Shown: one piece after another, positions 1 to 64,000 of the stretch
Layout of the letters: every line of letters begins with the position of its first letter
Position numbering within the stretch: position 1 is the first letter of the stretch
Origin: an uncultured Bacteroidota bacterium
GTDB lineage: Bacteria; Bacteroidota; Bacteroidia; Chitinophagales; Chitinophagaceae
Length of the DNA: 64,000 nucleotides
Assembly: GCA_963782125.1 (NCBI GenBank)
Contig: CAWAID010000008.1
Coordinates: forward strand, 114,795-178,794
Direction of reading: 5' to 3'
Program-made: the position numbers and the translations under genes
The notes under the pieces: model-generated
The model's input: the letters and a program-made list of their open reading frames with translations, nothing else
Told to the model about the DNA's origin: nothing
Databases searched by the model: none

Positions 1-93
1 GATATGGTGATACCCACGGATGCCGCCGAAGCAACGCCGGAAGATATTTCCGCGCTGGCGGTGACAGAGGATGGGGAGCTGATTGGAGAATGA
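1..93 (+). CDS. 3' end of an upstream gene (partial), ends at TGA 91-93
   Basis: Open frame 1 from the window edge to a stop at 91-93; no identifiable domain. Confidence 0.3.
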   Translation, partial: DMVIPTDAAEATPEDISALAVTEDGELIGE

Positions 94-177
94 GGCCCGC
101 TACGGCACACTGGCTTAATTTGCAAATCCTTCGCAGCAAATAGCGCCATCTTAGACAGCCCGCTCCGTTATTCCCCC

Positions 178-2178
178 ATGACCCTCGCCCTCTGGCTTCT
201 CGCTGCACTTACTACCCTCGCCGCCGGCTACCTTACCTACCATGCCGATGTGCGCAAGGCGGTTCCCTATCCCTGGCTCACAGCCGGGTTACGCGCGCTG
301 GTGATAGCCTTAGTATGGGCGCTCCTTCTCTCCCCGTCCATCCACATCACGAAGACAGAAACGGAAAAACCCGTCATCGTCTTCCTGCAGGATGAATCAG
401 CATCTATACCTGCCGCGCTGAAAGGCGATACGCCTACTTACCGCCGCGATGCACAGGCGCTCATCAATAAGCTTTCCGCGCGTTACCGCGTCATCACCTG
501 GGGCTTTGGGTCGAATGTGCGCACCGACAGCCTCTTCCGCTTCCGCGAAGGCGCTACCGATATTGCCGCGCCGCTAAGCCGCGCTGCTACCTTCTTCGGC
601 GGGCAGAATCTAGGCGCCGTCATTCTTGCTACCGACGGCCGCTTCAATCAGGGACTGCATCCACTCTATCAGTCACTCTCCATGCGCAGCCCGTTATATG
701 CCGTCTCCATCGGCGATACGGCCTTACCCAAAGACCTGCGCATTCCGCAGGTATATGCGCCGCGCACAGTCGCTAAAGGCGCGCAGGTAGAAGTGCGTGC
801 CGACGTGGTGGCAACCCGCTGTGCAGGCTATAATGGGAGCATTCAGATTTCAGAAGGAGGCGCTTCCCAGGGCAGCGCAACACTTTCCATTCCTGCCGAT
901 CGCTTTGATAAGTCTGTAGGCTTCAGCATTAAAGCTGGCTCGCCGGGACTGCATCACTACGTCATCAGCATCCCGCCCGCGGAGGGCGAGACCAATACCG
1001 CTAATAACCACCGTGACCTGTTCATAGAAGTTGTAGAAGCCAAAAAGCGCATCCTTATAGCTGCCGCGGCACCGCATCCGGATATTGCTGCCCTGCGCGA
1101 AGCCCTTTCAGGCACAGATGCATACACGGTAAGCACGCGCATCGGCGAAGGCGTTCCAACTGACCTGAGCGGCTATGAGGTAATCATCCTGCATGGATTG
1201 CCCTCCGGCGATGCGCCCGCTTTACGCGGGAAGGCTGTATGGTACATCGTAAGCACCACCACCGGAGCGTTTACGACGTCTGCCGCTACGCTCGCCCTCA
1301 CGCCCGGTGCGCAGCATGACGCTTATGCGGCGGCGAATCCTTCCTTCTCTGCCTTTACGCAGCCGCAAGGCTTAAAAGCAGTATTAGACCGTCTGCCGCC
1401 TCTGAGTGCCCCCGCCGGTACCGCAACGCCCGGCCCCGGCACGCAGGTGCTGTTCAATGAACGCGGCGCGGCTCCGCTTTGGCTCGTGCAGCCCGGGGCA
1501 ACGCCGCAGGCGCTCCTGCTGGGCGAGGGACTCTGGCGCTGGCGCTTGTATGAATACCGCTATTTCCGCAACCACGCAGTGGTGGATGAATGCATCCGCC
1601 AGACGGTAGCGCTGCTTGCCGCCAATGCGAGCGACAACCCCTTCCGTGTAAACCTCCCGAAGTACGAATGGAGCGACGGCGAGAACATCTCCTTTGACGC
1701 GTACCTGCTCAATGCCGCCGGCGAACAGATCAACACGCCCGATGCCTCGCTCACCATCACCGACAGCGCGGGCAGAAAGCAGACATTCTCTTTTGAACGC
1801 TCCGGTGCGGTTTACCGGCTGGCGATTGGGCAGCTTCCTGCAGGGTCTTATTCCTACAATGCGACTACAGCTTTCAACGGCAAGCGCTACGCGGCATCCG
1901 GCTCCTTCATAGTGGCATCGGTTCCGCTGGAAGCAATGGAAAGCGGCGCGGATTACAGCCTGCTGTACGCATTGAGCAAAAAGTACGGCGGCAGCGCCCT
2001 CCGCTCCCCGCAAATGGCCCAACTCTACGACAGCATTACGCGCAACGAGTCCATCAAACCAATTATTCAGAGCCGTGACACAACCGCGCCGCTCGTGGAT
2101 TGGAAGTGGTATTTCTTGCTCATCCTCATCATTGCCACGACGGAGTGGTTGCTGCGGAAATATTGGCTGGCGCAATGA
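178..2178 (+). CDS. Hypothetical membrane-anchored protein (N-terminal and C-terminal TM helices; possibly BatD/aerotolerance-operon-like)
   Basis: 666-aa ORF with a hydrophobic N-terminus (LALWLLAALTTLAAG) and a C-terminal TM (YFLLILIIATTEWLL). High GC codon usage is consistent with the core genome. Confidence 0.5.
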   Translation: MTLALWLLAALTTLAAGYLTYHADVRKAVPYPWLTAGLRALVIALVWALLLSPSIHITKTETEKPVIVFLQDESASIPAALKGDTPTYRRDAQALINKLSARYRVITWGFGSNVRTDSLFRFREGATDIAAPLSRAATFFGGQNLGAVILATDGRFNQGLHPLYQSLSMRSPLYAVSIGDTALPKDLRIPQVYAPRTVAKGAQVEVRADVVATRCAGYNGSIQISEGGASQGSATLSIPADRFDKSVGFSIKAGSPGLHHYVISIPPAEGETNTANNHRDLFIEVVEAKKRILIAAAAPHPDIAALREALSGTDAYTVSTRIGEGVPTDLSGYEVIILHGLPSGDAPALRGKAVWYIVSTTTGAFTTSAATLALTPGAQHDAYAAANPSFSAFTQPQGLKAVLDRLPPLSAPAGTATPGPGTQVLFNERGAAPLWLVQPGATPQALLLGEGLWRWRLYEYRYFRNHAVVDECIRQTVALLAANASDNPFRVNLPKYEWSDGENISFDAYLLNAAGEQINTPDASLTITDSAGRKQTFSFERSGAVYRLAIGQLPAGSYSYNATTAFNGKRYAASGSFIVASVPLEAMESGADYSLLYALSKKYGGSALRSPQMAQLYDSITRNESIKPIIQSRDTTAPLVDWKWYFLLILIIATTEWLLRKYWLAQ

Positions 2179-2226
2179 CGTTGAGACGTTGAAGCGTTGA
2201 GGCGTTAAAAAGGTTGCTCGCCCAAT

Positions 2227-2297
2227 CTTTGTCATTCCCGCAGGGAATCTTTGCTCGCAGCATTTGAGATTCCCTGCGGGAATGACAAAGTCGCTGT
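2227..2297. repeat. ~70-bp palindromic intergenic repeat (copy 1)
   Basis: ctttgtcattcccgcagggaatc...gattccctgcgggaatgacaaagtcgctg; near-identical copy at 3754-3826. Confidence 0.7.
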
Positions 2298-2399
2298 AAA
2301 CTTCCAACCCTTCAATGACTCATCACTTCAACGCGCCTGGTACACTTTTTAGTTCGGATAGGGCGAAACACATTCTCACCATCCCAAACCATCTACATT

Positions 2400-2663
2400 A
2401 TGGGCGTTCTATCATGGATACTCTTCGGCCTGATTGCCGGAGCCATCGCAAAGGCAATCCACCCCGGTAAAGACCCCGGCGGCTGGCTGGTCACCATCAT
2501 CATCGGTATAGTCGGCGGTATTCTCGGTGGCTTTATCGGGCTGGCCCTTGGCTGGGGCGATGTGGACGGCTTCAACATACGCTCCTTTCTGCTGGCAGTG
2601 GTAGGCGCAGTAGTGCTGCTTTGGCTATACGCAATGATTACGCGCCGCAGGACTGTGGCGTAA
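2400..2663 (+). CDS. GlsB/YeaQ/YmgE family stress-response membrane protein
   Basis: 87 aa with glycine-zipper TM motifs (GIVGGILGGFIGLALGW) typical of the family. Confidence 0.75.
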   Translation: MGVLSWILFGLIAGAIAKAIHPGKDPGGWLVTIIIGIVGGILGGFIGLALGWGDVDGFNIRSFLLAVVGAVVLLWLYAMITRRRTVA

Positions 2664-2681
2664 AGGACTTGGAAAAACTGA

Positions 2682-2712
2682 AAAGGCCCCGGCAAGTACG
2701 GGGCCTTTTCTA
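2682..2712. terminator. Bidirectional rho-independent terminator between convergent genes
   Basis: Hairpin aaggccccggcaagtacggggcctt flanked by an A-run on one side and a T-run on the other. Confidence 0.6.
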
Positions 2713-2742
2713 TTACAGCAAGTGTTTATATCCGAAAGGATC

Positions 2743-3669
2743 TCATCCCACCAGGTCAATGTCAAAATTGACAAGCTCCACGAACTCGTCCATCCGGCCG
2801 TCAATTTCCTTCTTCGTTAGTTCCTGCAGGCGGCCCGGACCAAATTTTTCTACACAGAAAGACGCCATGGCAGAGCCTACGATGATGGCCGTCTTCATGT
2901 TTTCAAAGGAAATGTCTTTTGTATGCGCCAGGTGGCCGATGAAGCCGCCGGCAAACGTGTCGCCGGCCCCGGTAGGGTCAAAAACCTCTTCCAGCGGCAG
3001 CGCTGGCGCAAAGAAGACATGCTTGCCATGAAAGAGCAGCGCACCGTGCTCACCTTTCTTAATGATGAGGTATTTAGGGCCCATTTCCTGAATTTTCAAA
3101 GCAGCCTTCGGCAAAGAATATTCGCCGCTTAACTGGCGCGCCTCGGCATCATTCACCAGCAGCACGTCCGTCATGGAAATGGCCTGCTTCAGGTCGTCCA
3201 TTGCCGTCTCCATCCAGAAGTTCATGGTGTCCATTACAATCAGCTTTGGGCGCTTGCGCAATTGCTTAATTACACTCATCTGGATGGCTGGCACCAGATT
3301 GCCCAGCATCAGAAACTCGCAGTCCTGATAGCTTTCAGGTATCTGCGGGTTGAATTGCGCGAGCACGTTTAGGTCAGTTACCAGCGTGTCGCGCGTGTTC
3401 ATGTCCATGTGGTAGCGGCCGCTCCAGAAAAAGCTCTTGCCGTCCGGCACCAGCTCCACGCCGTCAAAGACGACGCCACGCGCGGCGAGCCTGTCTATCT
3501 CCGCCCGCGGAAAGTCGCCGCCGATGATGGACACCTGCTTAATAGGCTTATAGAAGTTAGAGGCCGACCAAGCCACATAAGTTGCTGAGCCACCGATGAT
3601 GCGGTCCACTTTGCCGAAGGGCGTTTCCAGGGCGTCAAAGGCCATGGTGCCGATTACTACGAGAGACAT
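2743..3669 (-). CDS. PfkB-family carbohydrate kinase (ribokinase-like)
   Basis: C-terminal DPTGAGDTFAGGF motif and an N-terminal GG dipeptide region characteristic of pfkB kinases. Confidence 0.85.
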   Translation of the reverse strand: MSLVVIGTMAFDALETPFGKVDRIIGGSATYVAWSASNFYKPIKQVSIIGGDFPRAEIDRLAARGVVFDGVELVPDGKSFFWSGRYHMDMNTRDTLVTDLNVLAQFNPQIPESYQDCEFLMLGNLVPAIQMSVIKQLRKRPKLIVMDTMNFWMETAMDDLKQAISMTDVLLVNDAEARQLSGEYSLPKAALKIQEMGPKYLIIKKGEHGALLFHGKHVFFAPALPLEEVFDPTGAGDTFAGGFIGHLAHTKDISFENMKTAIIVGSAMASFCVEKFGPGRLQELTKKEIDGRMDEFVELVNFDIDLVG

Positions 3670-3677
3670 GTTTTATT

Positions 3678-3717
3678 GGAACGTTGGAGTGTTGGAATGT
3701 TTGAGTGTTGGAGGGTT
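3678..3717. repeat. Degenerate tandem heptamer tract (GTTGGAG / TGTTGGAA / TGTTTGAG)
   Basis: Visible tandem units; related tracts at 2177-2206 and 4654-4677, all intergenic. Confidence 0.5.
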
Positions 3718-3753
3718 CGCGAAGGTCAGGGGGTTTGTACTACTCGCTCAAAC

Positions 3754-3826
3754 TTTGTCATTCCCGCAGGGAATCTTATCTCGCAGCTTTTGTGAGATTC
3801 CCTTGCGGGAATGACAAAGTCGCTGT
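3754..3826. repeat. ~70-bp palindromic intergenic repeat (copy 2)
   Basis: Same arms and terminus as 2227-2297 with a slightly different loop. Confidence 0.7.
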
Positions 3827-3851
3827 GGCAGCTTGTTATTCCTAGAAGTCA

Positions 3852-4631
3852 TTACCTCCCGCTAAATACCGGCTTCCGCTTTTCCAGAAACGCCGTCACA
3901 CCCTCGCGGAAATCCGCACTTGCGCCGGCCTCTGCCTGCACTTCCTTTTCCGCTTCAAGCTGGGCTTCCAGCGTATTGGAGAAGGATTGATTGATGAGCC
4001 GCTTGGTCAATCCAAAAGCCTTTGTTGCGCCCTGCGCCAGCCCTTCGGCAACCGTCTGCCACGCATGCGGGAAGGCCTCATCGTCATACACGCGGTACAC
4101 CATGCCCATCTGGGCCGCTTCGTCGGCAGTAATCTTATCGCCCGTGAGCGTGAGGGCAAGGGCGCGCTGCGTGCCTACCAAGCGGGGCAGGAAAAAGGTG
4201 CCGCCGCTGTCCGGGATCAGAGCGATTTTGGAGAATGCCTGGATAAACGTGGCGGTCTTAGCCGCCAGCACAATGTCTGCCGCCAGCGCAATGTTGGCGC
4301 CCGCGCCAGCTGCTACGCCATTTACCGCGGCAATAATTGGCTTCTTCATGCGCCGCATGCGCAGGATGGTGGCATTGTAATGCTCGTCAACCATCTTGCG
4401 GAAGTCCAGATTGTCCACGTCGGTGGCCTCACAAAGGTCCTGGCCGGCACAAAAGCCTTTACCCGCGCCCGTGATGACAATGCAGCGCACTGCATCATCC
4501 TCCGCGCAGGCATCAAGCGCACTTTGCAGCGCAAGGGCCATCTCGCGGTTAAAGGAATTGTACTTCTCCGGCCGGTTCAGGGAAAGGACGCGAACGCCGC
4601 CGATGTCGTTGACAAGGATGGTGGTAGACAT
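3852..4631 (-). CDS. Enoyl-CoA hydratase/isomerase (crotonase family)
   Basis: NRPEKYNSF...ITGAGKGFCAGQDL crotonase signature. Start placed at MSTTILV. Confidence 0.85.
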   Translation of the reverse strand: MSTTILVNDIGGVRVLSLNRPEKYNSFNREMALALQSALDACAEDDAVRCIVITGAGKGFCAGQDLCEATDVDNLDFRKMVDEHYNATILRMRRMKKPIIAAVNGVAAGAGANIALAADIVLAAKTATFIQAFSKIALIPDSGGTFFLPRLVGTQRALALTLTGDKITADEAAQMGMVYRVYDDEAFPHAWQTVAEGLAQGATKAFGLTKRLINQSFSNTLEAQLEAEKEVQAEAGASADFREGVTAFLEKRKPVFSGR

Positions 4632-4703
4632 AAGCGCGAAGGTCGGTGAATCTTTGGAGCGTTGGAATATTGGAGTGTACCTGAACATTCAAACATTCAA
4701 ACG

Positions 4704-5159
4704 CTACAACGTTACAACATCAATAGCGGTCAGCTCCCGCTCCCATTCGCCGGTATGCTGTATGCGGATGCGGATGCGGGGAATGCCTTGCAACAGCTCG
4801 GGCGCTTGCTCCGGCCATTCTATGAAACAGATAGCCCCGGAATCGCGCAGTGCGGCTTCCATTCCGGCATCAACTGCTTCGTCAGCGCTGCGGAGGCGGT
4901 ACCAATCCATATGAAGGATCTTGCGCTCACCGTCTTCTTCCCGGAACCGGTATTCATTAATCAGGGCAAAGGTGGGAGAAGAGACGGGGTCCGTTACGCC
5001 AAGCGTATCGCATAAGGCGTGGATAAAAGTGGTCTTGCTGGCGCCAAGGGAGCCGCTGAAGGTGAACACCCGGCTGCCGGCTGCCCAGGCCCAAAGCTGC
5101 TGTGCGGCATTGCCAACCTCATTCAATGTATAGGCTATACGGAGCGGTGAGCGGTCCAT
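4704..5159 (-). CDS. tsaE: tRNA threonylcarbamoyladenosine biosynthesis protein TsaE (copy 1)
   Basis: P-loop GSLGASKTTF with YHMDWYRL and ICFIEWPE motifs; ~150 aa. Confidence 0.85.
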   Translation of the reverse strand: MDRSPLRIAYTLNEVGNAAQQLWAWAAGSRVFTFSGSLGASKTTFIHALCDTLGVTDPVSSPTFALINEYRFREEDGERKILHMDWYRLRSADEAVDAGMEAALRDSGAICFIEWPEQAPELLQGIPRIRIRIQHTGEWERELTAIDVVTL

Positions 5160-5228
5160 ACCGCGAAGGTATCGAGCGGCGCCGAGGCCGGAACGCTATC
5201 TTCGTCCGGGCCATCCCATTAAATTACT

Positions 5229-6944
5229 TTGTACCAGGAGCAAAGCCCCGATTCCAAGTTCCGTCGCCCGGCGTGGCGATACCTGAATCTGTTACCAGTA
5301 TTGGCGTGCGTTGGCGTTATTGGCGGTGCAGCGGCTTATTATTTAGCCACTTATGCACAGCTATGCGCCTGGTATCTCCGGCTTTATCCCTGCATTTATA
5401 AGGCCGGAGACTGGCAGCGGGAATATTTCACCCCACTTGTCAAGGCTGAGGGCAATACTCATGCAGTCATTGGCGTCTTTATAGCCGCCGCCTCGGCGGC
5501 TTACTTCATCCGCCGGATAATTCGGACCCCACCACCTCGCATGGCAAGGGCGCTAAGGCTGGGCCGGCAGGATGTGGTTGCGCTGTTACTGTTGTATGCC
5601 TTCGGCTTAGCTATCTGGCTATGGGGGGTGCGGAGCTATCCAAGCTACGACGAAGTGTTTTCGGTGATGGACTGCGCCCGGCTGCACCCGTTGCAGACGG
5701 TGTCCTACTACATGCGGCCAAACAACCACCTGCTCTTTAACCTGCTCAATGCTGCACCTGCCCATCTTTTCAGGGACGGCGTGCTTAGCGGGCGCATCAT
5801 CTCCGGATTGGCCAGCGCGGTATTACCGGGCTTGGTCTATCTCTATTTGCGTCGGCTGACCGGTTCCCGGGCCATTGCGGCAATGGCTTGCGTGGTGCTG
5901 ATGCTCCAGTTTGTGGTATGGGCATTCTCGGTGCAGGCGCGCGGTTACGCGCTGCTGCTGGCGGCCTGCTGGGGCGCTTTCATCTTTTTAGAAGATTATC
6001 TCCGGCATGATGACCGGCGCTCGCTGCTCCTGCACGGCCTCTGCATCGTCGTGGGCTGTTGGGCAGTGCCTTCTTTTCTGTTTTGGGAAGTAGCGTTGAT
6101 AGGTTATGCCGCGCTGCATTTTATCCGTGAGCGACGCATCCGCTGGTCTTTGGTGCAAATGCACCTGCTGGCCGCTGCGATGGTGTATGTAGCATACCTC
6201 CCGGCGCTGCTGTTCACCGGGCGGCACTGGCTGAGCGATAATGGCTATGTAGCCCCTTTTACCGGCCCGATGCCGATTTTCCTGCTGGATGCCTGGCATC
6301 AGTGGCGGGGCCTGTTTCAATACGCCTACTCCTACTTTCCTACCGAGCAGAGCAATACGGATTTGCTGCTCGCCTTCCTGCCGGTGGCCGTTTATCCCTT
6401 CGTCTGGCGCAGGAAAGGAAGTGGTCTGTTGCTTTTTTATTGTCTTGCATGGGGCGCCTTCTGGCTTATAGAGCTGCGCATGAAGCACTTGCCGCCGTAC
6501 CGGAATCTGATTGCGCAGCAAAGCCTGTCGCTGGCGGCGGTGGTGATGGCGGTCTGGATGCTGTTGAGCACTGTGTTTAAGAAGATCGTCTTACTGCGCA
6601 AAGGCGTGATGGCAGTTTCATGCGCGGCGCTAAGCATCTGCTTCATCCGCTACAACCGTGATAATCTGGATACGGCTATGTATGGCTATAGCCTGCGGGG
6701 TGCCTGGAATAGCTCAGCCGGTCTGATTGAGCGGCTGCCCCCCGGGACAAGACTGGCTACATCTGCCGAAAGCTTTTATCCCCGTTATGTGTGTTTGCTG
6801 CGCGGTATTCCGGCTTCGGATTGTATGGGTGATGAGGCTTCCATGTATCTGAAACGCAATGATGATGCGTTGCCGACGGAGTATGGCCAACTCGTGAAAG
6901 TGGATAGTAATGACGACTATGAGTTGTACCACATTCAGAAATAG
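5229..6944 (+). CDS. Polytopic membrane protein, GT-C-like (ArnT/PMT family) glycosyltransferase candidate; start uncertain
   Basis: More than 10 predicted TM helices; overall organisation resembles 4-amino-arabinose/mannosyl transferases. Confidence 0.45.
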   Translation: MYQEQSPDSKFRRPAWRYLNLLPVLACVGVIGGAAAYYLATYAQLCAWYLRLYPCIYKAGDWQREYFTPLVKAEGNTHAVIGVFIAAASAAYFIRRIIRTPPPRMARALRLGRQDVVALLLLYAFGLAIWLWGVRSYPSYDEVFSVMDCARLHPLQTVSYYMRPNNHLLFNLLNAAPAHLFRDGVLSGRIISGLASAVLPGLVYLYLRRLTGSRAIAAMACVVLMLQFVVWAFSVQARGYALLLAACWGAFIFLEDYLRHDDRRSLLLHGLCIVVGCWAVPSFLFWEVALIGYAALHFIRERRIRWSLVQMHLLAAAMVYVAYLPALLFTGRHWLSDNGYVAPFTGPMPIFLLDAWHQWRGLFQYAYSYFPTEQSNTDLLLAFLPVAVYPFVWRRKGSGLLLFYCLAWGAFWLIELRMKHLPPYRNLIAQQSLSLAAVVMAVWMLLSTVFKKIVLLRKGVMAVSCAALSICFIRYNRDNLDTAMYGYSLRGAWNSSAGLIERLPPGTRLATSAESFYPRYVCLLRGIPASDCMGDEASMYLKRNDDALPTEYGQLVKVDSNDDYELYHIQK

Positions 6945-7148
6945 CCTGTGTGTATAATATTGATAATATTCAGTTTGCTTAATATGGCTAACAATGGTAG
7001 AAATTTTTAGTATTTTGTTACCAATTTAATATTGCTTTGTATAAAAAAAACTGTTACGAGGAAAGACGGACTGAATGATAAATTTTATGTGGCTAATCTT
7101 CTCTCTATTTAAATACGGGTGTAAAATGAGATTAATAAAAATATAGCT

Positions 7149-7628
7149 TTGCCTCTTACTGCTTGGATCCTGCAAAAAGGTGGCACGCCTAATCAACATC
7201 CATTTGTAACCGGCGAATACTTCCATTGTAAAGTAGATGGTGTTGACTGGTATGCTTCAAAAGATGATGACCCTTTCGCAACGGCGGTTTCCGGCCAGTT
7301 AGAAGGAGATACAATCCTTTTTGTGGCAGCCTATCAGGGGACAGAAAGTATGGGTCTGTTGATGTATAAGAGCAACGGAATTGTTGGTAATATCTCTCAT
7401 GAATTATCAACAAATGGCAAAGGCTCAAATGCCAATTATGATAATGATCTTTCTATAAATCGTTTTGAAACTGATTCGGTACATAAAGGGGCAGTCGTGC
7501 TTACCCTTCTTAACCGAAGTAAAATGCTTGCGGAAGGTAATTTTTCATTCACAGCATATCATCCGGCAAAGCATAAAACCGTCAATATCACCGAAGGTAC
7601 TTTCAGCATCTATTACCAGCCTCACTAA
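7149..7628 (+). CDS. Hypothetical protein in an AT-rich segment (start uncertain)
   Basis: ORF preceded by an AT-rich region 6950-7150 containing a TAnnTTTG-like -7 box. No recognisable domain. Confidence 0.3.
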   Translation: MPLTAWILQKGGTPNQHPFVTGEYFHCKVDGVDWYASKDDDPFATAVSGQLEGDTILFVAAYQGTESMGLLMYKSNGIVGNISHELSTNGKGSNANYDNDLSINRFETDSVHKGAVVLTLLNRSKMLAEGNFSFTAYHPAKHKTVNITEGTFSIYYQPH

Positions 7629-7824
7629 GGTCCTGGCCGGCGCAAAAGCCTTTGCCTGCGCCTGTTATCACGATGCAGCGCACCGCATCATCCCCGGCGC
7701 AGGCGTCCAGCGCGCTTTGCAGCGCAAGGGCCATCTCGCGATTAAAGGAATTGTACTTCTCCGGCCGGTTGAGCGAGAGGATACGGACGCCGCCGATGTC
7801 GTTGACAAGGATGGTGGTGGACAT
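7603..7824 (-). pseudogene. Truncated enoyl-CoA hydratase paralogue (N-terminal 66 aa only)
   Basis: ~87% nt identity to 4434-4631. Homology ends after GFCAGQDL and the frame runs into unrelated sequence. Confidence 0.65.
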
Positions 7825-7846
7825 GGGCGCGAAGGTAGGTGGAGCA

Positions 7847-7875
7847 GTTTGTCAACTTTTGGAAAGTTGACAAAC
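7847..7875. promoter_or_regulatory. Perfect 10-bp-arm palindrome gtttgtcaac-N9-gttgacaaac between tsaE copy 2 and the hydratase remnant
   Basis: Visible inverted repeat; could be a terminator hairpin or an operator. Confidence 0.4.
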
Positions 7876-7883
7876 TTAGCCGC

Positions 7884-8333
7884 TCACATCACCTCCTGCG
7901 CGGTAAGCTCCCGCTCCCACTCACCCGTATGCTGTATGCTGATGCGGACGTGCGGGATGCCATTCAGCAGCTCCGGCGCTTTTTCCGGCCATTCTATGAA
8001 GCAGATAGCGTCCGTGTTATTCAGCACGTCTTCCATCCCCGCATCCACGGCCTCATCGGCGTTGCGCAGGCGGTACCAGTCCATGTGATAGATGGTACGC
8101 TCGCCGCCGGCCTCCCCGAAGCGGTATTCATTGATCAGCGCAAAAGTGGGAGAAGACACGGCGTCTGTCACGCCCAGCATTTCGCAAAGGGCGTGGATGA
8201 AGGTGGTCTTGCCGGCTCCGAGGGAGCCGCTGAAGGTGAAGACCCGCGCATCCGCCGCCCAGCGCCATAGCTGCGCGGAGGCGGCAGTAACGTCGGTAAG
8301 ACTGTAAGTAATGCGGAAGGGTGGGCGCTGCAT
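7884..8333 (-). CDS. tsaE: tRNA threonylcarbamoyladenosine biosynthesis protein TsaE (copy 2, diverged paralogue)
   Basis: GSLGAGKTTF P-loop; ~75% aa identity to copy 1. Confidence 0.8.
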   Translation of the reverse strand: MQRPPFRITYSLTDVTAASAQLWRWAADARVFTFSGSLGAGKTTFIHALCEMLGVTDAVSSPTFALINEYRFGEAGGERTIYHMDWYRLRNADEAVDAGMEDVLNNTDAICFIEWPEKAPELLNGIPHVRISIQHTGEWERELTAQEVM

Positions 8334-8435
8334 GGCGCGAAGGTATCGGGAGGAGGATATATGCGGCGATGCAAAAAGAACGGCCGGCCCTTTGGAGGCT
8401 GGCCGTTATACTGTTTTTAAAAGCTGCTACCGGCG

Positions 8436-9338
8436 CTATTGCAATATAATACTGCGATAGGCCACCTCACCATCGGCTGCAATGCAGACCTTGTATACGC
8501 CGGGCGGCAAGCTGCTCATATCCAGCGCAGTATGAAACGCTGTGCCCTGCGGCCCATAGCTGCGGCGCAGTACCTCCGCTCCGTTAGCGGCATAAATAGC
8601 CACGTTTAGCTCTTTTACAGCCTGCCCAGTACCGAGTGATATATTGATCAGCCCTTTTGCAGGATTGGGCGACAGGTCTGCCTGTATAATGCTTAACGTA
8701 CCTACTCCTGTTTTAGCAGCGAGGTCTATGCCGAGGTCAAGAAAAGGTCCAATGGTGGCACTTCCTTTACTGCGCAGAGAATCCCGATGGCCACTAAGTG
8801 TCCGAGGCTTCGTGCCGGTAACTGGTAAATTGGTAGCCATCAAATCAAAGCCAGTATTGTTAGGCTTTGGCCCCATGGCCACTTCTACTACCATAATTTT
8901 ATTTGGATCATAATAGAAGGGTACGTCAACAGGAATCTTAATCCACTTACCAACTGTATCACTGCCTTGCACAGTAAAAGTTGCATTCAGAATCGTGGTC
9001 AGACCGGTTTTAAAGGTATCATATACTGTGCTGGAAAGATTCCAGAAACTATCAGTCGTATAGCCGATCTTGACACTCAGGTTATTGTATACAGCGGGTG
9101 CAGTGTATCCGTAAGTACGCCCCACTCGTAAGTATATGGCGGAAACATTCCCTCCGGATATACCCGGAAAGTTAGAAGAATAGTAGATCGACTGATATTT
9201 AACTTGGATCGTTGTAAATCCAGCAGATGTTGCCGCCCCTGTTCCAGAATATTTTGTGCACATGTATTGTGGGGTCTGTGCGAAGACTGGATTTAACAGG
9301 GATAAAATAACGAAACTTATTGCAATGAAACGTTTCAT
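8436..9338 (-). CDS. T9SS-secreted protein with C-terminal sorting domain
   Basis: Signal peptide MKRFIAISFVILSLLNPVFAQ; C-terminus ...GVYKVCIAADGEVAYRSIILQ typical of a Por/T9SS CTD. Confidence 0.7.
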   Translation of the reverse strand: MKRFIAISFVILSLLNPVFAQTPQYMCTKYSGTGAATSAGFTTIQVKYQSIYYSSNFPGISGGNVSAIYLRVGRTYGYTAPAVYNNLSVKIGYTTDSFWNLSSTVYDTFKTGLTTILNATFTVQGSDTVGKWIKIPVDVPFYYDPNKIMVVEVAMGPKPNNTGFDLMATNLPVTGTKPRTLSGHRDSLRSKGSATIGPFLDLGIDLAAKTGVGTLSIIQADLSPNPAKGLINISLGTGQAVKELNVAIYAANGAEVLRRSYGPQGTAFHTALDMSSLPPGVYKVCIAADGEVAYRSIILQ

Positions 9339-9360
9339 AAAATCGTCTATGGGTTAAAGT

Positions 9361-10389
9361 CTATTGTTTAGAAAACTTGGTTCTGTATTCAGCGTTGTTA
9401 GCTTCCTTAATGCTCAGCATATAAGTACCCGCTGCCAATTCCTGCATACTTAGAAAGCCGTCGGCTGGCAGCGCGCCGCGCAAGATTAGCTTGCCGCTCA
9501 TATCACGGACAATGTAGGAGGCATTTACGCTGTTACCATTTATCTGTAGGTTATCACCGGCTACCTGCGCACTGATGTTGCCTTTCGTGCCGCCTTTCGT
9601 GATATTTCCCTTTGTAGGCGGGAAAGCCATTGTATTAGGCTGGCTGTATTTACATACTACGTCCGCTCCGTTATACCAGGCAGCCATAATATCGTCACCG
9701 CTGTTGCTGCAATTGGTGACTGCCATGTTTTTATTCAGGTCCCAATGGTAGCCTACCGTATCCGTATTCACCTCATACCACGATGAGGGACTAATTAAGT
9801 TACCGAAAACGGCATCCACATCACGTGCATATAGTGATGTTGTTGACCAAGGATACATACCTACTGTATATTGACCATTACCAATATGCGCAGCGGGTGC
9901 AGACTGCACGGTAATGCCTACCGCGACGCATGGACTCATTACATAGTCGGTAGTAGCTGGAAACTGCGGAGCGCTCAGATTAGAGCCGCCGGTTACATTG
10001 TTAAAGCCCCATACCTGCTCGTGATTAGTAGTGCCTTTGTCTTTAACTACAGCTATTTCATACTTTACATGCAGTGGCATAGTCTCATTATCATAGCGGC
10101 CAATCGCTTCTATCCGCGGATAGTAAAACTGTCCGGCTTGCAGTAAAGTATTAGTCAGAGCCGTGCTTGACAATACATCCCACTCCATATACATCAGACC
10201 ACCCGTAGTGGTCACTGCACCGCTCCCCGCGCCACCTGCAAGACTGGTTGCCGATGCGTAAGCTATCTGCGCGCGATAATTGCCACTTGCGAAATCCATT
10301 TGACCAGCTATATCCGGCATGAACGCATCAGTGCCCATAGGAGTTGGAAGCGAACCGGGGGTATTAACATCCGCAAAGTAACCCATCAA
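9361..10389 (-). CDS. T9SS cargo protein, C-terminal portion with CTD (likely continuous with 10431-11219 through a frameshift)
   Basis: C-terminal GTYMLSIKEANNAEYRTKFSKQ T9SS CTD; no signal peptide at its own N-terminus. Confidence 0.55.
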   Translation of the reverse strand: MMGYFADVNTPGSLPTPMGTDAFMPDIAGQMDFASGNYRAQIAYASATSLAGGAGSGAVTTTGGLMYMEWDVLSSTALTNTLLQAGQFYYPRIEAIGRYDNETMPLHVKYEIAVVKDKGTTNHEQVWGFNNVTGGSNLSAPQFPATTDYVMSPCVAVGITVQSAPAAHIGNGQYTVGMYPWSTTSLYARDVDAVFGNLISPSSWYEVNTDTVGYHWDLNKNMAVTNCSNSGDDIMAAWYNGADVVCKYSQPNTMAFPPTKGNITKGGTKGNISAQVAGDNLQINGNSVNASYIVRDMSGKLILRGALPADGFLSMQELAAGTYMLSIKEANNAEYRTKFSKQ

Positions 10390-10430
10390 ATTAGCAGTAC
10401 CATTTTCAGCCCATACTATGCCGAACTTTT

Positions 10431-11219
10431 CTACAGCTGCACAACTGGCACATCCGGACGGTATGCTGTTAATGTTGAGAACATATCTATGTGAGGGAAG
10501 CCGTCACAGGTAGTGCTCAGTATTGTAGAGAAAGATGGTGTGGTCGGTATATTAAACGTAGAAAGGCCAACATCCTGCAGATCGTAAATATCAAGAATGG
10601 CTCGTTGCCCTACGCAATAGACGATGAGCGCTTGATAGGGGTTGGAAATTCCTGCGCCATTATTATAAGAGAGTACTATATCGGGCTGAATGCCATTTGT
10701 TTGAAGAGGGATTGTAACGCTGGTTCCGTTAAAGTCTTCAACAAAGAAGCCTCCAAACTTGCTAGTGCTTGATTGTGAGCTCCAGGCCACAGCTTTAATC
10801 ACACCACTCCCGCCGCTTGCATCTTTCAACATGTCGGCATTTATCACCACGTCGTGCGCTACGGTGCTGGTAAAAGAGGCAATTACTGTTTCCGGAAACA
10901 TGCCCGTGATAGGCACAATAGTAGCGACGGCGCGTTGGATGCTGGCGATGAACAATGACATTGTCGCGAAGGCTATCAGCGTGAAAGGGAAAGCCTTAAG
11001 CTTGGCTTTTCCGCACGGGTAGCCCGGTGGTGCCAGGCGCGTTACTGTTACTGATGTGCCTGCCGCGGGGGGGGCAGGTGCTGCGTGCCGCGCAGCAAGG
11101 GGTTGGGTAGATGCTTGCTTCATAAACCTGGCAATAAATAGTTTGTAACTCAAATCTAATCCCTTTGAACAGGTAAAATCAACTTTGATTTTCGTTGATG
11201 CAGCTAAGCGGCGGTCCAA
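10431..11219 (-). CDS. N-terminal portion of the secreted T9SS cargo protein (signal-peptide-like hydrophobic segment); start uncertain
   Basis: Hydrophobic segment AFPFTLIAFATMSLFIASI; contains a C8 homopolymer near the 5' end. Confidence 0.45.
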   Translation of the reverse strand: MDRRLAASTKIKVDFTCSKGLDLSYKLFIARFMKQASTQPLAARHAAPAPPAAGTSVTVTRLAPPGYPCGKAKLKAFPFTLIAFATMSLFIASIQRAVATIVPITGMFPETVIASFTSTVAHDVVINADMLKDASGGSGVIKAVAWSSQSSTSKFGGFFVEDFNGTSVTIPLQTNGIQPDIVLSYNNGAGISNPYQALIVYCVGQRAILDIYDLQDVGLSTFNIPTTPSFSTILSTTCDGFPHIDMFSTLTAYRPDVPVVQL

Positions 11220-11242
11220 AAATCCGTTCAGCTAACAGTTCA

Positions 11243-11320
11243 CAGCGACTTTTGTCATCCCGGAATGGGAACTTGCGCTAACCGACTGGATATATACTGT
11301 AATAAGTTCCCGTTCCGGAG
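11243..11320. repeat. Palindromic intergenic repeat related to the 2227/3754 family
   Basis: Shares the cagcgacttttgtcat terminus; hairpin ccggaatgggaactt / aagttcccgttccgg. Confidence 0.5.
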
Positions 11321-11610
11321 CCTGCCCTGAAATCGTTTCAGAAACGACAAAAGATTGGTAAGAGCACGGAAATGGACATTTAGACACCCTCTAAGCATCA
11401 ATATGGCACAATGCTGGTCTGGCACATAGCATTCCCGCTTCAGCAGCCATCCGCCATTTAATGATATAAAACGCTATCCAAGGGAAGGAAGCTGTCCCTG
11501 TACTGAAAAAGGTTTACAGTATGGTTAGAGCATACTTAGGGCATAGTTTAAGCATAGGAACAGCGTATATACTCCCACCTTAAAGGCTGGCACAGGCAGG
11601 TTCGGGCCCA

Positions 11611-12900
11611 TTACCTTCCCCCCAAAGCCCCCACAAAATCCCGCAGCATCAATAGCACCTTATCCACATTCGTCAACGCCAGCGTATTCGGCTTGTCAAA
11701 TACATCATGGTAAAACCCCGGCCCGCCATTGCTGTACAGAAAAAAGGCAAGCACGCCCGCCTCGCTAAACGGATAATGGTCGCTATTGGCCGCCTTGCCG
11801 CGGCTGCGGATTTGGGGCAGATAGCTGCCCTTTTTATTCAAGGCTTCCAGCAGGGAAAATTCCTGCGGATGCTCCGTAGCATTCACCACTGTCACGCCAT
11901 CCTGCGCATTACCCATGATGTCAAGATTAATGAGAAAGCGCATCTTCTCCAGAGGCACCAGCGGGTGGGCTACGTAAAACTTACTCCCCTGCAGCCCCGC
12001 CTCCTCACCGCTAAAGGCAATGAATAACATGGAGTAACGCTGCGGGTGCGCGCCATAATAAGCCGCCAGCTGCAGCATAGCCGCCGTTCCGGAGGCATTG
12101 TCGCTGGCGCCGGGAAAGGTGGCATCCCAGCCCATACGGCCCAAGTGGTCATAATGCGCGGTGAAGACGATAAAGGAATCCGGTACTTCCGTGCCGCGCA
12201 CCATTGCCATCACATTGGCGTTCTTCGCCGCCGGTAGCAGCTCGCTATGGAGGTCTATCGTCGCCTTACGCGGATGCTTCGGCAGCGCGCTGTCCTGAAC
12301 GTAATAAACCGTTGCCGGGATGGTAGCAGTGGCCACCGTCCAGGTCATCTTCCCGCGCAGCGGAATGATGTAAGCGCCTTTCGGCAAGGTCCCGGCCAGC
12401 CGGGAAGGGCGGATGCCGAGCAGCCGCACCAGCGAGTCGGTGCCGCGCAGGAGATTGATGCGGTCCAGGCGGAGGCGGCTGCGCACTTTGAGCCATTCGG
12501 CAGAGTCGGCAAGCTGCCCCACATCAATGGTCGCAATCTTCCCTTTGCGAACGTGATAGCTTTCAGAGGCGGCATCCACGAGGTATTCCTCACCCGGCAG
12601 AAGCACCTTTTTACCCACCTGGAGGAATACCGTGTCCGGAAAGCTGACTACCGGAAAGGTGTAATACTGATAGAACGAGGAATCCGGCGTCACGGGTTTA
12701 AGTCCCGCATCGCGCATCTTGCGCATGATGTGCTGGGCGGCATGCTCGCGGCCCTTCTGTACGTAGCCGCGCCCTGCCATAGCCGGCGCACATAGTGTGG
12801 CAATCTCATGCTTCAGCGCGCGGAGGTCCTGCGCCCTTGCGGGCATTAGTAGTGATGTGGAAAGTAAAAAGAGTACACAGCAGAAGGATCGGGACATCAT
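11611..12900 (-). CDS. M28-family zinc peptidase (aminopeptidase) with signal peptide
   Basis: FTAHYDHLG, DNASGTAAML and AFSGEEAGLQGS metal-binding motifs. Confidence 0.85.
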   Translation of the reverse strand: MMSRSFCCVLFLLSTSLLMPARAQDLRALKHEIATLCAPAMAGRGYVQKGREHAAQHIMRKMRDAGLKPVTPDSSFYQYYTFPVVSFPDTVFLQVGKKVLLPGEEYLVDAASESYHVRKGKIATIDVGQLADSAEWLKVRSRLRLDRINLLRGTDSLVRLLGIRPSRLAGTLPKGAYIIPLRGKMTWTVATATIPATVYYVQDSALPKHPRKATIDLHSELLPAAKNANVMAMVRGTEVPDSFIVFTAHYDHLGRMGWDATFPGASDNASGTAAMLQLAAYYGAHPQRYSMLFIAFSGEEAGLQGSKFYVAHPLVPLEKMRFLINLDIMGNAQDGVTVVNATEHPQEFSLLEALNKKGSYLPQIRSRGKAANSDHYPFSEAGVLAFFLYSNGGPGFYHDVFDKPNTLALTNVDKVLLMLRDFVGALGGR

Positions 12901-12938
12901 AGCACGTAAAATTAAGCGCGCCGCCCCACCTTTGCCCC

Positions 12939-13724
12939 GTGCCCGAGCTTCGTACCGTTCAAGTCACCCGATATGTCACGCCCCTGCGCGAGGGCGGCTC
13001 GCTGCCCGCTATCGCGGAAGCAGATGATGGTTTTCTGTATGTACTCAAATTCCGTGGCGCGGGACAAGGCACCAAGGCACTCATTGCCGACCTGCTGGGC
13101 GCGGAGCTGGCTCGCGCACTTGGGCTGAAGGTGCCAGAGACCGTCTTTGCCGAGTTGAATGAGGCCTTTGGCCGCACCGAGCCTGATGAGGAAATCCAGG
13201 ACCTGCTCAAGGCATCCACCGGCCTCAACCTAGGGCTGCATTACCTGCAAGGCGCCATCACCTACGACCCGAATGTAACGAAGGTGGATGCCGCGCTTGC
13301 CTCCAGAATCGTGTGGCTGGACTGCCTGATTATGAACGTGGACCGCACCTTCCGCAATACCAATATGCTGATGTGGAAGGGCGAGCTATGGCTTATAGAC
13401 CACGGCGCTTCCTTCTACTTTCATAATGACTGGACGGGCTGGGAGGGTAGGGCAGAAAAGCCATTCGCGCTGGTCAAAGACCATGTGCTGTTGCCGCAAG
13501 CAGCCGAGCTTGATGCCGCAGACGCGGAATGCCGGGCCTTGCTCAGCGATGAAGTGGTTGACGCCATTGTCGCCCTCATTCCGGAAAGCTGGATCGTGCC
13601 TGACCCGCTGTTTGCGGATGCCGCTGGGCAGCGGGCAGCTTATGGCACTTTCCTGAAAGCGCGGATCGCACATTCTTCCACCTTCTTAAACGCCGCGAAA
13701 GATGCCCGACAAGCACTTGTATGA
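12939..13724 (+). CDS. HipA-like kinase-fold protein
   Basis: LIMNVDRTFRNTNML...LIDHGASF resembles the HipA_C catalytic loop and DFG-like region. Overlaps the next gene. Confidence 0.55.
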   Translation: MPELRTVQVTRYVTPLREGGSLPAIAEADDGFLYVLKFRGAGQGTKALIADLLGAELARALGLKVPETVFAELNEAFGRTEPDEEIQDLLKASTGLNLGLHYLQGAITYDPNVTKVDAALASRIVWLDCLIMNVDRTFRNTNMLMWKGELWLIDHGASFYFHNDWTGWEGRAEKPFALVKDHVLLPQAAELDAADAECRALLSDEVVDAIVALIPESWIVPDPLFADAAGQRAAYGTFLKARIAHSSTFLNAAKDARQALV

Positions 13725-14085
13725 GTACGCGGTCATCCGCGTGGTGCCGCGTGTGGAGCGGGAAGAGTTTGTCAATGCCGGCGTCATGCTCTATTGCCCG
13801 AAGCAGCGCTTTCTGCGCAGCCGCTGGGTAATGGATGAGGCACGTATCACTGCCCTTTGCGGCGAAGCATGCCTTGCTAAGATAGCCGATGCCCTCCAAT
13901 CCATGCAGCGCATCGCCGAAGGCGGGAAAGGCTGCGGCCCGGTTGGGCTTATGGACATGCCCAGCCGCTTCCGCTGGCTGACTGCCTGGCGCAGCACGGT
14001 GGTGCAGACCAGCCGCGTGCATTCCGGCTTTTGCGATGATGCGGCGCAGCAACTGGAGCGCCTATTTGAAGCGCTGGTGGCATAA
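13702..14085 (+). CDS. DUF3037 family protein
   Basis: N-terminal YEYAVIRVVPRVEREEFVNAGVMLYC matches the DUF3037 signature. Confidence 0.7.
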   Translation: MPDKHLYEYAVIRVVPRVEREEFVNAGVMLYCPKQRFLRSRWVMDEARITALCGEACLAKIADALQSMQRIAEGGKGCGPVGLMDMPSRFRWLTAWRSTVVQTSRVHSGFCDDAAQQLERLFEALVA

Positions 14086-14286
14086 TGGCGTGCAGCAATA
14101 ACTCCGAGATAACTCAACGAAGCACACGCCGCTGCTACTTTAGCCTCCACTCCAAAAAAGCGAATGGCTATGCATCATTATTCCTACGACACACCGCCTT
14201 CCAACGGCGTCCGGCTGCTGCTCAGCGGCGTCATTTTCATATTGTTGATAGCAATGGTTGCTATCCTTGCGCACGCGTAGTACGCC

Positions 14287-15081
14287 TTACCAGCCGTCGC
14301 CGTCCAGCAGGTTGCCGAGGCCGCCGAGCATGCTGCCTTCTTCCTTCCGCTTGAAGGTGGCGTATTGCAGGATGCGGCTTGCCAGGCGACTAATCGGCAA
14401 GGTTTGAATCCATACGGTGCCCGGCCCACGCAGCGTGGCGAAGAACACGCCCTCGCCGCCGAAAAAGATATTCTTCACGCCGCCGATGAACTGGATGTCA
14501 TAATCCACGCCACCCGTGAAGCCGACGATGCAGCCAGTGTCGATCTTGATCAGCTCACCCGGCTCCAAACGGCGCTCTACCACATGGCCGCCTGCGTGAA
14601 GAAAAGCCATCCCGTCGCCCTCCAGTTTTTCCATAATAAAGCCCTCGCCGCCGAAAAGGCCGGTGCCGAGGCGTTTCTGAAACTCAATGCCCACACTCAC
14701 GCCTTTGGCGGCGCAGAGAAAGGCATCCTTTTGGCAAACGATGCGGCCGCCGAGCGCCTGCAAATCAAGGGGGACAATCTTGCCCGGATACGGTGATGCG
14801 AAGGAGACGCGCTTCTTGCCCTGCACGATATTGGTGTAGGCCGTCATGAAGAGGCTTTCGCCTACCAGCAGGCGCTTGCCGGCGCTAAAAAGCTTGCCCA
14901 TCAGTCCGCCGCTGCCTTGCTGGCTGCCGTCGCCAAATATGGTCTGCATTTGGATACCGTCGTCCATCATCATAAAAGCGCCGGCTTCCGCGATGGCCGT
15001 CTCCTGCGGGTCCAGCTCTACCTCCACATACTGCATTTCCTCGCCGAAGATTTTATAGTCTATTTCATGGTTGCTGCGCAT
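14287..15081 (-). CDS. AIM24/TIGR00266 (DUF124) family protein
   Basis: Repeated glycine-rich beta-strand pattern ([10 protein letters not shown]...[13 protein letters not shown]) typical of AIM24-like proteins. Confidence 0.65.
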
Positions 15082-15166
15082 GGTATTATCGTTTTTTGAA
15101 GCCGTGAAAGTAGCGCGGCATTGGCACCATATTGATGGCATTGGTCGTTAAAATCTTTGTACCGCC

Positions 15167-15718
15167 ATGCACGTGCCCGCCACGCCCGGCTTCACGCCCA
15201 ATGCCACCCGCAAGCGCTTTCCACTGTGGCAGGCAGTTCTTTTTTATGCCGCCATTACTGTAGTGGGCTTTCTGACAAGCGGCTCGCAAAAGAAATCGCG
15301 ACGCTTCTATGAAAAGCAGCTGAAGCAAGCGCCCTGGGCGCCGCCGGGATGGGTATTCGGCCCGGCGTGGAGCCTGATTAATGCCTTTCTGACGCGGGCC
15401 TTGTTTCTATTAATCCACGAACGAGACAAGACAAACCGCGACCGCGCACTACTAGCCTTGCAGGGTGGCATATGGGCCATCTTCTGCACGTTTGGCATTG
15501 TGTATTTCAGGAGGAAGAGCCCGGTGATGGCGGCGGTGTGGACGCTGGCAGATGCGGGCCTGGCCACTGCCAGCATTGCGCTGGCGCGGAAAAAAGGACC
15601 GGCGTTTGCCGCTCAATACCTGCCGTTACTGGTGTGGACGTACTTCGCAAGCACGGTAGCCGTTTATCAGGCATTGGAAAACAGGGACCCGGCACTTGAT
15701 ACACCCCAATTGCTGTAG
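15167..15718 (+). CDS. tspO: Tryptophan-rich sensory protein TspO/MBR
   Basis: Five-TM protein with PPGWVFGPAWSLIN and LLVWTYFA motifs. Confidence 0.85.
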   Translation: MHVPATPGFTPNATRKRFPLWQAVLFYAAITVVGFLTSGSQKKSRRFYEKQLKQAPWAPPGWVFGPAWSLINAFLTRALFLLIHERDKTNRDRALLALQGGIWAIFCTFGIVYFRRKSPVMAAVWTLADAGLATASIALARKKGPAFAAQYLPLLVWTYFASTVAVYQALENRDPALDTPQLL

Positions 15719-15798
15719 CGAAATCAATCCGTCGGCAGCTGTCATTCCTTCTTCCCTATTCCCTACTTTTACGCGGCTATAAAAAAGCGATTAATACC

Positions 15799-16179
15799 AT
15801 GCAGGTACCTGAAACACTGAAGTACACAAAGGAGCACGAATGGGTGCGCATAGAGGGCGATACAGCTACAATCGGCATCACAGATTTTGCGCAGCACGAG
15901 CTGGGCGACATTGTATATGTGGAGATCAGCGCCCTGAACAAGGAGCTGGCAGAAGGTGAAGTGTTTGGCACTGTAGAGGCTGTGAAAACAGTAAGTGACC
16001 TCTACCTGCCTGTAGCGGGCACGGTGACAGAGGTGAATCCGGACCTGGAAGCCAACCCCGAGTATGTAAATCAGGACCCTTTTGGCAAGGGCTGGATGGT
16101 GAAGATGAAGCTTAAGAATGCAGGCGATGCAGATGGCCTGATGGACGCTACGGCGTATAGCAGCCATATCGGTAACTGA
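15799..16179 (+). CDS. gcvH: Glycine cleavage system H protein
   Basis: YTKEHEWVRIEGD...GTVEAVKTVSDLY lipoyl-lysine motif. Confidence 0.9.
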   Translation: MQVPETLKYTKEHEWVRIEGDTATIGITDFAQHELGDIVYVEISALNKELAEGEVFGTVEAVKTVSDLYLPVAGTVTEVNPDLEANPEYVNQDPFGKGWMVKMKLKNAGDADGLMDATAYSSHIGN

Positions 16180-16574
16180 TGCCCTCAGGCATTTTTACTA
16201 CCCTGTCACGCTACCGGAAGGCGGCGCGGGTGGCGGCTATCCTTTGGACGATCGGGATTTTTGCAGGCTGTCTTTGGCCGGGCAGCGAGCTGCCACATTC
16301 GGATATTCCGTTTATAGACAAATGGACGCATTTTGTGATGTTCGGGGGCTTTGCCTTTCTATGGCTCTGCGCGTATCCAGCTGCGCGGCTTTGGGTAATG
16401 GTGCTGATAAGCCTTGGACTGGGCATTTTTGTAGAAGTGTTGCAGATGGTGTTTGCATCCCTCGGGCGTAGCGGCGATGTGATGGATGCGCTGGCGGATG
16501 GGGTAGGCGGGTTGCTGGGAACGGCCTTGTTTTGGGTAGGTGGGCGTGCGGGGCGCCGCACAATTTCGGCCTGA
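16179..16574 (+). CDS. VanZ family protein
   Basis: Four-TM ~130-aa protein with DKWTHFVMFGGFAFL typical of VanZ. Confidence 0.75.
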   Translation: MPSGIFTTLSRYRKAARVAAILWTIGIFAGCLWPGSELPHSDIPFIDKWTHFVMFGGFAFLWLCAYPAARLWVMVLISLGLGIFVEVLQMVFASLGRSGDVMDALADGVGGLLGTALFWVGGRAGRRTISA

Positions 16575-16629
16575 GCGCTTTTATTCCTCAAAATCCCGGC
16601 TATTTTTGTCGGACTCTTTTTTAATCAAA

Positions 16630-16947
16630 ATGATGCGTTACTTCTTTTACCTGTCTGCGCTGTGCCTGATGCTTGCGATTGTGTTTGCCCCTTCCTGCAA
16701 GAAGGCTGATGACGGCTACACCCGTGCGCTGGTAATTGCCACGAATGACCTGACGCCCACGGGCTGCGGCTATCTGCTGCGCCTGAATGCCAATCAAATG
16801 GTGAAGCCACAGTATCTGTCTTCTGCTTACCAGCATGACAGCCTGCCGGTGCTGGTGAAGTATACGAGCCTGAACACCCAAAGCAACTGCATGCCGCAGA
16901 CGCCGCTGGATCTGGTGAGCATAGACGATATTAAGCGCGACTTATAG
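16630..16947 (+). CDS. Small lipoprotein (hypothetical)
   Basis: MMRYFFYLSALCLMLAIVFAPSCKK lipobox-type signal. Confidence 0.5.
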   Translation: MMRYFFYLSALCLMLAIVFAPSCKKADDGYTRALVIATNDLTPTGCGYLLRLNANQMVKPQYLSSAYQHDSLPVLVKYTSLNTQSNCMPQTPLDLVSIDDIKRDL

Positions 16948-17023
16948 CCGCTGCGTTTCATTTAACACTCAGTAATGCCCGGCTCGCGCAATAAGCGGCC
17001 GGGCATTAACGTATTTTTGAAGT

Positions 17024-17692
17024 ATGATGAAGCATTTTAAGCGCAGCGGCTTGGTGTGCCTGCTATGCCTGGCTATGTCTGTGGGCGTAATGGCGCAGGA
17101 GACATATAACAGTAGCGGCAATAAGGTTGGGCTGAATAAGCGGAAGCCTCAGCAGCCCAAGGGCTTTGATCCGCAGAAGCTGATAATAGGCGGTGGCCTG
17201 GGCCTGGGCTTTGGCGATGTGACTTCGGTAGCAGTGTCGCCGATAGTTGGTTATCGTATTACGGAAAATTTTATGGCCGGCATCGGGCTGGGGTATCAGT
17301 ACTACCGGGTGAAGGATTATTTTGAAGTAGCTAACAATGTTTCCGGGCAGTATGAGTATTACCCGTTGAAGTCCAACTTCTTTTATCCAAGTATTTGGGG
17401 CCGGTATGTGATTTACCGCAACTTCTTTGTGCAGGCGGAAGCGGAATATGACTTTCAAAGCTTTACCGCATATCGCACGGACAGTGATCCAAACAGCAGC
17501 ACTGCAGGAATGCCGATTCCTTACAAAGTCAAGTATAATTCTCCTGCGCTATTGCTGGGCGGCGGGCTACGTCAGCCGATCACCGACCGCTCATCGCTGG
17601 TGATTATAGCGCTGTATGACGTGATTCAGGATCAGTATAGTCCTTACCTGAACCGGATTGATTTGCGGATCGGATTCAATGTTGGGTTTTAA
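17024..17692 (+). CDS. Outer-membrane beta-barrel (porin-family) protein
   Basis: Signal peptide followed by alternating amphipathic strands; ends in GFNVGF. Confidence 0.6.
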   Translation: MMKHFKRSGLVCLLCLAMSVGVMAQETYNSSGNKVGLNKRKPQQPKGFDPQKLIIGGGLGLGFGDVTSVAVSPIVGYRITENFMAGIGLGYQYYRVKDYFEVANNVSGQYEYYPLKSNFFYPSIWGRYVIYRNFFVQAEAEYDFQSFTAYRTDSDPNSSTAGMPIPYKVKYNSPALLLGGGLRQPITDRSSLVIIALYDVIQDQYSPYLNRIDLRIGFNVGF

Positions 17693-17722
17693 AAGCGTAT
17701 TGCAGGCCGTTACTTTGCGCTA

Positions 17723-19258
17723 ATGCATTCCGGCCTACTCCTCGCCATTATTCTTGCCTATTTCGCCTTGTTGCTGGGCATCGCGTTTTACACCTCGCGC
17801 AATTCCACTAACGAGAGCTTTTTCATTGGCAACCGCTCCTCCAAGTGGTGGGTGGTGGCCTTCGGGATGATCGGCACTTCGTTGAGCGGCATGACGTTCA
17901 TCTCCGTGCCAGGTACGGTAGGGTTGCAGGGTGCGGCAGGGGGTGCTTTTGGCGGGTTTGGGTACTTTCAGGTCGTAATCGGGTACTTCATTGGCTACTT
18001 CGTGGTGGCGTATATGCTGCTGCCACTTTATTACCGGCTGAACCTGACAAGCATTTACACGTATCTGGAAGGGCGGCTCGGTAATACGAGCTATAAGACC
18101 GGAGCGCTGTTTTTCATTCTATCCCGGACGCTCGGTGCTACGCTGCGGCTTTATCTGGTGATAAAAGTGCTACAGCTTTTCGTTTTGGGAGAAATGGGGA
18201 TTCCCTTTGAAGCAACGGCTATTGTCATTCTCGCGCTTATCCTGCTTTATACTTACCGCGGAGGTGTAAAGACGATTGTGTGGACGGATACGCTGCAGAC
18301 CACCTTTATGCTATTGGCGCTCATTACCTGCGTGGTATATGTGCTACACTCGCTGGGTCTGAGCTTCGGCGCTGCGTGGGGGCGCATGAGTGAGAGCGGC
18401 CTTACGCACCTGATCAATACCGACCCGCTGAGCGGAAAATTCTTTCTAAAGGAAATCATCGGCGGCGCCTTTATCACCATTGCTATGACGGGTCTTGACC
18501 AGGAAATGATGCAGAAGAACATCTCTGTCCGCAATCTCGGCGACTCGCAGAAGAATATGATTGTGCTGAATTTCCTACAGGCTGGCGTGGTATTTCTGTT
18601 CCTGACGCTCGGCGGGCTCGTGTACCTATATGCTACGCAAAGCGGGGCGCATTATAGTGGCACCGGTGCTACTGACTGGCAGCTCATTTGGGACGGCGCG
18701 AAGGCGAAGGGCGATAACCTTTTCCCAACTTTCGCCGTGCATCATGCGCCATTCTTCATCACGGTTTGCTTTCTGATTGGTCTGGTGTCGGCGCTTTTCC
18801 CTTCGGCAGATGGCGCGCTTACAGCCCTGACTTCTTCGTTCTGCATTGACATCCTTGGCATGAAGCGGCGCGAGGACTGGGATGAGCGGAAAAAGAAGCG
18901 AGTGCGGCTGGCGGTGCATAATGCCTTTGCGCTCATTTTTCTGGCCTGTGTCTTCTTTTTTAAGCAAGTGGACAATGGGTCGCTGATTCAAACGCTGCTG
19001 GTGGTGGCTGGTTATACTTACGGGCCGCTGCTGGCGCTTTTTGCTTTTGGAATGCTAACGCGCAGGCAGCCGAACGACACCTCGGTGCCGGTTATCTGTA
19101 TTGCCGCGCCCGTGCTCTGCTACTTGCTAAAGACGAATGAAAAGGCCTGGCTCGGTGGCTACACAATTGGCACCGAGCTGCTTATCATTAACGCAGCGCT
19201 GACTTTCGCCGGGTTACTTTTGGCATCAAGACGTCAGGAGCCGCTATTGATAAAATAA
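17723..19258 (+). CDS. Sodium:solute symporter family transporter
   Basis: 13-TM protein; N-terminal FFIGNRS..WWVVAFGMIGTSLSGMTFISVPG is the SSF signature. Confidence 0.85.
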   Translation: MHSGLLLAIILAYFALLLGIAFYTSRNSTNESFFIGNRSSKWWVVAFGMIGTSLSGMTFISVPGTVGLQGAAGGAFGGFGYFQVVIGYFIGYFVVAYMLLPLYYRLNLTSIYTYLEGRLGNTSYKTGALFFILSRTLGATLRLYLVIKVLQLFVLGEMGIPFEATAIVILALILLYTYRGGVKTIVWTDTLQTTFMLLALITCVVYVLHSLGLSFGAAWGRMSESGLTHLINTDPLSGKFFLKEIIGGAFITIAMTGLDQEMMQKNISVRNLGDSQKNMIVLNFLQAGVVFLFLTLGGLVYLYATQSGAHYSGTGATDWQLIWDGAKAKGDNLFPTFAVHHAPFFITVCFLIGLVSALFPSADGALTALTSSFCIDILGMKRREDWDERKKKRVRLAVHNAFALIFLACVFFFKQVDNGSLIQTLLVVAGYTYGPLLALFAFGMLTRRQPNDTSVPVICIAAPVLCYLLKTNEKAWLGGYTIGTELLIINAALTFAGLLLASRRQEPLLIK

Positions 19259-19284
19259 GGCGGCCTCCAACTTATCATTCTCAT

Positions 19285-19983
19285 TTGAAAGAGCAACTCA
19301 CTAAAATAAGCCTCCGCGACTGGACGGAGACGCGCGCGCACAGCAGCTGGCAGATTTTCAAAATCATGGCCGAGTTCGTGCAGGGTTTTGAGACGCTGGC
19401 GAAGGTCGGGCCCTGCGTGAGCATATTCGGCTCCGCACGCACGCAGGTGGGCCATAAGTATTATGAGCTGGCCGTAGAAATCGCCCGCCTCTTTGCCGAA
19501 GAGGGCTTTGGCATTATTACCGGGGGTGGGCCGGGCATCATGGAAGCCGGAAATAAGGGTGCAAATCTTGCGGGCGGTCGTAGCGTAGGTCTCAATATTG
19601 AGCTGCCTTTTGAGCAGAACAGCAATCCATTTATTGACCGCGTGAACAACCTGAATTTCGACTACTTCTTCATCCGCAAGGTGATGTTCACCAAGTATTC
19701 GCAGGGTTTCATTATGATGCCGGGCGGCTGGGGAACGATGGATGAGTTTTTTGAGGTGGCAACGCTCATTCAGACACGAAAATTCACGCAGACGCCGATG
19801 GTATGTGTGGGCTCCGCTTATTGGAACGGGTTATTCCAATGGATGCGCGAGGTGATGCTGGAAACGGAAGGCAATATCTCGCCCGGCGACCTGGAGATGA
19901 TACGCATCTTTGATACTGCCGAAGAGGTAATCGCATACTTCCGCGAGTTTTACACGCACAATAAGCTGGGGCCAAATTTCTAA
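19285..19983 (+). CDS. LOG-family (TIGR00730) cytokinin riboside 5'-monophosphate phosphoribohydrolase-like protein
   Basis: GGGPGIMEAGNKGA and MPGGWGTMDEFFE motifs. Confidence 0.85.
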   Translation: MKEQLTKISLRDWTETRAHSSWQIFKIMAEFVQGFETLAKVGPCVSIFGSARTQVGHKYYELAVEIARLFAEEGFGIITGGGPGIMEAGNKGANLAGGRSVGLNIELPFEQNSNPFIDRVNNLNFDYFFIRKVMFTKYSQGFIMMPGGWGTMDEFFEVATLIQTRKFTQTPMVCVGSAYWNGLFQWMREVMLETEGNISPGDLEMIRIFDTAEEVIAYFREFYTHNKLGPNF

Positions 19984-19992
19984 GCACTTGTA

Positions 19993-20685
19993 ATGAGTCC
20001 CGTTGAGACTCACATCCGAATCCCGCATTTTCAACTTATGCAACATCATTTAACCTCAGAGGAAATCAACGCCTACGCCGAAAGCATGACCACGCCGGAG
20101 TCTGCCGCTCTTGCCGCGCTGAACCGGGAGACGAACGCGAAGGTGGAATTGCCCATCATGCTCAGCGGCCACCTACAGGGCGCAGCACTGGCCATGATGA
20201 GCCGGATGATTCGCCCGCGCAGAATTCTTGAGGTAGGCACCTACACCGGCTATTCGGCTATTTGCCTGGCACAAGGACTTACCGATGATGGTATCATGCA
20301 TACCATAGACATCAATGAAGAGCTGGCCGATATGCAGCAGCGCTACTGGCATGAGGCCGGTGTTGCAGATAAAATCAGGGCGCATGTAGGCAATGCAGGC
20401 GACATTATTCCAAAGCTTGATGAGACTTTTGACCTCATTTTCATTGATGCAGATAAGGTGAGCTACGGGCGCTATTATGATTTGGTTATTGAAAAAGTAC
20501 GGCCCGGCGGTTTTATCTTCGCCGACAACGTGCTGTATGATGCGGAGGTGATACTGCCCGAGAGCGAGCAGAGCAAAAACGCCAAAGCCATCCACGCGTT
20601 CAATCAGAAGATTAAAGACGACAGCCGGGTGACGCAGGTACTACTGCCCGTGCGGGATGGGATTTTAGTGATGCAGAAGAATTAA
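19993..20685 (+). CDS. Class I SAM-dependent O-methyltransferase (caffeoyl-CoA OMT-like)
   Basis: ILEVGTYTGYSAICLA SAM motif and FDLIFIDADK. Confidence 0.85.
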   Translation: MSPVETHIRIPHFQLMQHHLTSEEINAYAESMTTPESAALAALNRETNAKVELPIMLSGHLQGAALAMMSRMIRPRRILEVGTYTGYSAICLAQGLTDDGIMHTIDINEELADMQQRYWHEAGVADKIRAHVGNAGDIIPKLDETFDLIFIDADKVSYGRYYDLVIEKVRPGGFIFADNVLYDAEVILPESEQSKNAKAIHAFNQKIKDDSRVTQVLLPVRDGILVMQKN

Positions 20686-20860
20686 GCTGATTAAGATTGA
20701 AACAAGTAATCGCAGCGCGGGATATGCAATCCCGCACAACACGGTAGCGGATTTGTAATCCAAGCAAAGGAAAAGCTTAATAGACTGACAGCAGGTGAAA
20801 TGTGCGACGCAACGGAAGATGGGGAGCGAACGAAAGCCGGCTAACAAAAAATTACACACA

Positions 20861-21844
20861 ATGAAGCGACTCTTAATTCTGCTTGCAGCCTTGACTTCAT
20901 TGGCTGCGGGCGCACAGCGCAGGCCTTACAGCGAGCGTGCGGCGGAGTATGTACGCCTGCATAAGGATTGGGCGATTGCCGAGCAAAAGCGCTCCGGCGT
21001 ACCGGCGGCCATTACGCTTGCGCAGGGGCTGCACGAGACAGATGCCGGCGAGAGTGAGTTGGCAACAGTTGCGAACAATCACTTCGGCATCAAATGCAAG
21101 AAGGAATGGACGGGTGAGACATTTGACCATGACGATGATGCGCCCCAGGAATGCTTCCGCAAATACACATCCGCGCTGGAATCTTACAAAGACCACAGCA
21201 ATTATCTGAAGACCGCGAAGCGCTATGCAAGCTGCTTTGCGCTGGATGCTACAGATTATGCTGGATGGGCCCGTGAACTGCGTAAATGCGGCTACGCAAC
21301 TAATCCGATATATGCACAGAAACTGGTAAAGCTGATTGAGGACTATCATCTTCAGGATTATACTATTGCTGCCATAAGGCAGGCTGAAGCGCCACAAGTG
21401 TACATCGCATCAGCGGCAGCACCGGTGGCTGCGGCTATGATGGCGCACGAGAAGCGCCCAGGCGAGGTGGTGCCGGAGCACGACACGCCTGCCGAAGCGC
21501 GCGATTACGGGAAGGTGGTGAAGAAGGATGGCCTAAAGGGTTTTTGGGCGAAGGGCGGCGATGTGCTGCTGGAATACGCTATTCAATACAAGGTGCGCTA
21601 CGCCAAACTGCTGGAGATAAACGGCCTTCCTGATGCGCCACTGGCTGCCGACCAGTTTATCTATTTGGAAAAGGGCAGCGCGGTAGAGCGTATGATGGCG
21701 AAAGATATGAGCACGCCGGCCCGGGATGCTTCTGTAGCAGAAACTCCTGCGGCCGTTGTAGTAAACACGGCAACGTCAACCGCTCCCGCACTGCAACCTG
21801 CGCCGGTAACGACTCCGCCTGAAGGTGGCAACTTCGGCAAATGA
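20861..21844 (+). CDS. Glucosaminidase-domain (mannosyl-glycoprotein endo-beta-N-acetylglucosaminidase-like) protein
   Basis: Signal peptide then AIAEQKRSGVPAAITLAQGLHETDAG...NHFGIK. Start set at MKRLL (20861). Confidence 0.8.
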   Translation: MKRLLILLAALTSLAAGAQRRPYSERAAEYVRLHKDWAIAEQKRSGVPAAITLAQGLHETDAGESELATVANNHFGIKCKKEWTGETFDHDDDAPQECFRKYTSALESYKDHSNYLKTAKRYASCFALDATDYAGWARELRKCGYATNPIYAQKLVKLIEDYHLQDYTIAAIRQAEAPQVYIASAAAPVAAAMMAHEKRPGEVVPEHDTPAEARDYGKVVKKDGLKGFWAKGGDVLLEYAIQYKVRYAKLLEINGLPDAPLAADQFIYLEKGSAVERMMAKDMSTPARDASVAETPAAVVVNTATSTAPALQPAPVTTPPEGGNFGK

Positions 21845-22268
21845 TGCTACGGCTGCTACCGAGGCACGTCTGTTTGGCACGCCTAGTCCGACTCCATCTG
21901 CACCACCCGTTACTGCACCATCTGTAAGTGGCGAAAAGCCATTCAACATTGCGGATGAAAAGGCAGTGGAAGAGCAGAAACCGGCCGAGCCGCAGGATGA
22001 GTTTTCAAAGATGAAATCGCGCTTTGACAAGGTAGTTTACGCACCCGCGAAGCCCGCAGCCATAATAAGCCAGCCTTCTACGCCAGCACCTGCGCCGGAA
22101 AGAGTTTTGGCTGCCGCCAGTACGCCTTCCTTTCATATTGTGAAGGCGGGCGAGACTGCTTTCAGCATTGCAAAAGCAAATGGCATCACGATGCAGCAAT
22201 TAATGGACATGAATAAAATGAGTTTTGGTACGGCCATTAAGGTGGGGCAGAAGTTGCGGGTGAAATAG
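21825..22268 (+). CDS. LysM-domain protein; probable out-of-frame C-terminal continuation of the glucosaminidase
   Basis: C-terminal FHIVKAGETAFSIAKANGITMQQLMDMNK..VGQKLRV LysM. Overlaps the previous ORF by 20 nt in another frame. Confidence 0.6.
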   Translation: MATSANDATAATEARLFGTPSPTPSAPPVTAPSVSGEKPFNIADEKAVEEQKPAEPQDEFSKMKSRFDKVVYAPAKPAAIISQPSTPAPAPERVLAAASTPSFHIVKAGETAFSIAKANGITMQQLMDMNKMSFGTAIKVGQKLRVK

Positions 22269-22291
22269 GGTTTGATCAAACACAATTGTAG

Positions 22292-22320
22292 GAACGCGCC
22301 GCGGCGCGTTCTTTTATTTT
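22292..22320 (+). terminator. Rho-independent terminator
   Basis: gaacgcgccgcggcgcgttc hairpin followed by ttttatttttg. Confidence 0.7.
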
Positions 22321-22326
22321 TGCACC

Positions 22327-22872
22327 ATGCAGTCCGTAAAAGTTGCCGTTCACGACAAGACATTTGAGCCATACATCAGCCGGGAGCGGATAAATGCGCG
22401 GGTCGCGGAATTAGGCTTGGAAATCAGTCGCGATTACGATGGCAAGCGGCCGCTGATTATCGCCATCCTGAATGGCTCATTCATCTTTGCGGCAGACCTT
22501 TTTCGCGCGCTGACGGTGGAGGCAGAAATTTCTTTTATCAAGCTCGCTTCCTACAAAGGCACCTCATCTACCGGGCATGTGGTGACGGCAATAGGTATGG
22601 AGGAAAAGCTGAGCGGGCGGCATGTCATCATCCTGGAAGACATTGTGGATACCGGCAAGACGCTGCATTCCTTCCTGCCGGAAATTCTTGGGCGCGGGCC
22701 TGCTTCGCTGAAGATTGCAACTTTTCTTTCCAAGCCTGAAGCCTTACAGCATGATGTGAACGCGGATTATGTGGGCTTTGAAATCCCGAACAATTTTGTG
22801 GTGGGATATGGGCTGGATTATGACGGGCTGGGGCGGAATCTGCCGGAGCTTTATACATTGCAAAACCCGTAG
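22327..22872 (+). CDS. hpt: Hypoxanthine phosphoribosyltransferase
   Basis: VIILEDIVDTGKTL PRPP-binding motif; 181 aa. Confidence 0.9.
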   Translation: MQSVKVAVHDKTFEPYISRERINARVAELGLEISRDYDGKRPLIIAILNGSFIFAADLFRALTVEAEISFIKLASYKGTSSTGHVVTAIGMEEKLSGRHVIILEDIVDTGKTLHSFLPEILGRGPASLKIATFLSKPEALQHDVNADYVGFEIPNNFVVGYGLDYDGLGRNLPELYTLQNP

Positions 22873-22879
22873 CCAGTCG

Positions 22880-23719
22880 CTAAGGCGCCGGGTAGAATAT
22901 GTCTACAGTTGACCCATCTATCAACCCCGCCTCTGTTGCCTTTTGAAATAACACCTGAATTGCCCGCTCGCCTTCCGGGCCGAGGTCTTCCGTGTATTCG
23001 TTTACATAGAGGTTGATGTGCTGGCGCATGACGCCTTCATCCATTTCCTGCGCATTGCTTGTTACAAATTGTGGCAGCGAAGGGTAGTGCTTCCAGGCAT
23101 ATTGAACGCTTTTGCGGATAAGGCGATCCACCTCGGCTATTACGGAGACATCTAAATCTCTTCGTGCTACAATCCCGCCCAGTGGAATGGCTGCACCTGC
23201 AGTCTCCTCCCACCAATCGCCCATATCGCGGATGAGGTCAAGGCCCCGCTGGGCATAGGTAAACCGACTCTCATGGATGACGAGGCCCGCATCATATTCA
23301 CCACGTAAAACAGCATCTTCTATTTGGGAGAAAAGGACTTCAGTTTTGTTTGTTGCTTCTGGGTGAGCGAGTGTCAGAAGCAGATTGGCGGTGGTTGCCT
23401 TTCCTGGTATAGCAATGCGCATTTTTTCAAAGTCATTCCGCATTCGGCCCTCCGCATTCCGAATTAATAACGGTCCTACGCCTTTCCCTAAAGCGCTGCC
23501 GCTGTGGAGCAGGGCATATTGATGCACGTTGTGCAGGAAAGAATTGTAGGAAAGCTTCGTAAGCTGCAAGCGGCCTTCATCCGCCCAGCTGTTGAGCGTT
23601 TCTACATCTTCCAGCACATAGTCAAAAGAGAAGTTTCCGGTATCTATTTTTTTATTGACAAGAGCGTCAAAAATAAAAGTGTCATTGGGACACGGCGAGA
23701 AACCAAGGCTGATGCGCAT
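22880..23719 (-). CDS. mqnD: 1,4-dihydroxy-6-naphthoate synthase (futalosine-pathway menaquinone biosynthesis)
   Basis: MRISLGFSPCPNDTFIFDAL N-terminus typical of MqnD. Confidence 0.8.
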   Translation of the reverse strand: MRISLGFSPCPNDTFIFDALVNKKIDTGNFSFDYVLEDVETLNSWADEGRLQLTKLSYNSFLHNVHQYALLHSGSALGKGVGPLLIRNAEGRMRNDFEKMRIAIPGKATTANLLLTLAHPEATNKTEVLFSQIEDAVLRGEYDAGLVIHESRFTYAQRGLDLIRDMGDWWEETAGAAIPLGGIVARRDLDVSVIAEVDRLIRKSVQYAWKHYPSLPQFVTSNAQEMDEGVMRQHINLYVNEYTEDLGPEGERAIQVLFQKATEAGLIDGSTVDIFYPAP

Positions 23720-23722
23720 GGT

Positions 23723-24403
23723 TCAAAGTTCTACCAAAGGCTTGAGCCAATCCAGCAATTGCTCATTGAGCGCATTGATAGCGTCTTTAATTTTCCATGA
23801 ATCGCGATTGCGGCGAGTGACATAGTTGGATATTGCACGGAGCTGCAGGAAGGGAGTACCGCGTTTGAGGCATACGTAATGAAGCGCCGCGCCTTCCATG
23901 CTTTCCACGTTCGCTCCATAATGTGCTGTGCGCCATGCGATGGTCGGCTCATGGCCAGACACTTTATTGACCGTAAGCCCTGCCACTTTTTTCAGGTGGT
24001 TAATGGGGAATGGTGGGGTGACTAATGCATTATGCATCAGCCGATGTACATAAGGCGATCGGTTTGCTTTCACGAGTTCCATGGAGAAAGCGTCCAGAAA
24101 TTCCTCGCCGTCTTCGGCGCCGAAATCGGCCACCTGCTCCGTTTCCACGACTACACAATCGCAAAGCTCAAGTTCGCGTGAGAAAGCGCCTGCTATACCG
24201 GCACCGAGCACAAAATCCCAATTACTGCTGCAAAGCGCTGCTGTAAGCTCATAGGTTGCAGCCAGCATGCCTACGCCTGTGATGCAAGCGCCTATGGCGT
24301 TGCGGCTGCCCGCAGGTTGCGAGCGGCTTTGCAGCCAGTCACGCGTAGGCTTGAGCTCGGCTTCGGTAGCTGCGGCAAGCAATATCCTCATAGAGAGATG
24401 CAA
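23723..24403 (-). CDS. mqnB: Futalosine hydrolase (MTA/SAH nucleosidase family)
   Basis: Nucleosidase-like MRILLAAATEAE...; adjacent to mqnD. Confidence 0.7.
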   Translation of the reverse strand: MHLSMRILLAAATEAELKPTRDWLQSRSQPAGSRNAIGACITGVGMLAATYELTAALCSSNWDFVLGAGIAGAFSRELELCDCVVVETEQVADFGAEDGEEFLDAFSMELVKANRSPYVHRLMHNALVTPPFPINHLKKVAGLTVNKVSGHEPTIAWRTAHYGANVESMEGAALHYVCLKRGTPFLQLRAISNYVTRRNRDSWKIKDAINALNEQLLDWLKPLVEL

Positions 24404-24486
24404 GTTGGCAATTTCGCCTGAGAGGGGCTGTTAAAGCTAACTTTGTGGCGCAGCGTCCTCTTTGAAGGCGTTTCAATTAAGAGACT

Positions 24487-24826
24487 ATGGTATATCTGAC
24501 GCGCGTGGAGCACTTTAATGCCGCGCATAAGCTGAGTAATCCCGCTTGGGACGCGGACACACAACCGCGAAGTGTTTGGCAAATGTGCTAATGAAAACTG
24601 GCATGGACATAACTATGAGCTGCATGTAACGGTAAAAGGCGAGCCAAATGCGGAAACAGGTTTTGTATTTAATGCCAAGACCCTTGGCGATGTAATGAAG
24701 GATGTGGTAGTAGAAGCCGTAGACCACAAGAACCTGAACATAGACGTGCCGTGGATGACAGGGAAGTTTACGAGCGCGGAGAATTTTGCCATCGGCATCT
24801 GGGAGCAATTGACAGCCGCATGTTGA
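24487..24826 (+). pseudogene. queD: 6-carboxy-5,6,7,8-tetrahydropterin synthase QueD, apparent +1 frameshift near 24545
   Basis: Frame 1 gives MVYLTRVEHFNAAHKLSNPAW then a stop. Frame 2 continues NREVFGKCANENWHGHNYEL to the end. The junction lies at an acacacaa tract. Confidence 0.65.
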
Positions 24827-24954
24827 ACAGGCGGGTGCACTCATGCATTGCGTGAAACTGTACGAGACGCCGCGCATTTATGTAGAATATTATGGCGGTG
24901 AACTGACGTACCCGACAACCAACATTCATAACACCTAACCTTAATCTAACCGAT

Positions 24955-25593
24955 TTGTCTTACAAGCGCACCGAAGAATACTGCGACGATGCCATGCAAT
25001 CTATGATGGATTGCTACCGTTCTATCATTCAGAATGTTGGAGAAGATCCAGAGCGTGAAGGCCTGCTAAAAACACCGGAGCGGGTAGCTAAAGCCATGCA
25101 GTTTATCACGCAGGGCTATAAGATGAGCGCTGCCGAAATACTGAAGAGCGCTAAATTTCATGAGAGCTACAGCGAGATGGTGATTGTAAAGGATATTGAG
25201 CTATACTCGCTTTGTGAGCACCATATGCTGCCTTTTTTTGGTAAGGCGCATGTCGCTTACATCCCGAACGGCTGGATTACCGGCCTTTCCAAGTTGGCAC
25301 GCGTGGTGGATGTGTTTGCCCGCCGCCTGCAGGTACAGGAGCGCATGACGCACCAGATATTGGATGCCATTCAGGAATCGCTAAATCCCCTCGGCGTGGC
25401 GGTCGTCATAGAGGCGCAGCATCTTTGTATGATGATGCGTGGCGTACAGAAGCAGAATAGCGTAACGACGACTTCTGCATTTAGCGGCGAGTTTCAGAAT
25501 CATGTAACGCGGAGTGAGTTTTTGACGACTTATTTCTGCAAGTCTGCGATAATAGTTTTCAGCCTATTTTCGCATTCCGAGTTCGGGACGTAG
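24955..25593 (+). CDS. folE: GTP cyclohydrolase I
   Basis: [18 protein letters not shown] and [15 protein letters not shown] motifs. Confidence 0.9.
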
Positions 25594-25657
25594 CGCAGCC
25601 CGGTAGCGCACTTGCATGGGGTGCAAGGGGTCGCTAGTTCGAATCTAGTCGTCCCGA
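25584..25657 (+). tRNA. tRNA-Pro (anticodon GGG)
   Basis: Cloverleaf by eye: acceptor CGGGACG/CGTCCCG, D arm GCGC..GCGC, anticodon stem CTTGC/GCAAG with loop ATGGGGT, T arm GCTAG-TTCGAAT-CTAGT. Confidence 0.75.
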
Positions 25658-25670
25658 CACAATACCAGAG

Positions 25671-25700
25671 CGGCTTCCAGCGATTGGAAGCCGTTTTTGT
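25671..25700 (+). terminator. Rho-independent terminator after tRNA-Pro
   Basis: ggcttccagcgattggaagcc hairpin followed by gtttttgtttt. Confidence 0.6.
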
Positions 25701-25867
25701 TTTAGGGGCGGTTTAAACATGGTTTAAACAATTCAAGAAGCCCTTCCTCTTACTCGTCAAGCTTAATAACCCACTTATTTCAACTATTCTATTTCTGCAG
25801 TGCAACCTAAAATTAGATCCGCAGAGGTTGCGGGTTCGAAGTACCGTCCAGTCCACAGACCATGAAA

Positions 25868-25898
25868 ACCGCGCTGGGCGCGGGTCTTATTTTTTAAC
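25868..25898 (+). terminator. Rho-independent terminator
   Basis: ccgcgctgggcgcgg hairpin followed by tcttatttttt. Confidence 0.6.
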
Positions 25899-26036
25899 CT
25901 GACGAGAATGTTGAACTCTTTGCTATTATTGATTGGTGAGGATGCCTATCGCCAATTTTAGAAAATTTCAGGAAAATATCTTACCTCATTTCTATATTTT
26001 TCCGTTATTTGCCTTTTTATTGCAAAATCGCAAAAA

Positions 26037-27316
26037 ATGGTTCTTGAATTCTCGATGGGTAATTTCCGGTCGTTCAATCAAATCCAGAAGCTGGATTTTA
26101 CTGCGACTAAACTCGTATCCGAGGACAAGGAAGTTGATGCTAGGAATATTGTCGAAGAATTGGGAACTAGAGTCCTAAAGACTATTGCTATTTATGGCCC
26201 AAACGGAAGTGGAAAATCAAATCTAATAAAGGGATTCTCGACTTTTAGAGACTTAGTTGATCGTTCGTTAGAATCGGAAGCAATAATGACTTTTGCGGCT
26301 GATCCATTCCGACTTTGTAGCGCCGAACCAGACAATGCCGGTTTTTACCAAATTCTTTTGTTGATTGAGACAAAAAAATACCGCTATGGATTTACGCTAA
26401 CGCCGAGTGGCTCGTACAGCAAGAGTGGTTATTTGGTCCAGCTGAAAAAAATGAGACATGGTATTTCAAGCGTAATGGACAAGATGTAAGATCTAATGAG
26501 GAATGGTTTACCGAAGGGGTTAACTTGCCCATTTCCAAATTGCGTGATAATACTCTGTTTATAACCTTTGTATCGGCGTATGACGGTACTATCTCCAGTT
26601 CAATCAGAAGTTTTTTAGCTAACAAAATCACAATTGAACAAGTTGATTTCTTTAGAAGTTCATTGGATAGGAAGAAGAAGAGGTTGTCATATAATCCAAA
26701 TAAGGTCACTAATGACCTTTATCGCTCACTAGGAAAAGAGGTCGTCTTAAAGTGGCTGGGGTATGGGGGACTGACATATAGTGGAGTTAGTATAGATGAT
26801 AGTTCAGAAGATGAAGAACGGGTACTTTTAGAGAAAAATATTTATGATAAGGAGGGGCGCATAAATGGTAAAACGCTGATGTCCCTTAGAGAGAATGAGT
26901 CCGCAGGAACTAACAAATTCTATTCATACATAGGATGGATATACAAAAAATTTGAGGAGGGCGGGCTGTTCATTTCAGATGAAATAGATAATAATTTTCA
27001 TCCTTCGCTTTTAAGACGACTGATAAATTTCTTTAACGATAAAGAGATTAATACTGCAAACGCGCAACTTCTTTTTACTAGCCATGACACAACATTGATG
27101 CAGCCCAATACCCTTCGACGTGATCAGATCTATTTCACGGAAAAATCTTCGAAGGAAGAATCGGTTCTTTATTCACTTTCGGATTTGAAAGGAATAAGAA
27201 ACAATGCCGATTTTGCGCGTCAGTATTTAGCCGGGTTTTACGGAGCAATCCCCATTTTAGAGGGGTATAGAGAGATGAGCAATCCTGATCTTGAATTCAA
27301 ATCTAAGCCAGAATAA
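26037..27316 (+). pseudogene. AAA_21-type ATPase (AbiLi/RloA-like abortive-infection ATPase), frameshifted near 26400
   Basis: Walker A GPNGSGKSN. Frame 0 is good through YRYGFTL and frame 2 from EWLVQQEWLF onward. Walker B LFISDEIDNNFH sits in the second part. Confidence 0.7.
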
Positions 27317-27318
27317 AT

Positions 27319-28062
27319 ATGCAGGACGCTTGGGATTTGCAGCCTCCGGTTGTACGCGAAGTGGATGAAACTGAAACCTTTATTTTGTTTGGAGAGGACG
27401 AGGTAAATGAACCGTCATATTTTCTTGATCTGCAAGTAGAAAAAAAAGTAAAAATTAATTTCGTCGAAGACCAAAAAAGCGGTTTCCAGAATTATGTAAA
27501 TGCGGTTGCCTACTGCTTGAACAATGGCCTCATGGAAACGGTTAACAACGTCACCGCCTTAAAGGCGGGGATTACCCAACATATTTGGTGTGTTTATGAC
27601 AGAGATTGTGAAGAGGAAAATTTTCAGAACATTCCGGCTGCGAAAAATCACACATTTGATTTAGCAATCCAATCTGGGCTGGCATCAGGTTTGAAAGTTG
27701 CATGGAGCAATGACGTATTTGAACTTTGGATTTTACTACATTTTGAAGATGTAACTCCAGGAGTCTGGCGACATAGAACGTATGTCTATGACCGTTTGAC
27801 CCAGATTTTTCGTGATTTGCCCAATCAGACAGAAGAAATGGCCCAAGAAACTTCTAAGCCACGCTTTAATTACAAAGGCTGGATGAAGCGCAAGAAGAAT
27901 TTTATTCTCTTTGTGCGGCCATTACTTAAAGAAAGACGGGCAGATGCTATCCAGAGAGCCAATCAGTTAGAAGCAGCCTTTCCTGCCAATGCTGATTTTC
28001 ACAAGCGTAATCCATGTACGCAAATTCATCATTTGGTTCAGAGTATAATGTCTTTCTACTAA
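27319..28062 (+). CDS. RloB-like (AbiLii-like) protein
   Basis: N-terminal TFILFGEDEVNEPSYFLDL resembles the RloB motif ilvcEGekTEpnYF; follows the AAA_21 ATPase directly. Confidence 0.55.
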   Translation: MQDAWDLQPPVVREVDETETFILFGEDEVNEPSYFLDLQVEKKVKINFVEDQKSGFQNYVNAVAYCLNNGLMETVNNVTALKAGITQHIWCVYDRDCEEENFQNIPAAKNHTFDLAIQSGLASGLKVAWSNDVFELWILLHFEDVTPGVWRHRTYVYDRLTQIFRDLPNQTEEMAQETSKPRFNYKGWMKRKKNFILFVRPLLKERRADAIQRANQLEAAFPANADFHKRNPCTQIHHLVQSIMSFY

Positions 28063-28167
28063 TAGATTCAGTCTAAATCCTTTTTCAAAAATTGTTGAAC
28101 AACTTTTATTGCCTGAAAAAATTCAAGCAGCGAGTTGACATTTTGTCCGCTGGCTCCGCCACATTAA

Positions 28168-28200
28168 CAAAACCTGCGTTTAGCGCAGGTTTTGTCGTTG
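28168..28200. terminator. Bidirectional hairpin aaaacctgcg-ttta-cgcaggtttt
   Basis: Perfect 10-bp stem flanked by an A-run and a T-run. Confidence 0.5.
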
Positions 28201-28249
28201 AAATGTCCCCTCTGTTCCAATTGAAGTGAGACATCGTTATTGTTGGATA

Positions 28250-28286
28250 TTATCCACGAAATACTTAATTTAGTCGGAAATATCCA
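28250..28286. promoter_or_regulatory. Inverted repeat TTGGATATT-N19-AATATCCAA immediately upstream of hipB (operator candidate)
   Basis: 9-bp arms with a GGATA/TATCC core reminiscent of HipB operators; ends 3 nt before the hipB ATG. Confidence 0.45.
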
Positions 28287-28288
28287 AC

Positions 28289-28582
28289 ATGAAAAGCAAA
28301 AAGGCTATTGTCTTTCCTGCACACATGAAGCTGTTGCAGCAAATGGGGGAAAATATCAAGCTGGCAAGAAAGCGCCGCAAGCTAACCAGCGTGCAAGTTG
28401 CTGAAAGAGCGGCCATCAATCGCTCAACACTGGTAGAAATTGAAAAGGGAAATCCAAGTGTTTCTATGGGAGCCTATTTCAACACATTGCGCGTGTTTAG
28501 ATTGCAAAACGATATTCTCAAACTGGCCGCTGACGATGAATACGGAAGGAAACTCCAGGACCTCGCTCTAATTGCTAAGTGA
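28289..28582 (+). CDS. hipB: HipB-like XRE-family HTH antitoxin
   Basis: LTSVQVAERAAINRSTLVEIEKGNPSVSMGAY HTH_XRE; overlaps the hipA start. Confidence 0.8.
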   Translation: MKSKKAIVFPAHMKLLQQMGENIKLARKRRKLTSVQVAERAAINRSTLVEIEKGNPSVSMGAYFNTLRVFRLQNDILKLAADDEYGRKLQDLALIAK

Positions 28583-29835
28583 TGGCGTCAAAGAAGACCG
28601 ACATATTTGTCTATGCCGACTGGATAGGCTTGAGTGAGCCTACGCTTATTGGCATTCTTTCTGCTCAGCAAGCTAAAAGCAGAAAGGCATTCAGCTTTGC
28701 CTATGATAAAAGCTGGATTCAGTCAGATGCGCAACGATTGCTTGACCCGGATATCCAATGGTTCACCGGTGCGCAGCATCCGGCGGGAAAGGAGAATTTC
28801 GGTGTTTTCATGGATTCCATGCCGGATACATGGGGGCGGAAACTGATGCTGCGCAGAGCCGCACTGCAGGCGGCTGCCGAAAGTAAACCGGCTCTAAGCC
28901 TCTATGATATAGATTTTCTTCTCGGAGTCTTTGATGAAACCAGGATGGGCGCACTGCGCTTTAAGTTGAAGCCCGATGGGCCATTTTTGGATAACAACCC
29001 CTCACTCCCAACTCCGCCATGGTCTACCATCCGGGAATTGCAATATGCCGCGGCAGCCGTTGAATCTGATAAAGAGTCTGCGGAAATCGCGAAATACATG
29101 GCTATCCTGATTGCACCCGGCTCATCACTTGGCGGAGCACGACCGAAGGCCAATATCCTGGACGATGATGGAGCCTTCTGGATAGCCAAGTTTCCGGCAA
29201 GGGCCGACATTACCGATAAAGCAGCTTGGGAATACCTCGCATACAAGCTAGCAGTGCAAGTGGGCATCAATATGTCTGAGTGCCGTCTTCAGCAGATCAG
29301 CGGACCATATCAGACATTTTTTACCAAGCGCTTCGACAGGCAAGGAAGAGAGCGCATCCACTTTGCGTCCGCGATGACTATGACCGGGAATAATGAAGAC
29401 CTGCTTAAGGATAATCCCGCGAGCTATCTGGACATTGCTTTGTTCATTCAAACTTATGGTTGCAAGATCACTGAAGACCTGCGACAGCTATGGCGCAGAA
29501 TTGTGTTCAACATAGCCATTTCGAACACAGATGATCACCTAAGAAATCATGGCTTTATACTTACGGACAACGGCTGGCGTTTGTCCCCGGCTTATGATAT
29601 CAATCCTTCTACATACAAATCAGGTCTGCAGATCAGCATTGATACAGATAACAATGCACTTGATTTTGAGTTGGCAAAATCCGTTGGTGCTTATTTTCAG
29701 CTTTCCAGCGATGAGATGAACGTAATTATCTCAGAAGTATTCGAAGCAGTAAAGAACTGGAAAAGCATCGCCGCAGAAATTGGTATTGCAAGAAATGAAA
29801 TCGAACAGATGTCAGCGGCTTTTTACGTTGCTTAA
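28579..29835 (+). CDS. hipA: HipA-family serine/threonine kinase toxin
   Basis: HipA N-terminal region, SLGGARPKANI and ISNTDDHLRNHGF catalytic motifs. Confidence 0.85.
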   Translation: MMASKKTDIFVYADWIGLSEPTLIGILSAQQAKSRKAFSFAYDKSWIQSDAQRLLDPDIQWFTGAQHPAGKENFGVFMDSMPDTWGRKLMLRRAALQAAAESKPALSLYDIDFLLGVFDETRMGALRFKLKPDGPFLDNNPSLPTPPWSTIRELQYAAAAVESDKESAEIAKYMAILIAPGSSLGGARPKANILDDDGAFWIAKFPARADITDKAAWEYLAYKLAVQVGINMSECRLQQISGPYQTFFTKRFDRQGRERIHFASAMTMTGNNEDLLKDNPASYLDIALFIQTYGCKITEDLRQLWRRIVFNIAISNTDDHLRNHGFILTDNGWRLSPAYDINPSTYKSGLQISIDTDNNALDFELAKSVGAYFQLSSDEMNVIISEVFEAVKNWKSIAAEIGIARNEIEQMSAAFYVA

Positions 29836-29930
29836 GGAACAGGGCATTCGGTTTCGACAGTTGACCAGCTTCTGAAAAATCGTGGATTGATCGTGTGTTA
29901 TTAAGTCATTTCCAGTTCACGTCCTTACCA

Positions 29931-31349
29931 CTAATCTTCTCTACTGCCATCATCTGCCATACGTACAATCCTCGGGCGGAAACGGGCAATGATGTCAACA
30001 AGATCCTGCTGGGCATTCATTACCATATTGATATCCTTATAAGCCATCGGCGCTTCATCAAGTCCTGCACCAATCAGGCTTACGCCGCATTCCTTCAGGA
30101 TGGCGTGCATCGCATCTTTGGTAATGTTCTTTATCGCCTGTGTGCGGCTCATCTGCCGTCCGGCACCGTGAGCTGCAGAATTGATTGAAGCTTCCTCACC
30201 ACGGCCCCTCACCAGGAATCCTGGAGCGGTCATACTGCCGGGAATGATACCCATGACATCTTTACCCGCCGGTGTAGCGCCCTTTCGGTGCACCAGCACT
30301 TCTGCACCATTCCATACTTCCTTCCAGGCAAAGTTGTGGTGGTTCTCAACCCGCGCCAACACCTGTCCGCCTATGGCCTTCACAAGCTTGTTATGGATGA
30401 TCTCATGGCAGGCAGATGCATAATCACCGGCAAGGTTCATAGCCAGCCAATACTCCTGTCCTGCTTCTGAATCCAGGCTCAGGTAGGCCAGATTGGCTGC
30501 TTCCTGCGGCAGTTTGCAGAGTTCCTTCGCGAGCTTCGTATAATGACCGGCAATAGTAGCACCAAAGCCCCGTGAGCCGGAGTGAGAAAGTAATGCCAGG
30601 TATTTGCCCGCATCTATATTCAACACCTCGTCGCGCTGTGCAAATTCTATGATGCCCCACTCTACGAAGTGATTGCCGCCACCGGAGCTCCCTAGTTGCG
30701 TCCATGCCTTATCATGCATAGCACTGATGAAAGGAGCGGTGTTGAACTCTCGCCGGTCAAGCACGGCATGCTCCGCCTTGTACTGGCCATGGAAGCCTGC
30801 GCCTGCTCCGAACTTTGTATGTGCGATCAGCTCGTGCTTGTACTTTGCCTCGTTCTCCAGGAGATGCGTATCGGGAATATCAAATACCGTCAGCGCCATA
30901 CGGCAGCCAATGTCTACACCTACGCCGTACGGTATGATCGCATTACGGGTAGCTAGAACACCGCCAATAGGCAGCCCATACCCTTGGTGCGCGTCAGGCA
31001 TTAGAGCTCCCGCTACAGTCACCGGCAGCTTCATCGCAACATCCATCTGGCGGCGTGCACCATCTTCGATATGCTCGGGCCCATATACGGCATAAGTATT
31101 AGGCTCAACATTCAGCGGAATTGTAGTATCTACAATCGTAGCCGCTTCTATCATAGCCGTTGCCACCGGCTGCAATGCTTCATCATCCAGGAAACTCTCC
31201 GGATAGTCTTTTAGCTTTTTCATCATCGCCATCACCTCCCCTTGGGATGCCTCGTTCATTTTTGCTACGGCTTCAAGGGCCATGCCGAGTATCTTATCTT
31301 CTTTGTAGCCGATGGCCAAGAGGTCACGGGCTTTTACGGATTCGTTCAT
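29931..31349 (-). CDS. rtcB: RNA-splicing ligase RtcB
   Basis: GGGNHFVEWG, HSGSRGFG and HHNFAW metal-binding motifs. Confidence 0.9.
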   Translation of the reverse strand: MNESVKARDLLAIGYKEDKILGMALEAVAKMNEASQGEVMAMMKKLKDYPESFLDDEALQPVATAMIEAATIVDTTIPLNVEPNTYAVYGPEHIEDGARRQMDVAMKLPVTVAGALMPDAHQGYGLPIGGVLATRNAIIPYGVGVDIGCRMALTVFDIPDTHLLENEAKYKHELIAHTKFGAGAGFHGQYKAEHAVLDRREFNTAPFISAMHDKAWTQLGSSGGGNHFVEWGIIEFAQRDEVLNIDAGKYLALLSHSGSRGFGATIAGHYTKLAKELCKLPQEAANLAYLSLDSEAGQEYWLAMNLAGDYASACHEIIHNKLVKAIGGQVLARVENHHNFAWKEVWNGAEVLVHRKGATPAGKDVMGIIPGSMTAPGFLVRGRGEEASINSAAHGAGRQMSRTQAIKNITKDAMHAILKECGVSLIGAGLDEAPMAYKDINMVMNAQQDLVDIIARFRPRIVRMADDGSRED

Positions 31350-31414
31350 TGTCTTAGTGTTTAGATAGGTTCTTAAATATCGCCGGACCTATGTTTCAGG
31401 GCCCGGCGACGTCT

Positions 31415-32512
31415 TTATTGCTTTACGAAAATCTGCTTAAGCTGGTCTACGATCTGTCCGCTGCCGGACAGACTGATGGTATTGATCTTTTCCGCGATCT
31501 TCTCCACATACTCCATTTCCTTCAGCTTATAGAGCATCGCGTTGTCTTCCATCAGCTTTGCCGTGTTCAGCAAACTACGGGTAGAGGCTGTTTCTTCCCG
31601 ACGTGTAATGATATTGGCCTGAGCCCGCTTTTCAGCTACGAGCACCTGGTTCATAATCTCCTTTACATCGCCTGGCAGTATGATGTCTTTAACGCCGCAG
31701 TCTATTAAGCTTACGCCCATAGCGGCAGCATCTACAGTACAAAGGGCCAGTATCTCATCGGACAAGGATTCCTTACGCTCCATCAATTCATCAAAGTTCA
31801 ACCGGCCTACCAGTGTGCGCAAAGCCAATTGCAGCAATACATAGAGTTGCTTCTCAAACTCCTTGTTCTCCAGCAAGGCCTTTACCACGTCTTCTACCTT
31901 GTACCTGGCTGTGAAGTTGATCCGCAGCTGTGCCTTATCCTTTGTTAGAATCTCTTGGCCAGCCATCTCCAAAGCTTGTTGGCGCATATCTGTCTTCAAT
32001 ACCTGAATGCTGATGTTGTTCTTCCACCATGCGTAGTTGCCGCCTTCCAGTATGCCACTGAACTTACCATCCACGAACAGGATTGCCCGCTCGCTTGCTT
32101 CTACCCTATAAGTCCGTACAAAGGCAGCCAGTGGTTGCTTGTCCAGCAGATTCTTGTCTATGGCAGGGTCTATATTATAGTCGTCCAATGACACGCGGAC
32201 AAAGCTATAGAAACTCAATCCGTTCCAGAACGCATAGCGGCCAGCCGTCAGTACCTTTTGCAGGTTCTTGTTGGTGTACTGCAACACGATCTCATTGTCC
32301 GCTACATCTACGACAGTGACCAAAGCGGCAAAGTCCGGATGCTGCAACACGACATCTAGGGACAAGTTGGTTGGAACAGGCTTCGCCATATCACAGACTA
32401 TTACCTCGGCTCCAAAGCCAATCCAATAGCTGCCAGCAGTCAATACCCGCTTTAATTCACCAGACCTGATGATCAGGGCTACCTGATTCGTGTTTACTGT
32501 TATCTTCTTCAT
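31415..32512 (-). CDS. SPFH/band-7 (slipin-like) domain protein with triplicated N-terminal beta motif
   Basis: C-terminal ILPGDVKEIMNQVLVAEKRAQANI band-7-like helix; three repeats of a VLTAG.Y motif. Start at MKKITVNT assumed. Confidence 0.5.
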   Translation of the reverse strand: MKKITVNTNQVALIIRSGELKRVLTAGSYWIGFGAEVIVCDMAKPVPTNLSLDVVLQHPDFAALVTVVDVADNEIVLQYTNKNLQKVLTAGRYAFWNGLSFYSFVRVSLDDYNIDPAIDKNLLDKQPLAAFVRTYRVEASERAILFVDGKFSGILEGGNYAWWKNNISIQVLKTDMRQQALEMAGQEILTKDKAQLRINFTARYKVEDVVKALLENKEFEKQLYVLLQLALRTLVGRLNFDELMERKESLSDEILALCTVDAAAMGVSLIDCGVKDIILPGDVKEIMNQVLVAEKRAQANIITRREETASTRSLLNTAKLMEDNAMLYKLKEMEYVEKIAEKINTISLSGSGQIVDQLKQIFVKQ

Positions 32513-32889
32513 GATCGTTCGTGTTTTGAACTTTTTTATCTTGGTTATTGGAGGGATAGCACTCGCTTTGGCTATCCCTCCGGGCATCTGTTTCTGTTTC
32601 TTAAAAGAGCATCAGAAGGATGCATTCATTTGCACACACGGACGCTGCGGTTATCGGAATTCTTTCGTGTTCGGGCCAAATCTTGGTATTCCGTCGCGAT
32701 CTCTTGTGGAGATGCTGCTGCGGAAACCTTGATTGCCGTCCTTAGCCGAGCTTTCTTCTATAGGCCGCGTTCAAAGTGGGGTTCAAACTGCGCGTACCCT
32801 CTACTGAAGGCAGGCGCTGAATGCACACTTCCTTTGCCTTGTGGATGAGCTATTTTTAAAAGTTGCTCTTCTTTTCCTACCAATGGACC

Positions 32890-33035
32890 ATTATTAAAAT
32901 GGCGCAGGATTCGAACCTGCATTTGGGTTGTTGCTCTACCAGGTTGAGCTATCGCGTTTGGGCACGAACGGGATTTGAACCCGCAACACACAACTACTAA
33001 AGCAACGCTTCCATCCGGAGCACCAGAATATCCGT
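32890..33035 (-). other. Two adjacent tRNA-like fragments (canonical T-arms GCAGG-TTCGAAT-CCTGC and GCGGG-TTCAAAT-CCCGT plus a D-arm) that do not fold into complete cloverleaves by eye
   Basis: Minus-strand ...AGCTCAACCTGGTAGAGC...GCAGGTTCGAATCCTGCGCCA and ...GCGGGTTCAAATCCCGTTCGTGCC. Either real tRNAs that need a tRNA-finder to fold, or remnants of integration targets. Confidence 0.3.
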
Positions 33036-33378
33036 ACTTAAGCAGCCGGACACTTTAGAGCTATTCAGAAACTCCCAACCGTGGGCACTCCTCCAGAACC
33101 GTTGCCGTCCCCTTCCGGGAACATCTTTATTGCACAAGTGCAAAGAATATCTTCAAAGAACTATTTGCTTTCCGTTTCTGAGTCAAAGGTGTCTATGCGC
33201 CTATGCAGCCAAACTGCGCAGTAAAAAATTATTTTGAGGACTCGCATACAAGGCATTGAATACGTGTTCTATAGCATTCAAAATTTCTTTTTGAAGAGCG
33301 GAGCAATGACGCAACTGCGCAAATACATTGCGCAGTACCTAACGACTGCACTTACATTTAGGCTCAGAAGCATACACC

Positions 33379-34404
33379 ATGTCTGTAAACAAACTAGCCC
33401 TGATCCGCTACAAGACCATTGACGACTGTTTGACCAACCGCCGTCGTAAGTGGACGCTTGAGGATCTCATTGAAAAAGTATCCGCCGCACTCTATGAGAC
33501 CGAAGGCATTGCCAGAGGCGTGAGCCGCCGTACTGTGCAGGCAGACATCCAGCTGATGCGCTCCGACAAGCTTGGCTACAAGGCCCCAATCATCATTAGA
33601 GACAAGAAGTACTACTGCTACGAAGAAGCGGACTACAGCATCACCAAGGCTCCGATCAATAGTGCCGATGTGGAGAAGATGAGAGACATAGTAGGCGTCC
33701 TGAAGCAGTTCAATGGCTTCTCCTATTTTGATGACATGAGCGAGATGATCGCCCGCCTGGAAAACAATCTTTACAAGTCTACCAATCAAAGCCGCAATTA
33801 CATTCAGCTGGAAGGCAATCACCTGCTGAAGGGACTGGAGCATATCACACCATTGTACCAGGCCATTCTCCACCAACGGCCGCTACTCATCGAGTACAAA
33901 TCGTTCAAGGCTCAGAAATCGGGGCAGGGTATCTACTATCCTTATCTGCTAAAGGAGCACCGCAACCGCTGGTTTCTTATAGCGAGGCCTAAGAAGGGCA
34001 AGACGCTAATGACGTTGGCGCTGGACAGGATGATCGAGTTTCAGGAGCTCACCAAAGAGCCTTTTGTACCGCATCAAGGCGTTGACTTCGACCGCTATTT
34101 CAGCGAAACGATTGGCGTAACAAAGAACGAAACCGACAGGGCGCACAGGGTGATCCTCCACATAAGTAAAGATCATGCGCCCTATGTGCTTACTAAACCG
34201 CTGCATCAGTCGCAGACGCTATTAAAGGAAGACGAGCTGGGTGTTATCATTAGGATAGATGTCGTGCTGAATTTTGAGTTGGAGCGGGAGATACTTGGGT
34301 TCGGGGAATGTGTTAAAGTGCTTGCCCCGCGCTTGCTTGCTTCGCGAATCAAAAAGAGGTTTGAAAAAAGTATTGCGCGTTACCAGGAAGCGGGAGTGAA
34401 ATAA
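33379..34404 (+). CDS. BrxR/CapW-like wHTH-WYL transcriptional regulator
   Basis: N-terminal RRKWTLEDLIEKV...VSRRTVQADIQLMR wHTH and central NRWFLIAR WYL-type motif; ~340 aa. Confidence 0.6.
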   Translation: MSVNKLALIRYKTIDDCLTNRRRKWTLEDLIEKVSAALYETEGIARGVSRRTVQADIQLMRSDKLGYKAPIIIRDKKYYCYEEADYSITKAPINSADVEKMRDIVGVLKQFNGFSYFDDMSEMIARLENNLYKSTNQSRNYIQLEGNHLLKGLEHITPLYQAILHQRPLLIEYKSFKAQKSGQGIYYPYLLKEHRNRWFLIARPKKGKTLMTLALDRMIEFQELTKEPFVPHQGVDFDRYFSETIGVTKNETDRAHRVILHISKDHAPYVLTKPLHQSQTLLKEDELGVIIRIDVVLNFELEREILGFGECVKVLAPRLLASRIKKRFEKSIARYQEAGVK

Positions 34405-34577
34405 CCTAACTGCTGCTGGAATACATGCATGGTTGAATCATTATTACGCAACTAAGGCAAGAGCGGTATGCTGGCACAAGGCACTTATTATCTGCTTTAA
34501 AAAGTGAGTACTAAGCCGAATATTGGTTTTACAAGCTTAGACAGACATTTGGATAACTTTACGTAAAAACATTTAAT

Positions 34578-34895
34578 ATGGAGTTTAATGCGTACCAGGA
34601 AAAAGCGAAACAGACCATTCAAAAAAATGTTTCAGAAGATAAATTATCGGGAATTGTTCCCTTTTTAGGCATCATTGGGGAGATCGGCTCGGTAGTAACC
34701 CAACTAAAAATTAAGTTTAGGGATGGAGATTCATATGTTGCATTCAAGGAAAAGCTCAGTGAAGAATTAGGCGATGTTCTTTGGTATGTTTCGACAATAG
34801 CTACTCAAAATGAATTGCTGCTTGAAGATATTGCCGGCCAGAACCTGCTCAAAATCCACGATCGCTTTCTAGTTGACGATGTTTCTAGAGTATAG
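34578..34895 (+). CDS. MazG-like all-alpha NTP pyrophosphohydrolase domain protein
   Basis: EELGDVLWYVSTIA matches the MazG EExGD motif. Confidence 0.6.
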   Translation: MEFNAYQEKAKQTIQKNVSEDKLSGIVPFLGIIGEIGSVVTQLKIKFRDGDSYVAFKEKLSEELGDVLWYVSTIATQNELLLEDIAGQNLLKIHDRFLVDDVSRV

Positions 34896-35463
34896 AGATT
34901 TTGATGAATCTCACCCAAGAGCATCAAGGTTTCCGGAAGAATTTGAGATAGAGTTTGTGAGCTATGAAGAAGAAGGCAAAAACAAGATTAAAATCGTCGA
35001 TAAGCGAAATAATCAATTAATCGGAGACCCCTTGACAGACAATACATATGAGGATGATGGCTATCGGTTTCACGATATTTTTCATTACGGATACTTGGCA
35101 GTCCTTGGGTGGTCGCCGGTTCTTCGTAAACTATTGAAGATAAAAAGAAAGAGCAATGCTAAGATAGACGAAAATGAGGATGGGGCTAGATCACAGATAA
35201 CTGAAGAGTTGATTTCACTCTACATTTATCATCATGCAGTTGATCACGATTTGTTGAAGTATAGCACGAGTGTAGATTCCGGAATAATTAAAAAGGTCCA
35301 GAGTCTCGCGAAGAACACCGAGGTGAATAAATGCAGCGGTAAACAATGGGAGAAAGCGATTCTAAGTTCTTATGGGATTTTTAACCAGCTTAGGGAAAAC
35401 AACGGTGGAAGAGTGCTAGTTAGCAAGAAGAATAGATCCCTTCTTTATTTAGGAAAGAAATGA
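34873..35463 (+). CDS. Hypothetical protein (overlaps the MazG-like ORF; possibly its frameshifted C-terminal extension)
   Basis: ORF overlaps the previous gene by 23 nt in the +1 frame; no known domain. Confidence 0.35.
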   Translation: MTMFLEYRDFDESHPRASRFPEEFEIEFVSYEEEGKNKIKIVDKRNNQLIGDPLTDNTYEDDGYRFHDIFHYGYLAVLGWSPVLRKLLKIKRKSNAKIDENEDGARSQITEELISLYIYHHAVDHDLLKYSTSVDSGIIKKVQSLAKNTEVNKCSGKQWEKAILSSYGIFNQLRENNGGRVLVSKKNRSLLYLGKK

Positions 35464-35650
35464 GCTCTTGGATACTTATCTGTCTTCGAGATTAAGTCCT
35501 ATTAGTCTCAATAAGACAATGGCTTCCACAGATTAGAAACATACAATCTTGAAGGGACTATAGGGATTCGGACAGCTAACAGATAACAAAGGATGTATTC
35601 CTTTTGACACAGAAATAAAATCAATCGATCGCAGAGATTACATCGGCAGA

Positions 35651-36679
35651 ATGATATTTGAAAATAGCAACGTGACAATATTAACTAAGAAGTCGAAGCC
35701 TCATGCGAGTATAGTGCACGACACCTACTGGAAGTTCTCCGCGGAACGCCAAGAGATTTTTTTTAAGAAATTGGACGGCAAAGCGGCTCCTTGGACTGAC
35801 GACATAATACTCCTTGAGAACAAGTTCACAAACGTATATCGTGCCGCAGATCGAGTTAGTCAGTTCCTCATTAAACATGTAATATATGAAGGGCCTCAGG
35901 AGTCGGCAGAAATACTATTCAGAATCCTTCTATTCAAAACCTTCAATAAGATTGAAACATGGAAATTGCTTCAGAGTAAACTGGGGTCGATCTCGTGGGC
36001 CGAATATTCATTTAATCGGTATGCCGATATATTAAAACAGGCAACGGCCTTCGGAGAGGCAATCTATTCAGGGGCTTATATCATGGCCTCCGGTAAGAGT
36101 TCGTTCGGATATGCTCGAAAATATGAAAATCACTTAAAGCTTATCGAACGAATTCTGAATGATGAGTTGGACAAGAGAATTATTGACTGCTCTTCGATGC
36201 AAAAAATCTACGAAACGCTAATCACCTATCCGACTATTGGAAAATTCCTTGGTTATCAGTATACCATTGACATCAACTATAGCATACTGACGAATTTTAG
36301 CGAGATGGATTTTGTAGTACCTGGGCCAGGTGCTACCGATGGCATTCGAAAATGCTTTCTTTCTTTAGGCGATTATAGCGAAGCCGACGTCGTGAAATTC
36401 ATGGCCGACTCTCAAGAACTGGCATTTGAGAAACTCGGTTTGAAATTCAAAACTTTATGGGGCCGGCCGCTTCAATTAATCGACTGCCAGAATATATTTT
36501 GCGAGGTTGATAAGTATTCTCGTGTAGCCCACCCAAATATTGGGGGAGTATCTGGTCGAAAGAGAATAAAACAGAAATATCAAACAAATGGGAAGCTGCC
36601 TGTTCCATGGTATCCTCCTAAATGGGGAATAAACTCAAAAATTGAACATCATGCAGAAGGCATCGAACATCTTCATTAG
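35651..36679 (+). CDS. Hypothetical protein, first gene of the Thoeris-like operon (possible nucleotide-modification/aGPT-Pplase-like family, uncertain)
   Basis: Motif PWTDDIILLENKFTNVYRAADRVSQ recalled as similar to phage nucleotide-hypermodification Pplase-like domains. Overlaps the next ORF. Confidence 0.3.
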   Translation: MIFENSNVTILTKKSKPHASIVHDTYWKFSAERQEIFFKKLDGKAAPWTDDIILLENKFTNVYRAADRVSQFLIKHVIYEGPQESAEILFRILLFKTFNKIETWKLLQSKLGSISWAEYSFNRYADILKQATAFGEAIYSGAYIMASGKSSFGYARKYENHLKLIERILNDELDKRIIDCSSMQKIYETLITYPTIGKFLGYQYTIDINYSILTNFSEMDFVVPGPGATDGIRKCFLSLGDYSEADVVKFMADSQELAFEKLGLKFKTLWGRPLQLIDCQNIFCEVDKYSRVAHPNIGGVSGRKRIKQKYQTNGKLPVPWYPPKWGINSKIEHHAEGIEHLH

Positions 36680-37136
36680 TCATAATGGTCTTGACGACGC
36701 ACATGTCCAATCATTAAAAGACCGGTTGAGGAACCAAGGGTTCAATGTGCGTAATTTCTCGGTTGACAGTACTAACCACAAAGATGGACGGCGACCTTCT
36801 GATGAAGTTATTCGTAGACTTTTGAGTATGAGAGTCAAATGGTCTAGTACGCTCATTTGCTTAATCGGTCCGGAAACGCACAAAAGCGGTTGGGTAAATT
36901 ATGAAATCAGAAAAGCATACTTAGAGGGGAAGCCAATTGTTGGGATTTATACACATGGAAGTAAGAATTCCGTTGAACTACCAGAAGCATTTAAGAAGTA
37001 CGGACAATCGCTCATTGGATGGAATTCTGTAGAGAAACTCGGCGAGATTGTCATTGGGAAAAATGTTCCTAATGAGAATCCCGACGGAACAATGGCAAAA
37101 CCAATACATAAACTAAAGCGAGTTACTACCTGCTAG
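36651..37136 (+). CDS. thsB: TIR-like (DUF1863) ThsB-like protein 1
   Basis: IFISHNGLDDAHVQSL...SGWVNYEI pattern of the TIR-like DUF1863 domain. Confidence 0.6.
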   Translation: MQKASNIFISHNGLDDAHVQSLKDRLRNQGFNVRNFSVDSTNHKDGRRPSDEVIRRLLSMRVKWSSTLICLIGPETHKSGWVNYEIRKAYLEGKPIVGIYTHGSKNSVELPEAFKKYGQSLIGWNSVEKLGEIVIGKNVPNENPDGTMAKPIHKLKRVTTC

Positions 37137-37137
37137 T

Positions 37138-37773
37138 ATGCAATTCTATTCCTACCTTATAGATCACGATTACGGTTTAGCTCCGAATCCCTTCGGACAA
37201 TATTGTACGCTTGCTGTTTGCAAGCCGCAGATAAGAAAAAGCGGATTGCTACGCATATCGGACTGGATATTTGGGACCGGCTCTAAAGCTTTGGAAGATG
37301 TTACGCATGGAAAATTTGTGCATCGTCTTGTTTATGCTATGCAGGTCAATGAGATTCTTCCTTTAGATAAGTATTGGGATGACCCTTGATTCCAGTACAA
37401 AAAGCCAGTAATTAATGGAACGCTAATTACCATGTACGGTGATAATTTTTACCATAAAAATGAAAATGGCGATTGGACACAAGAAAATTCGGCACACTCA
37501 AACCTAGACGGCTCCGTCAATCAAGACCATCTAAATACTGACGTAGGCGGGAAAAATGTACTCATCGGGCAGCGCTATTATTATTTTGGGGCAAGCGCTC
37601 CGCTACTACCAAACCAGCTATGGAACATCTGCTACGATAGGCAAGGCGTGAAGAAGATACAGGAAGAGCCCGGCAAGAGTTTAATAACTTGGCTAGAGGC
37701 CAAATATCGACAGGGCGGGATTTACGGAGAGCCTGCGAATTGGGTAGAGTACAACCAACAAACCCTTTTCTAA
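37138..37773 (+). pseudogene. Unknown ~210-aa protein interrupted by an in-frame TGA at 37387-37389 (ORFs 37138-37389 and 37432-37773 share one frame)
   Basis: The same frame is open across the single TGA; conserved-looking N-terminus HDYGLAPNPFGQYCTLAVCKP. Confidence 0.5.
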
Positions 37774-37813
37774 CCGCAGGCAATCATCGCCTATATAGAG
37801 AAATCCCCTACTA

Positions 37814-38362
37814 ATGGCAATATTTACGAAGTCTCAATTTGAGTCAATAGCAAAGTCAAGAACTGGTTTAGCCGACTTCAAAGCGGTCAACATGTTTGAA
37901 AGCCGCAAGTTTTCCAAGTCTAGTTCAACAACAAGCATTTTCCTTTCCCACTCTCACGTCGATCAAGTAGTAGTAGCACAAGCAAAGGGCTTTTTTGAGA
38001 CCCTTGGGATTAGCATTTACATTGACTGGGCCGATGAAACTATGCCAGAAAAAACAAACGGGGTTACCGCGTCAAGAATAAAGTCAAAAATTCTTAGCAA
38101 TGATAAGTTTATCCTGTTAGCAACAAATGCAGCCGTGTCTTCTAAGTGGTGTAACTGGGAGGTCGGCATTGGAGACGTATATAAATTAAATTCTGACAAA
38201 ATCTGCATACTCCCGCTTGCGGATAACAATGCAACATGGCTCGGCAATGAGTACCTGCAAATCTATCCAAGAGTAGAGCCGGTTGAGAACTACAGCAACA
38301 TTTTTAGGGTAATTTACCCAGATGGAAAAGTCGACTGGCTTCACGAATGGCTAAAAAAGTAA
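37814..38362 (+). CDS. thsB: TIR-like (DUF1863) ThsB-like protein 2
   Basis: IFLSHSHVDQVVVAQ...SKWCNWEVGIG TIR-like signature. Confidence 0.65.
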   Translation: MAIFTKSQFESIAKSRTGLADFKAVNMFESRKFSKSSSTTSIFLSHSHVDQVVVAQAKGFFETLGISIYIDWADETMPEKTNGVTASRIKSKILSNDKFILLATNAAVSSKWCNWEVGIGDVYKLNSDKICILPLADNNATWLGNEYLQIYPRVEPVENYSNIFRVIYPDGKVDWLHEWLKK

Positions 38363-39612
38363 TCATGGAATTCACCAGTCAACAAAAGACCTTTATAAAT
38401 GTTTACGCGGCCGAAATCTTAAATGGCGATGCGGCAATTTTTGCCGGCGCTGGGCTGTCAGCTTCTTTAGGTTTCGTGAATTGGAAAGAACTATTAAAGG
38501 ATTTAGCCGATGAGCTCAATTTGAAAATTGAGAAGGAGCACGATTTGATCTCTGTGGCCCAATATCATTTCAACAAGTTCAAAAGAGGCAAAATAAACAC
38601 TAAGATCATCAATGAGTTTACCAGCCTTTCTGTGGGGAGCGAGAATCACAAAGTCCTTTCTCGAATTGGGATTGATACTTTTTGGACAACAAATTATGAC
38701 CAGCTCATTGAAAGAACTTTAGAAGCAGAAGGTAAAACCGCAGAAAAGAAGGTCCGGAACGAAGATTTTTCAAGAAACATCAAAAAGAAAGATGCAGTTG
38801 TCTACAAGATGCATGGGGACAAAGATTCACCGGATGAAGCAATCCTAACTAAGGATGACTACGAAACCTACAACGACAAAAAAGAATTATTTTCTACAGC
38901 ACTTAGGGGAGATTTGCTGTCAAAAACTTTTCTATTTATTGGGTTCAGCTTTGATGATCCGAACCTGGACTACATACTGGGTAGAATAAAGGTGCTATTG
39001 AAAGATAACACCCCAACACACTACTGTTTTTTCAGAGAAATTGCTGAGAAAGACTTCAGCGATCCTAAAAAGACAGCGGAAGAGAACAAAGAAGACTATC
39101 TCTATGCGAAAATTAAGCAGACGCTAAAAATAGATGATTTGGTCAGGTATGGAATTCATGCTATTATGGTGAAGGAGTATACTGAGATCACTGACATTCT
39201 TTTTGAAATAGAAAAGCGGGTGAAGAGAAAGAATATTTTCATTTCCGGTGCCGCCTGCACCTATGATCCATTTTCCGAAGAGCAAGCCAAAGACCTAATC
39301 CATTCATTGAGTTTTAAGCTAGCCGAAAAGGAGTATAAGATTGTATCAGGTTACGGCACTGGAATAGGCAGCATTGTTATTAACGGAGCCCTAGACTTTA
39401 AGTTGAACTCAAAATTTCGGAATCTAGATGATTTGCTAATCCTTAGACCGTTTCCCCAAATACAATCGGGAGGAGCAAGAATAAAAGATGTATGGACGCA
39501 ATATCGAATTGAAATGATTTCAAAAGCAGGAATTGCAATTTTTGTCTTTGGAAATAAGAGACTAGAAGACGGAACGGTTGGCAATTCAGATGGTATGTTG
39601 GAGGAATTCTAG
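38347..39612 (+). CDS. thsA: Thoeris ThsA (SIR2 domain plus SLOG domain), ending at an in-frame TAG
   Basis: SIR2 motifs IFAGAGLSASLGFVNW, TTNYDQL and YKMHGD; SLOG ISGAACTYDP...VSGYGTGIG. Confidence 0.75.
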   Translation: MAKKVIMEFTSQQKTFINVYAAEILNGDAAIFAGAGLSASLGFVNWKELLKDLADELNLKIEKEHDLISVAQYHFNKFKRGKINTKIINEFTSLSVGSENHKVLSRIGIDTFWTTNYDQLIERTLEAEGKTAEKKVRNEDFSRNIKKKDAVVYKMHGDKDSPDEAILTKDDYETYNDKKELFSTALRGDLLSKTFLFIGFSFDDPNLDYILGRIKVLLKDNTPTHYCFFREIAEKDFSDPKKTAEENKEDYLYAKIKQTLKIDDLVRYGIHAIMVKEYTEITDILFEIEKRVKRKNIFISGAACTYDPFSEEQAKDLIHSLSFKLAEKEYKIVSGYGTGIGSIVINGALDFKLNSKFRNLDDLLILRPFPQIQSGGARIKDVWTQYRIEMISKAGIAIFVFGNKRLEDGTVGNSDGMLEEF

Positions 39613-39828
39613 TTGTGCCTACAAAATAATGTTATCCCTGTGCCTATCGGCACTACTGGCTCTGTCTCAAAACAATTATGGAACAAAGTCGTTGAAAATT
39701 TGGGCACGTTTTATCCCCAAAGCGATGACTTACATGATGCTATTAAAGAGCTAGGAGTAGACGGGCTTGCAATAGATGACATTATCACTAACACGATAAA
39801 AGCAATCGGTATTTTGCAAAAATCATAG
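39613..39828 (+). CDS. thsA: C-terminal remainder of the ThsA SLOG domain, in frame after the TAG stop
   Basis: NVIPVPIGTTGSVSKQLWNKV continues the SLOG fold; same reading frame as 38347. Confidence 0.55.
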   Translation: MCLQNNVIPVPIGTTGSVSKQLWNKVVENLGTFYPQSDDLHDAIKELGVDGLAIDDIITNTIKAIGILQKS

Positions 39829-39970
39829 TCATGGTCGACGCTTAACCATGCCATCGTAAATAATCCTAGCATGTTTCACTTAGCGAGTTAGGCATTGAGA
39901 CTTTCTACGTTCTTTGTTCAAGGAAACGTCGAGATTTAGGTAGATAGACAATTGGTTCAATGGTACTCAC

Positions 39971-40153
39971 ATGACGATATTTGGTGTCAATATTTGGGAA
40001 ATAGCATTTTTCGTGCTACTTGTTGGAATAATGATCACCATCCTCCCAATCATTTTTGCGTTCAGGAAGAAGATAAACCTTGACACACCAAAGTATTGGT
40101 TTAAAGAAGCCGATTTCCTTGGGCAAGAAAAAAGAAAGACTTATCGCCAATGA
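39971..40153 (+). CDS. N-terminal TM segment of a SLATT-like 2TM protein (frameshift at A6 run ~40128)
   Basis: One TM helix; ORF ends just after caagaaaaaagaaag, where the next ORF frame takes over. Confidence 0.4.
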   Translation: MTIFGVNIWEIAFFVLLVGIMITILPIIFAFRKKINLDTPKYWFKEADFLGQEKRKTYRQ

Positions 40154-40562
40154 AGGACGCATACATGGGACATTGCTATACTGGAAAAACCAAGCTGCAG
40201 CTCATAAAAAGCTACACGATGCAAATATTTTTTGGGGATTGCTGTCTTCAGTAAGCTTACCAGTGCTAGTTCAATTTTACGATAAGGACAATTTGTGGGC
40301 TACAGCTTTCATGACTGTATTGACGTTTTGGACAGGCCTAATTTTCGCAATTGCCTTTACGCTAAAATCTGAATCTAAATATCAAGGGTTCCGAGCATCA
40401 GAATCTGATTACTATGATATAACTCGCATCTTATTGGATACTCCGGAAAGAGAACCTATCAAGCTAAAAACTCTGGTGAACGATTACATTGAGACAGTAG
40501 AAAAGATTAGAAAAATGGCTAGACGAGTTGAGACAGGCATACCACCATCGATTAAATTATAG
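40080..40562 (+). CDS. SLATT-like two-TM effector domain protein
   Basis: Two TM helices separated by a short loop; sits between ThsA (SLOG) and a TIR gene, as described for SLATT. Confidence 0.5.
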   Translation: MTHQSIGLKKPISLGKKKERLIANEGRIHGTLLYWKNQAAAHKKLHDANIFWGLLSSVSLPVLVQFYDKDNLWATAFMTVLTFWTGLIFAIAFTLKSESKYQGFRASESDYYDITRILLDTPEREPIKLKTLVNDYIETVEKIRKMARRVETGIPPSIKL

Positions 40563-40645
40563 GCAATAGCAGCTGAACGCGTATATTCTCAGAAGAACAG
40601 TTAGACTCTTCAAGTAGCAATCTAAATCCTATAAGGAACAATCCT

Positions 40646-41137
40646 ATGGCAAGACGAGTATTTTTTAGCTTCCACTATGAAAATGACGTGTGGAGGGTGA
40701 ATGTTGTAAGAAATAGTTGGGTTACTCAACATGGAAATGAAGCAGCAGGCTTCATTGATGCTGCTGCATTTGAGGAAGTAAAGAAGAAGGGCGACACCAA
40801 CATTAAGAATTGGATTGATAGTCAGCTTTCAGGGACGTCCGTCACTGTCGTTCTTATAGGATCACAGACAAATCAACGAGACTACGTAAAATACGAACTC
40901 TCAAAAAGCTATCAAAAGGGAAATGGAATTTTAGGCATCTACATTCATGGCATAAAGGATATAAACGGTAACATCTCTGTAAAGGGTTCAAACCACTTTG
41001 GTGAAATAGGGAAAGACGAGAAAGGGAATTCTGTCTACTTGAGCTCAAATTATCATTGCTATGATTGGATTGCGGACGATGGTTATAATAACTTGGGAGG
41101 TTGGATTGAGCAAGCGGCAAAAAGCGCTTCAAAATGA
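40646..41137 (+). CDS. thsB: TIR-like (DUF1863) ThsB-like protein 3
   Basis: VFFSFHYENDVWRVNVVRN hallmark of DUF1863/ThsB. Confidence 0.7.
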   Translation: MARRVFFSFHYENDVWRVNVVRNSWVTQHGNEAAGFIDAAAFEEVKKKGDTNIKNWIDSQLSGTSVTVVLIGSQTNQRDYVKYELSKSYQKGNGILGIYIHGIKDINGNISVKGSNHFGEIGKDEKGNSVYLSSNYHCYDWIADDGYNNLGGWIEQAAKSASK

Positions 41138-42141
41138 ACAGCACGACAATTGCGGAATTACAAATAGAGTATAATAAAAAACTCCCTCTCTTCCATCGAG
41201 CATTAAAAAATACGGTCGATGCCCTTGAACTGTTCATGGAAGAGCATAACATTTTGCATTTGGTGATAACTGGAAGAATCAAATCGTTTGAATCATTCGC
41301 ACAAAAGGTTGACAGAAAAAATTATAAAGACCCTTTTGTTGAAAATGAGGATTTCTGTGGAATCAGAATTATTGTCTTTTACCCGAGCGACATAAATGCT
41401 GTTCAGGAAATTATTGACACTGAATTTCAGATTGTTGAATCATTTGACAAAGTTGACTCACTAGAGGCGAATGAGTTTGGCTATCGATCGAAACACTCAA
41501 TAGTTATGATTAAGGATGAGTGGCTGAGCAGCCCTAATTATCGGAGTTTACAAGGAGTAAAAATCGAAATTCAGGTAAGGACAATTCTGATGCATGCTTG
41601 GGCTGAAATAGAACATAAGCTTGCCTACAAAAATGCGAACCAAATTCGTAAGGATGTCAAAAGACAACTTGCTAGAATCAGTGCTCAACTCGAAACAACG
41701 GATGAACAGTTTCAGAATCTTAAAGACAGTATTCAGAGCTACCAAGACGACATTAAACTAAGCGTACAAATTAGTAAAGCAGTACCTGCCACCGCAGATT
41801 TAGACTATGACAGCGTAAACGCTCTTCTCGAATACTACTTGCCGGACCTTCCTAATAATCGTGGGAATTTAATAAGAGTAATGGAGAGGCTGGCTAATAA
41901 TCACTACAGCCTGTCCAAAGTGGAAGAATTACTTAAGAAAATAAGGCCCTACATACTTGCCATTAATGAAGCGGTCTTTCCACGGAAGGAGTTATCCTTG
42001 ACTCGCGCCACTATCCTCGGCTACGCGATGGACATTTTTGAGGGCTATGATTCAAGTCCAACTGTGGCTTATTCCGAAACTCGGCGAACTGTTGTCGAAG
42101 CATTCAGGAAAATAGTTTCGGAAGTAAATGACGGAAGCTAA
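41134..42141 (+). CDS. RelA/SpoT-domain nucleotide pyrophosphokinase (toxSAS/CapRel-like) with ~150-aa C-terminal extension
   Basis: GRIKSFESF, CGIRIIVFYPSD, YRSKHSIV and EIQVRTILMHAWAEIEHKLAYK RSH synthetase motifs. ATGA overlap with thsB3. Confidence 0.75.
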   Translation: MNSTTIAELQIEYNKKLPLFHRALKNTVDALELFMEEHNILHLVITGRIKSFESFAQKVDRKNYKDPFVENEDFCGIRIIVFYPSDINAVQEIIDTEFQIVESFDKVDSLEANEFGYRSKHSIVMIKDEWLSSPNYRSLQGVKIEIQVRTILMHAWAEIEHKLAYKNANQIRKDVKRQLARISAQLETTDEQFQNLKDSIQSYQDDIKLSVQISKAVPATADLDYDSVNALLEYYLPDLPNNRGNLIRVMERLANNHYSLSKVEELLKKIRPYILAINEAVFPRKELSLTRATILGYAMDIFEGYDSSPTVAYSETRRTVVEAFRKIVSEVNDGS

Positions 42142-42230
42142 GCATTTTTGAAAGCGAACCTCTTCAAAGTAGGTTTACTCTCTACTAGATACTAATTGCA
42201 CACCGATGAGCTCCTTGTCTTGCAGAAGCA

Positions 42231-42551
42231 TCAGAAAGGCTTCACGGGTACCGCACCTATCGTATCGCATCGAGCCGTAGCCAAAAGCAAACCGAAACTA
42301 TCGGCTTCATCAATTTTAAGGTGGAGACTTTGCAATTTTCTGTTTGCCCCCTCACTAAGCATGTTATCGAAAAATGGGAACAAATAAGGACTGCGATATT
42401 CCTGCTGCGTCTTAGGAAGCGTAAGACTGACGGCCGGGAACCTTTTATCCCGGTAGAAACTATCATCATATCGAAATACATAACTATTGCGAGACTCCTC
42501 TGTTAGGATTCCAGCTACGACCCTATTTCTAAATACGATTGCTTTTCTCAT
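42231..42551 (-). pseudogene. Orphan HipA N-terminal domain fragment (no kinase core downstream)
   Basis: VFRYDDSFY...FPFFDNMLSEGANRKLQ...DTIGAV matches the HipA N-subdomain. The next gene is the plus-strand RSH gene. Confidence 0.6.
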
Positions 42552-42707
42552 TGATCATCTGCTGATTTTTACCTACAGACACAGTTCCAAAACAGGTAGA
42601 ATTTTTGCGACGTTTGTCCGTGGTATTTCACACTACTATAATAAGGCGATCCGCCTTATCGACGACAACCAATTTCCAATCGGCCGTGCGTCTGTTCATG
42701 TTCAAGG

Positions 42708-42731
42708 CCTGTTCATATTTGTATGAACAGG
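42708..42731. promoter_or_regulatory. Palindrome cctgttcata-tttg-tatgaacagg with an extra ctgttcat half-site upstream
   Basis: Perfect 10-bp arms; lies in the intergenic region between divergent genes. Confidence 0.4.
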
Positions 42732-42838
42732 GTATTTTTCTGAACACCCACGTCCAGCAAGAGTTTGCCGGAACGAGCCGTGATATAGTATGGAGCAAAG
42801 GCGAGCCTTAATTCCAACCTTAGTAAATTCATGGCAAG

Positions 42839-43693
42839 ATGCAAAGTGAAAGCCTTTCTTTTTTTGAAGCATTCTATCGAGCTATTTCGAATCAAGACGT
42901 ACCGCAAACCAATGATCTGTCACTTAAAGCTGATCTTGAAAAGCTGGACCCCGTCGAGGCAAGCGACCTGATTCAGAAACGGCTCATTGACATCCAGCCT
43001 AACGACGAATTGCTGGGCCTATATGATTCTATCAAGGCGTTTCAGCAAGAAAATATTGGAGAGTTTCATCAGTTCCATGAGGACCATACACTCGTTGAAG
43101 CGACTGCGCAGATGGCAGGCAAACTTAGCGGCAAGTCAGAACCTTCATTGGATATGATACCGAAAGTGATGGCAAAACTTGAAGAAGCATTAATAGCGAG
43201 GGCGCACGTCCAAACACTAAAACAGTACGAGCGGACTAACGCAGAAGCTTTGCGGGAGTATCGATTCAAGAAATTGGAAGAGCAAGCATCTGATAAGCTG
43301 CAGGTAAATGATGCGACAGGAGAAGTAAATACGCATAGCGAGTTTACCCACACTCAACAGGCTATCGCTATTCACTTTTTATTTCATGAAGCGCTTGGGA
43401 TTTTAGGCGTAGACAACACGCGGCTAATGGAGTTTGCACATTTGCTTTCTGCCAAAAAGATTCCACTCAATAAAGAGACAGGTAAAGAGAATATTCGCAA
43501 CAGCGGAATCAAAAGTGCGTTCAATAAAGCCTGGAAGAAAGAAGATGCCAACCATTTAGCAGATCTACGTTTCGTATTGCGCTTCTTCAAGGCACTTAAT
43601 GTTGATAGTTCAATAGGGATACAGAACGCAGTTGCTGCCTTGGAGAAACGTATCGCCAGAATCAGCGAAAAACTTAACAGGGAGAAGGATTAG
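42839..43693 (+). CDS. Hypothetical helical protein (possibly RteC-like regulator of Bacteroidetes mobile elements)
   Basis: 284-aa helical protein located just upstream of an excisionase-like HTH gene; assignment by context only. Confidence 0.3.
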   Translation: MQSESLSFFEAFYRAISNQDVPQTNDLSLKADLEKLDPVEASDLIQKRLIDIQPNDELLGLYDSIKAFQQENIGEFHQFHEDHTLVEATAQMAGKLSGKSEPSLDMIPKVMAKLEEALIARAHVQTLKQYERTNAEALREYRFKKLEEQASDKLQVNDATGEVNTHSEFTHTQQAIAIHFLFHEALGILGVDNTRLMEFAHLLSAKKIPLNKETGKENIRNSGIKSAFNKAWKKEDANHLADLRFVLRFFKALNVDSSIGIQNAVAALEKRIARISEKLNREKD

Positions 43694-43787
43694 AAATTTG
43701 GGGTAGCCCCACCGCCTACCCCACCGCTTACCAATTTTGACTTTTACTGTCCGCTTCTTTCTAAACCCTGAAGCGTAAGTAAAAGCA

Positions 43788-44127
43788 ATGGAGAAAATCA
43801 TTCTCACAACACCAGAAGAACTTAAGGCAGCTCATCACAGATTCCGTGCGAATTGCATTGAAAAACCACGATACGTCACCGGAACAGGATGCAAAAGCAC
43901 ACGGTGGTACAAAGTACTTGACCGTTGCAGAGGCTGCACGTTACCTGAATCTCGCGAAGCAAACTGTTTATGGCTTCACGAGCAGTCGTACCATTCCATT
44001 TATCAAACGGGCAAAGCGGCTTCTATTCACAAAAAGTGATTTGGATGCCTGGCTCGCCCAAGGCAGAAAGCAATCTATCTCCCAAATGAGGATAGACCTC
44101 GCTGGTTCGACTCAGAAACGCGCATGA
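43788..44127 (+). pseudogene. Excisionase-like HTH_17 DNA-binding protein, frameshifted near 43835
   Basis: Frame 0 MEKIILTTPEELKAA; frame +1 LITDSVRIALKNHDTSPEQDAK...YLTVAEAARYLNLAKQTVY...IPFIKRAKRLLFTKSDLDAWL. Confidence 0.6.
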
Positions 44128-44384
44128 CACCTACTATATCCGAGTAGCATGCTTTGAAAAATTCAGTTTTTGAACCCGTTTTCCAATTCAGCATACTAAA
44201 AGCCAGCGCGCCAGACGAATCTGACTGCGCTTTCGCGAACTTCTGATGGGAAAACCTCATTCTGAAACTAAAAGCACTCGGAAAAGCGCCGGTTTCTTAG
44301 TCGCCAATTTGCCAAGCATTTGCCGCTGTTTAGCCGAGCCCTAGCCGCCGATTTGCTTAAGTGCAAAAAACGGCAAGAATATTC

Positions 44385-44403
44385 GCGAAAAGTCACTTTT
44401 CGC
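44385..44403. promoter_or_regulatory. Palindrome gcgaaaagt-c-acttttcgc upstream of the 44444 gene
   Basis: Perfect 9-bp arms ~40 nt upstream of the start codon. Confidence 0.35.
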
Positions 44404-44443
44404 AGTTGAAACTATACCCAAACCCACTAAAACCATAACAACC

Positions 44444-44950
44444 ATGGCCATATTCAGTCCAAACCCTACTCCGGTCAGTGCCAGCAGTGCGCAGCCCACT
44501 CAGATTGCTGCCCTGACAGCGAAGTATCAGAAGCAGATAGAAGAGCTAAACGTAAAAATCAAAGACCTTGAAAGCCAACTCTTACACAGCGGAGTCAAAG
44601 AAGACGCCGGTTTCCTTCTTGCAGATAAAGTAAAAAACTACGCAGCTGGCATCGAAACGCGTAATCAGTGGCTGGAGGAAAGAAATGCTCGGCTTGAGAA
44701 TCCCAAGGGCAGCCATTATCCCTCGTTAAGTTGGCCAGGTAAAATCATTTTTTGTATCAAAAAGATGAAACGTCCATTGCGCTTTCAGGAAATCATGCAG
44801 GAATTACTAGTCATGGAGCGGCTTCACAAGACAGAAGCATGGCTTACTGAGAAAACAATTTCAGTTACGCTATCTGGAATGGCTAGGGATAAAAGACTAC
44901 ACAGCGAAAAAATGAGAGGTACACGTGGCCAATTTCTATGCCCTTATTGA
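44444..44950 (+). CDS. Hypothetical protein (N-terminal coiled coil, C-terminal wHTH-like)
   Basis: ORF only; no domain assignment. Confidence 0.35.
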   Translation: MAIFSPNPTPVSASSAQPTQIAALTAKYQKQIEELNVKIKDLESQLLHSGVKEDAGFLLADKVKNYAAGIETRNQWLEERNARLENPKGSHYPSLSWPGKIIFCIKKMKRPLRFQEIMQELLVMERLHKTEAWLTEKTISVTLSGMARDKRLHSEKMRGTRGQFLCPY

Positions 44951-45075
44951 ATGGTTGGAAGCAGATGGACACTTGAACGAGAAAATGAAGCGGATGATGT
45001 GGTAGGGAGGTTGCTTGGATAAATGAGAGATTGATATGCATAAAAAAGCACAATCAATATATGTTGTAGAGCCGA

Positions 45076-45381
45076 ATGTGTCTTGCGCTGCTTATTTTGT
45101 GCCGAAATCACTATCCAGCAGGGCTATTAAGAATGGAGGGGGAGGCACACCAAAATATCGCAACCGTTAAGCTAGGGATTGTTGTAAATGTTCGCATGGA
45201 TGTTGTACGCCCATTTGGATTTATAAGAACATTTCGCTCGCCTGAAGATTTTACTAGTAAAACTTCATTTGGTAATGGAGATACCTACTTCGGCACTGAA
45301 TGGCAACAAAACTGTGATTTGTCCGTCGGTGACGTCGTTGTATTTGATGTTCAGACTAAAAATAGACGCCCGTACTGGTGA
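45076..45381 (+). CDS. Cold-shock-domain-like OB-fold protein (may be the frameshifted N-terminus of the following exonuclease protein)
   Basis: GIVVNVRMDVVRPFGFIR...LSVGDVVVFDV resembles CspA-like GxVKWFN..GFGFI...G..V.F.V. Confidence 0.4.
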   Translation: MCLALLILCRNHYPAGLLRMEGEAHQNIATVKLGIVVNVRMDVVRPFGFIRTFRSPEDFTSKTSFGNGDTYFGTEWQQNCDLSVGDVVVFDVQTKNRRPYW

Positions 45382-47569
45382 AGCTAAACAGTCTGCTCGA
45401 TTTGTCTCTATTCGTGTACCAATATTCATACTTACAGAAAAAGAGGGCAGCCATGATGTCTTCATCCTTCACAAAGCTGCATTCGGTTATAAAATTAATG
45501 GCCCCAAAAACGAGCCCGTACAAACTGGCTTTTTTATAGCACGTGTGTTTCGGAAGGGTACCGAATATGGAACAACGTTGGAGGTTGAACATTTGGGGCC
45601 GTTGCCCGACGGCGCTGTTGTAAGACGATGGGCGGCCGCACTAGTTGAGCAGATAGCTAAGCACCGGTCTTTTGCTCAAACGCTGTCTATATTTTGTGAG
45701 TTAGTCAGGGACCGGTACCCAACCATAAGTAGCCTTTCTGTTGTTTACCACTTCTTGGGCCGCTGGCTTGAATCTGAGAATTGTTTTTTGCACTTCCTGA
45801 ATGGTGTAGCCAACTTGAAAGTCCAGTCAATTGCCATGCGGACTGTTCTTCAGGCTGCCGAGGTACTACAGAGCATTCCCCTTAAGTATGCCCTCTGGTT
45901 GAACGGAGTCTTAAAAGCGCCACCAGAACTGATTACGCCGCATCACATTACTGGGTGGAAATGCGTGCTTACGACATCCGATTGGCAAACCTTATGGAGT
46001 TTTTTCAAAAAGTTGGCATCTGACTTTCCGAGGCGGCCTGAAACGCAGCATACACTACGATACATTTTAGAGCAGAGGATTCACATTAATACAGATGAAG
46101 ACTGCAATGAAATCATTAGGGTACTGAAAAGAACAAGGCTTTTATATCCGCACATTCAGGTTCAAGAAGCCCACATAGCGGCGAATAAGACGCAATTCAT
46201 AATCCGCCTTTGGCAAGAAGGCTTGCTATCCGATTTATCAGAAACTGTATTCAAAGCTCACCTTAAAGAAAGCAACGCTACGGAGCTTGCGACCGAACTT
46301 TCGGTATTAAGCTCCGCACAGCAGATTCAGTTGCTGTCGCATTCCGAGAATTACGCGAAGGAATTTCAATCCGCATCAGATAGTGCTTTCTACGACATTC
46401 TACCTCCTATTCTCTTTGTTGATATTGAAAGTGACGGAGACAAGGTTCGTGAACTGGCTTGGCATTACAAGGGTGAAACAACAGAATACACTAAGATTGA
46501 AGAGGGTATCTCTGCTCTGAATGCCATTATCGCCCGTGACAACCCAATCGTCGCAGGCCACAATATCATTCGGTTTGACCTTCCTATTCTTGAAAGTAAA
46601 GGTCTCGCAACTGAAAAGCTTGTGTTGCTGGATACGCTGCTGTTGGAAACAGTTTTGCAACCAACTCGCACCAGCCATGCGCTGCGCACCGGACACCGGG
46701 CGGCTGCTGACGTGAAGGTTACTGCTGCGCTTTTCAATTCGCAAATAGCACGCCTCTGTCTTGCCGATAATGAGCTTGTAACGGAGCTCATCAAGCTATT
46801 GCCTGCATCCATCGGCATAGGTGTTGCTGAACTCCGAAAGCAATCAATTCAGTCTTTTCTTGCCGCGCGCGACGATCTCTTCTCGGGAGATAATTTTTTC
46901 CATCGCGCATCCGAAAAAAATGCAGTGCCCGCCGAAATAGCATTTGCCATCAAAGCCAGCCGGCAGCGTTCGCAGATGGTAATTGTGCCCGAGATTTTCT
47001 GGTCGCAGCTGCTCCATTCCGGCATTTGTCTGTTTGCAAATGAAGGCCATTCATATGGTTACGTCATTTCTGCCAGAAAAGTTACCGAGCTGCAAAGTGA
47101 AATGCCGTGGCTTGCGCTTGCAGCAAAACATTACATCGGTCAATGTGCCGCAGAAGAGCGCATTCCACACCTGGCAATGCTTTCACCGTATCTACGGTTT
47201 GCACTTGAAGGGTTGGAGGCGCGCATTTGCTTCACGCTTTCAGAAGCACTCAGGCAATTTTCGGATGCCGCCATCTGTACCTCCCCTGATTTTTATTCAG
47301 CGACTCCTCTGCAACCGCTGCCCTACGCTGTGAATGCTGCGCTCATAGTAGCCCCGTTTCTTTCCCGCCAATCCGCCCACAGATTGTTGGCCGAGGTAAC
47401 GATGTCTGACCTCCTTACCATCCTGCCGGGCAGCAAGGTCTGGATGCAATTTTCAGGAGGAACCAGCCTTGTTCCGCTGGATAATGAAGACGCGTTGAGG
47501 CTAAGTGGCAAGAACCTTGCACAAGTCGGAGACTGCTGGCTGCAGCGAATAGGTCGCAATGAGATTTAA
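45269..47569 (+). CDS. Large protein with central DEDD (DnaQ-like) 3'-5' exonuclease domain; start uncertain
   Basis: Exo I ILFVDIESDGD, Exo II VAGHNIIRFDLPIL, Exo III HRAAADV. Confidence 0.6.
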   Translation: MVMEIPTSALNGNKTVICPSVTSLYLMFRLKIDARTGEAKQSARFVSIRVPIFILTEKEGSHDVFILHKAAFGYKINGPKNEPVQTGFFIARVFRKGTEYGTTLEVEHLGPLPDGAVVRRWAAALVEQIAKHRSFAQTLSIFCELVRDRYPTISSLSVVYHFLGRWLESENCFLHFLNGVANLKVQSIAMRTVLQAAEVLQSIPLKYALWLNGVLKAPPELITPHHITGWKCVLTTSDWQTLWSFFKKLASDFPRRPETQHTLRYILEQRIHINTDEDCNEIIRVLKRTRLLYPHIQVQEAHIAANKTQFIIRLWQEGLLSDLSETVFKAHLKESNATELATELSVLSSAQQIQLLSHSENYAKEFQSASDSAFYDILPPILFVDIESDGDKVRELAWHYKGETTEYTKIEEGISALNAIIARDNPIVAGHNIIRFDLPILESKGLATEKLVLLDTLLLETVLQPTRTSHALRTGHRAAADVKVTAALFNSQIARLCLADNELVTELIKLLPASIGIGVAELRKQSIQSFLAARDDLFSGDNFFHRASEKNAVPAEIAFAIKASRQRSQMVIVPEIFWSQLLHSGICLFANEGHSYGYVISARKVTELQSEMPWLALAAKHYIGQCAAEERIPHLAMLSPYLRFALEGLEARICFTLSEALRQFSDAAICTSPDFYSATPLQPLPYAVNAALIVAPFLSRQSAHRLLAEVTMSDLLTILPGSKVWMQFSGGTSLVPLDNEDALRLSGKNLAQVGDCWLQRIGRNEI

Positions 47570-48497
47570 GGCGTGGCAAAGCAGTAACCTGGATACCACA
47601 CTCTCGGTGGCCGGTATCAACAGCGTAGTAGAAATAGACTGGCTTAAGCCAGCGCCATCAATTCGTCTCCGGGCACTATTGGGTCGTGATACGCCCGGCG
47701 ATACGCAGCGAAGCGTTAACCCAGAATCATTCTATCGCAGCCTTTACTGGACGTACGCAGCTAAGCTCATCAGCCGCCTTAAAGAATTATTGCCAATTGT
47801 GCTGTTGATAGAAGCAGAGGAAGAGCTGGACAAAGTGGCGGGCCTCTTTAGAAGTCGCGGCTATTATGTGCCGGAGCGCAAAGCCGGGCTGCGCAGAAAG
47901 CTGGAATTGCTTGCCAGCGCAGGTAAGAAACAAGCGCTACTGCCATTGTCTTCGTCACAGCTAGCCGAAGTACTTCAATGCCACTTGGATACGCCTTTTC
48001 AATTTGTCAGAGAATCTCTCAGGCTTAGCGAGTCGGCGCTGCTCACGCCGCGTAAGAACGGAGAAGGGTATCGTGAAACGTCTGAACATTCCGGTGAAGA
48101 CGCGCCAGCGCATCAGGATGAAGACGAAAAGAATGACGAAACCGAAATGCCAAAGCGTTCTTTAAAGGCGCAAAATGCCTTCGCGGGCTTACAGCGAGAG
48201 CTCTTACTTGTACAGCATCAGGCATCCGCCATTATAGCTTTGAACCAAGCCAACATCTATACGCTGCTTGACCCCCGCGTTGGCGACTATCCAGGGTTGA
48301 ATGAGGAATATGGCATCGGTATTCAACGATGCGCAACATGGGAGCGAGAAGAAGATTACAAGCGCGATTTGGAGAAAGCACAGGTTTTCTTTGGAAGCGT
48401 TGGCGTTCCGGACGAAGCCACAAAGCTTAGCCCTGAAGAAGCTATTGAACGTCTGAGGCCTATCTTCCTAGAAGCGAAAGATTCTTTGGCGAGATGA
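47559..48497 (+). CDS. Hypothetical protein with acidic linker, translationally coupled to the exonuclease gene
   Basis: ATG overlaps the upstream stop; no known domain. Confidence 0.35.
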   Translation: MRFKAWQSSNLDTTLSVAGINSVVEIDWLKPAPSIRLRALLGRDTPGDTQRSVNPESFYRSLYWTYAAKLISRLKELLPIVLLIEAEEELDKVAGLFRSRGYYVPERKAGLRRKLELLASAGKKQALLPLSSSQLAEVLQCHLDTPFQFVRESLRLSESALLTPRKNGEGYRETSEHSGEDAPAHQDEDEKNDETEMPKRSLKAQNAFAGLQRELLLVQHQASAIIALNQANIYTLLDPRVGDYPGLNEEYGIGIQRCATWEREEDYKRDLEKAQVFFGSVGVPDEATKLSPEEAIERLRPIFLEAKDSLAR

Positions 48498-48540
48498 GCA
48501 GCTAAGATACTTTGACATCATCCTTCCACAGGAGCAACAT

Positions 48541-49725
48541 GTGCTGGTATCGCTGCCTACGGGTGGCGGAAAGAGCGTGCTGTTTCAGGGGCCGGCGCTC
48601 CTGCAAGGCGCACTAACCAGCCGGCTTTCCATTGTAATCGTGCCGCTGAAGTCGCTTATGGAAGACCAGGTGGACAGTCTGGCAAAGCGTGGGTTTTACA
48701 CAAGCGTTGATTACTTGAGCGGCGACCGGCAGCAATACGAAAATCGGGAGGTGTTGCGCCGCCTGGCAGGTGGAGAGATTACGTTGCTGTACATTACGCC
48801 GGAACGATTTCGCTCCCGGGCGTTTGTGACGGCGCTGCAAACGCGCATGATGGTGGATTCGCGCCTGGCCTACTTTGTATTTGATGAGGCACATTGCATT
48901 TCGCAATGGGGTCAGGAGTTCCGTCCCGACTTCTTTCATGCATACACCATTGTAAAGGAATATCTCCGTGCTGTGCCGGATAGCCTCACGTTGCTATTAT
49001 TTTCTGCCACTGTTTCAGAACAGGTTTTTTTAGACATCAGCCGCAACATGCCGCGCATTGAGCGCTTAGACCTTTTCCCTAGTGGATACAACCCAGTGCG
49101 CGACCATATCAGGATGAGCTTCTTCAAAGACTTTATGGAAGAGGACAGGTTATCGCCCATCATAGAGCGACTAAATGCCGATGGCTTTAATCCCGCCTCT
49201 AGCCGCGCTATCATCTTTACTACTAGCAGAAGCCAAGCAGAAGAAGGCGCGGCCGCGCTTTCTGACAAGCTTACTGAACTGGATTGTGCATCAGGCGATG
49301 CCAATGCATTTAGTGTTGCACATTATCACGCTGGCCTTAGTGGGGAGCAACGTGAAGAAGTTTATGCTTCTTATAAAAAAGATGATGGCGCGCTGCCAAT
49401 CATTTTTGCTACCAAGGCTTTTGGAATGGGCGTCGATATCGGCAATATCCACCATGTATTTCACTTTTCACCACCATCGGCTTTTGAAGACTTCCTACAG
49501 GAAGTAGGTCGTGCCGGGCGCAATAAAGAAATGCTTGAAGATGCAGGTTTTGGGAAGGAGTCTCGGCCTATCGATGCGGTAACGCTACTAAGCCGGGGAG
49601 ACTTTAGCGCAATTAAGCTGCGCATGAAAAAAACAAAGCTTGCATGGTCGGATATAGGTATGGCACAGACGGCAATTCATGCTCATCTTCAGCAGCTTTG
49701 GCGCCTTAAAGTCAGATGCCGATAA
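48541..49725 (+). CDS. RecQ-like SF2 DNA helicase core (no Q-motif/N-terminus in frame; C-terminal region possibly in the +1 frame at 49679-49966)
   Basis: Motifs LPTGGGKS, FDEAHCISQWGQEFRPDF, FSAT, IIFTTSR, ATKAFGMGVD and QEVGRAGR. Confidence 0.75.
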   Translation: MLVSLPTGGGKSVLFQGPALLQGALTSRLSIVIVPLKSLMEDQVDSLAKRGFYTSVDYLSGDRQQYENREVLRRLAGGEITLLYITPERFRSRAFVTALQTRMMVDSRLAYFVFDEAHCISQWGQEFRPDFFHAYTIVKEYLRAVPDSLTLLLFSATVSEQVFLDISRNMPRIERLDLFPSGYNPVRDHIRMSFFKDFMEEDRLSPIIERLNADGFNPASSRAIIFTTSRSQAEEGAAALSDKLTELDCASGDANAFSVAHYHAGLSGEQREEVYASYKKDDGALPIIFATKAFGMGVDIGNIHHVFHFSPPSAFEDFLQEVGRAGRNKEMLEDAGFGKESRPIDAVTLLSRGDFSAIKLRMKKTKLAWSDIGMAQTAIHAHLQQLWRLKVRCR

Positions 49726-50018
49726 ATCATGGCCAGTGCCGCTTAATCTGCTCTCCGACGGGCGTGCCTTTTTTAATAAAGAAGATATCGTTGCCAACAA
49801 ATTCCGGCTTTCGCTTTATTGGCTGGAGCAGCTTGGGCGGATACTGTTAGGCTTTTATACACCGACGCATTACAAAGTGCTTCGTGCTTCACTGAAAGGC
49901 GCGCAATGCGCGAGCGAAGCATTAACGCCATGTCTGGAGCAAATAATCATTCAGGCGTCAGCTTAAGCCTGGAGAAGGGGATTCGGCGCTGATATCCATT
50001 AGTGGGCTCGCAGGCACT

Positions 50019-50834
50019 TTGCATTGCAGTACAATGGAAGTAGTTAATAAGATGGCAGCGCTGCATGGAGAACGTTGCATTGAAATTGCTCACTACATCT
50101 ATCTCGTGCCATCTGTCAGTGTAGATGAAGAGTTTACAGCTTTTAAAAGGGTGGGCGATAACCGCCTTCTGGTGCGTTTACATTGGGCGGTCCTACTAGC
50201 AACGGCAATCCTGAAACGTTGTCCGCATCTTGATGAGTATCGAATGGGAAGCGCAGAACTGGATAAACTGGCAGAGGCCTGTTTGCATGAGGCAGTACTA
50301 TACCTGCCAGAGCGCATTAGAATATCAGCTATTGCTCAGGAGCAGTTTGGCACTGACCTCAAGCGCCGGAGAAAACATGTGTTTACCCTGCTGCGCAAAC
50401 TAATGGGCATACGGGTGAAGAGTGAGATCGCGGGTATCACACCGGGCGTTGGCAACAAGCAGCACGCTGAAGTTGTCCAGCTGATTTATAATGGTGGAAA
50501 ATCACCAACGGCCTGGGTGGAAGAGCTTCAGAAATTCAGCAATGCGGCTGCCAAACTGTGTGGTTGGGCCTACGACAACTCGCGGCAGGATGTGACAGGC
50601 AAAACGTCGCCATTTGAGTATGTCCAGAAATACCTGCCCGCTGAAGGAATTGCCTATCTGGAAGACCTGCTACACATCACAGGTCTGTTTGGGTACATAA
50701 AAACGGCCGGCAGCATCATGCCTACCGGCATTGGCGTTACACTGCTGTCTGATGAAGCGATTAAGGAGCGGGACAGCCAGCACATTGACAGCAATGTGTT
50801 TGCATCGTATGAGGAGTGGGGCTGGAAGGGATGA
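50019..50834 (+). CDS. Hypothetical protein ending at the IS21 boundary; possibly the N-terminal part of the IS-disrupted UvrD-like helicase gene (same frame)
   Basis: Stop TGA at 50832-34 abuts the IS terminal repeat; same reading frame as the helicase ORF beyond the IS. Confidence 0.4.
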   Translation: MHCSTMEVVNKMAALHGERCIEIAHYIYLVPSVSVDEEFTAFKRVGDNRLLVRLHWAVLLATAILKRCPHLDEYRMGSAELDKLAEACLHEAVLYLPERIRISAIAQEQFGTDLKRRRKHVFTLLRKLMGIRVKSEIAGITPGVGNKQHAEVVQLIYNGGKSPTAWVEELQKFSNAAAKLCGWAYDNSRQDVTGKTSPFEYVQKYLPAEGIAYLEDLLHITGLFGYIKTAGSIMPTGIGVTLLSDEAIKERDSQHIDSNVFASYEEWGWKG

Positions 50835-51101
50835 TGAAGTTGACCCACTAAGGATGAAGCAAACTGACCCACCTTCTGACTGGCGAAGATTTGGCGTTTT
50901 TGCTGGCGAAGAGGTGAGTGGATTTGATGTTTTGTTGAGTGTTTAAAAATGTGATTTCTGCATTTTTCTTCTGGATCGGTTCGTGACTAAAGGTCTATAG
51001 AAATTTGATTTGTTGATCCGGGGAGCATGCGGATAGCTTTGTCCACAAAAATTTTTAGGCTGGCCCCGCAGCCTTAGTGAAGGGCCAGCCGTATAGAAAA
51101 T

Positions 51102-51863
51102 TTATGTGGATAAAGCGGGCAGGGTGCCGTCGTTCTGTACGCTCTCGGACATTTCTGGCTTTTTGCGACGCATCGATTCTCCGTGCAGATCCAAACGATG
51201 CGCGTTGTGAACGATTCTGTCCAGGATTGCGTCGGCGATCGTTTGCTCACCAATCAACTCATACCATTTGGCTACCGGTACCTGTGAGGTAATGATTAGC
51301 GAGGCCTTTCCATGCCGGTCTTCAATAAGCTCCATCAGGATAGCACGGCTTTGCGCATCGAAGGGCTGGATGCCAAAGTCATCGAGGATTAGTAGATGCT
51401 GCCGTTCAATGCGGGTCACTTCTTTGAGATAGGAGCCATCGGCCTTTGCCATTTTCAGACGGGCGAAAAGCTTGGGTACATTAAAGTAGGCTACCCGATA
51501 ACCGCGGCTGCAGGCATGATGGCCAAGAGCAGATGCGATGTAGCTTTTGCCAATCCCGGTGCTGCCGGTGATCAGGATGTTTTCATTCCGGTCAATAAAG
51601 CTGCAGTCGGCAAAGCGCAGGATCTGGTTCTTGTCCGCATTGCGGTCTGTATGGTAGTACAGGTCCTCCAGCGCTGCTTTGTAGCGGAAGCGGGCGTTGC
51701 GGATCTTGAGGTCAATGCCCCGGTTCTGCCGCTCATCCCATTCTGCATCTACCAGATGTGCGACGATCTGGTCCGCCGTGAAGGTTTCTGCTTTGCCTGC
51801 TTCAAGGCTGGTTTTGAAGGCACGGAACATGCCGTGGAACTTCATCTTTTCTGAGCTTGTCAA
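51102..51863 (-). CDS. istB: IS21-family helper ATPase IstB
   Basis: Walker A ITGSTGIGKSYIASALGHHACSRG; Walker B LLILDDFG. Confidence 0.9.
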   Translation of the reverse strand: MTSSEKMKFHGMFRAFKTSLEAGKAETFTADQIVAHLVDAEWDERQNRGIDLKIRNARFRYKAALEDLYYHTDRNADKNQILRFADCSFIDRNENILITGSTGIGKSYIASALGHHACSRGYRVAYFNVPKLFARLKMAKADGSYLKEVTRIERQHLLILDDFGIQPFDAQSRAILMELIEDRHGKASLIITSQVPVAKWYELIGEQTIADAILDRIVHNAHRLDLHGESMRRKKPEMSESVQNDGTLPALST

Positions 51864-51899
51864 GTGTTTCTGTGTTCATGGTTACATTGATTTTATTGG

Positions 51900-53456
51900 T
51901 TAAGACTTGTTGTAATACTGTTCTCCTCTGATGTTGTCGTGTGCCGGCATCGTGAGCTGCTGCAGCTCATCTTCATCCTGCTGCGTATCCAGTCCTTTTT
52001 GCAGAATGCGCTCTATGATCTTGTAGTTATAGATGCCATAGCCTAAAGCCCGCTGGCAGGCTTTGATCAGCCGCTCATTGCCGACCTTTTTGGCGAAGCT
52101 TAAGATGCCCAGACAGGATTTATACGCCTGTTCCGGATGCTGTTTGCGATCCAGAACTTTCTGGATGTAGACCACTACGTCCGGGTCTATATCAGCAGCC
52201 CAGCTCAGGAAGCGCTGTGGCGTCCATTCTGTAACGAAGCGATGGGCGGAGGCCAGATGATCCGGGTCTGTAGTATAATGAAACGAACTCTTCACCCGGT
52301 TGTGGAGGGCAATGCGCTCGTAGCCGCTGTAGATCTCCACCGTCTTGTTGCTATAAAGAAGCTTTACTTTTTTGCCGATGTACTTGTACGGAACGCTGTA
52401 GAAGTGGCGATCGGCTCCAAGGGTCACATGCCCGTTCTTCATCACGGTGGCAAAGCTGGATTGCTTGATCTCGAAGCGTGTCGCGGGTAGCGGCATGAGT
52501 GTGCTGCGCTCCACTTCTTCAAATTGCTGGCGGCGGCTGTAGCTGCGGCCTTTTAAGTGGGCGTTGTTGTGCACCTCAAGCGCTTGCAGAATGGCTACAT
52601 TAAGTGCTTCCAGTGTTGTGAATCGCTGATCACGGAGCTTGCTGTAGATGCGCGCGTAAACGATTTTTACGGCATTCTCCACATGCGCCTTGTCTTTGGG
52701 GCGATAGGCTCTGGCCGGCAGGATGGTGGTGCCGTAATGCTCTGCAAACACAGCGTAGCTCTCATTCAAAACCGGCTCGTACTTACTGCTTTTGGTTACT
52801 GCGCTCTTCAGGTTGTCAGGAACAATAGCTGCCGGCACGCCGCCGATGAAGTGAAGGGCACCTTCGCAAGCGCCAATAAAATCTTCTTTCTGCTGACTCA
52901 TTACAGCCTCTACGTAGGTGAGCTGGCTGGCGCCCAGAATGCCTACGAACACTTCTACCGGCTTTAGCTCTCCGCTTTCCGGGTCGGTAATGTGGAGCTT
53001 GTCGCCGGCGAAGTCAACATATAGCTTGTCGCCGGCCTTGTGGTCTATGCGCATCGATGGATTGACGCTTGCTTTCCACTGCCTGTAGTAAGTGTTGAAC
53101 TGGCTTAGGCACAGGCCTTCCGGATTGTCCCGCCGATATTGTTCCCAGAGCACCTGACGGGTAGCGCCTTTGCGCTTCAGCGCTTTATCTATATCGGGAA
53201 ACAGGCTGTGCAACTGTGCTACCCGTTCGCTGGAGGGTGCAACTTGTGGCTTGATGAACAGGTCCTCCAGGTCTTTATCGCTGAGGGTATCAAGCTCTTT
53301 GAAGCTCAATCCGCTGTCAGTGAAAGCCTGGAAGTACCGCTTTAATGTATTGCGGGAGGTGCCGGTTTGTTCGGCGATGAGGCGCTTGCTTCGTCCCTGG
53401 TCGAGCAGGCGTAAGGCGTGTCTGATCCTGGTCATGCTTATCGGATTATTGGCCAT
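51900..53456 (-). CDS. istA: IS21-family transposase IstA
   Basis: N-terminal HTH followed by an rve-type DDE domain; 518 aa, immediately upstream of istB. Confidence 0.9.
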   Translation of the reverse strand: MANNPISMTRIRHALRLLDQGRSKRLIAEQTGTSRNTLKRYFQAFTDSGLSFKELDTLSDKDLEDLFIKPQVAPSSERVAQLHSLFPDIDKALKRKGATRQVLWEQYRRDNPEGLCLSQFNTYYRQWKASVNPSMRIDHKAGDKLYVDFAGDKLHITDPESGELKPVEVFVGILGASQLTYVEAVMSQQKEDFIGACEGALHFIGGVPAAIVPDNLKSAVTKSSKYEPVLNESYAVFAEHYGTTILPARAYRPKDKAHVENAVKIVYARIYSKLRDQRFTTLEALNVAILQALEVHNNAHLKGRSYSRRQQFEEVERSTLMPLPATRFEIKQSSFATVMKNGHVTLGADRHFYSVPYKYIGKKVKLLYSNKTVEIYSGYERIALHNRVKSSFHYTTDPDHLASAHRFVTEWTPQRFLSWAADIDPDVVVYIQKVLDRKQHPEQAYKSCLGILSFAKKVGNERLIKACQRALGYGIYNYKIIERILQKGLDTQQDEDELQQLTMPAHDNIRGEQYYNKS

Positions 53457-53675
53457 CAGGGCTAAGTTTTTAAGAAACTTAACCTAGACTGCCTCCGCCT
53501 AAAGCATCAGCTCAAATCTTACTTCCGGGTGGGTCAGTTTGCACCGGCGAGGGTGGGTCAGTTTGGACCGGCGCAGGTGGGTCAGTTTGAATCATCCTGG
53601 GTGGGTCAGCTTAAATCGGCGCGGGTGGGTCAGTTTGACCGTTCCCTCCAGTGGGGCAAGCTGCGTGAGCTAAAG

Positions 53676-55880
53676 ATGATTGCTTTGCAGGCAATGTCAG
53701 AAATGCCTCTCGGCGAGCAGGACGGTTTTATCAAAGCATACTTTAAGGCAAGCAACTTTGAGGAAATACTTGCGCTTCTTCACGAGACTTTTGGCGAAAT
53801 CCAGCGCATAAGATTTCCCAATCTACCTGAAGACAAAATTGAGCTCCATCCTGCCATGCAGGCGTTTGCCGAAGAAACCTTGAAGGCACAAGTCGCTGGT
53901 TTAAGCGAAGAGCAGAAAGCAGTTTATGATGCGCCGCTGGGCCAGCATATTTCTGTTATTGCCGGGCCAGGCTCTGGCAAGACGCATACACTTGCTTTAC
54001 GCGTAGCTCGCCTCATCCAGCAAGAAGACGTGTCCGCGGCAGATATTCTGGTCGTTGCCTACAATCGCGCAGTAGTAACTGAGCTAAAAGCGCGGCTGCA
54101 ACAAACCTTTCGTGCGTTAGGGTATCAGGATATTACAAAGCCGTTGCGCATCTGCACCTATGCGGAACTTGCGCTCAAGTTAAACCCAGATATAAGGAAG
54201 CAGCCCTTTAAGACAATTGAAGAACCGAATGTATGGGAGCGCGACCTCTGCAATAGACTGCAGGACAACCCCGCTCATGCGCTGATGCGGTTGGGCGCAG
54301 TGAAGTATTTATTGGTGGACGAGTTTCAGGACGCCACAGAGCTACGAATAGAAATTCTATCACGGCTTATAAAGCTGAGCGATGGCAAGCTGTTTGTAAT
54401 CGGCGACCCTAATCAAAGCATTTATGGCTTTGAACGAACTGCTGCTGGTTCGGCGATTGACCCATTGCCTTATTACGAATTGCTAGAAAAAGTATTTAGC
54501 CCATTAGCGCACTATGCGCTGACGCAAAACTTTCGATCTATGCCGGCAATTGTAGCAGCCAGCAATGAGCTTATATCACATTGGATACCACGCTACCAGG
54601 GATTGAAGCCGCTGGTCACAAAGCGGGAGCCGTTCCCAAATATGCCACGGGAATATTGTACGATAAGGCATCATGCAGAAGGCCTGCGTTGGTGGGATGA
54701 ACTTAAGAAATTGCTAGTTGAAACAGGTGACGAGTTGCAAAAAGGCGACAAACGTGAGCCTCAACGCTATCGGCAGATTGCTATTCTGTTCCGTAGCAAC
54801 AATGAGGTTTTCAGGGCAAAGGCAAGACTTTCTGAGGCTGGAATTGCAGGCATCCGGATACGCGTGCAGGGGAATCAGCCCACCGAGTTTATGCGCTTTC
54901 GCGAATGCCACTTCTTCCTACATAAGTATGCGCAAGAGGCGGCCCGTGAAACGCCTATACCAAACGATTTCCGTGACCAAATCAATAAGCTGATAACGGA
55001 ACAAAAGATAGCCTGCCCGGCATGGAACCAATTCTACTTATCAGTTGTTCATGCTCTCGTGCTGCAATATTTAGACGATGCGCCCGAGGATATACAGAAT
55101 ACTTACACGGCCCTATGCGACCACATCTGCGAAAGCACGCGGCGCGATGATGGGCAGCTTTGGAAGGTGTATGAAAAGTATAAGGACTTTGTTGACCCAG
55201 GCATGAATGAGACTGAAGTATTGCTAACAACAATGCACCGGGTTAAAGGTCTTGAGTTTGATGCCGTAATAGTGCCTCCGTCGTTCTCGGAGTTGCCGTT
55301 CATGCCCGGCACCGAAGATGAAGCAGTGATTCATGACCTTATAGACGAAGAGCGAAGGCTGATGTACGTTGCGTATTCGCGGGCAAAGTACCGGCTAGTA
55401 GTGATTCAGGGGGAACGCGAAGCCGCACTGCTAAGTCAGATACAGTACACGCCAGATGACAAGGTGGTAGGGCAAATTGGGCGGCCACTTAAGGATGGAT
55501 TAAAAGATGTAAATATTAGTTGGGGCGCAAAGGCTTTTTGCTTTTCCGGAAACGCTGCTCACGGTATTCTTTCCAACAACGAAATAGGACTAAGGGTGGG
55601 TGCGGGAGAACGGGTTACGCTAATTAGAAGGGTCAACAATTTTGGTACATTTTACGAGGTAAAAAATAGCTCTGCGCAACATATTGCGACGCTGTCACAA
55701 AACGCCGTTGCCGCCCTCACGGAACCAAAATATGATGGCATTTATGTAAACGAAGTAATTGTCTGGACAGAAGAATCAGCTGCAACCGCGGGATTTGCAG
55801 ACCAGTGGTGTGAAGAAGCCAGAACCCAGGGTTATATTTATGTTGTTGCCCTTGCAGGCTATAGCAAGCCTGTTGCCTGA
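53676..55880 (+). CDS. UvrD/Rep-like SF1 helicase
   Basis: Motifs AGPGSGKTHT, LLVDEFQDAT, VIGDPNQSIY, HRVKGLEFD and VAYSRAKYRL. The ORF upstream of MIALQ is just translation of the IS repeats. Confidence 0.8.
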   Translation: MIALQAMSEMPLGEQDGFIKAYFKASNFEEILALLHETFGEIQRIRFPNLPEDKIELHPAMQAFAEETLKAQVAGLSEEQKAVYDAPLGQHISVIAGPGSGKTHTLALRVARLIQQEDVSAADILVVAYNRAVVTELKARLQQTFRALGYQDITKPLRICTYAELALKLNPDIRKQPFKTIEEPNVWERDLCNRLQDNPAHALMRLGAVKYLLVDEFQDATELRIEILSRLIKLSDGKLFVIGDPNQSIYGFERTAAGSAIDPLPYYELLEKVFSPLAHYALTQNFRSMPAIVAASNELISHWIPRYQGLKPLVTKREPFPNMPREYCTIRHHAEGLRWWDELKKLLVETGDELQKGDKREPQRYRQIAILFRSNNEVFRAKARLSEAGIAGIRIRVQGNQPTEFMRFRECHFFLHKYAQEAARETPIPNDFRDQINKLITEQKIACPAWNQFYLSVVHALVLQYLDDAPEDIQNTYTALCDHICESTRRDDGQLWKVYEKYKDFVDPGMNETEVLLTTMHRVKGLEFDAVIVPPSFSELPFMPGTEDEAVIHDLIDEERRLMYVAYSRAKYRLVVIQGEREAALLSQIQYTPDDKVVGQIGRPLKDGLKDVNISWGAKAFCFSGNAAHGILSNNEIGLRVGAGERVTLIRRVNNFGTFYEVKNSSAQHIATLSQNAVAALTEPKYDGIYVNEVIVWTEESAATAGFADQWCEEARTQGYIYVVALAGYSKPVA

Positions 55881-55927
55881 GCTATATTCATGGTCCGAAC
55901 CCAACTATTAAATAAATTCTCGTTTGA

Positions 55928-56326
55928 ATGGCTGGCAAAAAAGAAAGCTACTGGATTCCGCTTGCCGACCTGATGACGGTCTTAATGGTGATATTCCTAT
56001 TTATGGCTATCTCCTACATGATTGTGATTAAAAACAAGCAAAAGGATAAAGACACAATCATTAAAGACTTTCAGGCTGCGAAGGTGGAACTATTGAAGGA
56101 GCTGCAGGTGCAGTTCAACGAAGACTTTAAGACAACAAAGTGGAATGCTGTGCTGGACTCCAATAATCTGTCAATCCGCTTTGTAGACGAGCGTATTCTT
56201 TTTGACTACAACAAGAGTGAGCTAAAAGAGGATTTCAAAAAAATTCTTGCGGATTTCCTTCCTCGATATTTACAAATAATCCTCAAAGAAAAGTACGCGG
56301 ATAAGATTGCTGAAGGTTCGAATTGA
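55928..56326 (+). CDS. MotB/ZorB-like protein, N-terminal TM part (frameshift at ~56310)
   Basis: WIPLADLMTVLMVIFLFMAIS MotB-type TM anchor. Confidence 0.55.
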   Translation: MAGKKESYWIPLADLMTVLMVIFLFMAISYMIVIKNKQKDKDTIIKDFQAAKVELLKELQVQFNEDFKTTKWNAVLDSNNLSIRFVDERILFDYNKSELKEDFKKILADFLPRYLQIILKEKYADKIAEGSN

Positions 56327-56636
56327 GGGTCATACTAGTTCTGAGGGTGATTACATCTATAATCTCCAGCTTTCACAAGACCGGACGCGGAATGTGATGC
56401 GCTTTCTACTTGCGCTTGACTATTTTCAAAAGCTAGGGCAAAAAGACAAAGACAGATTGCAATACTGGCTTACCGCAAATGGACTTTCTTTTGGCAGGCA
56501 ATTGGACAAAACAGGTCGCGAGATTTACAGAACAGGCGCCCCAGCCGACCCTACTACTTGCCGGCGGGTGGAATTCAGAATTGTAACCGCAAGTGACGAG
56601 CTGATTAAAAAAGCTGTTCAGAAACTTTCAAACTAA
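56307..56636 (+). CDS. MotB/ZorB-like protein, OmpA-like peptidoglycan-binding part
   Basis: VRIEGHTSSEGDYIYNLQLSQDRTRNVMRFL...RRVEFRIV OmpA/MotB motifs. Confidence 0.65.
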   Translation: MLKVRIEGHTSSEGDYIYNLQLSQDRTRNVMRFLLALDYFQKLGQKDKDRLQYWLTANGLSFGRQLDKTGREIYRTGAPADPTTCRRVEFRIVTASDELIKKAVQKLSN

Positions 56637-56646
56637 GATACGACCC

Positions 56647-57444
56647 ATGCAGACCGTGAAGTTCATTGTTGACTGGTTGCCCTATTTGTTTATGGCGGCC
56701 TATCTCACCTGGGCGTTTAGCTATGTACTAAGGGCAAAGCGAAATCCCGAACGAGTGAACAAGTATCTGCTGGACATGATACCCCAGATTTTTACCACAA
56801 TCGGTATTCTGGGCACGTTCCTCGGTATTGCCGTCGGTCTATACTTCTTTGATGTAAAGGACATGGAGGGAAGCATTCCAATTCTCCTGGGAGGGTTAAA
56901 GACTGCGTTTTTCGCATCCATTGCAGGCATCGTCTGCTACTTCTTTTTTTCAAAATGGATAGCGCGGGTACAGAAGCAAAACGAGCACGGTAAGCTTAGT
57001 GATGAAGCAACTATTCTCAACAAGTTGGTTGATTCAATGAATGATTTCAAAGGGGAAATGCTACGGGTAATGACATCAAAAGATGAAGCAAATAATCAGG
57101 CTACTATTGGCAATTTGCTCCGTGAAATATGCGATGAATCAAAGAAACAGTCTGCGGCCTTACAGACTTTTTCTACAGATTTAGCCGTCACTATCACGGC
57201 GGGCTTTGAAGAAATCTTCAACAATCCAAAAGAAGGTGTCGTTTATGAATTGCAGGGCCTGCGAACCGAAATTGAGTCTTTAGGTAACAAGCTCAATGAC
57301 CCGACAACAGAGATGACGCAAAACGTCGTGAAAGACTTAGAAGCGGCTTTGGAGCGAATGGTTGCTGAAGTTCAAAACCTCCGTCTCCGGTTCCGCAAAA
57401 GCCGAGATGGAGGGATTGGCGAAATTGCTCGGACAGGCTGGTGA
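56647..57444 (+). CDS. MotA/ExbB/ZorA-like proton-channel domain protein
   Basis: TM helices with GILGTFLGIAVGL and LKTAFFASIAGIVCYF typical of the MotA_ExbB family. Confidence 0.65.
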   Translation: MQTVKFIVDWLPYLFMAAYLTWAFSYVLRAKRNPERVNKYLLDMIPQIFTTIGILGTFLGIAVGLYFFDVKDMEGSIPILLGGLKTAFFASIAGIVCYFFFSKWIARVQKQNEHGKLSDEATILNKLVDSMNDFKGEMLRVMTSKDEANNQATIGNLLREICDESKKQSAALQTFSTDLAVTITAGFEEIFNNPKEGVVYELQGLRTEIESLGNKLNDPTTEMTQNVVKDLEAALERMVAEVQNLRLRFRKSRDGGIGEIARTGW

Positions 57445-58207
57445 AACACTTGTTTCGTTCCCTGCTACACTGCAAACAATGACCGATAATCTACAGGAAA
57501 ATTTCAGAAGTCTGCAAGGCACGGTAGAGCAAATTGCTTCCCAGACCATCAGTCAATCGTCTGCTGCAAACGAAGCGATGACGGCACGCATGGAAGGCGC
57601 ATCCACACAAATGCATCAGCTTATTCAGGGCTTGCAGGCTGGGCAGGGCGAGCTTGTAGAGCAGCACCAGAATAATCTGGCTTTGTCCGACAGGCTGGTT
57701 GCCGCGTTCAACAGCAGCATCACGAATATGGAGGCGCTTGCCAAGGGTGTAAATCAAACAATGAGCAAGTTTTCCGGGGTGGAAACGGAGCTTTCAAAAA
57801 CCATTAGTCAGCTCACAAGCGTGGCATCAAATGTGAACAATGCTAGTCGTGAGTTTGGACAAGCGCAACAACAATTTGCCGGTCAGAATGCGCAATTTCT
57901 ACAACAGAATAAAGCGAACCTGGAAGGCATACAGGAGGCACTTTCAAAAGCCAAGGAAGTATCCGCAGACTATGCGCAGAAGTTTGGAATTATTGAGCAG
58001 GGCCTAAAAGGCATCTTCGCAGAAATACAAAGCGGACTGGATGGCTACAGCACTACGATTAATAAGAACCTCGCGGGCTATTTAGACAAATACAGTGAGA
58101 GCATGTCCAGTGCAGTGCAGTCGTTGGCAGGAGCCACGGAGCAGCAGCGTGAAGTGTTGGAAGACCTGACTGACGAGTTGACAAAGTTTAGCACACGCCG
58201 CAATTAA
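57362..58207 (+). CDS. Long coiled-coil protein; probably the frameshifted C-terminal tail of the MotA-like gene (ZorA-type tail)
   Basis: Low-complexity Q/A/L-rich heptad-like sequence; overlaps the MotA ORF end by 83 nt in another frame. Confidence 0.5.
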   Translation: MLKFKTSVSGSAKAEMEGLAKLLGQAGETLVSFPATLQTMTDNLQENFRSLQGTVEQIASQTISQSSAANEAMTARMEGASTQMHQLIQGLQAGQGELVEQHQNNLALSDRLVAAFNSSITNMEALAKGVNQTMSKFSGVETELSKTISQLTSVASNVNNASREFGQAQQQFAGQNAQFLQQNKANLEGIQEALSKAKEVSADYAQKFGIIEQGLKGIFAEIQSGLDGYSTTINKNLAGYLDKYSESMSSAVQSLAGATEQQREVLEDLTDELTKFSTRRN

Positions 58208-58220
58208 TCACCACTTCATT

Positions 58221-59660
58221 ATGTCCGGCGCAAAAAGCCTTTTAGGAGTATCATTCTCTGCGCCCACATTCCGTAGCAGCGGGGAAAAATGCTTTTCAGC
58301 ACAGGCAATACGCACGCTGGACATGAGGGTCAATACGCTGACGGAGTTGGCGGATAAGATAGGCGTGGCAGCTACAGACCTGCGTGATGAGTCCGGTATC
58401 CCGATTGTGTTCCGCAAGTTTAAGGCTGCAGTTGGCTCCCCGCAGGAATTACGATTGAAGAATCGGGAAGTCAGAACGCTTGCTCATGCCTTGGATTATT
58501 CAGAAAAGGGATTAACCGCCATCCTGGGAGCCACCCCAGAATTGGAACGGGCGCTGCGCATAATTACCCTTCAATGGAAAGACGGCTTCATTACAGCCTT
58601 GCTCGGCTGCTATCTCAAAAACTGGAACGCTTCCCCTGAAACATCACAACGGCTTTTGTATCAGACTATTTCCGGGCGACTTCGAGATTATGCCGGTAAG
58701 CGACCAGCCTATCTGGCTATGAAGGCTGGCTCCCGCTATTTTATGCCTTCTAATGGCGACCTCCTTTTAGGTTCTGACCTGGCGATAAAAAATGTCTCTA
58801 TTGCAACCGCAGCAAAATGTATCGCGCTGCCGGAATCATGGATGATGTACCCTTACTTCCACGGCGTCATTCTCACTTTCTACGAAAAGAACTCAGGTAA
58901 GCTTACGCGAATATTACCAGACATTGAAGCTGCATTGAGACTTCATGCCGCCAATACAAAGGGCTCATGGACATCGCTCTTGCTGATAAGCAAGCTCATA
59001 GGGGAAGCCAATATGCCGGATAGGGCAGGGCTACAGGAGCAGGTGAAGCTGCTTGCCTTTTCTTTAGTCGGCGACCCTGCCGTTGTGGCAAACTGGACAG
59101 CACCCTCAGGCAAGGCAGCACATGAGACAAAGCTCATTGAACAAGCAAGACAGATTCTGAATGAGTGGATTACCCGCCAGTTCATTACCGTATTTTTTGA
59201 AACCTGCCTGGACGACACGCGCCGGAAGGCATTTTGGCTAAGTATGGCAAAACGGGTTTCGGCGTTTAAGGTGTTTGGCTCGCAATCCGTTCGTGCTGCA
59301 TTAAAGCGTGATGAACGAGTAAAAGACTTTGTTGATAACAGGTATCAGGTGAGCGGCGGAAGCACTAATGTTGCGGCCATATTGATGCATGTCGGCGAGT
59401 ATGCGCTTGTAGAATTTAGCGACACGGGCTGGGCGTTTTATGCCTACCGGATTGGCAGCAAATACTGTCCGCGCATGGACGAATATTATCACAACATAGG
59501 TGAGCTGCGCAATACCGGATTGCCCAGACTCTTATATCGTCAAGGCCGCCAAATGGGCAATCTCTCTGACGAAGGAAGTTTGAATCATCACCCTAAAGGA
59601 GAAATAAGCTGGGAAGAAGTGTTTAGATACTGGATAAGTCAAAAAATTGGCAACGCATGA
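58221..59660 (+). CDS. Hypothetical protein in the ZorC position
   Basis: 479 aa with no confidently recognised domain; overlaps the start of the SNF2 gene. Confidence 0.4.
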   Translation: MSGAKSLLGVSFSAPTFRSSGEKCFSAQAIRTLDMRVNTLTELADKIGVAATDLRDESGIPIVFRKFKAAVGSPQELRLKNREVRTLAHALDYSEKGLTAILGATPELERALRIITLQWKDGFITALLGCYLKNWNASPETSQRLLYQTISGRLRDYAGKRPAYLAMKAGSRYFMPSNGDLLLGSDLAIKNVSIATAAKCIALPESWMMYPYFHGVILTFYEKNSGKLTRILPDIEAALRLHAANTKGSWTSLLLISKLIGEANMPDRAGLQEQVKLLAFSLVGDPAVVANWTAPSGKAAHETKLIEQARQILNEWITRQFITVFFETCLDDTRRKAFWLSMAKRVSAFKVFGSQSVRAALKRDERVKDFVDNRYQVSGGSTNVAAILMHVGEYALVEFSDTGWAFYAYRIGSKYCPRMDEYYHNIGELRNTGLPRLLYRQGRQMGNLSDEGSLNHHPKGEISWEEVFRYWISQKIGNA

Positions 59661-62491
59661 TACAATGGAAATTCGCCGACGGTCAGTTCACTTTCTTCAT
59701 CCCAGATGGTGGCGGGTTAGCCATGCCTTTGTCAACTTGGAACAGAGAAGAGTTGCTTTCTCAGGCGGTGCTGTTGGAAGAGCTTGCTGACAATGGTTTT
59801 GCAACATCATCGGAAGTTGGTTATGAAGCCGATGCAGAAGCGGTGCTGCGTATGAGCGAATTAGACCAGCGCATTCTTGGCCTGCCCCAAACGTATCCAT
59901 ATGCTATCAGCATACTTTCTGACGGTCAGCTCAATCAATCTTCTTTCCGCTTCGTTTGCCGTTTCTCCGATTTTGTACCTGGTGGCAATCTGCTCCATAT
60001 AATTCGTGATGGGCCTTTACTTACGGCGGATGATAAGACCTACTTGCTTTCCGCGGCACATTTCGCCGTTTGCGAAGCGTTGGATGGCTTTAATGCCATG
60101 CCGGATTCGGAGCACAGCTTTAAGGAACACCTGCTCCACTTCTCAAAAATCAAATCGCTTGCTGATGAAGCCGGCATTCATCTGGATAGCTATTTGCAAG
60201 GCCAGGAGCTTTTGGTACCTCAGAAAATCAAAGCAGATTTTCAGGTAGCGAGTGATGGCACGCTGGAAGTATTTCCGGTAGTTGATGTTGCTGATAACTC
60301 AAGCTTCGTCAGGGCCTACGATAAATTTCCTGCTGCGCGCGAAATCTATCCGATTGCAGACAATACGGGTACAACAACACGGGTGGTAATTGATGAGGCG
60401 CAACAGGCACAGCTTCAGCAGATGAAGCGTGTGCGTAGGGTGCGTGATAGAGCGCAGATTGCCGCGATTATAAAGAATCCAACAGAATACTTTTCTCCTG
60501 AAACGGATTTGTCAGAGTTCTACAGCGAGCGCGTTATTGAGCTTGGCATTTACAAGCCAAAATTTTATCCCTTCGTCTGCCCATACAAGTCGGAATGGAT
60601 ACCCGGCTTTGCGATACAAGCTGCAGGTAGCGCTGAACAGCGCGTAACATTTGAATCAGAAGAATCGCTAAATGAGTTTGAGACTGCAGTGAATGCGGCA
60701 CAGGATTCCGGCGCAGAGACGTTTGTCTGGGAGGGCGCAGATGTACCGGTAGCTGGAGCTGCTGCGCTTATTCGCGTTGCACGCAAGCAATTTGCTCAGC
60801 CAGAAAAGCCGCTTCCCGACGACACGACAGACAGCGAGGGGCGAAAGGTGCTCATTGTGTATGAAAATGCCGACGCACTTGAATATGCGCCAGGGCACGC
60901 TGCGGACGTTTACGACTATCACGGCTTTACCCCTGTCCAAAACCTCGCTTCCGGCATTACGCTAAAGGAACACCAGGTTGCAGGTGTGGCTTGGCTTCAA
61001 ACCCTTTGCAAGGCCCGCCATCCTGGATGCTTGCTGGCAGATGACATGGGCCTGGGAAAGACCCTGCAGCTTCTCTACTTTATCGAGTGGCACGCTCGGC
61101 ATTTTAATCCAGAAGGAAAGCCTTATCTCGTTGTTGCCCCGGTGAGCCTTCTGGAAAACTGGGAAGCCGAGTACAAGCGGTTTTTCTCGCCTTGCACACT
61201 CAGGCTTAATCCGCTTCACGGCGGCGTGCAGGTCGGTAAATCGTTCAGTCCGGATACGGTCGCTGCCTTACAGCAGCCACAGATAATCCTTACCAACTAC
61301 GAGACGATGCGCACATACCAGCTTAACCTCTGCGCTGTGAATTATGCGGTAGTTGTGTTGGATGAAGCCCAAAAGATAAAAACGCCCGGCACGCTCATTA
61401 CTAATGTTGTCAAAGCCATCAAGGCTGACTTCAGGATAGCCATGACAGGCACACCGATTGAGAACACATTCGTAGACCTGTGGTGCATTATGGACTTCTC
61501 TGTACCGGGCCTGCTTGGCTTCGCAAAAGACTTTTCAAAGCAATATCAGCAACCACTGAAAGAAGAAGGAACCGATGTTGCGGCATTAGGGCAACAGTTA
61601 CACGAACGTACAGGCATTTTCCTTAAAAGGAGGATGAAAAGGGACGTGCTTAAAGACCTTCCCGAAAAGGTGCCCCAAATTATAAGGCGTGCAATGCCGC
61701 CAGTTCAAATTCAGCGCTATCGGGAGGCGGTCGGGGCCATTAAAGAAGGTAATGATTCGAGCCCCGAGACAGGCGCGGATATGCTGCGTGTCCTTCATGC
61801 AATCCGCGATATATCGGACCATCCTTTCCTTGCAAACGGTGAGGCAGAAGGGAAAAACACAGCAGAGCTAATTGCAACCTCGGCTAAGTTGCAATTGACT
61901 GTAGAACTGTTGCACATTATTCGTGATGCAGGGGAAAAGGTCATTGTATTTGCCGACCGGAAAGGAACACAAAGGATTTTGCAACAGGCCATCCGAGATA
62001 CATTTGGCATCACGCTCAGCATCATCAATGGCGACACACCGACCACCCGTAGGCCGCAAGGCGCTAATCATCAGAGTCGCCAGCAAACTATTGACCGGTT
62101 TAGCTCGCAAAAGGGATTTGGCGTAATAATCATGTCGCCACTTGCCGCAGGGGTGGGTCTCAACGTTACTGCCGCGAATCACGTGATTCATTATTCTCGT
62201 CATTGGAATCCGGCAAAAGAAGAGCAGGCTACTGACCGAGCGTACCGAATAGGCCAAACAAAGGCAGTGCATGTGTATTACCCGATGGCTGTATTTCCTG
62301 AACAGGTAACGGATGGACAGGTGACAATAGCCCGCGCGTTTGATGAGGTGCTGGATGCATTACTTTCCCGTAAAATGTCGCTTGCTACTTCTACATTGTA
62401 CCCCACGGAGCAAACAGAAGTCAGGGCAGATGAGATGATGCAGGGCTTATTCGGTAAGGAAGTATTGCCTGTAAATGAGCTTGCTGCGTAA
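59657..62491 (+). CDS. SNF2-family helicase with ~400-aa N-terminal domain (ZorD-like)
   Basis: Motifs LKEHQVAGVAWL, LADDMGLGKTLQ, VVLDEAQKIK, MTGTPIEN and HYSRHWNPAKEEQATDRAYRIGQ. Confidence 0.85.
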   Translation: MIQWKFADGQFTFFIPDGGGLAMPLSTWNREELLSQAVLLEELADNGFATSSEVGYEADAEAVLRMSELDQRILGLPQTYPYAISILSDGQLNQSSFRFVCRFSDFVPGGNLLHIIRDGPLLTADDKTYLLSAAHFAVCEALDGFNAMPDSEHSFKEHLLHFSKIKSLADEAGIHLDSYLQGQELLVPQKIKADFQVASDGTLEVFPVVDVADNSSFVRAYDKFPAAREIYPIADNTGTTTRVVIDEAQQAQLQQMKRVRRVRDRAQIAAIIKNPTEYFSPETDLSEFYSERVIELGIYKPKFYPFVCPYKSEWIPGFAIQAAGSAEQRVTFESEESLNEFETAVNAAQDSGAETFVWEGADVPVAGAAALIRVARKQFAQPEKPLPDDTTDSEGRKVLIVYENADALEYAPGHAADVYDYHGFTPVQNLASGITLKEHQVAGVAWLQTLCKARHPGCLLADDMGLGKTLQLLYFIEWHARHFNPEGKPYLVVAPVSLLENWEAEYKRFFSPCTLRLNPLHGGVQVGKSFSPDTVAALQQPQIILTNYETMRTYQLNLCAVNYAVVVLDEAQKIKTPGTLITNVVKAIKADFRIAMTGTPIENTFVDLWCIMDFSVPGLLGFAKDFSKQYQQPLKEEGTDVAALGQQLHERTGIFLKRRMKRDVLKDLPEKVPQIIRRAMPPVQIQRYREAVGAIKEGNDSSPETGADMLRVLHAIRDISDHPFLANGEAEGKNTAELIATSAKLQLTVELLHIIRDAGEKVIVFADRKGTQRILQQAIRDTFGITLSIINGDTPTTRRPQGANHQSRQQTIDRFSSQKGFGVIIMSPLAAGVGLNVTAANHVIHYSRHWNPAKEEQATDRAYRIGQTKAVHVYYPMAVFPEQVTDGQVTIARAFDEVLDALLSRKMSLATSTLYPTEQTEVRADEMMQGLFGKEVLPVNELAA

Positions 62492-62586
62492 ATCACATAG
62501 AGCTATTGCGCTTCTTTTGAAATAATCTACATTAGGCTAAGCGATTGCCTCAAGGCAACTAATCCCAATAACTGTGCAGGGGTACC

Positions 62587-63087
62587 TTAGCCAACCGCAT
62601 AATCCATATCACGCGTTGGATCGTACTGAATTTCTAGGTCAGTGCCGTTCCATATTGCACGACAGCTTTCGAGCCTGTACGTATCTCCTCCGGGTCCAAC
62701 TATGCCCACGTAGTCTTCTATTAAATCCAGTAGCAGCACTTCTTCGCCTTGTCCTATATCCTTAGGTATCAGATAGGCAGCGTAAGGCGATTTAAAGTAG
62801 TAGGGGTAGTACTTGTGTGCTAAGACCTTTTCCCAAGACGGGCTATGATACGTCTCATCGCGTGGGTCAACATTGTCAGCAATTTCTCCGGTGCGGGTAT
62901 TGCGAACCAGATTGTAGTAGTGCCATATCTTTTTTGAGGGTACTACTTTCCGTAGCAAAGGGAAGAAACCTTGCCGAACACCAGAGTTGATACTTCTTAT
63001 ACTACGAGCCGTTCTTATTTTCCGCAGGCGGCGAGCAGCGTAGTCAACGGATACTTCTTCTGTGTTTTCCATGAATGATTTGGACAT
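62587..63087 (-). CDS. Hypothetical protein
   Basis: ORF only. Confidence 0.35.
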   Translation of the reverse strand: MSKSFMENTEEVSVDYAARRLRKIRTARSIRSINSGVRQGFFPLLRKVVPSKKIWHYYNLVRNTRTGEIADNVDPRDETYHSPSWEKVLAHKYYPYYFKSPYAAYLIPKDIGQGEEVLLLDLIEDYVGIVGPGGDTYRLESCRAIWNGTDLEIQYDPTRDMDYAVG

Positions 63088-63355
63088 TGGGGTCGGTGAG
63101 ACTAATCTTCAGGCAGGTGCCTGGTTCAACTGCAAGCATCTCTAGCAGGGATTCTGCGCTATAGCGACCCGCATCTATTATAGAATGGCTGCATTGGCTG
63201 CACTGCCGGCTGCCCGAATCGCCAAGATTTTTGTTTAGGGAATCCCAGTCAATCCTGTACGGACATTGCAGCTTTTTGATGAGCTGCCCATTGCCTGCGA
63301 ATAGTTCGCTCGTACTAGGATTAAATTTCAACGTGTTTACAATCTGTAGACTCAT
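63044..63355 (-). CDS. Hypothetical small protein with Cys-rich CSQCSH motif
   Basis: ORF only; overlaps the downstream gene by 44 nt. Confidence 0.3.
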   Translation of the reverse strand: MSLQIVNTLKFNPSTSELFAGNGQLIKKLQCPYRIDWDSLNKNLGDSGSRQCSQCSHSIIDAGRYSAESLLEMLAVEPGTCLKISLTDPNVQIIHGKHRRSIR

Positions 63356-63449
63356 AGGTCTGTGCTACACGGCAAGGATAGTGTTCTATGTTCAGAAGAT
63401 TAATTTGACCCTAGTAAAGTCCAGAGACTTCGCTAAGCCGGTATCGGAA

Positions 63450-63935
63450 TTACTTTTTGCTTGACCTGCCACTCTTAGGCCAAACTTGTTCTCCTATAGC
63501 AATAAATTCACGCACAGGCATATTTCTTCGTGGCTTACCATTTTTCGGTCTCGGCTTCTTAAAATGCGCTTCTATGGTTTTGTTGTCTGCCTTATATATG
63601 GCGGTTACCTCATAGTCAGAGCCAAGTAATACCAATAATACGTAGTGCCAGGTTTTGTCATCCTGGCTGGCTGCAATAGTTGGCACGCGCTGACTCTTGT
63701 TGTTGCGAATAACTCGCGTCTTAACCTGCACTTCGTTTCCATTGCAGTCAATGAGGTCATGTCCAGCATTCCTAGCGCCTTTAAACTTGCATTTCAACTT
63801 TATTGCAGCTTCGTATTCTCCGAGTTCACCGGTAATCCCTAGGGGCCTTTCCGTTAGTGCATAGTATGCAATTGCAGACGCTTTTGCCGTTTGAAATATC
63901 TCGCCTATCGAAGCTAATTGCTTACCCGAGTACAT
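63450..63935 (-). CDS. Small PD-(D/E)xK nuclease-like protein
   Basis: GELGEYEAAIKL...HDLID...NEVQVKT fits a D-x(n)-E-x-K active-site arrangement. Confidence 0.45.
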   Translation of the reverse strand: MYSGKQLASIGEIFQTAKASAIAYYALTERPLGITGELGEYEAAIKLKCKFKGARNAGHDLIDCNGNEVQVKTRVIRNNKSQRVPTIAASQDDKTWHYVLLVLLGSDYEVTAIYKADNKTIEAHFKKPRPKNGKPRRNMPVREFIAIGEQVWPKSGRSSKK

Positions 63936-64000
63936 AAGATTTGGATATCAAAAGGCGGTTAGTCTTTACACTGAAGTTGGTACATCGTTATCGTGGCTGA

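Follow-up and report, generated by a model that had tools for sequence, protein, structure and literature searches.

Additive recombination with a related lineage as a probable origin of two divergent tsaE genes in a Bacteroidota genome

In the stretch of DNA analyzed here (the window, 64 kb of an uncultured Bacteroidota bacterium, on a contig from a metagenome assembly), two intact and diverged tsaE genes lie in direct repeats on either side of a membrane protein gene and a pseudogene. We put at roughly 0.6 the probability that this locus arose by additive homeologous recombination with a related lineage and not by duplication in place. The gene tsaE is a housekeeping t6A gene, normally single-copy (PMC4615747), a point already made in the initial annotation and borne out by the other tsaE loci examined, 85/85 of which have one tsaE.

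Results

Repeats and single junction

The two repeats have the same orientation and start 3,174-3,193 nt apart, and neither a third copy of the repeat nor a second copy or remnant of the GT-C gene between them was detected in the window. The main features are as follows.

3852-4631, minus strand: full-length enoyl-CoA hydratase/isomerase (ECH, PaaG-like), 259 aa; Pfam ECH_1, E=1.7e-63
4426-5174, minus strand: repeat copy 1, with tsaE1, a repeat-rich spacer and ECH codons 1-68
4704-5159, minus strand: tsaE1, 151 aa, the putative incoming (xenologous) copy; PF02367 108.8 bits, TIGR00150 90.4 bits
5229-6944, plus strand: GT-C-fold membrane protein, 571 aa, the main cargo (AF2 and Foldseek)
7126-7628, plus strand: AT-rich DUF6252 lipoprotein pseudogene; PF19765, E=1.2e-8
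7603-7824, minus strand: ECH' remnant ORF, 73 aa, with 66/69 aa identical to ECH
7618-7620, no strand: single illegitimate junction, between ECH codon 68 and the DUF6252 3' end
7619-8349, minus strand: repeat copy 2, with tsaE2, a hairpin spacer and truncated ECH' (codons 1-68)
7884-8333, minus strand: tsaE2, 149 aa, the putative native copy; PF02367 118.1 bits, TIGR00150 102.8 bits

Over the whole repeat, gaps included, the copies are 77% identical (blastn), the similarity being higher in the ECH part (89% at the nucleotide level, 66/69 aa or 96%) than in the tsaE part (79%; 111/149 aa or 74%). These values agree with the initial estimates of about 80-87% for nucleotides and 75% for TsaE, and the repeat borders fall within about 15 nt of the segments first proposed (4434-5160 and 7626-8335); likewise, the second copy had been correctly described as a short piece of the hydratase, then counted as 66 codons, next to a complete tsaE. 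In alignments of copy 2 with copy 1, L001 (the nearest relative) and L086, ECH homology breaks sharply at 7618/7619. This is the one non-homologous junction of the locus and it cuts ECH and DUF6252 alike, the last two codons and the stop of the DUF6252 pseudogene being ECH-derived sequence.

No tRNA, integrase, transposase or Rfam element was found nearby, the closest tRNA being 25.6 kb away. Insertion of a mobile element (IS, transposon or integrative element) was rejected, given that the insert is devoid of transposase and integrase domains and that no inverted repeats flank it, and so was a short target-site duplication, the repeat being 0.73 kb long with copies only 77-89% identical.

Gene order in the relatives is M28->tsaE->ECH->PfkB->87aa, with no insert, in L001 and L083, and tsaE->ECH was also seen in L084 and L086; each relative carries one tsaE, and the hydratase-tsaE pair is uninterrupted. 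In L002, ECH does not adjoin tsaE. A genome with the order GT-C<->tsaE->ECH, with or without DUF6252 before it, was not found.

Two intact tsaE genes

Both tsaE reading frames are intact, and both products score above the family cut-offs (26.6 bits for PF02367 and 60.1 bits for TIGR00150), with TsaE 9zw5 as the best PDB match (E=2.4e-27). The near-invariant motifs SPTF, H-x-D-W-Y-R and E-W are all retained in the two proteins. The Walker A motif of TsaE2, GSLGAGKTT, follows the canonical pattern G-x-x-G-x-G-K-T-T, whereas that of TsaE1, GSLGASKTT, is non-canonical (G41S): the residue before the lysine is glycine in 118 of 120 homologues, one further sequence lies outside the pattern, and the serine was seen in TsaE1 alone. 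TsaE1 departs at only one of the 30 columns that are at least 99% conserved, and D102A, at a 99%-conserved site, comes in addition. The dN/dS of tsaE1 against relatives is 0.13-0.21, and both copies lie at 0.13-0.2.

The two proteins are not sisters. TsaE2 grouped with L001 in 200/200 neighbor-joining bootstraps (100%) and TsaE1 with TsaE2 in 0/200, which answers the phylogenetic check proposed at the outset. TsaE2 is 86.6% identical to the TsaE of L001, and TsaE1 has no close relative, its best match reaching only 73%.

Cargo of the insert

The designation of the 571-aa protein as GT-C-like was right at the level of the fold. No match was found in Pfam, in NCBIfam or among PDB sequences, even with a 30-member profile; the AF2 model (pLDDT 92.6, pTM 0.91) confirms a predicted GT-C fold, in that about the first 37 PDB hits in Foldseek are all GT-C enzymes, with ArnT, Emb and STT3/PglB at the top (ArnT 5f15, E=1e-6; TM 0.4-0.5 across the GT-C hits). 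A D141-E142 pair, which may correspond to the catalytic acidic motif of the first external loop in GT-C enzymes, is invariant across the family members. The family is rare and patchy (35 homologues), as would be expected for accessory cargo. The homologue in L002 is 71% identical and also adjoins tsaE; the gene is oriented divergently from tsaE1, as in L002, and the GT-C<->tsaE module and part of its intergenic region are common to the window and L002. The second gene of the insert, initially listed as an AT-rich hypothetical gene, is present on the plus strand and is here identified as a DUF6252 lipoprotein pseudogene, with an in-frame TAG in the signal peptide and a 1-nt frameshift in an A-run.

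Divergence of the ECH remnant

The 259-aa form of ECH is a 100% match to a database protein (P0121). Between the two copies, codons 1-66 have dN 0.013, dS 0.554 and omega 0.024, with 3 of the 23 changed codons non-synonymous. For the orthologues of the window and L001, dS is 0.57 in ECH and 0.77 in PfkB. Since the dS of the stub is as large as that between orthologues and omega is 0.024, the two ECH sequences diverged under purifying selection, before the truncation.

A haplotype switch inside a 32-nt block

The repeats share their longest run of perfect identity at the start of ECH, and three further features are defined by it.

4594-4625, minus strand: putative crossover block in copy 1 (ACCACCATCCTTGTCAACGACATCGGCGGCGT on the minus strand; ECH codons ~3-13), 32 nt, the longest perfect identity between copies 1 and 2
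7787-7818, minus strand: putative crossover block in copy 2, the same 32 nt as 4594-4625
4626-7786, no strand: putative integrated foreign segment, which with one 32-nt block makes a 3,193-bp unit; L001 and L083 are without it

The spacing from block to block is likewise 3,193 (7787-4594). Copy 2 matches L001 at 91.9% of 664 nt, and its perfect run to L001 (83 nt, 7869-7787) ends in the 32-nt block; that of copy 1 (89 nt, 4625-4537) starts in the same block, so that the L001-like haplotype follows copy 2 and then passes to copy 1 within it. Between tsaE codon 26 and position 7819, sites at which copy 2 agrees with L001 outnumber those at which copy 1 does by 92:10, in contrast to 0:7 between 7786 and 7730 (Fisher p=6.5e-7). 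An unbiased max-chi-square search placed the breakpoint between 7819 and 7786 (permutation p=0.00015, or 0.003 once a six-site cluster is counted as one event), with L001 as the one reference genome and with seven informative sites past the switch, six of them within 16 nt; an independent breakpoint test with L086 as reference gave p=0.43. A composite of copy 2 upstream and copy 1 downstream matches L001 at 505/526 positions (96.0%), as against 79.1% for the reciprocal composite. We infer that a single homologous crossover left this switch as its trace.

Discussion

The preferred reading starts from a native order of M28 peptidase, two T9SS-tailed proteins with a hypothetical protein, tsaE2, ECH and PfkB. 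A segment of about 3.19 kb from a related Chitinophagaceae lineage, with the putative order DUF6252 <- GT-C <-> tsaE -> ECH, would first have been circularized, or turned into a linear molecule of equivalent ends-in form, by an illegitimate joint between its two extremities, ECH codon 68 and the 3' end of DUF6252, and would then have undergone one homologous crossover with the native ECH inside the 32-nt block. The integrated unit of about 3,193 bp would comprise ECH codons 13-68, DUF6252, GT-C and tsaE1, and the outcome would be Campbell-style, with homeologous direct repeats around the cargo, each a reciprocal chimera. Copy 2 would thus carry the native tsaE2, its spacer and ECH codons 1-~12, continued by foreign codons 13-68 in the ECH' remnant, and copy 1 the foreign tsaE1, its spacer and ECH codons 1-~2, followed by native ECH from codon ~13, so that full-length ECH is probably itself a chimera. 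As a consequence, ECH would have been rebuilt intact behind a foreign tsaE1, and the native tsaE2 would be followed by a dead ECH stub, in a genome with two intact tsaE genes. The intermediate, circular or ends-in, and the DNA's mode of entry into the cell are our reconstruction, as is the donor order, suggested by GT-C<->tsaE in L002 and by the clade-wide tsaE->ECH.

The same features might have been acquired in the opposite direction. Here tsaE1 and GT-C would be native, in an L002-like arrangement (M28-> <-GT-C <-> tsaE1 -> ECH), and homology-facilitated illegitimate recombination would have placed, between M28 and GT-C, a piece of an L001-like relative's DNA comprising the T9SS genes, tsaE2 and ECH codons 1-68. 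Distance arguments, made before the breakpoint was found, pointed to this direction and against the integration model: tsaE1 is equidistant from L001 (dN 0.19; dS 0.82, the background level) and L002 (dN 0.21), which fits the roughly equal background of the flanking genes, tsaE2 is anomalously near L001 (dS 0.155, with 54/55 identical positions in the adjoining spacer), far nearer than any flanking gene, and the window minus 6945-11610 would match the gene order of L002. To accommodate the closeness of tsaE2, the integration model requires that an earlier recombination tract of about 0.5 kb be common to the window and the L001 lineage. The reverse capture, in turn, leaves unexplained why the 89-nt identity of copy 1 to L001 starts where that of copy 2 stops, in the longest shared block; moreover, the M28 3' end has no L001-like anchor tract (dS 0.51) and M28 shows no switch in similarity to L002. 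We consider this direction unlikely, while giving it more weight than either of the explanations that follow.

An ancient tandem duplication of tsaE-ECH in place, followed by long divergence, partial loss and, at a later stage, allelic recombination with a lineage resembling L001, would make the position beside the orthologous locus natural, and the joint between ECH codon 68 and the DUF6252 3' end has the topology expected of a tandem unit [DUF6252-GT-C-tsaE-ECH1-68]. The stub speaks against it: a truncated copy decaying neutrally is expected to show dN/dS near 0.5-1 against its parent, and 0.024 at a dS of 0.55 is incompatible with such decay since a truncating duplication. In addition, the TsaE copies are never sisters, five relatives, and 85 loci in total, are single-copy and would require several independent losses, and the GT-C gene has left no second copy or remnant. 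We regard this origin as highly improbable, and the same stub and bootstrap results contradict the earlier proposal of an old insertion that duplicated its flanks; the other option then raised, a homologous segment captured from a relative, is supported, in the refined form of captured insert and tsaE1, native tsaE2 and a crossover in the 32-nt block. Equally improbable in our judgment is an assembly artefact, in which the contig would join at 7618/7619 two related co-occurring genomes with a single tsaE-ECH each. It would trivially account for both the pair of intact tsaE genes and a 'freshly' cut ECH (omega~0); contig names of the relatives are of low-coverage style (2x-7x), related species do share a sample (ERZ26165376 is the source of L002 as well as L083) and a search of JGI metagenomes did not recover the 7618/7619 junction. 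An artefact does not, however, predict L001-like tracts that are complementary and switch at a 32-nt block, and as the join lies outside homologous sequence, a chimeric read linking two genomes within about 3 kb of orthologous positions would be needed. Furthermore, ECH codons 13-68 differ by 12-15% between copies 1 and 2, and there is therefore no collapsed or duplicated strain bubble.

Integration by a single crossover has a familiar counterpart in Campbell-type ('ends-in') integration, in which non-replicating circular DNA with a homologous segment, for instance a suicide plasmid, enters the chromosome, as also in early additive transformation of Bacillus subtilis. Shared features are the direct repeats around the cargo, reciprocal chimeras at one crossover point, an insert-free allele (here in L001 and L083), and repeats able to recombine and pop the insert out; with the putative donor order, the integrated DNA would also be a circular permutation of it. 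In contrast, the 'vector' would here be ordinary DNA from the chromosome of a related species, devoid of replication and mobility genes, the circular intermediate is deduced, and the homology is only homeologous (77-89%), so that the crossover would have used a 32-nt identity island.

Homology-facilitated illegitimate recombination (de Vries & Wackernagel 2002; Prudhomme et al. 2002; Meier & Wackernagel 2003), in the outline given by the summaries in PMC5361080 and PMC3240628, also adds the DNA of a relative via one homologous interaction and one illegitimate joint, and remnants orphaned or displaced beside a new module, as the ECH stub would be here, are proposed in the part of PMC5361080 concerning Vibrio T6SS effector-immunity arrays. 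With a linear fragment, however, recipient DNA between the joints is replaced or deleted and the two repeats are not reciprocal chimeras, whereas here the illegitimate joint would link donor end to donor end instead of donor to recipient; a linear event of this kind was rejected, as it does not predict that both repeats are chimeric at the same point. In the transformation-triggered merodiploidy of Streptococcus pneumoniae (Johnston et al. 2013, PMC3784515), exogenous DNA partly repeated in the chromosome likewise leads to doubling of an essential gene, with one copy freed from constraint; there, 100-900 kb of the cell's own DNA is involved, with identical IS repeats at the borders and unequal interchromatid crossover (PMC3784515), while here 3.2 kb of foreign DNA would have been added.

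Xenologous displacement or acquisition of essential housekeeping genes is a general concept, and a normally single-copy tsaE beside the xenologue of a relative, with TsaE1 substituted at near-invariant sites, fits it. No displacement has yet taken place here, both copies being intact with dN/dS of 0.13-0.2.

The mechanism of gene gain is of a known kind, an ordinary though unusually well-resolved recombination between relatives, and the locus leaves the current understanding of recombination and of t6A biology unchanged. A broader claim seems to us very doubtful: that ordinary chromosomal DNA of a sister species, free of mobility genes, can be added to, and not swapped into, a Bacteroidota genome by circularization and a single crossover in an identity island of about 30 nt, leaving two diverged copies of an essential t6A gene, and that the foreign TsaE1 (G41S) might be kept as a functionally distinct partner of TsaB/TsaD and not as an outgoing redundant copy. 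The locus offers a natural example in which the mechanism of gene gain (crossover point, single illegitimate joint and native copy) may be read from sequence. What looks like a 'segmental duplication' in a bacterial genome can be a homeologous capture, and the distinction can be made from the dN/dS of a truncated remnant combined with breakpoint mapping against a relative. Two intact tsaE genes are also a rare finding, and this pair, in which one member has a P-loop substitution, could help to probe how much variation the t6A ATPase tolerates.

Structure of the repeat and its insert

The window carries a direct repeat whose copies, 4426-5174 (copy 1) and 7619-8349 (copy 2), are separated by 3,174-3,193 nt from start to start, with every gene of the repeat on the minus strand. 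Each copy consists of an intact tsaE, a spacer of 60-70 nt and the 5' end of a gene encoding an enoyl-CoA hydratase/isomerase (ECH). The genes of the region are:

3852-4631, minus: ECH, full length only after copy 1, 259 aa
4704-5159, minus: tsaE1 (copy 1), intact, 151 aa
5229-6944: gene of the insert, encoding a GT-C-fold membrane protein
7126-7628, plus: DUF6252 lipoprotein pseudogene of the insert
7884-8333, minus: tsaE2 (copy 2), intact, 149 aa

After copy 2 the hydratase is a stub, ECH', that ends at codon 68. The copies share 89% nucleotide identity in the ECH part (66/69 aa) and 79% in the tsaE part (111/149 aa, 74%), and both TsaE1 and TsaE2 score above the Pfam and NCBIfam TsaE cut-offs. 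The initial annotation had described a diverged duplication of about 0.7 kb with two tsaE genes, the second followed by a hydratase 5' remnant, and these coordinates, identities and passed cut-offs therefore bear out both its description and its numbers.

The membrane protein of the insert (571 aa) had been called GT-C-like from the sequence, a guess with which its AlphaFold model (pLDDT 92.6) agrees, as the top ~37 PDB fold matches are all GT-C glycosyltransferases; sequence-family searches gave no match, and the putative GT-C assignment comes from the fold search alone. Members of the family are few: a search of 5.8 billion proteins gave 35 homologues. The only close homologue (71% aa) is found at L002, the tsaE locus of a relative, and the next family member, the database protein P0243 (51% identity), lies in an unrelated gene context and is consequently uninformative on the gene order of a donor. 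The DUF6252 pseudogene has a TAG stop in frame within its signal peptide, MRLIKI*LCLLLLGSC, and between this peptide and the domain the reading frame is shifted by 1 nt in an A-run (A5). At the junction its 3' end gives way to ECH-derived sequence, which supplies the last two codons and the stop.

Gene order in relatives

The window lineage is an uncultured member of the Chitinophagaceae near Flavipsychrobacter. As the initial annotation had suggested, related genomes were searched for an uninterrupted hydratase-tsaE pair, and tsaE -> ECH is unbroken at four of the loci below.

Table. Gene order at tsaE loci of relatives
L001, nearest relative: M28 peptidase -> tsaE -> ECH -> (LPD3) -> PfkB -> 87aa
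L083, close relative: M28 peptidase -> tsaE -> ECH -> PfkB -> 87aa
L084, relative: tsaE -> ECH
L086, relative: T9SS-tailed protein -> tsaE -> ECH
L002, relative: M28 -> <- GT-C <-> tsaE, without ECH downstream

In addition, many other TsaE and ECH matches come from contigs of equal length. The pair tsaE -> ECH is thus the conserved core; upstream of tsaE the content varies across the clade, with M28, GT-C or T9SS proteins in that position. A single tsaE was present within +/-10 kb at 85/85 other tsaE loci fetched. A contig profile search with the TsaE alignment returned, among the matches listed, distant relatives only (at most 58% identity) without synteny, which were used for the single-copy census only.

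In the window, the interval between the M28 peptidase and tsaE2 (8350-11610) holds two T9SS-tailed proteins (8436-9338 and 9361-10389) and a hypothetical ORF (10431-11219); the M28-tsaE interval is only 35 nt in L001 and 17 nt in L083. The window lacks the LPD3-domain gene that separates ECH from PfkB in L001 (1696-2064) and the M16 peptidase that in L002 lies between M28 and HipA_2 (3610-6543). A toxin-antitoxin-like HipA_2/DUF3037 pair (12941-14082) adjoins the M28 peptidase and is syntenic in L002.

Divergence of the two copies

In a neighbor-joining tree of 45 TsaE proteins, 200/200 bootstraps paired TsaE2 with the TsaE of L001. TsaE1 was never paired with TsaE2 and forms its own branch within that small clade. 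Over ECH codons 1-66 the copies differ with a dN of 0.013 and a dS of 0.554 (dN/dS 0.024), only 3 among 23 changed codons being non-synonymous. This dS is as large as that of orthologues between species, which for the window and L001 amounts to 0.57 in ECH, 0.77 in PfkB and 0.90 in the gene of the 667aa protein. A fragment cut short at a duplication is expected to evolve neutrally afterwards, and because a dN/dS of 0.024 is seen instead, ECH' was probably not truncated by a duplication in place; its divergence appears to have accumulated almost wholly under purifying selection, in a working gene of another genome. Since dN/dS between the tsaE copies is 0.13-0.16, both have been functional genes.

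A mosaic with a breakpoint at the start of ECH

Both copies were compared site by site with L001.

Table. Nucleotide identity to L001
tsaE codons 1-25: copy 2, 55%; copy 1, 55%
tsaE codons 26-78: copy 2, 93%; copy 1, 84%
tsaE codons 79-end: copy 2, 96%; copy 1, 75%
tsaE-ECH spacer: copy 2, 98% (54/55); copy 1, 60%

As background, identity between these genomes is only 17-60% in other intergenic regions and stays within ~92% in every 100-nt coding window. The first 25 codons of tsaE (5085-5159 and 8260-8333) are hypervariable, with 55-60% nucleotide identity in all three pairings of copy 1, copy 2 and L001 and a dN of 0.4-0.7 among close relatives, the remainder of the gene being conserved.

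The pattern flips at the start of ECH: from 7786 to 7730 the informative sites at which copy 1 or copy 2 agrees with L001 number 7:0, against 10:92 upstream (Fisher p = 6.5e-7). A maximum chi-square scan, run without presupposing a breakpoint, locates the switch between 7819 and 7786 (permutation p 0.00015, or p = 0.003 when six clustered sites count as one event). L001 is the one informative reference for this position and the sites downstream are few; L083 and L084 are too distant, and an independent breakpoint test with L086 gave p = 0.43. The interval from 7819 to 7786 is a 32-nt block (7787-7818 in copy 2, 4594-4625 in copy 1), identical in both copies and L001, which is the longest perfect identity between the copies. 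Copy 2 is identical to L001 over a run of 83 nt that terminates in it, and an 89-nt run, the longest perfect match between copy 1 and L001 in the 1.4-kb alignment, starts in it. Joining copy 2 upstream to copy 1 downstream gives a composite that matches L001 at 96.0% over 526 nt, while the reciprocal composite reaches 79.1%. The complementary switch and the composite identities thus point to a haplotype that is contiguous in L001 and split by the insert in the window, and the split point is the site where homologous recombination between the homeologous copies is most feasible.

Proposed origin and alternatives

Judged from the sequence, the simplest account would be a Campbell-type (equivalently, "ends-in") single-crossover integration. 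A donor segment of the order DUF6252 <- GT-C <-> tsaE -> ECH(1-68) would have had its ends joined illegitimately at one non-homologous joint (7618/7619), and the resulting 3,193-bp unit would then have recombined with the resident ECH inside the 32-nt block. Such a single event would yield the direct repeats, a lone illegitimate junction and a circularly permuted foreign gene order, and would also explain the stub with omega ~ 0 (codons 13-68 being donor ECH), the reciprocal chimerism of the repeats and the existence of insert-free relatives. The native part would then be tsaE2 and PfkB together with ECH from codon ~13 onward; the foreign part would be the two genes of the insert (GT-C and the DUF6252 pseudogene), tsaE1 and ECH' codons 13-68. 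That the composite is nearly identical to L001 would reflect a separate, earlier recombination tract of ~0.5 kb common to both lineages, with the window lineage or its insert-free strains as partner of the L001 lineage. The initial annotation had left open whether an old insertion duplicated its flanks or a segment was captured from a relative; the mosaic and the breakpoint favor capture, and the TsaE tree and the dN/dS of ECH' speak against flank duplication in place.

The opposite direction, in which tsaE2 was imported from an L001-like donor by homology-facilitated illegitimate recombination between M28 and GT-C, was our initial reading. The distances of tsaE1 do match those of the flanks (dN 0.19 to L001 and 0.21 to L002; dS to L001 0.82), and tsaE2 is anomalously near L001 (dS 0.155), but the complementary switch between the copies is left unexplained, and a homologous anchor tract sought in M28 was not found. 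We consider this direction unlikely, and because of the breakpoint analysis prefer tsaE1 as the foreign copy. An ancient duplication is far less probable still, given that the TsaE copies never pair, that ECH' has so low a dN/dS and that several independent losses would be needed. We attach a similarly slight probability to an assembly chimera at 7618/7619: contigs of the relatives resemble metagenome assemblies from long reads at low coverage, and related species are present together in one sample, but the joint lies outside homologous sequence, two genomes would need linking within ~3 kb of orthologous positions, and the crossover footprint would not arise. The junction 24-mer had no match in JGI metagenomes, and the donor genome was not found among the relatives examined.

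The preferred single-crossover event would work like the Campbell-type integration of a non-replicating circle, except that here the circle, as well as the route of DNA entry into the cell, is one that we infer. Related processes are homology-facilitated illegitimate recombination (PMC5361080, PMC3240628) and transformation-triggered merodiploidy (PMC3784515). The outcome of the event would be a xenologous second copy of a housekeeping gene that is normally single-copy (TsaE distribution, PMC4615747). Events of this kind are already known, and the locus is a further example, well resolved and not surprising.

GC content was rejected as a marker of foreign DNA, as the window itself spans 39 to 60% GC; large stretches of 39-42% GC at 26000-28000 and 34000-42000, in a window otherwise of 50-60%, may represent islands, or gene clusters of a different composition.

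TsaE1 substitutions and small sequence elements

TsaE1 carries a G41S substitution in Walker A, at the Gly before the P-loop Lys (G in 118/120 homologues, one more being off-pattern), as well as D102A, in a position conserved as D to 99%; TsaE2 is canonical at both positions. Two deviations at columns conserved to at least 97% place TsaE1 in the top ~3% of sequences, which hints at a relaxed constraint on the putatively foreign protein. The signal is mild, and for that reason was rejected as evidence that both copies share one genome.

Rfam, tRNA and promoter/terminator scans returned nothing relevant. A box, [C/G][G/A]ATACCTTCGCG, ends 3 nt before the ATG of tsaE1, tsaE2, ECH and ECH' (minus strand; 5162-5171, 8336-8345, 4635-4644 and 7828-7837), occurs also at 3718-3727, and is kept in L001, L002 and L086. 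The window contains 10 matches, where 3.5 would be expected. The box is similar to TAnnTTTG, the -7 promoter element of Bacteroidota, and its placement suggests that the transcripts may be leaderless. The tsaE1-ECH spacer (4632-4703) consists of short repeats of the GGAATG/CCAAC type; a related copy lies in inverted orientation downstream of ECH (3676-3709), and L086 has a similar spacer (909-990). The tsaE2-ECH' spacer instead contains a perfect 13-bp hairpin (7846-7876) identical in L001. Intergenic REP-like hairpins, ACTTTGTCATTCCCGCAGGG / CCTTGCGGGAATGACAAAGT, are found in the window at 3752-3820 and 2227-2296 and in L002 at 10976-11014, with 33/33 nt identical between the window and L002.

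Follow-up and report, generated by a model that had tools for sequence, protein, structure and literature searches.

The DNA analyzed here is a stretch of 64,000 nucleotides from an uncultured member of the Bacteroidota (family Chitinophagaceae); we refer to the whole of this stretch as the window. It contains a gene for a small alarmone synthetase of the RelA/SpoT family (RSH; 41134..42141, + strand; 335 aa, intact) that begins before the preceding gene, which encodes a TIR protein (TIR163; thsB; 40646..41137, + strand), has ended: the ATG of the RSH gene (41134-41136) overlaps the TGA stop codon of the TIR gene (41135-41137; sequence tcaaaATGAacagc / AAAATGAAC), as a preliminary description of this DNA had claimed. 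This arrangement raises the question of whether the two genes are neighbors by chance or are partners and, if they are partners, what an alarmone synthetase might contribute to a TIR system.

The synthetase and its C-terminal domain

The identification of the gene product as an RSH synthetase in the preliminary description is borne out by its domain and by its active site. Residues 47-169 match the Pfam family RelA_SpoT (PF04607) with an E-value of 1.3e-21 (77.4 bits, against a cut-off of 27), and the best sequence matches in the PDB are RelQ/YjbM (1.9e-19) followed by RelP/YwaC; the alignments with these two proteins stop near residue 205, and the RelQ/RelP-like region, that is, the catalytic (SYNTH) domain together with a long α-helix, spans residues 1-214 (41134..41775, + strand). 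The SYNTH fold is present in an AlphaFold model that was built with 120 homologues (pLDDT 94.4; pTM 0.87). Among 120 homologues, the residues of the donor site and the G-loop are invariant (R48, K50, K58, D73, R78, Y117, R118, S119, H121, E145, Q147, R149, and T150; the codons for D73 and for the G-loop residue Y117, both within the SYNTH domain, are located at 41350-41352 and 41482-41484 on the + strand), S54 and R61 are also invariant or nearly so, and the EIQIRT motif is kept. The corresponding residues in FaRel2 (R64, K66, S70, K74, R77, D90, R95, and Y128) are described as contacts for the ATP donor, for Mg2+, and for the acceptor base (PMC11782079); the residues of the two proteins were paired by the order of their motifs, not by an alignment. 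Given this conservation of the substrate- and Mg2+-binding residues across the family, RSH looks active, and we predict it to be a RelQ/RelP-type small alarmone synthetase that is competent for catalysis. The domain, the active site, and the fold are all of the features that could be tested, and the presence of each of them makes RSH a member of the RSH/SAS superfamily.

The catalytic domain is followed by a fast-evolving, all-α C-terminal domain (residues 225-335; 41806..42138, + strand) that is modeled as five confident helices (residues 225-334) beyond the long helix (residues 173-214). The C-terminal extension that had been described is therefore real, although its length is about 120-130 aa rather than ~150 aa. 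The accompanying suggestion that the protein is toxSAS/CapRel-like does not agree with the PDB sequence comparison, in which the match to CapRel is weak (0.046, confined to residues 24-211) and that to RelQ is the strong one given above. When the C-terminal region was checked against the pseudo-zinc finger of CapRel, as had been proposed, this identity was not found; the region is instead an orphan five-helix domain for which no related solved structure is recognizable. The known toxSAS antitoxin folds (pZFD, Tis1, SAH, and Panacea) were not detected, and neither an SAH domain nor any other antitoxin domain is present in the flanking ORFs; the known domains that bind gcADPR (SLOG and Macro) are absent from RSH. 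Two defining features were sought and found to be lacking, and we therefore place RSH outside both the CapRel family and the bipartite toxSAS family. A CapRel-type fused toxSAS was rejected on the proximity of the catalytic domain to RelQ/RelP and the lack of a C-terminal pseudo-zinc finger; a bipartite toxSAS (FaRel, FaRel2, PhRel, or Tas1/Tis1) was rejected because the catalytic domain does not cluster with toxSAS and a cognate antitoxin is absent.

The Thoeris locus in the window

The 163-aa TIR protein matches the Pfam family ThsB_TIR (2.2e-25), the PADLOC profiles ThsB1 (8e-69) and PDC-M50B (9.4e-64), and the ThsB of the Thoeris system from B. cereus MSX-D12 (PDB 6LHY/9B7D; E = 3.8e-41). 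The glutamate of its ‘YE’ motif (E84), which we take to be the catalytic residue, aligns with the B. cereus ThsB and is conserved in every copy examined; judged by these matches, TIR163 is a canonical ThsB. The family of TIR163-type ThsB proteins is very large (at least 7983 matches among the 8000 candidates scored, many at about 70% identity), and the copies linked to RSH neither form a separate sequence group nor carry a partner-specific signature.

Two additional Thoeris genes are located upstream. A second thsB (TIR_2-type, 182 aa; 37814..38362, + strand; Pfam TIR_2; PADLOC ThsB1, 1.8e-60) overlaps the start of thsA by 16 nt, as it does in one of the related loci described below (L176), and thsA itself encodes a SIR2-STALD/SLOG protein (38347..39828, + strand; Pfam SIR2_2 and STALD; PADLOC ThsA1, 1.8e-173). 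Because the second ThsB and ThsA are encoded just upstream of TIR163, RSH comes last in a locus with the gene content of type I Thoeris; for the same reason, the TIR and RSH operon pair of the preliminary description stands as a coupled pair but not as a free-standing one.

In the window, thsA is probably a pseudogene: an in-frame TAG (39610-39612) stands where Q, D, or E is found in the homologues and cuts off the STALD domain ~70 aa before its end, and the canonical Thoeris arm may be inactive here. An insertion of ~820 bp separates thsA from TIR163, and between them is a frameshifted gene for a membrane protein of ~195 aa (39971..40562, + strand; two overlapping ORFs in different frames) whose homologues are intact elsewhere (194-196 aa). 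This gene is probably not part of the system. Its ORFs (39971-40562) were considered as a PDC-M50A-like effector acting with TIR163 and RSH, and this candidate was rejected: they have no similarity to PDC-M50A, they are frameshifted, and no TIR is annotated near the homologues in the two other contexts examined (L173/L174 and L175). Three neighboring genes are disrupted (thsA, the membrane protein gene, and an Nmad2 gene with an in-frame TGA at 37387-37389), and TIR163 and RSH are intact; the local system may be decaying, with sequencing errors as an alternative source of the disruptions. The island is low in GC (about 39%, compared with 50-58% in the flanks), and an N-terminal fragment of HipA is encoded downstream. 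Scans for promoters and terminators over 37500-42700 gave results at the chance level.

Adjacency of ThsB and RSH genes in related loci

The RSH family contains 665 word-index matches and about 2600 clusters at 50% identity (E ≤ 1e-30); our sample is 160 loci from genomes and metagenomes, plus the contigs of individual proteins. In 11 of the 12 loci with RSH at ≥50% identity (the close relatives), a TIR163-type ThsB is encoded immediately upstream (the window, L001, L002, L047, L082, L083, L162, L163/164, L165/166, L171, and L176; the TIR163 in L162 is partial, at a contig edge); the gap from the stop codon of the TIR gene to the start codon of RSH, measured in seven loci, is −4 to +12 nt. The sole exception, L167, is without a TIR, and no TIR remnant was found upstream of its RSH. 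For the distant relatives (<47% identity), in contrast, none of five TIR types was found in 133 upstream or 125 downstream flanks; Fisher's exact test for close versus distant relatives gives p = 1e-15, a value that is uncorrected for kinship, the loci being phylogenetically related and not independent. More weight attaches to the fact that divergence has not broken up the pair: it is retained at identities of 52-88% for RSH and 63-91% for TIR, and the matrices of pairwise identity for the two proteins are congruent (Mantel r = 0.74, p = 0.002). These comparisons indicate that the adjacency of TIR163 and RSH is not due to chance and that the pair is co-inherited; the random distribution of RSH genes beside TIR genes that, in the preliminary description, would have made the adjacency coincidental is not what the close and distant relatives display.

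In the full-text literature that we searched, RSH is nowhere described as coupled to Thoeris or to a TIR, in agreement with the earlier remark that the coupling is undescribed; a mention in an earlier comparative genomics study is possible. The RSH clade is small (one cluster at 50% identity, with P0012 as its representative). The association of RSH with ThsB is rare but, as judged from these loci, well-supported; it suggests that TIR/NAD+ immunity and nucleotide chemistry of the alarmone type are linked in a way that had not been described.

Most of the loci of the close relatives are type I Thoeris operons or multi-ThsB arrays. The four-gene operon TIR(181-188 aa)-ThsA-TIR163-RSH is found in L176 and L083, the latter nested between hsdS and hsdM, and the order in the window is the same. 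The operon also has variants, that is, ThsA-TIR-TIR163-RSH in L002 and ThsA-TIR163-RSH-TIR207 in L047; the order TIR163-RSH-TIR207 is shared by L047, L162, and L163. The multi-ThsB arrays include a cassette of TIR390 and LD_cluster3 (SLOG), and their TIR genes number as many as seven (L001, L163/164, and L165/166). In L171 the order is PDC-M50A (a small membrane protein)-TIR163-RSH, with neither ThsA nor a further annotated TIR or SLOG gene within ±5 kb. RSH is dispensable for this type of locus, because otherwise identical arrays are found without it (L168-170, and L172 with the order TIR180-ThsA-TIR163-TIR207, in which TIR207 directly follows TIR163); on this evidence, RSH is an optional and rare insert that lands behind the same type of ThsB.

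Distant relatives with the same two-domain architecture lack a TIR, so an enzyme of the RSH type has no intrinsic need of one. No conserved partner gene was found for the stand-alone relatives; their flanking genes are mostly housekeeping (RecA, MetRS, GcpE, and IlvD), with AbiH or AAA_15 as occasional neighbors. One stand-alone relative is carried as cargo by a Vibrio inovirus. The catalytic domains of the TIR-linked clade and the stand-alone relatives share 48% identity, with no difference in the G-loop or the donor site; for the C-terminal domain, identity between the two groups is 19%, versus 45% inside the clade. We read this as the pattern of divergence expected if the chemistry were kept and the regulation re-wired when the enzyme was captured by Thoeris.

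An exhaustive profile search also identified a protein of 1475 aa (P0336) that contains a TIR-SAVED module (PADLOC 3.1e-34; residues 246-674), two RSH domains of this RSH family, and a C-terminal region like that of the other members. P0336 is a singleton metagenomic sequence from one assembly; we give it little weight, as an independent hint of the Rosetta-stone type that TIR and RSH activities may be used together in an effector context.

Possible roles of RSH and comparison with known systems

The reading that we favor, tentatively and with a little less than even confidence, is that RSH serves Thoeris as an accessory effector. On this reading, type I Thoeris loci acquired a small clade of synthetases, which is passed on as a cassette, translationally coupled to the B. 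cereus-like 163-aa ThsB. What the sequences show is the family and fold of RSH, its intact active site, its conserved and co-inherited position behind ThsB, and its place in Thoeris operons; its activation, product, and effector role are inferred. In this mechanism, the sensing of a phage would cause ThsB to make an NAD+-derived signal that activates ThsA; RSH would be switched on simultaneously, through direct action of its ThsB partner or in response to the signal; the helical domain at its C-terminus, which has diverged, would serve for regulation or for binding the partner. RSH would then move pyrophosphate from ATP to the 3′-OH of a purine nucleotide, yielding a product of the (p)ppGpp or (p)ppApp type; growth arrest and the shutdown of ATP and purines would be added to the depletion of NAD+ by ThsA, so the immunity might be harder to bypass, for example, by phages that reconstitute NAD+. 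Synthetases specific for (p)ppGpp that are active in the cytoplasm can inhibit growth (PMC12691689). The thousands of TIR163-type ThsB proteins, set against a single-cluster clade of RSH, count against this model. So do the arrays that lack RSH, the close relative without a TIR (L167), the stand-alone relatives, the failure of the RSH-linked ThsB copies to group together, the lack of a known gcADPR-binding domain in RSH, and the disrupted genes around RSH in the window.

RSH could instead be an autonomous single-gene module, a self-regulated SAS for stress or defense, that was inserted once behind thsB and has been carried along without any interaction with TIR or Thoeris. This would fit the stand-alone relatives, which share its architecture and have no conserved neighbor (the cargo gene of the Vibrio inovirus is one of them), the close relative that stands alone (L167), and the same ThsB arrays without RSH; also, in a clade of one 50% cluster, a single ancestral insertion could explain much of the pattern. 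However, adjacency to the same ThsB is kept down to 52% RSH identity and in three architectures (the ThsA operons, the TIR390/LD_cluster3 arrays, and PDC-M50A-TIR163-RSH), the gaps of −4 to +12 nt point to co-translation, TIR and RSH diverge together, and a TIR-SAVED-RSH fusion (P0336) is known independently, so we consider passive carriage unlikely. An interaction could also be chemical, with RSH pyrophosphorylating an NAD+-derived product or substrate of the TIR (ADPR, 2′cADPR, or NAD+) at its adenosine 3′-OH; the result would be either a novel messenger or a sink that consumes NAD+ irreversibly, beyond the reach of phage sponges or NAD+ reconstitution. ADPR and NAD+ are ADP derivatives in which the adenosine 3′-OH is free, RSH adjoins a signal-producing TIR, and P0336 fuses RSH with a TIR NADase module. 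The acceptors to whose 3′-OH an RSH enzyme can transfer PPi include nucleotides of adenine or guanine and even A76 of tRNA (PMC11782079). However, the catalytic domain and G-loop are indistinguishable from those of the relatives that lack a TIR, so a changed acceptor site is not indicated, and the ThsA homologues in the RSH loci look like ordinary STALD sensors. In 3′cADPR, moreover, the adenosine 3′-O is already engaged. We assign a low probability to this route, and a lower one still to its explicit form, in which RSH would 3′-pyrophosphorylate ADPR, NAD+, or a cyclic ADPR isomer and so give rise to immune nucleotides of a new class or drain NAD+ irreversibly; were this true, phage sponges and NAD+ reconstitution would be defeated, and TIR signaling and RelA/SpoT chemistry would be combined in one pathway.

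The remaining readings place regulation between the two proteins. ThsB might act as both antitoxin and phage sensor, holding a toxic RSH inactive and releasing it on infection without the participation of ThsA, by analogy with the logic of the bipartite toxSAS or the fused CapRel. The overlap of the stop and start codons and the shortness of the gaps resemble what toxin-antitoxin pairs typically show, TIR163-RSH occurs in L171 without ThsA within 5 kb, and in the window the pair is intact and thsA is broken; nevertheless, a pair of this kind seems improbable, given that RSH is nearer in sequence and fold to the non-toxic RelQ/RelP than to any toxSAS, that relatives (including L167) occur without a partner, that TIR163, a highly conserved ThsB of generic type, bears no signature specific to a partner, and that none of the four toxSAS antitoxin folds sought was detected. 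In the reverse order of events, the C-terminal domain of RSH would sense a phage cue, and its nucleotide product, or the protein itself, would activate the TIR of ThsB. To our knowledge, the cues that activate ThsB are poorly understood, and the C-terminal domain diverges rapidly, as sensor domains do; but most ThsB163 proteins do without RSH, the arrangement is without precedent, and in P0336 the RSH domains are located beside effector and sensor modules, so we regard a role for RSH as an upstream sensor or regulator as very improbable.

Compared with known systems, the locus in the window is type I Thoeris plus one additional gene, RSH. In bacteria, Thoeris corresponds to the TIR immunity of plants and animals, and the forms of which we are aware pair a TIR signal generator with one effector. 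If the accessory effector reading is correct, an alarmone synthetase coupled behind a canonical ThsB would be a second enzymatic arm of Thoeris and would join two nucleotide languages that have been studied separately, that is, NAD+-derived TIR signals and RelA/SpoT pyrophosphotransfer. Depending on the actual role of RSH, the outcome would be one of three: growth arrest and ATP/purine shutdown atop NAD+ depletion, a counter to the anti-Thoeris strategies of phages, or a new messenger. An SAS of apparently housekeeping type would also have been recruited into immunity, with its C-terminal domain re-wired. The intact four-gene operons (L083 and L176) make the coupling directly testable, and Thoeris could thereby be extended mechanistically.

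Among known enzymes, RelQ and RelP (SAS1/SAS2, from Firmicutes) are closest to the catalytic domain of RSH in both sequence and fold; however, they lack the ~120-aa C-terminal five-helix domain, and their context is housekeeping, whereas RSH is located in a defense island, 3′ of a TIR gene. The likeness to CapRel is one of plan: a single polypeptide with an RSH catalytic domain and a regulatory-looking C-terminal extension, in a defense context. The single-gene RSH system of PADLOC (PDC-S33) matches RSH with 1.2e-16 (59 bits) over profile positions 50-245 of 349 and not over its full length, so the resemblance is at the level of the family and involves the catalytic domain alone. PDC-M50 combines a small membrane protein (A) with a ThsB-like TIR (B); TIR163 matches B over its full length, but A is absent from the window, where the upstream membrane protein gene is unrelated to it, and L171 has both A and B followed by RSH. 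P0336 joins RSH domains to a module found in the TIR-SAVED effectors of CBASS and type III CRISPR; its TIR is an effector NADase under a SAVED sensor, whereas ThsB in the window is a signal generator, and the two architectures are not homologous. Another close system is type I Thoeris: the ThsB, ThsA, and ThsB genes upstream of RSH are bona fide, and intact operons of the same type are found in L083, L176, and L002. Canonical type I Thoeris, however, has no RSH; the locus in the window, in which ThsA has a premature stop, adds RSH as a fourth gene directly 3′ of a B. cereus-type ThsB.

A putative genomic island and the mobile and defence genes of the window

A tRNA-Pro(GGG) gene (25584-25658) is followed by low-GC blocks (26000-29000 and 34000-42000; 38-45% GC vs 50-60% in the flanks), an arrangement that would fit insertion of a genomic island at this tRNA gene. 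The window also encodes a full-length HipA-like kinase (28579-29835, + strand), and an isolated fragment of the HipA N-terminal domain (Couple_hipA; 42231-42551, − strand) lies just downstream of the small alarmone synthetase (RSH) gene. Also encoded are an IS21 transposase (51900-53456, − strand), a UvrD/PcrA-like helicase (53529-55880), and a ZorD-like SNF2 helicase (59657-62491; NCBIfam ZorD, 3.9e-163, below the cut-off). Taken as a whole, the window resembles one large region of defence and mobile genes.

The Thoeris genes and their upstream neighbors

In the window, thsA (SIR2-STALD; 38347-39828, + strand) contains a single in-frame TAG (39610-39612), at a position occupied by Q, D or E in homologues, that cuts off ~70 C-terminal residues of the SLOG domain; either the gene is a pseudogene or the TAG is a sequencing error. 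Inserted between thsA and thsB is a frameshifted copy (39971-40562) of a gene for a ~195-residue membrane-protein family without a Pfam domain. Intact homologues occur in two other contexts that were inspected (L173/L174 and L175), where the next gene encodes a 226-240-residue protein with no assigned function; the two genes may constitute a separate module.

Directly upstream of the Thoeris genes is a nucleotide-modification-type cluster with an embedded TIR (33379-37773), in the order WYL-WCX regulator, MazG_C (34873-35463), 5-hmdU DNA kinase (HMUDK; 35651-36679), ThsB-like TIR (36642-37136), and Nmad2 (37138-37773; in-frame TGA at 37387-37389).

Fusions and distant carriers of the RSH family

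In P0336, a metagenomic singleton of 1475 residues, a TIR-SAVED module (residues 246-674) is naturally fused to two tandem RSH domains (residues about 920-1300) and the C-terminal domain of the RSH family; judged by eye, the G-loop GYRS motif is apparently absent from the second RSH copy. A stand-alone relative, 38% identical across 81% of the query, is cargo of an 8.1-kb filamentous Vibrio prophage (Tubulavirales; PQ189320.1, 6571-7581), and an archaeal MAG (Ca. Argoarchaeum; L077, 7941-9962) encodes a 673-residue protein whose N-terminal part belongs to the RSH family and whose C-terminal part is a fusion partner.

TIR arrays and PDC-M50 in other loci

In L171 (4272-6192), an RSH from the TIR-linked clade comes immediately after the PADLOC candidate system PDC-M50, which consists of a multi-TM A protein of 137 residues and a ThsB-like B protein; the ±5 kb fetched around it contain no annotated ThsA. 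In four other loci (L001, 3788-8937; L163, 627-7280; L165, 6908-11923; and L168, 4277-8391), between five and eight genes for ThsB-type TIRs form an array with a recurrent cassette composed of a TIR (385-391 residues) and LD_cluster3 (SLOG-only). The architecture of these four arrays is Thoeris-like, and no SIR2-SLOG ThsA is in view.

Follow-up and report, generated by a model that had tools for sequence, protein, structure and literature searches.

A fragmented giant gene for a predicted helicase-exonuclease in a Bacteroidota defence island

Background

Do neighbouring exonuclease and helicase reading frames in a bacterial genomic island encode the subunits of an operon, or are they the remains of something larger? 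This question is raised by a locus of an uncultured Bacteroidota bacterium (Chitinophagaceae; GenBank assembly GCA_963782125.1, contig CAWAID010000008.1), from which a stretch of 64,000 nucleotides, hereafter the window, was analysed. An earlier note had described there a coupled module of four genes, i.e., a cold-shock-like ORF, a 766-aa protein with DEDD exonuclease motifs, a 312-aa acidic protein, and a RecQ-like helicase core with an RQC-like continuation, and had read the set as WRN-like in logic and as something other than housekeeping genes.

Results

One gene in pieces rather than an operon

The ORFs on which the module was built are present (45076-45381, 45269-47569, 47559-48497, 48541-49725, and 49679-49966), yet they are pieces of a single gene rather than an operon. 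When five single bases and an IS21-family element were removed in silico, an ORF of 7,908 nt without internal stop was obtained, encoding 2,635 aa; the locus 45133-55880 is one 2,635-codon gene, now fragmented by five frameshifts and the insertion. The feature thus extends to 55880, beyond the reach of the earlier description, and takes in a 271-aa ORF, the IS21 insertion, and a 783-aa ORF for a UvrD-like SF1 helicase. In a frame-aware comparison, all pieces of the window copy were colinear with the reading frames of its closest relative (L001), which reads through at all five break sites and has two shifts of its own at different positions. The parts and lesions are as follows:

45133-45357, + strand: piece 1, with the start codon (ATG 45133) and the first cold-shock-like OB fold (tblastn HSP to L001)
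45358 (approximate), + strand: frameshift 1, one extra base in the run ACTAAAAAT (DNA alignment to L001; removal restores the frame)
45359-46390, + strand: second OB-like beta domain (about aa 85-160), then an all-helical domain (about aa 160-420) (AF2 model)
46391-46813, + strand: DEDDh 3'-5' exonuclease domain (Exo I FVDIES, Exo II GHNIIRFD, Exo III HRAAAD)
46814-47560, + strand: helical linker, then the first lobe of a DinG-like module (alignment to ExoDinG 9ii8; family consensus)
47561, + strand: frameshift 2, an extra base in CGCAATGAGATT (removal restores RNRFKAWQ)
47562-48484, + strand: second RecA-like lobe (HD2) of the inactive DinG/XPD-like module, and linker to the RecQ-like Q motif
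48485, + strand: frameshift 3, an extra T in GATTCTTTGG, which splits the 312-aa ORF from the Q motif
48486-49692, + strand: RecQ-like SF2 helicase core (WRDEQ, Walker A PTGGGKS, FDEAHC, motif VI QEVGRAGRN)
49693, placed within about 15 nt, + strand: frameshift 4 (comparison with L001; removal restores the frame)
49694-49962, + strand: family-conserved region after the RecQ-like core (FRLSLYWLEQLGRILLGFY), the 95-aa +1-frame ORF noted earlier
49963 (approximate), + strand: frameshift 5, an extra T in GCTTAAG (comparison with L001)
49964-50822, + strand: middle region between the two active-looking helicases (271-aa ORF), its 3' end cut by the IS (L001 comparison)
50823-53650, - strand: IS21-family insertion sequence of 2,828 bp (istA, istB, terminal repeats, target duplication)
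51102-51863: istB (Pfam IstB_IS21, 1.7e-66)
51900-53456: istA (Pfam rve, HTH, and Mu-transposase C-terminal domain)
53658-55880, + strand: linker, UvrD-like SF1 helicase, and conserved C-terminal domain (about 135 aa) to the stop codon

The apparent gene boundaries are scars of these shifts. Indels had been suspected near 45380 and at 48470-48540, and extra bases do lie at about 45358 and at 48485. The frame overlap at 45269-45381, taken for two overlapping genes, is a frameshift scar inside one gene; pieces 1 and 2 fall in the same L001 frame (tblastn). At 47559-47569, the overlap of stop and ATG exists, but it is a +1 frameshift scar rather than a sign of translational coupling: frameshift 2 generates the stop-overlapping ATG that mimicked it, and L001 has a single continuous frame at this site (GRSRFKVWQ). 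Similarly, the Q motif that had seemed to be missing in frame (WRDEQ, about 48487-48501) is present in the frame of the helicase ORF upstream of its GTG, the gap being another scar, and after removal of one base it continues directly from the C-terminus of the 312-aa ORF.

An operon of several genes, in which the exonuclease (766 aa), the acidic protein coupled to it (312 aa), the small CSD protein, and the RecQ-like helicase would work together as separate subunits, is very improbable, and we regard it as largely refuted. The ORFs and the overlap of ATG and stop at the 766/312 junction speak for it, as does a natural two-gene form of the family, by which splitting of the giant protein appears tolerated in principle. 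That natural split, however, separates the RecA1 lobe of the RecQ-like core from its RecA2 lobe, a place where the window copy is unbroken, while the breaks seen here fall inside conserved domains (between the OB folds, in the DinG-like module, between the Q motif and the linker ahead of it, and in the conserved post-core regions), L001 shows no break at any of the five sites, and the helicase ORF has no Q motif until its frame is corrected.

Insertion, frameshifts, and loss of function

The element in the giant gene carries istA (DDE/rve), the istB ATPase, multiple terminal repeats (repeated GGTGGGTCAGTTTG motifs at both ends), and a short target duplication, which places it in the IS21 family. 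The duplication is a perfect 7 bp (GTGGGGC, 50816-50822 and 53651-53657), and taking out the IS together with one of the two copies gives back SYEEWGKLRELKM, as in L001. The window copy is inactivated by five +1 frameshifts and one IS21 insertion, and because of these lesions there is no working system in this genome.

Sequencing error could account for some of the five frameshifts or for all of them, in which case the IS21 element alone would inactivate the gene. That the gene is intact but for the IS, with its five shifts (and those in the ZorA/ZorB-like and AAA_21 genes) arising as assembly indel errors, is a reading that we consider doubtful though not far-fetched. It would fit the strong bias of the lesions, as +1 insertions make up seven of the eight frameshifts seen across the island (all five here and two in the neighbouring Zorya-like genes), the lack of any nonsense substitution across the 7.9 kb of the reconstructed gene, the low dN/dS (0.06-0.26 for every gene piece, with dS >1), and the frameshifted state of L001 itself, which is on a contig labelled 2x coverage. 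Against this, the shifts are concentrated in three genes or gene pairs, while about 24 kb of other island coding sequence (IS21 genes, ZorC/D-like, SIR2-STALD, HMUDK, HipA, and RelA/SpoT-like) and the housekeeping ORFs checked are intact; only one shift site has a clear homopolymer, and multiple lesions in an already dead gene are the pattern expected from real decay. The same dN/dS values show purifying selection on every piece of the giant gene.

Domain architecture of the reconstructed protein

From N- to C-terminus, the reconstructed protein has two cold-shock-like OB folds and a helical domain, then the DEDDh domain and the dead DinG/XPD-like module; the RecQ-like SF2 helicase follows and is joined through a linker to the UvrD-like SF1 helicase, with a C-terminal domain closing the chain. 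In the alignment, ATG 45133 coincides with the start called for L001, and piece 1, the counterpart of the last 82 codons of the 101-aa ORF noted earlier, aligned with PF00313-positive N-termini of homologues. The cold-shock-like character claimed for this ORF is plausible, as the equivalent domain of many homologues matches PF00313, but weak in this copy, which had no PF00313 (CSD) match in Pfam and scored 10.4 bits with a family-derived CSD HMM (maximum 5.9 in 200 shuffles). The AF2 model of the 766-aa ORF (pLDDT 83.9) has strands at residues 27-111 and helices at 115-377; for the all-helical domain, no relatives outside the family and no Pfam match were detected.

The Exo I/II/III motifs of the exonuclease stood up well. 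Their residues (D430/E432, N477/D482, and H521/D526 in reconstructed numbering) are retained in 105-107 of 107 family sequences, the PADLOC DEDDh model matches the domain (E 2.7e-5), and the family profile searched against the PDB matched PolC, TREX-like, and RNase T exonucleases (E 0.008), and the modelled structure shows an RNase H-like DnaQ fold; Pfam (RNase_T) gave no match even at E <= 5.

What had been read as a 312-aa acidic protein is not a separate product: it forms RecA-like lobe 2 (HD2) of the inactive DinG-like module, and a disordered acidic stretch (residues 165-201 of the ORF) is inserted in this lobe. The model aligned with S. aureus ExoDinG (9ii8) over 248 residues, which exceeds the exonuclease domain alone, and the layout is that of ExoDinG, i.e., a DEDDh domain followed by DinG/XPD-type MD1 and MD2. 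The P-loop position reads VPEIFW in the window and IIAPExLW in the family consensus; Walker A is absent, DEAH was found in 0 of 107 family sequences, and among these sequences G(x)GK[ST] matches fall only in an unrelated WLQxSGGxS motif. The RecQ-like SF2 and UvrD-like SF1 helicases look active, and the two-lobe DinG/XPD-like module is without ATPase motifs.

The RecQ-like core, 84% identical to L001, has the Q, I, II (DEAH), and VI motifs of an SF2 core once the frame is corrected, and Pfam (DEAD 7e-23, Helicase_C 1.3e-21) agrees with the helicase call. The locus is not housekeeping recQ, rnt, or dnaQ, as scores stay far under the equivalog cut-offs (for recQ, TIGR01389 206.5 bits against 640.2, aligned only over model positions 32-320 of 591; PRK11057 174.2 against 1015). 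The region after the core (49694-49962) is 81% identical to L001, lies in its single frame, and has a dN/dS of 0.12. Its supposed RQC-like nature (49679-49966) found no support: a profile search against the PDB gave no match, and no RQC, RecQ_Zn_bind, or HRDC Pfam match was seen in >100 homologues. The +1 frame is a frameshift scar. The middle region that follows (49964-50822) is 76% identical to L001, again with a dN/dS of 0.12.

Downstream of the IS, the last piece (53658-55880; 70% identical to L001) carries the UvrD-like motifs GPGSGKTH, VDEFQD, and YSRAKYRL and matches Pfam UvrD-helicase (1.4e-30; 107.4 bits, cut-off 23) and UvrD_C (1.2e-18; 68.1 bits, cut-off 25.6). Equivalog uvrD, pcrA, and rep were rejected (about 95-108 bits against cut-offs of 911-1144). 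A profile of the C-terminal domain matched nothing meaningful in the PDB.

A rare family in variable defence islands

This order of parts (cold-shock-like OB folds, helical domain, RecQ-like SF2 core, linker region, UvrD-like SF1 helicase, and C-terminal domain) is shared by >100 homologues, each a single protein of 2,400-2,700 aa; they cover about 100% of the helicase half, and the N-terminal half also aligned. At 50% identity, the family comes to 132 clusters (E <= 1e-3) in a set of 1.84 billion representative proteins; it is mostly found in Bacteroidota and is sometimes plasmid-borne. Intact homologues include WP_044000431.1 plus WP_044000430.1 on plasmid pHsw1 of Hymenobacter swuensis, as well as single-chain copies in Chitinophagales. 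We found no published description of a giant helicase-exonuclease family, and this is a rare, previously undescribed protein family. Other broken copies are L001, L009, and one on a plasmid of H. cellulosilyticus, the state of which could reflect poor assemblies rather than biology.

Members of the family occur in defence islands of variable content. In the window there are Thoeris-like TIR/SIR2, RelA/SpoT-like, HipA, and Zorya-like defence genes, and intact homologues neighbour methyltransferases, GmrSD, SRA-HNH, reverse transcriptase, WYL, AbiEi, HEPN_AbiV, and Schlafen-like genes. These neighbours vary between loci, with no conserved partner gene and no conserved core-genome position, and in the window and six other loci they are defence or mobile genes. 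The view of the locus as non-housekeeping is upheld by this context, together with the low recQ score.

Discussion

The locus is probably the wreck of a single 2,635-aa multidomain gene, the intact product of which we infer to have been a stand-alone anti-phage or anti-plasmid effector, with the defence role read solely from the neighbourhood. Several known systems resemble parts of it. WRN (Werner syndrome protein) has a DnaQ-fold 3'-5' exonuclease N-terminal to a RecQ-family helicase in one polypeptide. The WRN-like logic of the earlier note holds in that the DEDD exonuclease is likewise N-terminal to the RecQ-like core in the same chain; unlike WRN, the family has no detected RQC or HRDC, carries an inactive DinG-like module between exonuclease and helicase, adds a UvrD-like SF1 helicase, and sits in a bacterial defence island. 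RecBCD and AddAB destroy linear foreign DNA with PD-(D/E)xK nucleases and a pair of SF1 motors that run with opposite polarity, the parts being divided among separate subunits. By analogy only, the giant protein is also a multi-motor helicase-nuclease machine, here with one SF2 and one SF1 motor, both predicted 3'-5', and a DEDDh exonuclease in one chain.

Among defence models in PADLOC, DpdF (7.7e-59) and PsyrT (9.8e-50) were the best for the SF2 core; these matches are limited to the helicase core, NCBIfam DpdF scored 151.9 bits (cut-off 550), and no dpd genes or PsyrA partner were found near the giant gene. Likewise, the SF1 part matches GajB of Gabija (1.4e-40), but here this part makes up the last third of a 2,635-aa protein, and no GajA (OLD/TOPRIM) partner adjoins the gene in the window or related loci.

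Functional precedents are ExoDinG and Hna, both DinG-like 3'-5' ssDNA exonucleases, Hna serving in abortive-infection defence (PMC11981726, PMC13381803). ExoDinG, the DinG of Staphylococcus aureus and Bacillus subtilis, carries a DEDDh exonuclease at its N-terminus (PDB 9ii8; PMC11981726). In the giant protein, by contrast, neither Walker A nor DEAH occurs in the DinG-like lobes, the module comes after OB folds and a helical domain of 250 aa, and two further active-looking helicases are fused to it; no sequence-level similarity of the lobes to ExoDinG was found. Hna is an ATP-regulated single-protein defence in defence islands (PMC13381803), and, compared by fold class, the giant protein similarly combines a DinG-like scaffold with a predicted 3'-5' ssDNA exonuclease in one protein encoded in defence islands. 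Hna differs in its PD-(D/E)xK nuclease (DEDDh here), its length of 845 aa, and its lack of RecQ-like or UvrD-like motors and OB folds.

An alternative is that the family acts in DNA repair or replication restart (a RecQ, UvrD, and ExoI-like "repairosome" in one chain) or in plasmid/ICE maintenance rather than in immunity. Every catalytic module does have paralogues in housekeeping repair, Hymenobacter plasmids carry two of the copies (one adjoining conjugation genes), and an excisionase-like HTH_17 gene precedes the copy in the window. We nevertheless find this quite unlikely, given the patchy, rare distribution, the variable neighbours that are mostly known defence genes, the repeated inactivation of copies, as is common for costly defence genes, and the absence of any family match in 50,697 phage records.

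For the immune role, we tentatively propose, at a little short of even confidence, that the family is an undescribed stand-alone immune effector (single-chain or two-gene), in which an ExoDinG-like exonuclease module would be combined with an ATPase-dead DinG scaffold as ssDNA clamp or sensor, RecQ-like SF2 and UvrD-like SF1 helicases as drive, and cold-shock folds targeting single-stranded nucleic acid of the invader. The intact protein would then be an ATP-driven helicase-exonuclease on foreign nucleic acid: the OB folds and dead DinG-like groove may hold the single strand, the two 3'-5' motors would spend ATP to unwind or strip the target, and the 3' end would be passed to the DEDDh site and degraded there. 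Overall, it would resemble an ExoDinG- or Hna-type exonuclease carrying RecQ and UvrD motors. We count against this proposal that both motors are predicted to be 3'-5' and would share one substrate with a 3'-5' exonuclease. The cold-shock domains are compatible with RNA as well as ssDNA.

A giant gene broken by an insertion sequence and probable frameshifts

Between 45 and 56 kb, the plus strand carries a chain of ORFs with rotating reading frames, within which lies an IS21-family element:

45076-45381, plus strand, ORF of 101 aa
45269-47569, plus strand, ORF of 766 aa
47559-48497, plus strand, ORF of 312 aa
48541-49725, plus strand, ORF of 394 aa with a DEAD/Helicase_C core (Pfam)
49679-49966, plus strand, ORF of 95 aa
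50019-50834, plus strand, ORF of 271 aa
50823-53650, IS21-family element of 2,828 bp with repeated terminal motifs, containing the next two ORFs
51102-51863 and 51900-53456, minus strand, ORF pair with IstB_IS21 and rve-type transposase matches (Pfam)
53529-55880, plus strand, ORF of 783 aa with UvrD-helicase and UvrD_C (Pfam)

Pfam returned nothing on this chain beyond the matches listed. The earlier note had read the first part of it as a module of separate cold-shock-like, DEDD exonuclease, 312-aa and RecQ-like helicase genes, a model that comparison with metagenome contig L001, which carries the sole close relative of the 766-aa ORF, shows to be wrong. In L001, the cold-shock-like N-terminus and the exonuclease protein share a frame, a single ORF holds the "312-aa" part together with the C-terminal end of the "766-aa" part, and one 1,544-codon ORF spans the counterparts of the 394-, 95-, 271-, and 783-aa pieces. 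Frame-aware tblastn revealed the two sequences to be fully colinear, with five +1 shifts in the window and two shifts, located elsewhere, in L001. In nucleotide alignments the window has one base more than L001 at each of the five sites (approximately 45358, 47561, 48485, 49693, and 49963). Deleting these bases, the IS element, and one copy of its target duplication restored a 7,908-nt ORF (45133-55880; 2,635 aa) with no internal stops, and the junction left after IS excision (SYEEWGKLRELKM) is identical in L001. The five "genes" are thus one pseudogene, which corrects the annotation of the genome carrying the window.

The Q motif reported missing from the helicase is present as WRDEQ just 5' of the helicase-ORF GTG, where frame correction joins it to the C-terminus of the 312-aa ORF, and the ATG overlapping the stop of the 766-aa ORF (47559-47569) is the product of one inserted base. 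Programmed frameshifting was rejected because no motif is common to the five sites and the sites are absent in the closest relative. The 312/394 junction was likewise rejected as a natural split point, since among the homologues of ~1,550-1,620 aa one is truncated where its contig stops and another is interrupted by an in-frame TGA.

The IS21 element is flanked by a perfect 7-bp target duplication, GTGGGGC. Its repeats (GGTGGGTCAGTTTG) occur in four to five copies at 24-nt spacing at one end (53528-53647) and in two copies at the other (50837-50874). Because the mechanically called 783-aa ORF opens inside them (MGQFAPARVGQF...), ~40 residues at its N-terminus derive from the IS and lie outside the helicase.

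Domain content of the reconstructed protein and its family

In the reconstructed protein the DEDDh site is intact, the motifs of two helicase cores are complete, the DinG-like scaffold is dead, and OB folds lie at the N-terminus. DEDD motifs adjoining a RecQ-like helicase had been recognized correctly in the earlier note, as had the non-housekeeping nature of that helicase, which falls well short of the curated recQ cut-offs and has as its top PADLOC models DpdF and PsyrT, both RecQ-like defence helicases. The proposed cold-shock fold is weakly supported in the window copy but consistent with PF00313 matches in homologues. An RQC-like continuation at 49679-49966 found no support, as RQC is absent from the homologues' Pfam content and the post-RecQ family profile matched nothing in the PDB. 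Family profiles of the DinG-like lobe and the C-terminal domain also found no PDB match, nor did single-sequence searches with the exonuclease and OB regions.

The initial homology search with the 766-aa ORF returned only itself and one relative, and a genome-contig search with the 766-aa protein returned no confirmed relative. The reconstructed helicase half, used as query, found more than 100 homologues of 2,400-2,700 aa, with 32-39% identity across ~100% of the query length. Precomputed Pfam annotations of these proteins comprise CSD, DEAD, Helicase_C, UvrD-helicase, and UvrD_C; databases give them no names beyond "RecQ family helicase" or "UvrD-helicase domain-containing protein", and where a source is named it is mostly from Bacteroidota (Chitinophagales, Saprospiraceae, Taibaiella, Niabella), with one from Agitococcus. 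Conservation differs by region:

Median identity to the window protein, by region, in an alignment of 106 full-length members and the reconstruction
N-terminal OB, helical, and DinG-like HD1 parts (aa 1-420 and 560-810): 15-18%
Exonuclease domain: 34%
DinG-like HD2 module (aa 810-1100): 24%
RecQ-like core: 49%
Middle linker region (aa 1480-1990): 25%
UvrD-like part: 40%
C-terminal domain: 30%

The family is rare: a profile of the 312-aa module matched only 132 proteins (E <= 1e-3) among 1.84 billion cluster representatives. These fall into two length classes, the shorter of which (~1,270-1,500 aa) represents a true two-gene arrangement in which gene 1 ends directly after helicase motif III (LLFSATVS...), gene 2 starts at the second RecA lobe (YNPV.DHI...), and the genes overlap by a few bases, as on the complete plasmid pHsw1 of Hymenobacter swuensis DY53 (L013 10498-18655). 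Since the window is intact at this natural split point, its copy belongs to the single-chain type and its breaks are lesions. The break point of the two-gene form is identical in many clusters; another example (L010 3787-11867) has its RecQ-like core divided between the RecA lobes, i.e., a split SF2 helicase. Other copies are broken as well: at locus L009 (2865-2867) an in-frame TGA replaces a conserved Leu, and a Hymenobacter cellulosilyticus plasmid copy (L014 10537-18164) is annotated as at least seven ORF fragments. These reflect either frequent inactivation of a costly gene or assembly errors.

Homologue neighbourhoods and putative function

Intact homologues neighbour genes for methyltransferases, DndD-like ATPase, HerA-like, UvrD-like, reverse transcriptase, WYL, SRA-HNH, GmrSD, HipA, Fic, AbiEi, HEPN_AbiV, and Schlafen-like proteins; no partner gene recurs among the homologue loci examined, and 50,697 phage records yielded no family match. 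Variable, defence-type neighbours without a recurrent partner, together with the lack of a phage match, support, by association only, a stand-alone conflict-system protein. In two unrelated loci the giant gene has a GmrSD-type (type IV restriction) gene close by, immediately downstream at L005 (18026-20179) and two genes downstream at L001 (11147-12499), which may be defence-island coincidence or a loose association.

Judging from the domains, single strands would be held by the OB folds and dead DinG groove, the two motors (RecQ-like and UvrD-like), both of which we presume from their families to run 3'-5', would unwind or strip the target, and the exonuclease would degrade the 3' end. The nearest characterised behaviours are those of ExoDinG (PMC11981726) and Hna, the latter a DinG-like 3'-5' exonuclease of ssDNA that is restrained by ATP and sets off abortive infection (PMC13381803).

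We rate the family as belonging with the helicase-nuclease defence proteins. PADLOC v2 has no model for it and gave generic helicase matches only, and we found no description of its architecture in full-text literature searches, whose incomplete coverage leaves absence unproven. If the protein is an immune effector, it would represent a new architecture among helicase-nuclease defences (Hna, Nhi, Gabija, RecBCD), combining a DEDDh exonuclease with three helicase-type modules, of which one is dead, in a single chain of ~2,650 aa. The two-gene form, with its RecQ-like motor across two polypeptides, would be a ready system for studying split-SF2-helicase assembly.

The defence island and probable decay of the window copy

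From ~25 kb on, the window is a defence island with RloB, HipA, WYL-WCX, MazG_C with a 5-hmdU DNA kinase, Thoeris-like TIR and SIR2-STALD, RelA/SpoT-like, and Zorya-like genes, including:

25962-27313, AAA_21 ATPase, frameshifted
28579-29835, HipA kinase, full gene
36633-37133, Thoeris-like ThsB_TIR
37814-38362, Thoeris-like TIR_2
38347-39612, Thoeris-like SIR2 + STALD, ThsA-like
40646-41137, Thoeris-like second ThsB_TIR
41134-42141, RelA/SpoT-like (PADLOC PDC-S33, 1.2e-16), overlapping the second ThsB_TIR by 4 nt
58221-59660, ZorC-like (EH_Signature), looks intact
59657-62491, ZorD-like (SNF2), looks intact

Relative to L001, dN/dS is 0.06-0.26 in every piece of the giant gene, with dS saturated; such low values throughout indicate purifying selection through most of the gene's history and recent damage. 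The IS insertion is sufficient to inactivate the window copy, which is a pseudogene. Three further frameshifts lie in the neighbouring ZorB-like, ZorA-like, and AAA_21 genes. The five shifts of the giant gene are less certain than the IS insertion, and some or all of them could be sequencing errors, leaving the IS alone as the inactivating event: seven of the eight island shifts are +1 insertions, and nonsense substitutions are absent. Yet the shifts are grouped in three genes or gene pairs, while ~24 kb of other island coding sequence is intact, as are the IS genes and those housekeeping ORFs that were checked, and multiple lesions in an already-dead gene are what real decay predicts. We favour real decay, with fair though not full confidence. 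The neighbouring Zorya-like and AAA_21 genes of this genome also need frameshift annotation.

The Zorya-like cluster downstream of the giant gene (55928-58204) opens with the ZorB-like gene, its MotB_plug and OmpA parts in different frames, followed by the ZorA-like gene, whose MotA_ExbB and coiled-coil parts are likewise divided between frames; each break is a +1 shift. The AAA_21 ATPase (region 25962-28059), a further broken defence gene, has its profile match divided between two successive ORFs in different frames, positions 3-83 in the first and 237-303 in the second, immediately 5' of an intact RloB-like gene. At 34873-36679, MazG_C (1.4e-65) adjoins the 5-hmdU DNA kinase helical domain (3.7e-109), typical phage thymidine-hypermodification genes that here sit in a bacterial island beside TIR genes. 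Finally, 42231-42551 (minus strand) encodes a HipA N-terminal domain only, on the strand opposite to the full HipA gene, and is probably a remnant.

Follow-up and report, generated by a model that had tools for sequence, protein, structure and literature searches.

A probable type I Zorya operon with zorB ahead of zorA, a short ZorA and single-base frameshifts in both motor genes

What kind of system is encoded by a row of genes in which a MotB/OmpA-like protein and a MotA/ExbB-like channel protein, both apparently frameshifted, are followed by a 479-aa protein and a 944-aa SNF2-family helicase? The module occupies positions 55928-62491 on the plus strand of the 64-kb stretch of DNA analysed here (hereafter the window), and the original prediction was that it is Zorya-like, representing either a new Zorya subtype or a distinct stator-helicase defence system. 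Its six plus-strand open reading frames (ORFs) make up four genes, zorB-zorA-zorC-zorD, of which the first two are each split by one extra base and the last two are unsplit. They are spaced as a tight operon, with gaps of 10 nt and 13 nt and then a 4-nt overlap between zorC and zorD. The features are as follows.

55928-56636, plus strand: zorB, a MotB-like membrane anchor with an OmpA-type peptidoglycan-binding domain; repaired product 235 aa
55928-56326 (132 aa) and 56307-56636 (109 aa), plus strand: the two MotB/OmpA-like ORFs of zorB
56309-56316, plus strand: zorB frameshift site, GCTGAAGG, with one extra base (A or G); junction between ...KYADKIAE and VRIEGHT
56647-58207, plus strand: zorA, a MotA/ExbB-like channel head (about residues 1-110), then an all-helical tail of about 400 aa; repaired product 519 aa
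56647-57444 (265 aa, MotA-like head) and 57362-58207 (281 aa, helical tail), plus strand: the two ORFs of zorA
57364-57370, plus strand: zorA frameshift site, GCTGAAG, with one extra A (57368 or 57369); junction between ...ERMVAE and FKTSVSG
58221-59660, plus strand: zorC, intact, 479 aa, an EH-signature DNA-binding protein
59657-62491, plus strand: zorD, open and intact, 944 aa, an SNF2-family ATPase/nuclease

The four proteins were identified with PADLOC profiles (2023), Pfam and PDB searches, and all four Zorya families were matched strongly and specifically (PDB entries 8qy7, 8r68, 8qyd and 8vvi); the profile search that the original prediction had proposed thus returned ZorA, ZorB, ZorC and ZorD alike, and its description of the module as Zorya-like is borne out. 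Once one base is removed, ZorB is a MotB-like protein with a transmembrane Asp and an OmpA-type domain. After repair it reaches 239 bits on PADLOC ZorB2 (PDLC00641), 198 bits on ZorB1 (PDLC00609) and 39.5 bits on Pfam OmpA; MotB_plug is also matched. In the PDB, ZorB matches type II ZorB (8vvi_A, E 3e-33) and E. coli ZorB (8qyd_F, E 7.5e-13), and in the PDB match alignment Asp14, within LADLMT, is placed against Asp26 of the E. coli protein.

For ZorA, removal of one base likewise yields a MotA/ExbB-like head and a long C-terminal helical tail. The repaired protein scores 129 bits on PADLOC ZorA2 (PDLC00635) and about 50 bits on the ZorA1 profiles, and matches type II ZorA (8vvi_F, E 1e-13) and E. 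coli ZorA (8qyd_A, E 3e-6). Judged from its homologues, the MotA-like and coiled-coil ORFs belong to a single gene, zorA: intact homologues are single proteins of 508-528 aa, and an intact 519-aa allele (P0036) is 100% identical to the repaired ZorA. There are 690 relatives at E<=1e-10, of which the best 120 are nearly all 500-528 aa long. The suggestion that the channel protein continues through a frameshift into a helical tail was therefore correct, but the length given for that tail, about 280 aa, was too small, since about 400 aa beyond residue 110 or so of the repaired protein are predicted to be helical. The tail is nevertheless shorter than the canonical one, as had been proposed, with about 500 aa in E. 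coli ZorA for comparison. By simple arithmetic it would extend roughly 55-60 nm if its ~400 residues formed an unbroken helix, whereas about 70 nm is reported for E. coli. An AlphaFold2 model of the monomer, used for secondary structure alone, makes ZorA about 93% helical, two of its helices being 99 and 194 residues long; pLDDT is 70-81 in the head, the remainder is helical at low confidence, and the mean is 55.9.

The 479-aa protein, which the original prediction could place only by its position, is a true ZorC with an EH signature (PF15611, 68.6 bits against a cut-off of 27.5; PADLOC ZorC1, E 2e-18). It matches E. coli ZorC (8r68) at E 3e-7, over residues 305-413 only. In a 20-sequence alignment D332, R335, W339, E398 and H456 are invariant, and they appear to correspond to the network D332, R335, W339, E400 and H443 of E. 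coli ZorC, as judged by their similar numbering and not by alignment. The original prediction had named two findings that would count against it: a lack of ZorC/EH-signature similarity in this protein together with a match of the module to a known non-defence MotAB-SNF2 system, or separate genes for the MotA-like head and the coiled coil. Neither is what we find.

The helicase proposed for the ZorD position is indeed ZorD (PADLOC ZorD1, PDLC00631, 1021.6 bits; E. coli ZorD, 8qy7, E 1e-127), with GLGKT at 465 and DEAQ at 569. Its C-terminus (...LPVNELAA) falls, in an alignment of C-termini, at the exact point where the Mrr_cat nuclease domain (PF04471) starts in homologues. This domain is present in 118 of the 119 closest ZorD homologues and missing from the window protein, and nothing left over from it turned up when the window was searched by tblastn with the Mrr domains from three homologues. 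Judged from these comparisons, its absence genuinely sets this ZorD apart from almost every close relative. An Mrr-like domain is common in ZorD proteins and absent from E. coli ZorD; its loss means that the Zorya copy in the window may be weakened, though the E. coli protein works without one.

Taken together, and as far as sequence can tell, 55928-62491 is very likely a type I Zorya anti-phage operon by gene content (ZorA, ZorB, ZorC and ZorD), belonging to a lineage with the order zorB-zorA-zorC-zorD and with a short ZorA (about 510-530 aa) that lacks the N-terminal extension seen in the E. coli protein. Judged by the profile and structure matches, the gene content is well past chance expectation. 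No match to ZorE, the type II effector, was found among the ORFs of the operon and its flanks scanned with PADLOC. Megablast of the 6.6-kb module gave no match in PLSDB plasmids or complete E. coli genomes, and a scan of the operon for sigma-70 promoters and terminators gave nothing above shuffle background, the consensus patterns being probably inapplicable to a Bacteroidota host.

It is scarcely credible that the module is instead a separate kind of stator-helicase system, or a MotAB-type motor with no role in defence that adjoins an SNF2 helicase by chance. The B-A order is non-canonical, the Pfam MotA_ExbB score sits at the cut-off for the split N-terminal ORF (22.9 vs 22.9) and under it for the repaired protein (20.0), and ZorA and ZorB score best on type II profiles while the effectors are type I. 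The family searches already contradict such a reading, however, with specific matches to all four families and an assignment to type I by content; about 20 genomes keep these four genes in synteny, the repaired ZorA shows 40% identity across 537 aa with its counterpart in sister loci of canonical A-B-C-D order, and the neighbourhood is a defence island. Flagellar stators (MotAB) and the ExbBD/TolQR 5:2 motors resemble the window proteins in their MotA/ExbB-type channel, MotB-type plug, transmembrane Asp and OmpA-like domain, but lack a long cytoplasmic tail, are not partnered by ZorC or ZorD, and do not sit in defence islands.

Among characterised systems, EcZorI of E. coli (type I, zorABCD; PDB 8qyd for ZorAB, 8r68 for ZorC, 8qy7 for ZorD) combines the same four protein families in one operon, and shares with the window the ZorB channel Asp and OmpA-like peptidoglycan-binding domain, the long helical ZorA tail, the ZorC EH-signature residues, and a ZorD with an SNF2 core, a DEAQ box and no Mrr domain. 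It differs in gene order (zorABCD against B-A-C-D in the window) and in the size of ZorA, which is about 200 residues shorter in the window (519 aa against 729 aa) and lacks some 90 N-terminal residues, its residue 41 aligning to residue 131 of E. coli ZorA. ZorD of the window is also about 140 aa shorter in its N-terminal domain, and the similarity of the E. coli motor proteins to those of the window is weak (E 3e-6 for ZorA, 7.5e-13 for ZorB). The best match among solved structures, for both ZorB (E 3e-33) and ZorA (E 1e-13), is the type II ZorAB of Sulfuricurvum kujiense (PDB 8VVI; Mariano et al. 2025, PMC11890865), and the window motor proteins are closest to type II by PADLOC profile (ZorA2, ZorB2). 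Sulfuricurvum ZorA is, like that of the window, short and without an N-terminal extension; however, the type II effector is the HNH nickase ZorE and not ZorC and ZorD, its gene order is A-B and not B-A, and its ZorA tail is shorter (a 378-aa protein against 519 aa).

Is the B-A order peculiar to this locus? Here zorB precedes zorA on one strand, and the canonical order zorA-zorB-zorC-zorD is absent; the inversion reported by the original prediction is confirmed from the ORF layout. Among 34 related loci, found through ZorC in species-representative genomes, intact zorB (~240 aa)-zorA (~510 aa)-zorC-zorD occurs in about 20, mostly Bacteroidota, including Elizabethkingia miricola (L034) and Pedobacter (L004), and the canonical order in about nine; Chryseobacterium limigenitum (L014) likewise has an intact related locus. 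These sister zorABCD loci (in Bacteroidota and others; e.g., L002, L006, L007, L010) have ZorC and ZorD about 40-55% identical to those of the window, and full-length identities of 40% for ZorA (537 aa) and 37% for ZorB. Their order is A-B, their ZorA is about 590-610 aa long, bears an N-terminal extension and has its best scores on ZorA1 profiles, and their ZorD carries Mrr_cat, unlike that of the window. The two orders are cleanly split in a ZorB tree; midpoint-rooted trees of ZorC and ZorD do not settle which is ancestral. The B-A order is thus no local oddity but is widespread, mostly among Bacteroidota, in an under-described lineage.

In the survey of Hu et al. (2024; PMC11946911) non-canonical orders were left out and not used to define the family, and since the main surveys of Zorya phylogeny and tail length made this omission, the B-A lineage has probably gone unexamined. 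Our literature search for B-A ordered Zorya returned only unrelated papers, and searches combining Zorya with Bacteroidota genera were uninformative. Of the proposal that this is a new Zorya subtype, the factual part stands, in that the B-A order and the shorter ZorA are real, but its novelty for this locus was overstated, as both features are common to about 20 of the 34 species-level loci. It is conceivable, though improbable, that the zorBACD arrangement, with a short ZorA lacking the N-terminal extension, is a functionally distinct and undescribed Zorya subtype.

We also need to explain why both motor genes are broken. The two frameshifts, originally placed at ~56310 and ~57365-57440, are confirmed by alignment with 11 intact homologues at 56309-56316 and 57364-57370, the latter at the lower end of its range. 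In both genes the second ORF lies in the +1 frame relative to the first, and with one base deleted per site ZorB comes out at 235 aa and ZorA at 519 aa, both colinear with homologues; the frames downstream of the shifts are fully open for 107 codons in zorB and 279 in zorA. All 12 homologues examined, the twelfth being an 83%-identical relative (L039) whose zorB site reads GCA GAG GTG in frame, are in frame at both sites. At the zorA site homologues read ...M(I/V)xE followed by FKTS, and the site sequences vary between relatives. An independent contig of the same strain from run ERR11523665 (L038; protein P0036) agrees over all its 2143 bases with window positions 56538-58681, where the window has one additional A, so that the zorA site is GCTGAG in the contig and GCTGAAG in the window. 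A Logan contig (L040) departs from the window at the zorB frameshift site and at two further positions in the 32 nt that follow, and nowhere else in 2.7 kb; zorB is therefore frameshifted in both available versions, but differently. In all there are four discordances in 5480 compared bases, all of them in zorB and zorA, where they fall on CTGAG motifs or in the stretches between such motifs.

This confinement of the four discordances to the CTGAG sites favours noise over fixed mutation, and we lean towards reading the frameshifts as consensus errors at hard-to-call sites of a presumed long-read assembly. It may also be that the noisy copy is the contig with the intact zorA. That the shifts are instead fixed mutations, very recent lesions or population variants is less likely, and so, in our judgement, is the wider view that the operon is decaying: zorB and zorA would be real, recent pseudogenes and the system non-functional in this strain, perhaps through selection against a costly or autoimmune motor. 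The shift of zorB in both the deposited sequence and the Logan contig is consistent with decay, as is the split of an AAA_21 ATPase gene elsewhere in the island; the interruption of the upstream helicase gene by IS21 and the remnantless loss of Mrr_cat represent real decay in the island, and so favour true pseudogenisation. Against this, zorA is intact in an allele otherwise identical over 2143 nt; the clustering of the three zorB differences is noise-like and not inheritance-like; neither shift is followed by stops or other damage; two independent insertions in one 9-nt context (TTGCTGAAG) would be very unlikely by random mutation; and E. coli ZorD, which has no Mrr domain, is active.

That same context raises the question of whether the shifts are deliberate. 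Both are +1 and both sit in one and the same 9-mer, TTGCTGAAG, of which the 64-kb window contains no further copy; assemblies made from one sample disagree only at these sites, that is, at CTGAG sites adjoining GTTC in zorB and zorA, within a shared context of TTGCTGA(A)G. It is very improbable that both insertions are real products of a sequence-specific process, whether modification or damage of the DNA directed to these sites, or a switch that reversibly turns the motor genes on and off within the population. We regard it as extremely improbable that the cell employs the shifts, either as programmed +1 ribosomal frameshifting or by toggling both motor genes at TTGCTGA(A)G, given that none of the 12 homologues is shifted at either site, that the site sequences are not conserved among them, and that the intact allele (in frame at the zorA site) has no need of recoding. 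Nor is there a slippery or stalling site: the 0 frame has no stop or rare codon at the shift, the longest repeat tract is AA, and the zorA 0-frame product continues for 25 codons beyond it. The frameshifts are no part of the Zorya mechanism and no design feature.

Several simple motif explanations were tried and rejected. CTGAAG or GCTGAAG is not a general frameshift mark (e.g., of methylation-linked error at an Eco57I-type site), as the remaining 19 copies of GCTGAAG fall within unbroken ORFs or outside coding sequence. Depletion of GCTGAG through restriction avoidance is suggested by dinucleotide shuffles (19 seen against 39 expected), but disappears at the higher-order expectation of 18.6. 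Systematic conversion of TTGCTGAG, TGAGTTC and TGAGGTTC is contradicted by unaltered copies remaining in intact genes, and no motif rule accounts for the affected sites, since TTGCTGAG, GCTGAAG and TGAGTTC also occur in intact genes. Returning to consensus error, the frameshifts are single extra bases unique to one assembly, and the locus is consequently an ordinary member of a known system, which standard profiles would label type I Zorya.

The surrounding region is a defence island that includes Thoeris, a methyl-directed restriction enzyme and helicases. The upstream helicase gene is the one split by IS21; the junction interval of the split AAA_21 ATPase gene holds two A7 runs. The host is probably a member of the Bacteroidota, because a T9SS sorting domain is encoded at 9361-10389. 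Neither the window ZorC nor RloB had an exact match in the contig index.

How the system would act can be proposed by homology to its E. coli counterpart (Hu et al. 2024, PMC11946911), at 20-40% identity. ZorA and ZorB would form a proton-driven 5:2 motor, ZorA5B2, in the inner membrane, anchored to peptidoglycan by the OmpA-like domain of ZorB, with the ZorA tail projecting into the cytoplasm as a pentameric helical structure. Perturbation of the envelope by an infecting phage would activate the motor, and the tail might then recruit ZorC, which would bind DNA through its EH signature, and ZorD, the SNF2 ATPase/nuclease; these two would jointly degrade incoming DNA close to its site of entry.

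By itself this locus adds little. For genome scans it carries a caution, that apparent pseudogenes in metagenome-assembled contigs can be consensus artefacts clustered in particular sequence contexts. Its wider interest is that it points to a large, mainly Bacteroidota lineage of zorB-zorA-zorC-zorD operons, in which ZorA is some 200 residues below the E. coli length. Within this lineage the length of the tail, the N-terminus of ZorA and the possession of an Mrr domain by ZorD all vary naturally, and this variation could be used to probe how the tail recruits ZorC and ZorD.

The original prediction of a Zorya-like module at 55928-62491 agrees with the ORF listing in both coordinates and description. 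Six ORFs lie head to tail and form a tight operon, with intergenic gaps of 10 and 13 nt and a 4-nt overlap between zorC and zorD; in both the zorB pair and the zorA pair, the downstream ORF is shifted by +1 against the upstream one.

Open reading frames of the operon
55928-56326, plus strand, zorB part 1 (ORF, 132 aa)
56307-56636, plus strand, zorB part 2 (ORF, 109 aa)
56647-57444, plus strand, zorA part 1 (ORF, 265 aa)
57362-58207, plus strand, zorA part 2 (ORF, 281 aa)
58221-59660, plus strand, zorC (ORF, 479 aa)
59657-62491, plus strand, zorD (ORF, 944 aa)

The module is Zorya, all four components being matched in a search with ZorA, ZorB, ZorC and ZorD profiles (PADLOC, Pfam). The two zorB halves match consecutive positions of the PADLOC ZorB profile (11-135, then 135-236), and the third and fourth ORFs match the ZorA head and ZorA tails respectively. 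The 479-aa protein, previously an unknown in the ZorC position, is ZorC (PADLOC profile E 2e-18; Pfam EH_Signature 68.6 bits, cut-off 27.5; best solved structure E. coli ZorC 8r68, E 3e-7). Its residues D332, R335, W339, E398 and H456 do not vary across 20 homologues and appear, by their similar numbering, to correspond to the E. coli ZorC network, the PDB alignment covering residues 305-413 only. The SNF2 protein is likewise ZorD (PADLOC, 1021.6 bits; best structure E. coli ZorD 8qy7, E 1e-127), with SNF2-rel_dom and Helicase_C (Pfam) and the motifs GLGKT at 465 and DEAQ at 569.

The frameshifts suspected in both stator genes are borne out by alignment with 11 intact homologues, which places one extra base in each gene, at the junctions ...KIAE/VRIEGHT (zorB) and ...MVAE/FKTSVSG (zorA). 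Deleting one base per site yields repaired proteins of 235 aa (ZorB) and 519 aa (ZorA). The MotA-like and coiled-coil ORFs are thus a single zorA, as had been proposed, the repaired product being 100% identical to P0036, a protein encoded on L038, a contig from Logan run ERR11523665. Among solved structures, both repaired proteins are closest to 8VVI, the S. kujiense type II ZorAB entry (PMC11890865), with chain 8vvi_F for ZorA (E 1e-13) and 8vvi_A for ZorB (E 3e-33). The E. coli proteins are matched at E 3e-6 (ZorA, 8qyd) and E 7.5e-13 (ZorB). Asp14 of the window ZorB aligns with E. coli ZorB Asp26. An AlphaFold2 monomer of repaired ZorA is confident in the head only (residues 1-110, pLDDT 70-81) and helical throughout the remaining ~400 residues, as would be expected of a tail that in the assembled complex forms a pentameric coiled coil.

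In explaining how two adjacent genes came to be shifted, we can draw on independent contigs. All 2143 bases of L038 match window 56538-58681, the sole difference being at the zorA site (window GCTGAAGTTC, L038 GCTGAGTTC). L040, from the same run, agrees with window 53842-56533 but for three positions, all inside a 32-nt stretch at the zorB site, where it reads GCT-AAGGTTCAAATT...TCTAGAGGG against GCTGAAGGTTCGAATT...TCT-GAGGG in the window; its zorB is also out of frame, though differently. A third contig of the run, L041, is identical to the window over 645 nt. The 4 discordances in 5480 compared bases therefore all fall on CTGAG motifs of zorB and zorA or between them (window 56309-56345 and 57364-57373); the discordant motifs adjoin GTTC, 3 of the 7 CTGAG sites in the compared stretch are affected, and every difference is a G-to-A substitution or an added A. 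Both window insertions have the 9-mer TTGCTGAAG as their context, and it has no other copy in the window. We found no motif rule that explains the affected sites, other TTGCTGAG, GCTGAAG and TGAGTTC sites sitting in intact genes.

We consider it somewhat likelier than not that the frameshifts are artefactual, since the pattern of discordance fits context-dependent read or consensus noise. Also in agreement with such noise are the frames downstream of both shifts, which are fully open; the deposited contig, 200 kb long and running across an IS21 element; and a second split gene in the window, whose junction interval contains two A7 runs. Nanopore errors are linked to methylated motifs, and base modification is perhaps connected with the noise here; the island also holds a DNA-hypermodification gene, which may be relevant to the motif-linked discordances. 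Real recent lesions or variants within the population are a less probable explanation: random mutation would hardly be expected to strike twice in one 9-mer context, or two assemblies of one population to disagree only at the zorB and zorA sites. That the shifts are in any way deliberate is very improbable. Both sites are in frame in all homologues examined, including the 83%-identical relative L039, which leaves programmed recoding unsupported.

The inverted stator order and shorter ZorA tail stand as originally described, whereas the suggestion of a distinct stator-helicase system does not; by gene content the locus is type I Zorya. A ZorC-family search of one genome per species, with ORFs classified against reference proteins, recovered 34 loci, some 20 of which carry intact zorB (~240 aa)-zorA (508-517 aa)-zorC-zorD (~1090 aa), in Pedobacter, Chryseobacterium limigenitum, Elizabethkingia miricola, Moheibacter, Limnovirga and many Bacteroidota MAGs among others. 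About 9 have zorA (~590-613 aa)-zorB (~230 aa)-zorC, and the rest are partial or degraded. In the ZorB tree the two orders separate cleanly, and the window sits with L001, a Logan contig carrying an intact B-A-C-D operon, on a deep B-A branch; the ZorA family comprises 690 clusters at E<=1e-10, the best 120 being nearly all 500-528 aa. On these comparisons, B-A is the gene order of a whole lineage. The best PADLOC profiles for ZorA carry type II labels in the B-A lineage and type I labels in A-B sister loci; however, repaired ZorA shares 40% identity over 537 aa with the A-B-type protein of sister locus L002. The two arrangements are thus sister lineages, and no remote type II motor has been swapped in. 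Hu et al. left non-canonical arrangements out of their phylogeny and tail-length survey (PMC11946911), and our search, covering part of the literature, found no paper on the B-A arrangement. Locus L003 (3-1805; MAG labelled Pseudomonadota) encodes a B-A-type ZorA of at least 600 aa with tandem duplications inside its tail (...NVLRDLYKESTKQSNSLQ.FS.DLALTISAGFEQILNNP...), a natural lengthening of the tail.

The window ZorD ends at ...LPVNELAA, where the C-terminal Mrr_cat of its homologues begins. PF04471 is present in 118 of the 119 closest ZorD homologues, and no Mrr remnant was detected in the window; because the difference spans ~430 nt, base-calling error cannot account for it. Within its clade the Mrr-less protein is an exception, one that may reflect decay. 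A second such ZorD (943 aa) is encoded at L003 3224-6055 and is followed by a CHASE2 histidine kinase. Loss of Mrr need not be disabling, since E. coli ZorD likewise lacks the domain and owes its nuclease activity to its C-terminal, SNF2-containing domain (PMC11946911).

The operon is located in a defence island, and other features of the window are as follows.

Features surrounding the operon
9361-10389, T9SS sorting domain
26037-26489 and 26525-27316, AAA_21 ATPase, split into two ORFs
27319-28062, RloB-like protein, after the ATPase
35651-36679, 5-hmdU DNA kinase helical domain protein (E 4e-109), adjoining the Thoeris pair
36642-37136, Thoeris ThsB (TIR)
38347-39612, Thoeris ThsA (575 bits)
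Within the island, PDC-S33 candidate
48541-49725, DpdF/PsyrT/RecQ-like DEAD helicase
~50837-53650, IS21-family element, splitting a UvrD/GajB-like helicase gene (flanking ORFs 50019-50834 and ~53650-55880)
51102-51863, minus strand, istB of the element
51900-53456, minus strand, istA of the element
63450-63935, minus strand, methyl-directed type II restriction enzyme (DUF6998 protein; PADLOC E 2e-22), convergent with zorD

The T9SS sorting domain makes a Bacteroidota host probable. The AAA_21 ATPase changes frame within an interval holding two A7 homopolymers; the split may be due to a further assembly indel, or the gene may be a genuine pseudogene belonging to a defence pair. Upstream of the DEAD helicase are two large proteins (766 and 312 aa) without a Pfam family, the former having a weak DEDDh-like PADLOC match; the three genes together occupy 45269-49725, immediately before the IS-split helicase gene, and may constitute an uncharacterised multi-gene defence operon. 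The IS21 element has multiple 24-nt terminal repeats (GGTGGGTCAGTTTG...), which are translated as the first ~45 codons of ORF 53529-55880; the N-terminal part of the split gene (271 aa) has no family match, and the C-terminal part is the UvrD/GajB-like helicase. An ApeA-like HEPN protein lies just past the window end, on L041. At 5055-5075 and 8229-8249, ~3.2 kb apart, the window has two near-identical copies of a 20-nt stretch, AGGGAGCCGCTGAAGGTGAA, a hint that some gene segment or element is repeated on its left side.

The mechanism we propose is that shown for the E. coli system (PMC11946911). By analogy, a peptidoglycan-anchored, proton-driven ZorA5B2 motor would sense envelope perturbation, and signalling through the ZorA tail would recruit DNA-binding ZorC and the nuclease ZorD close to where the phage enters. 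The window differs from E. coli type I Zorya in its B-A gene order and in a shorter ZorA without the N-terminal extension, and resembles it in the Mrr-less ZorD; the locus belongs to an under-described lineage of a known system.
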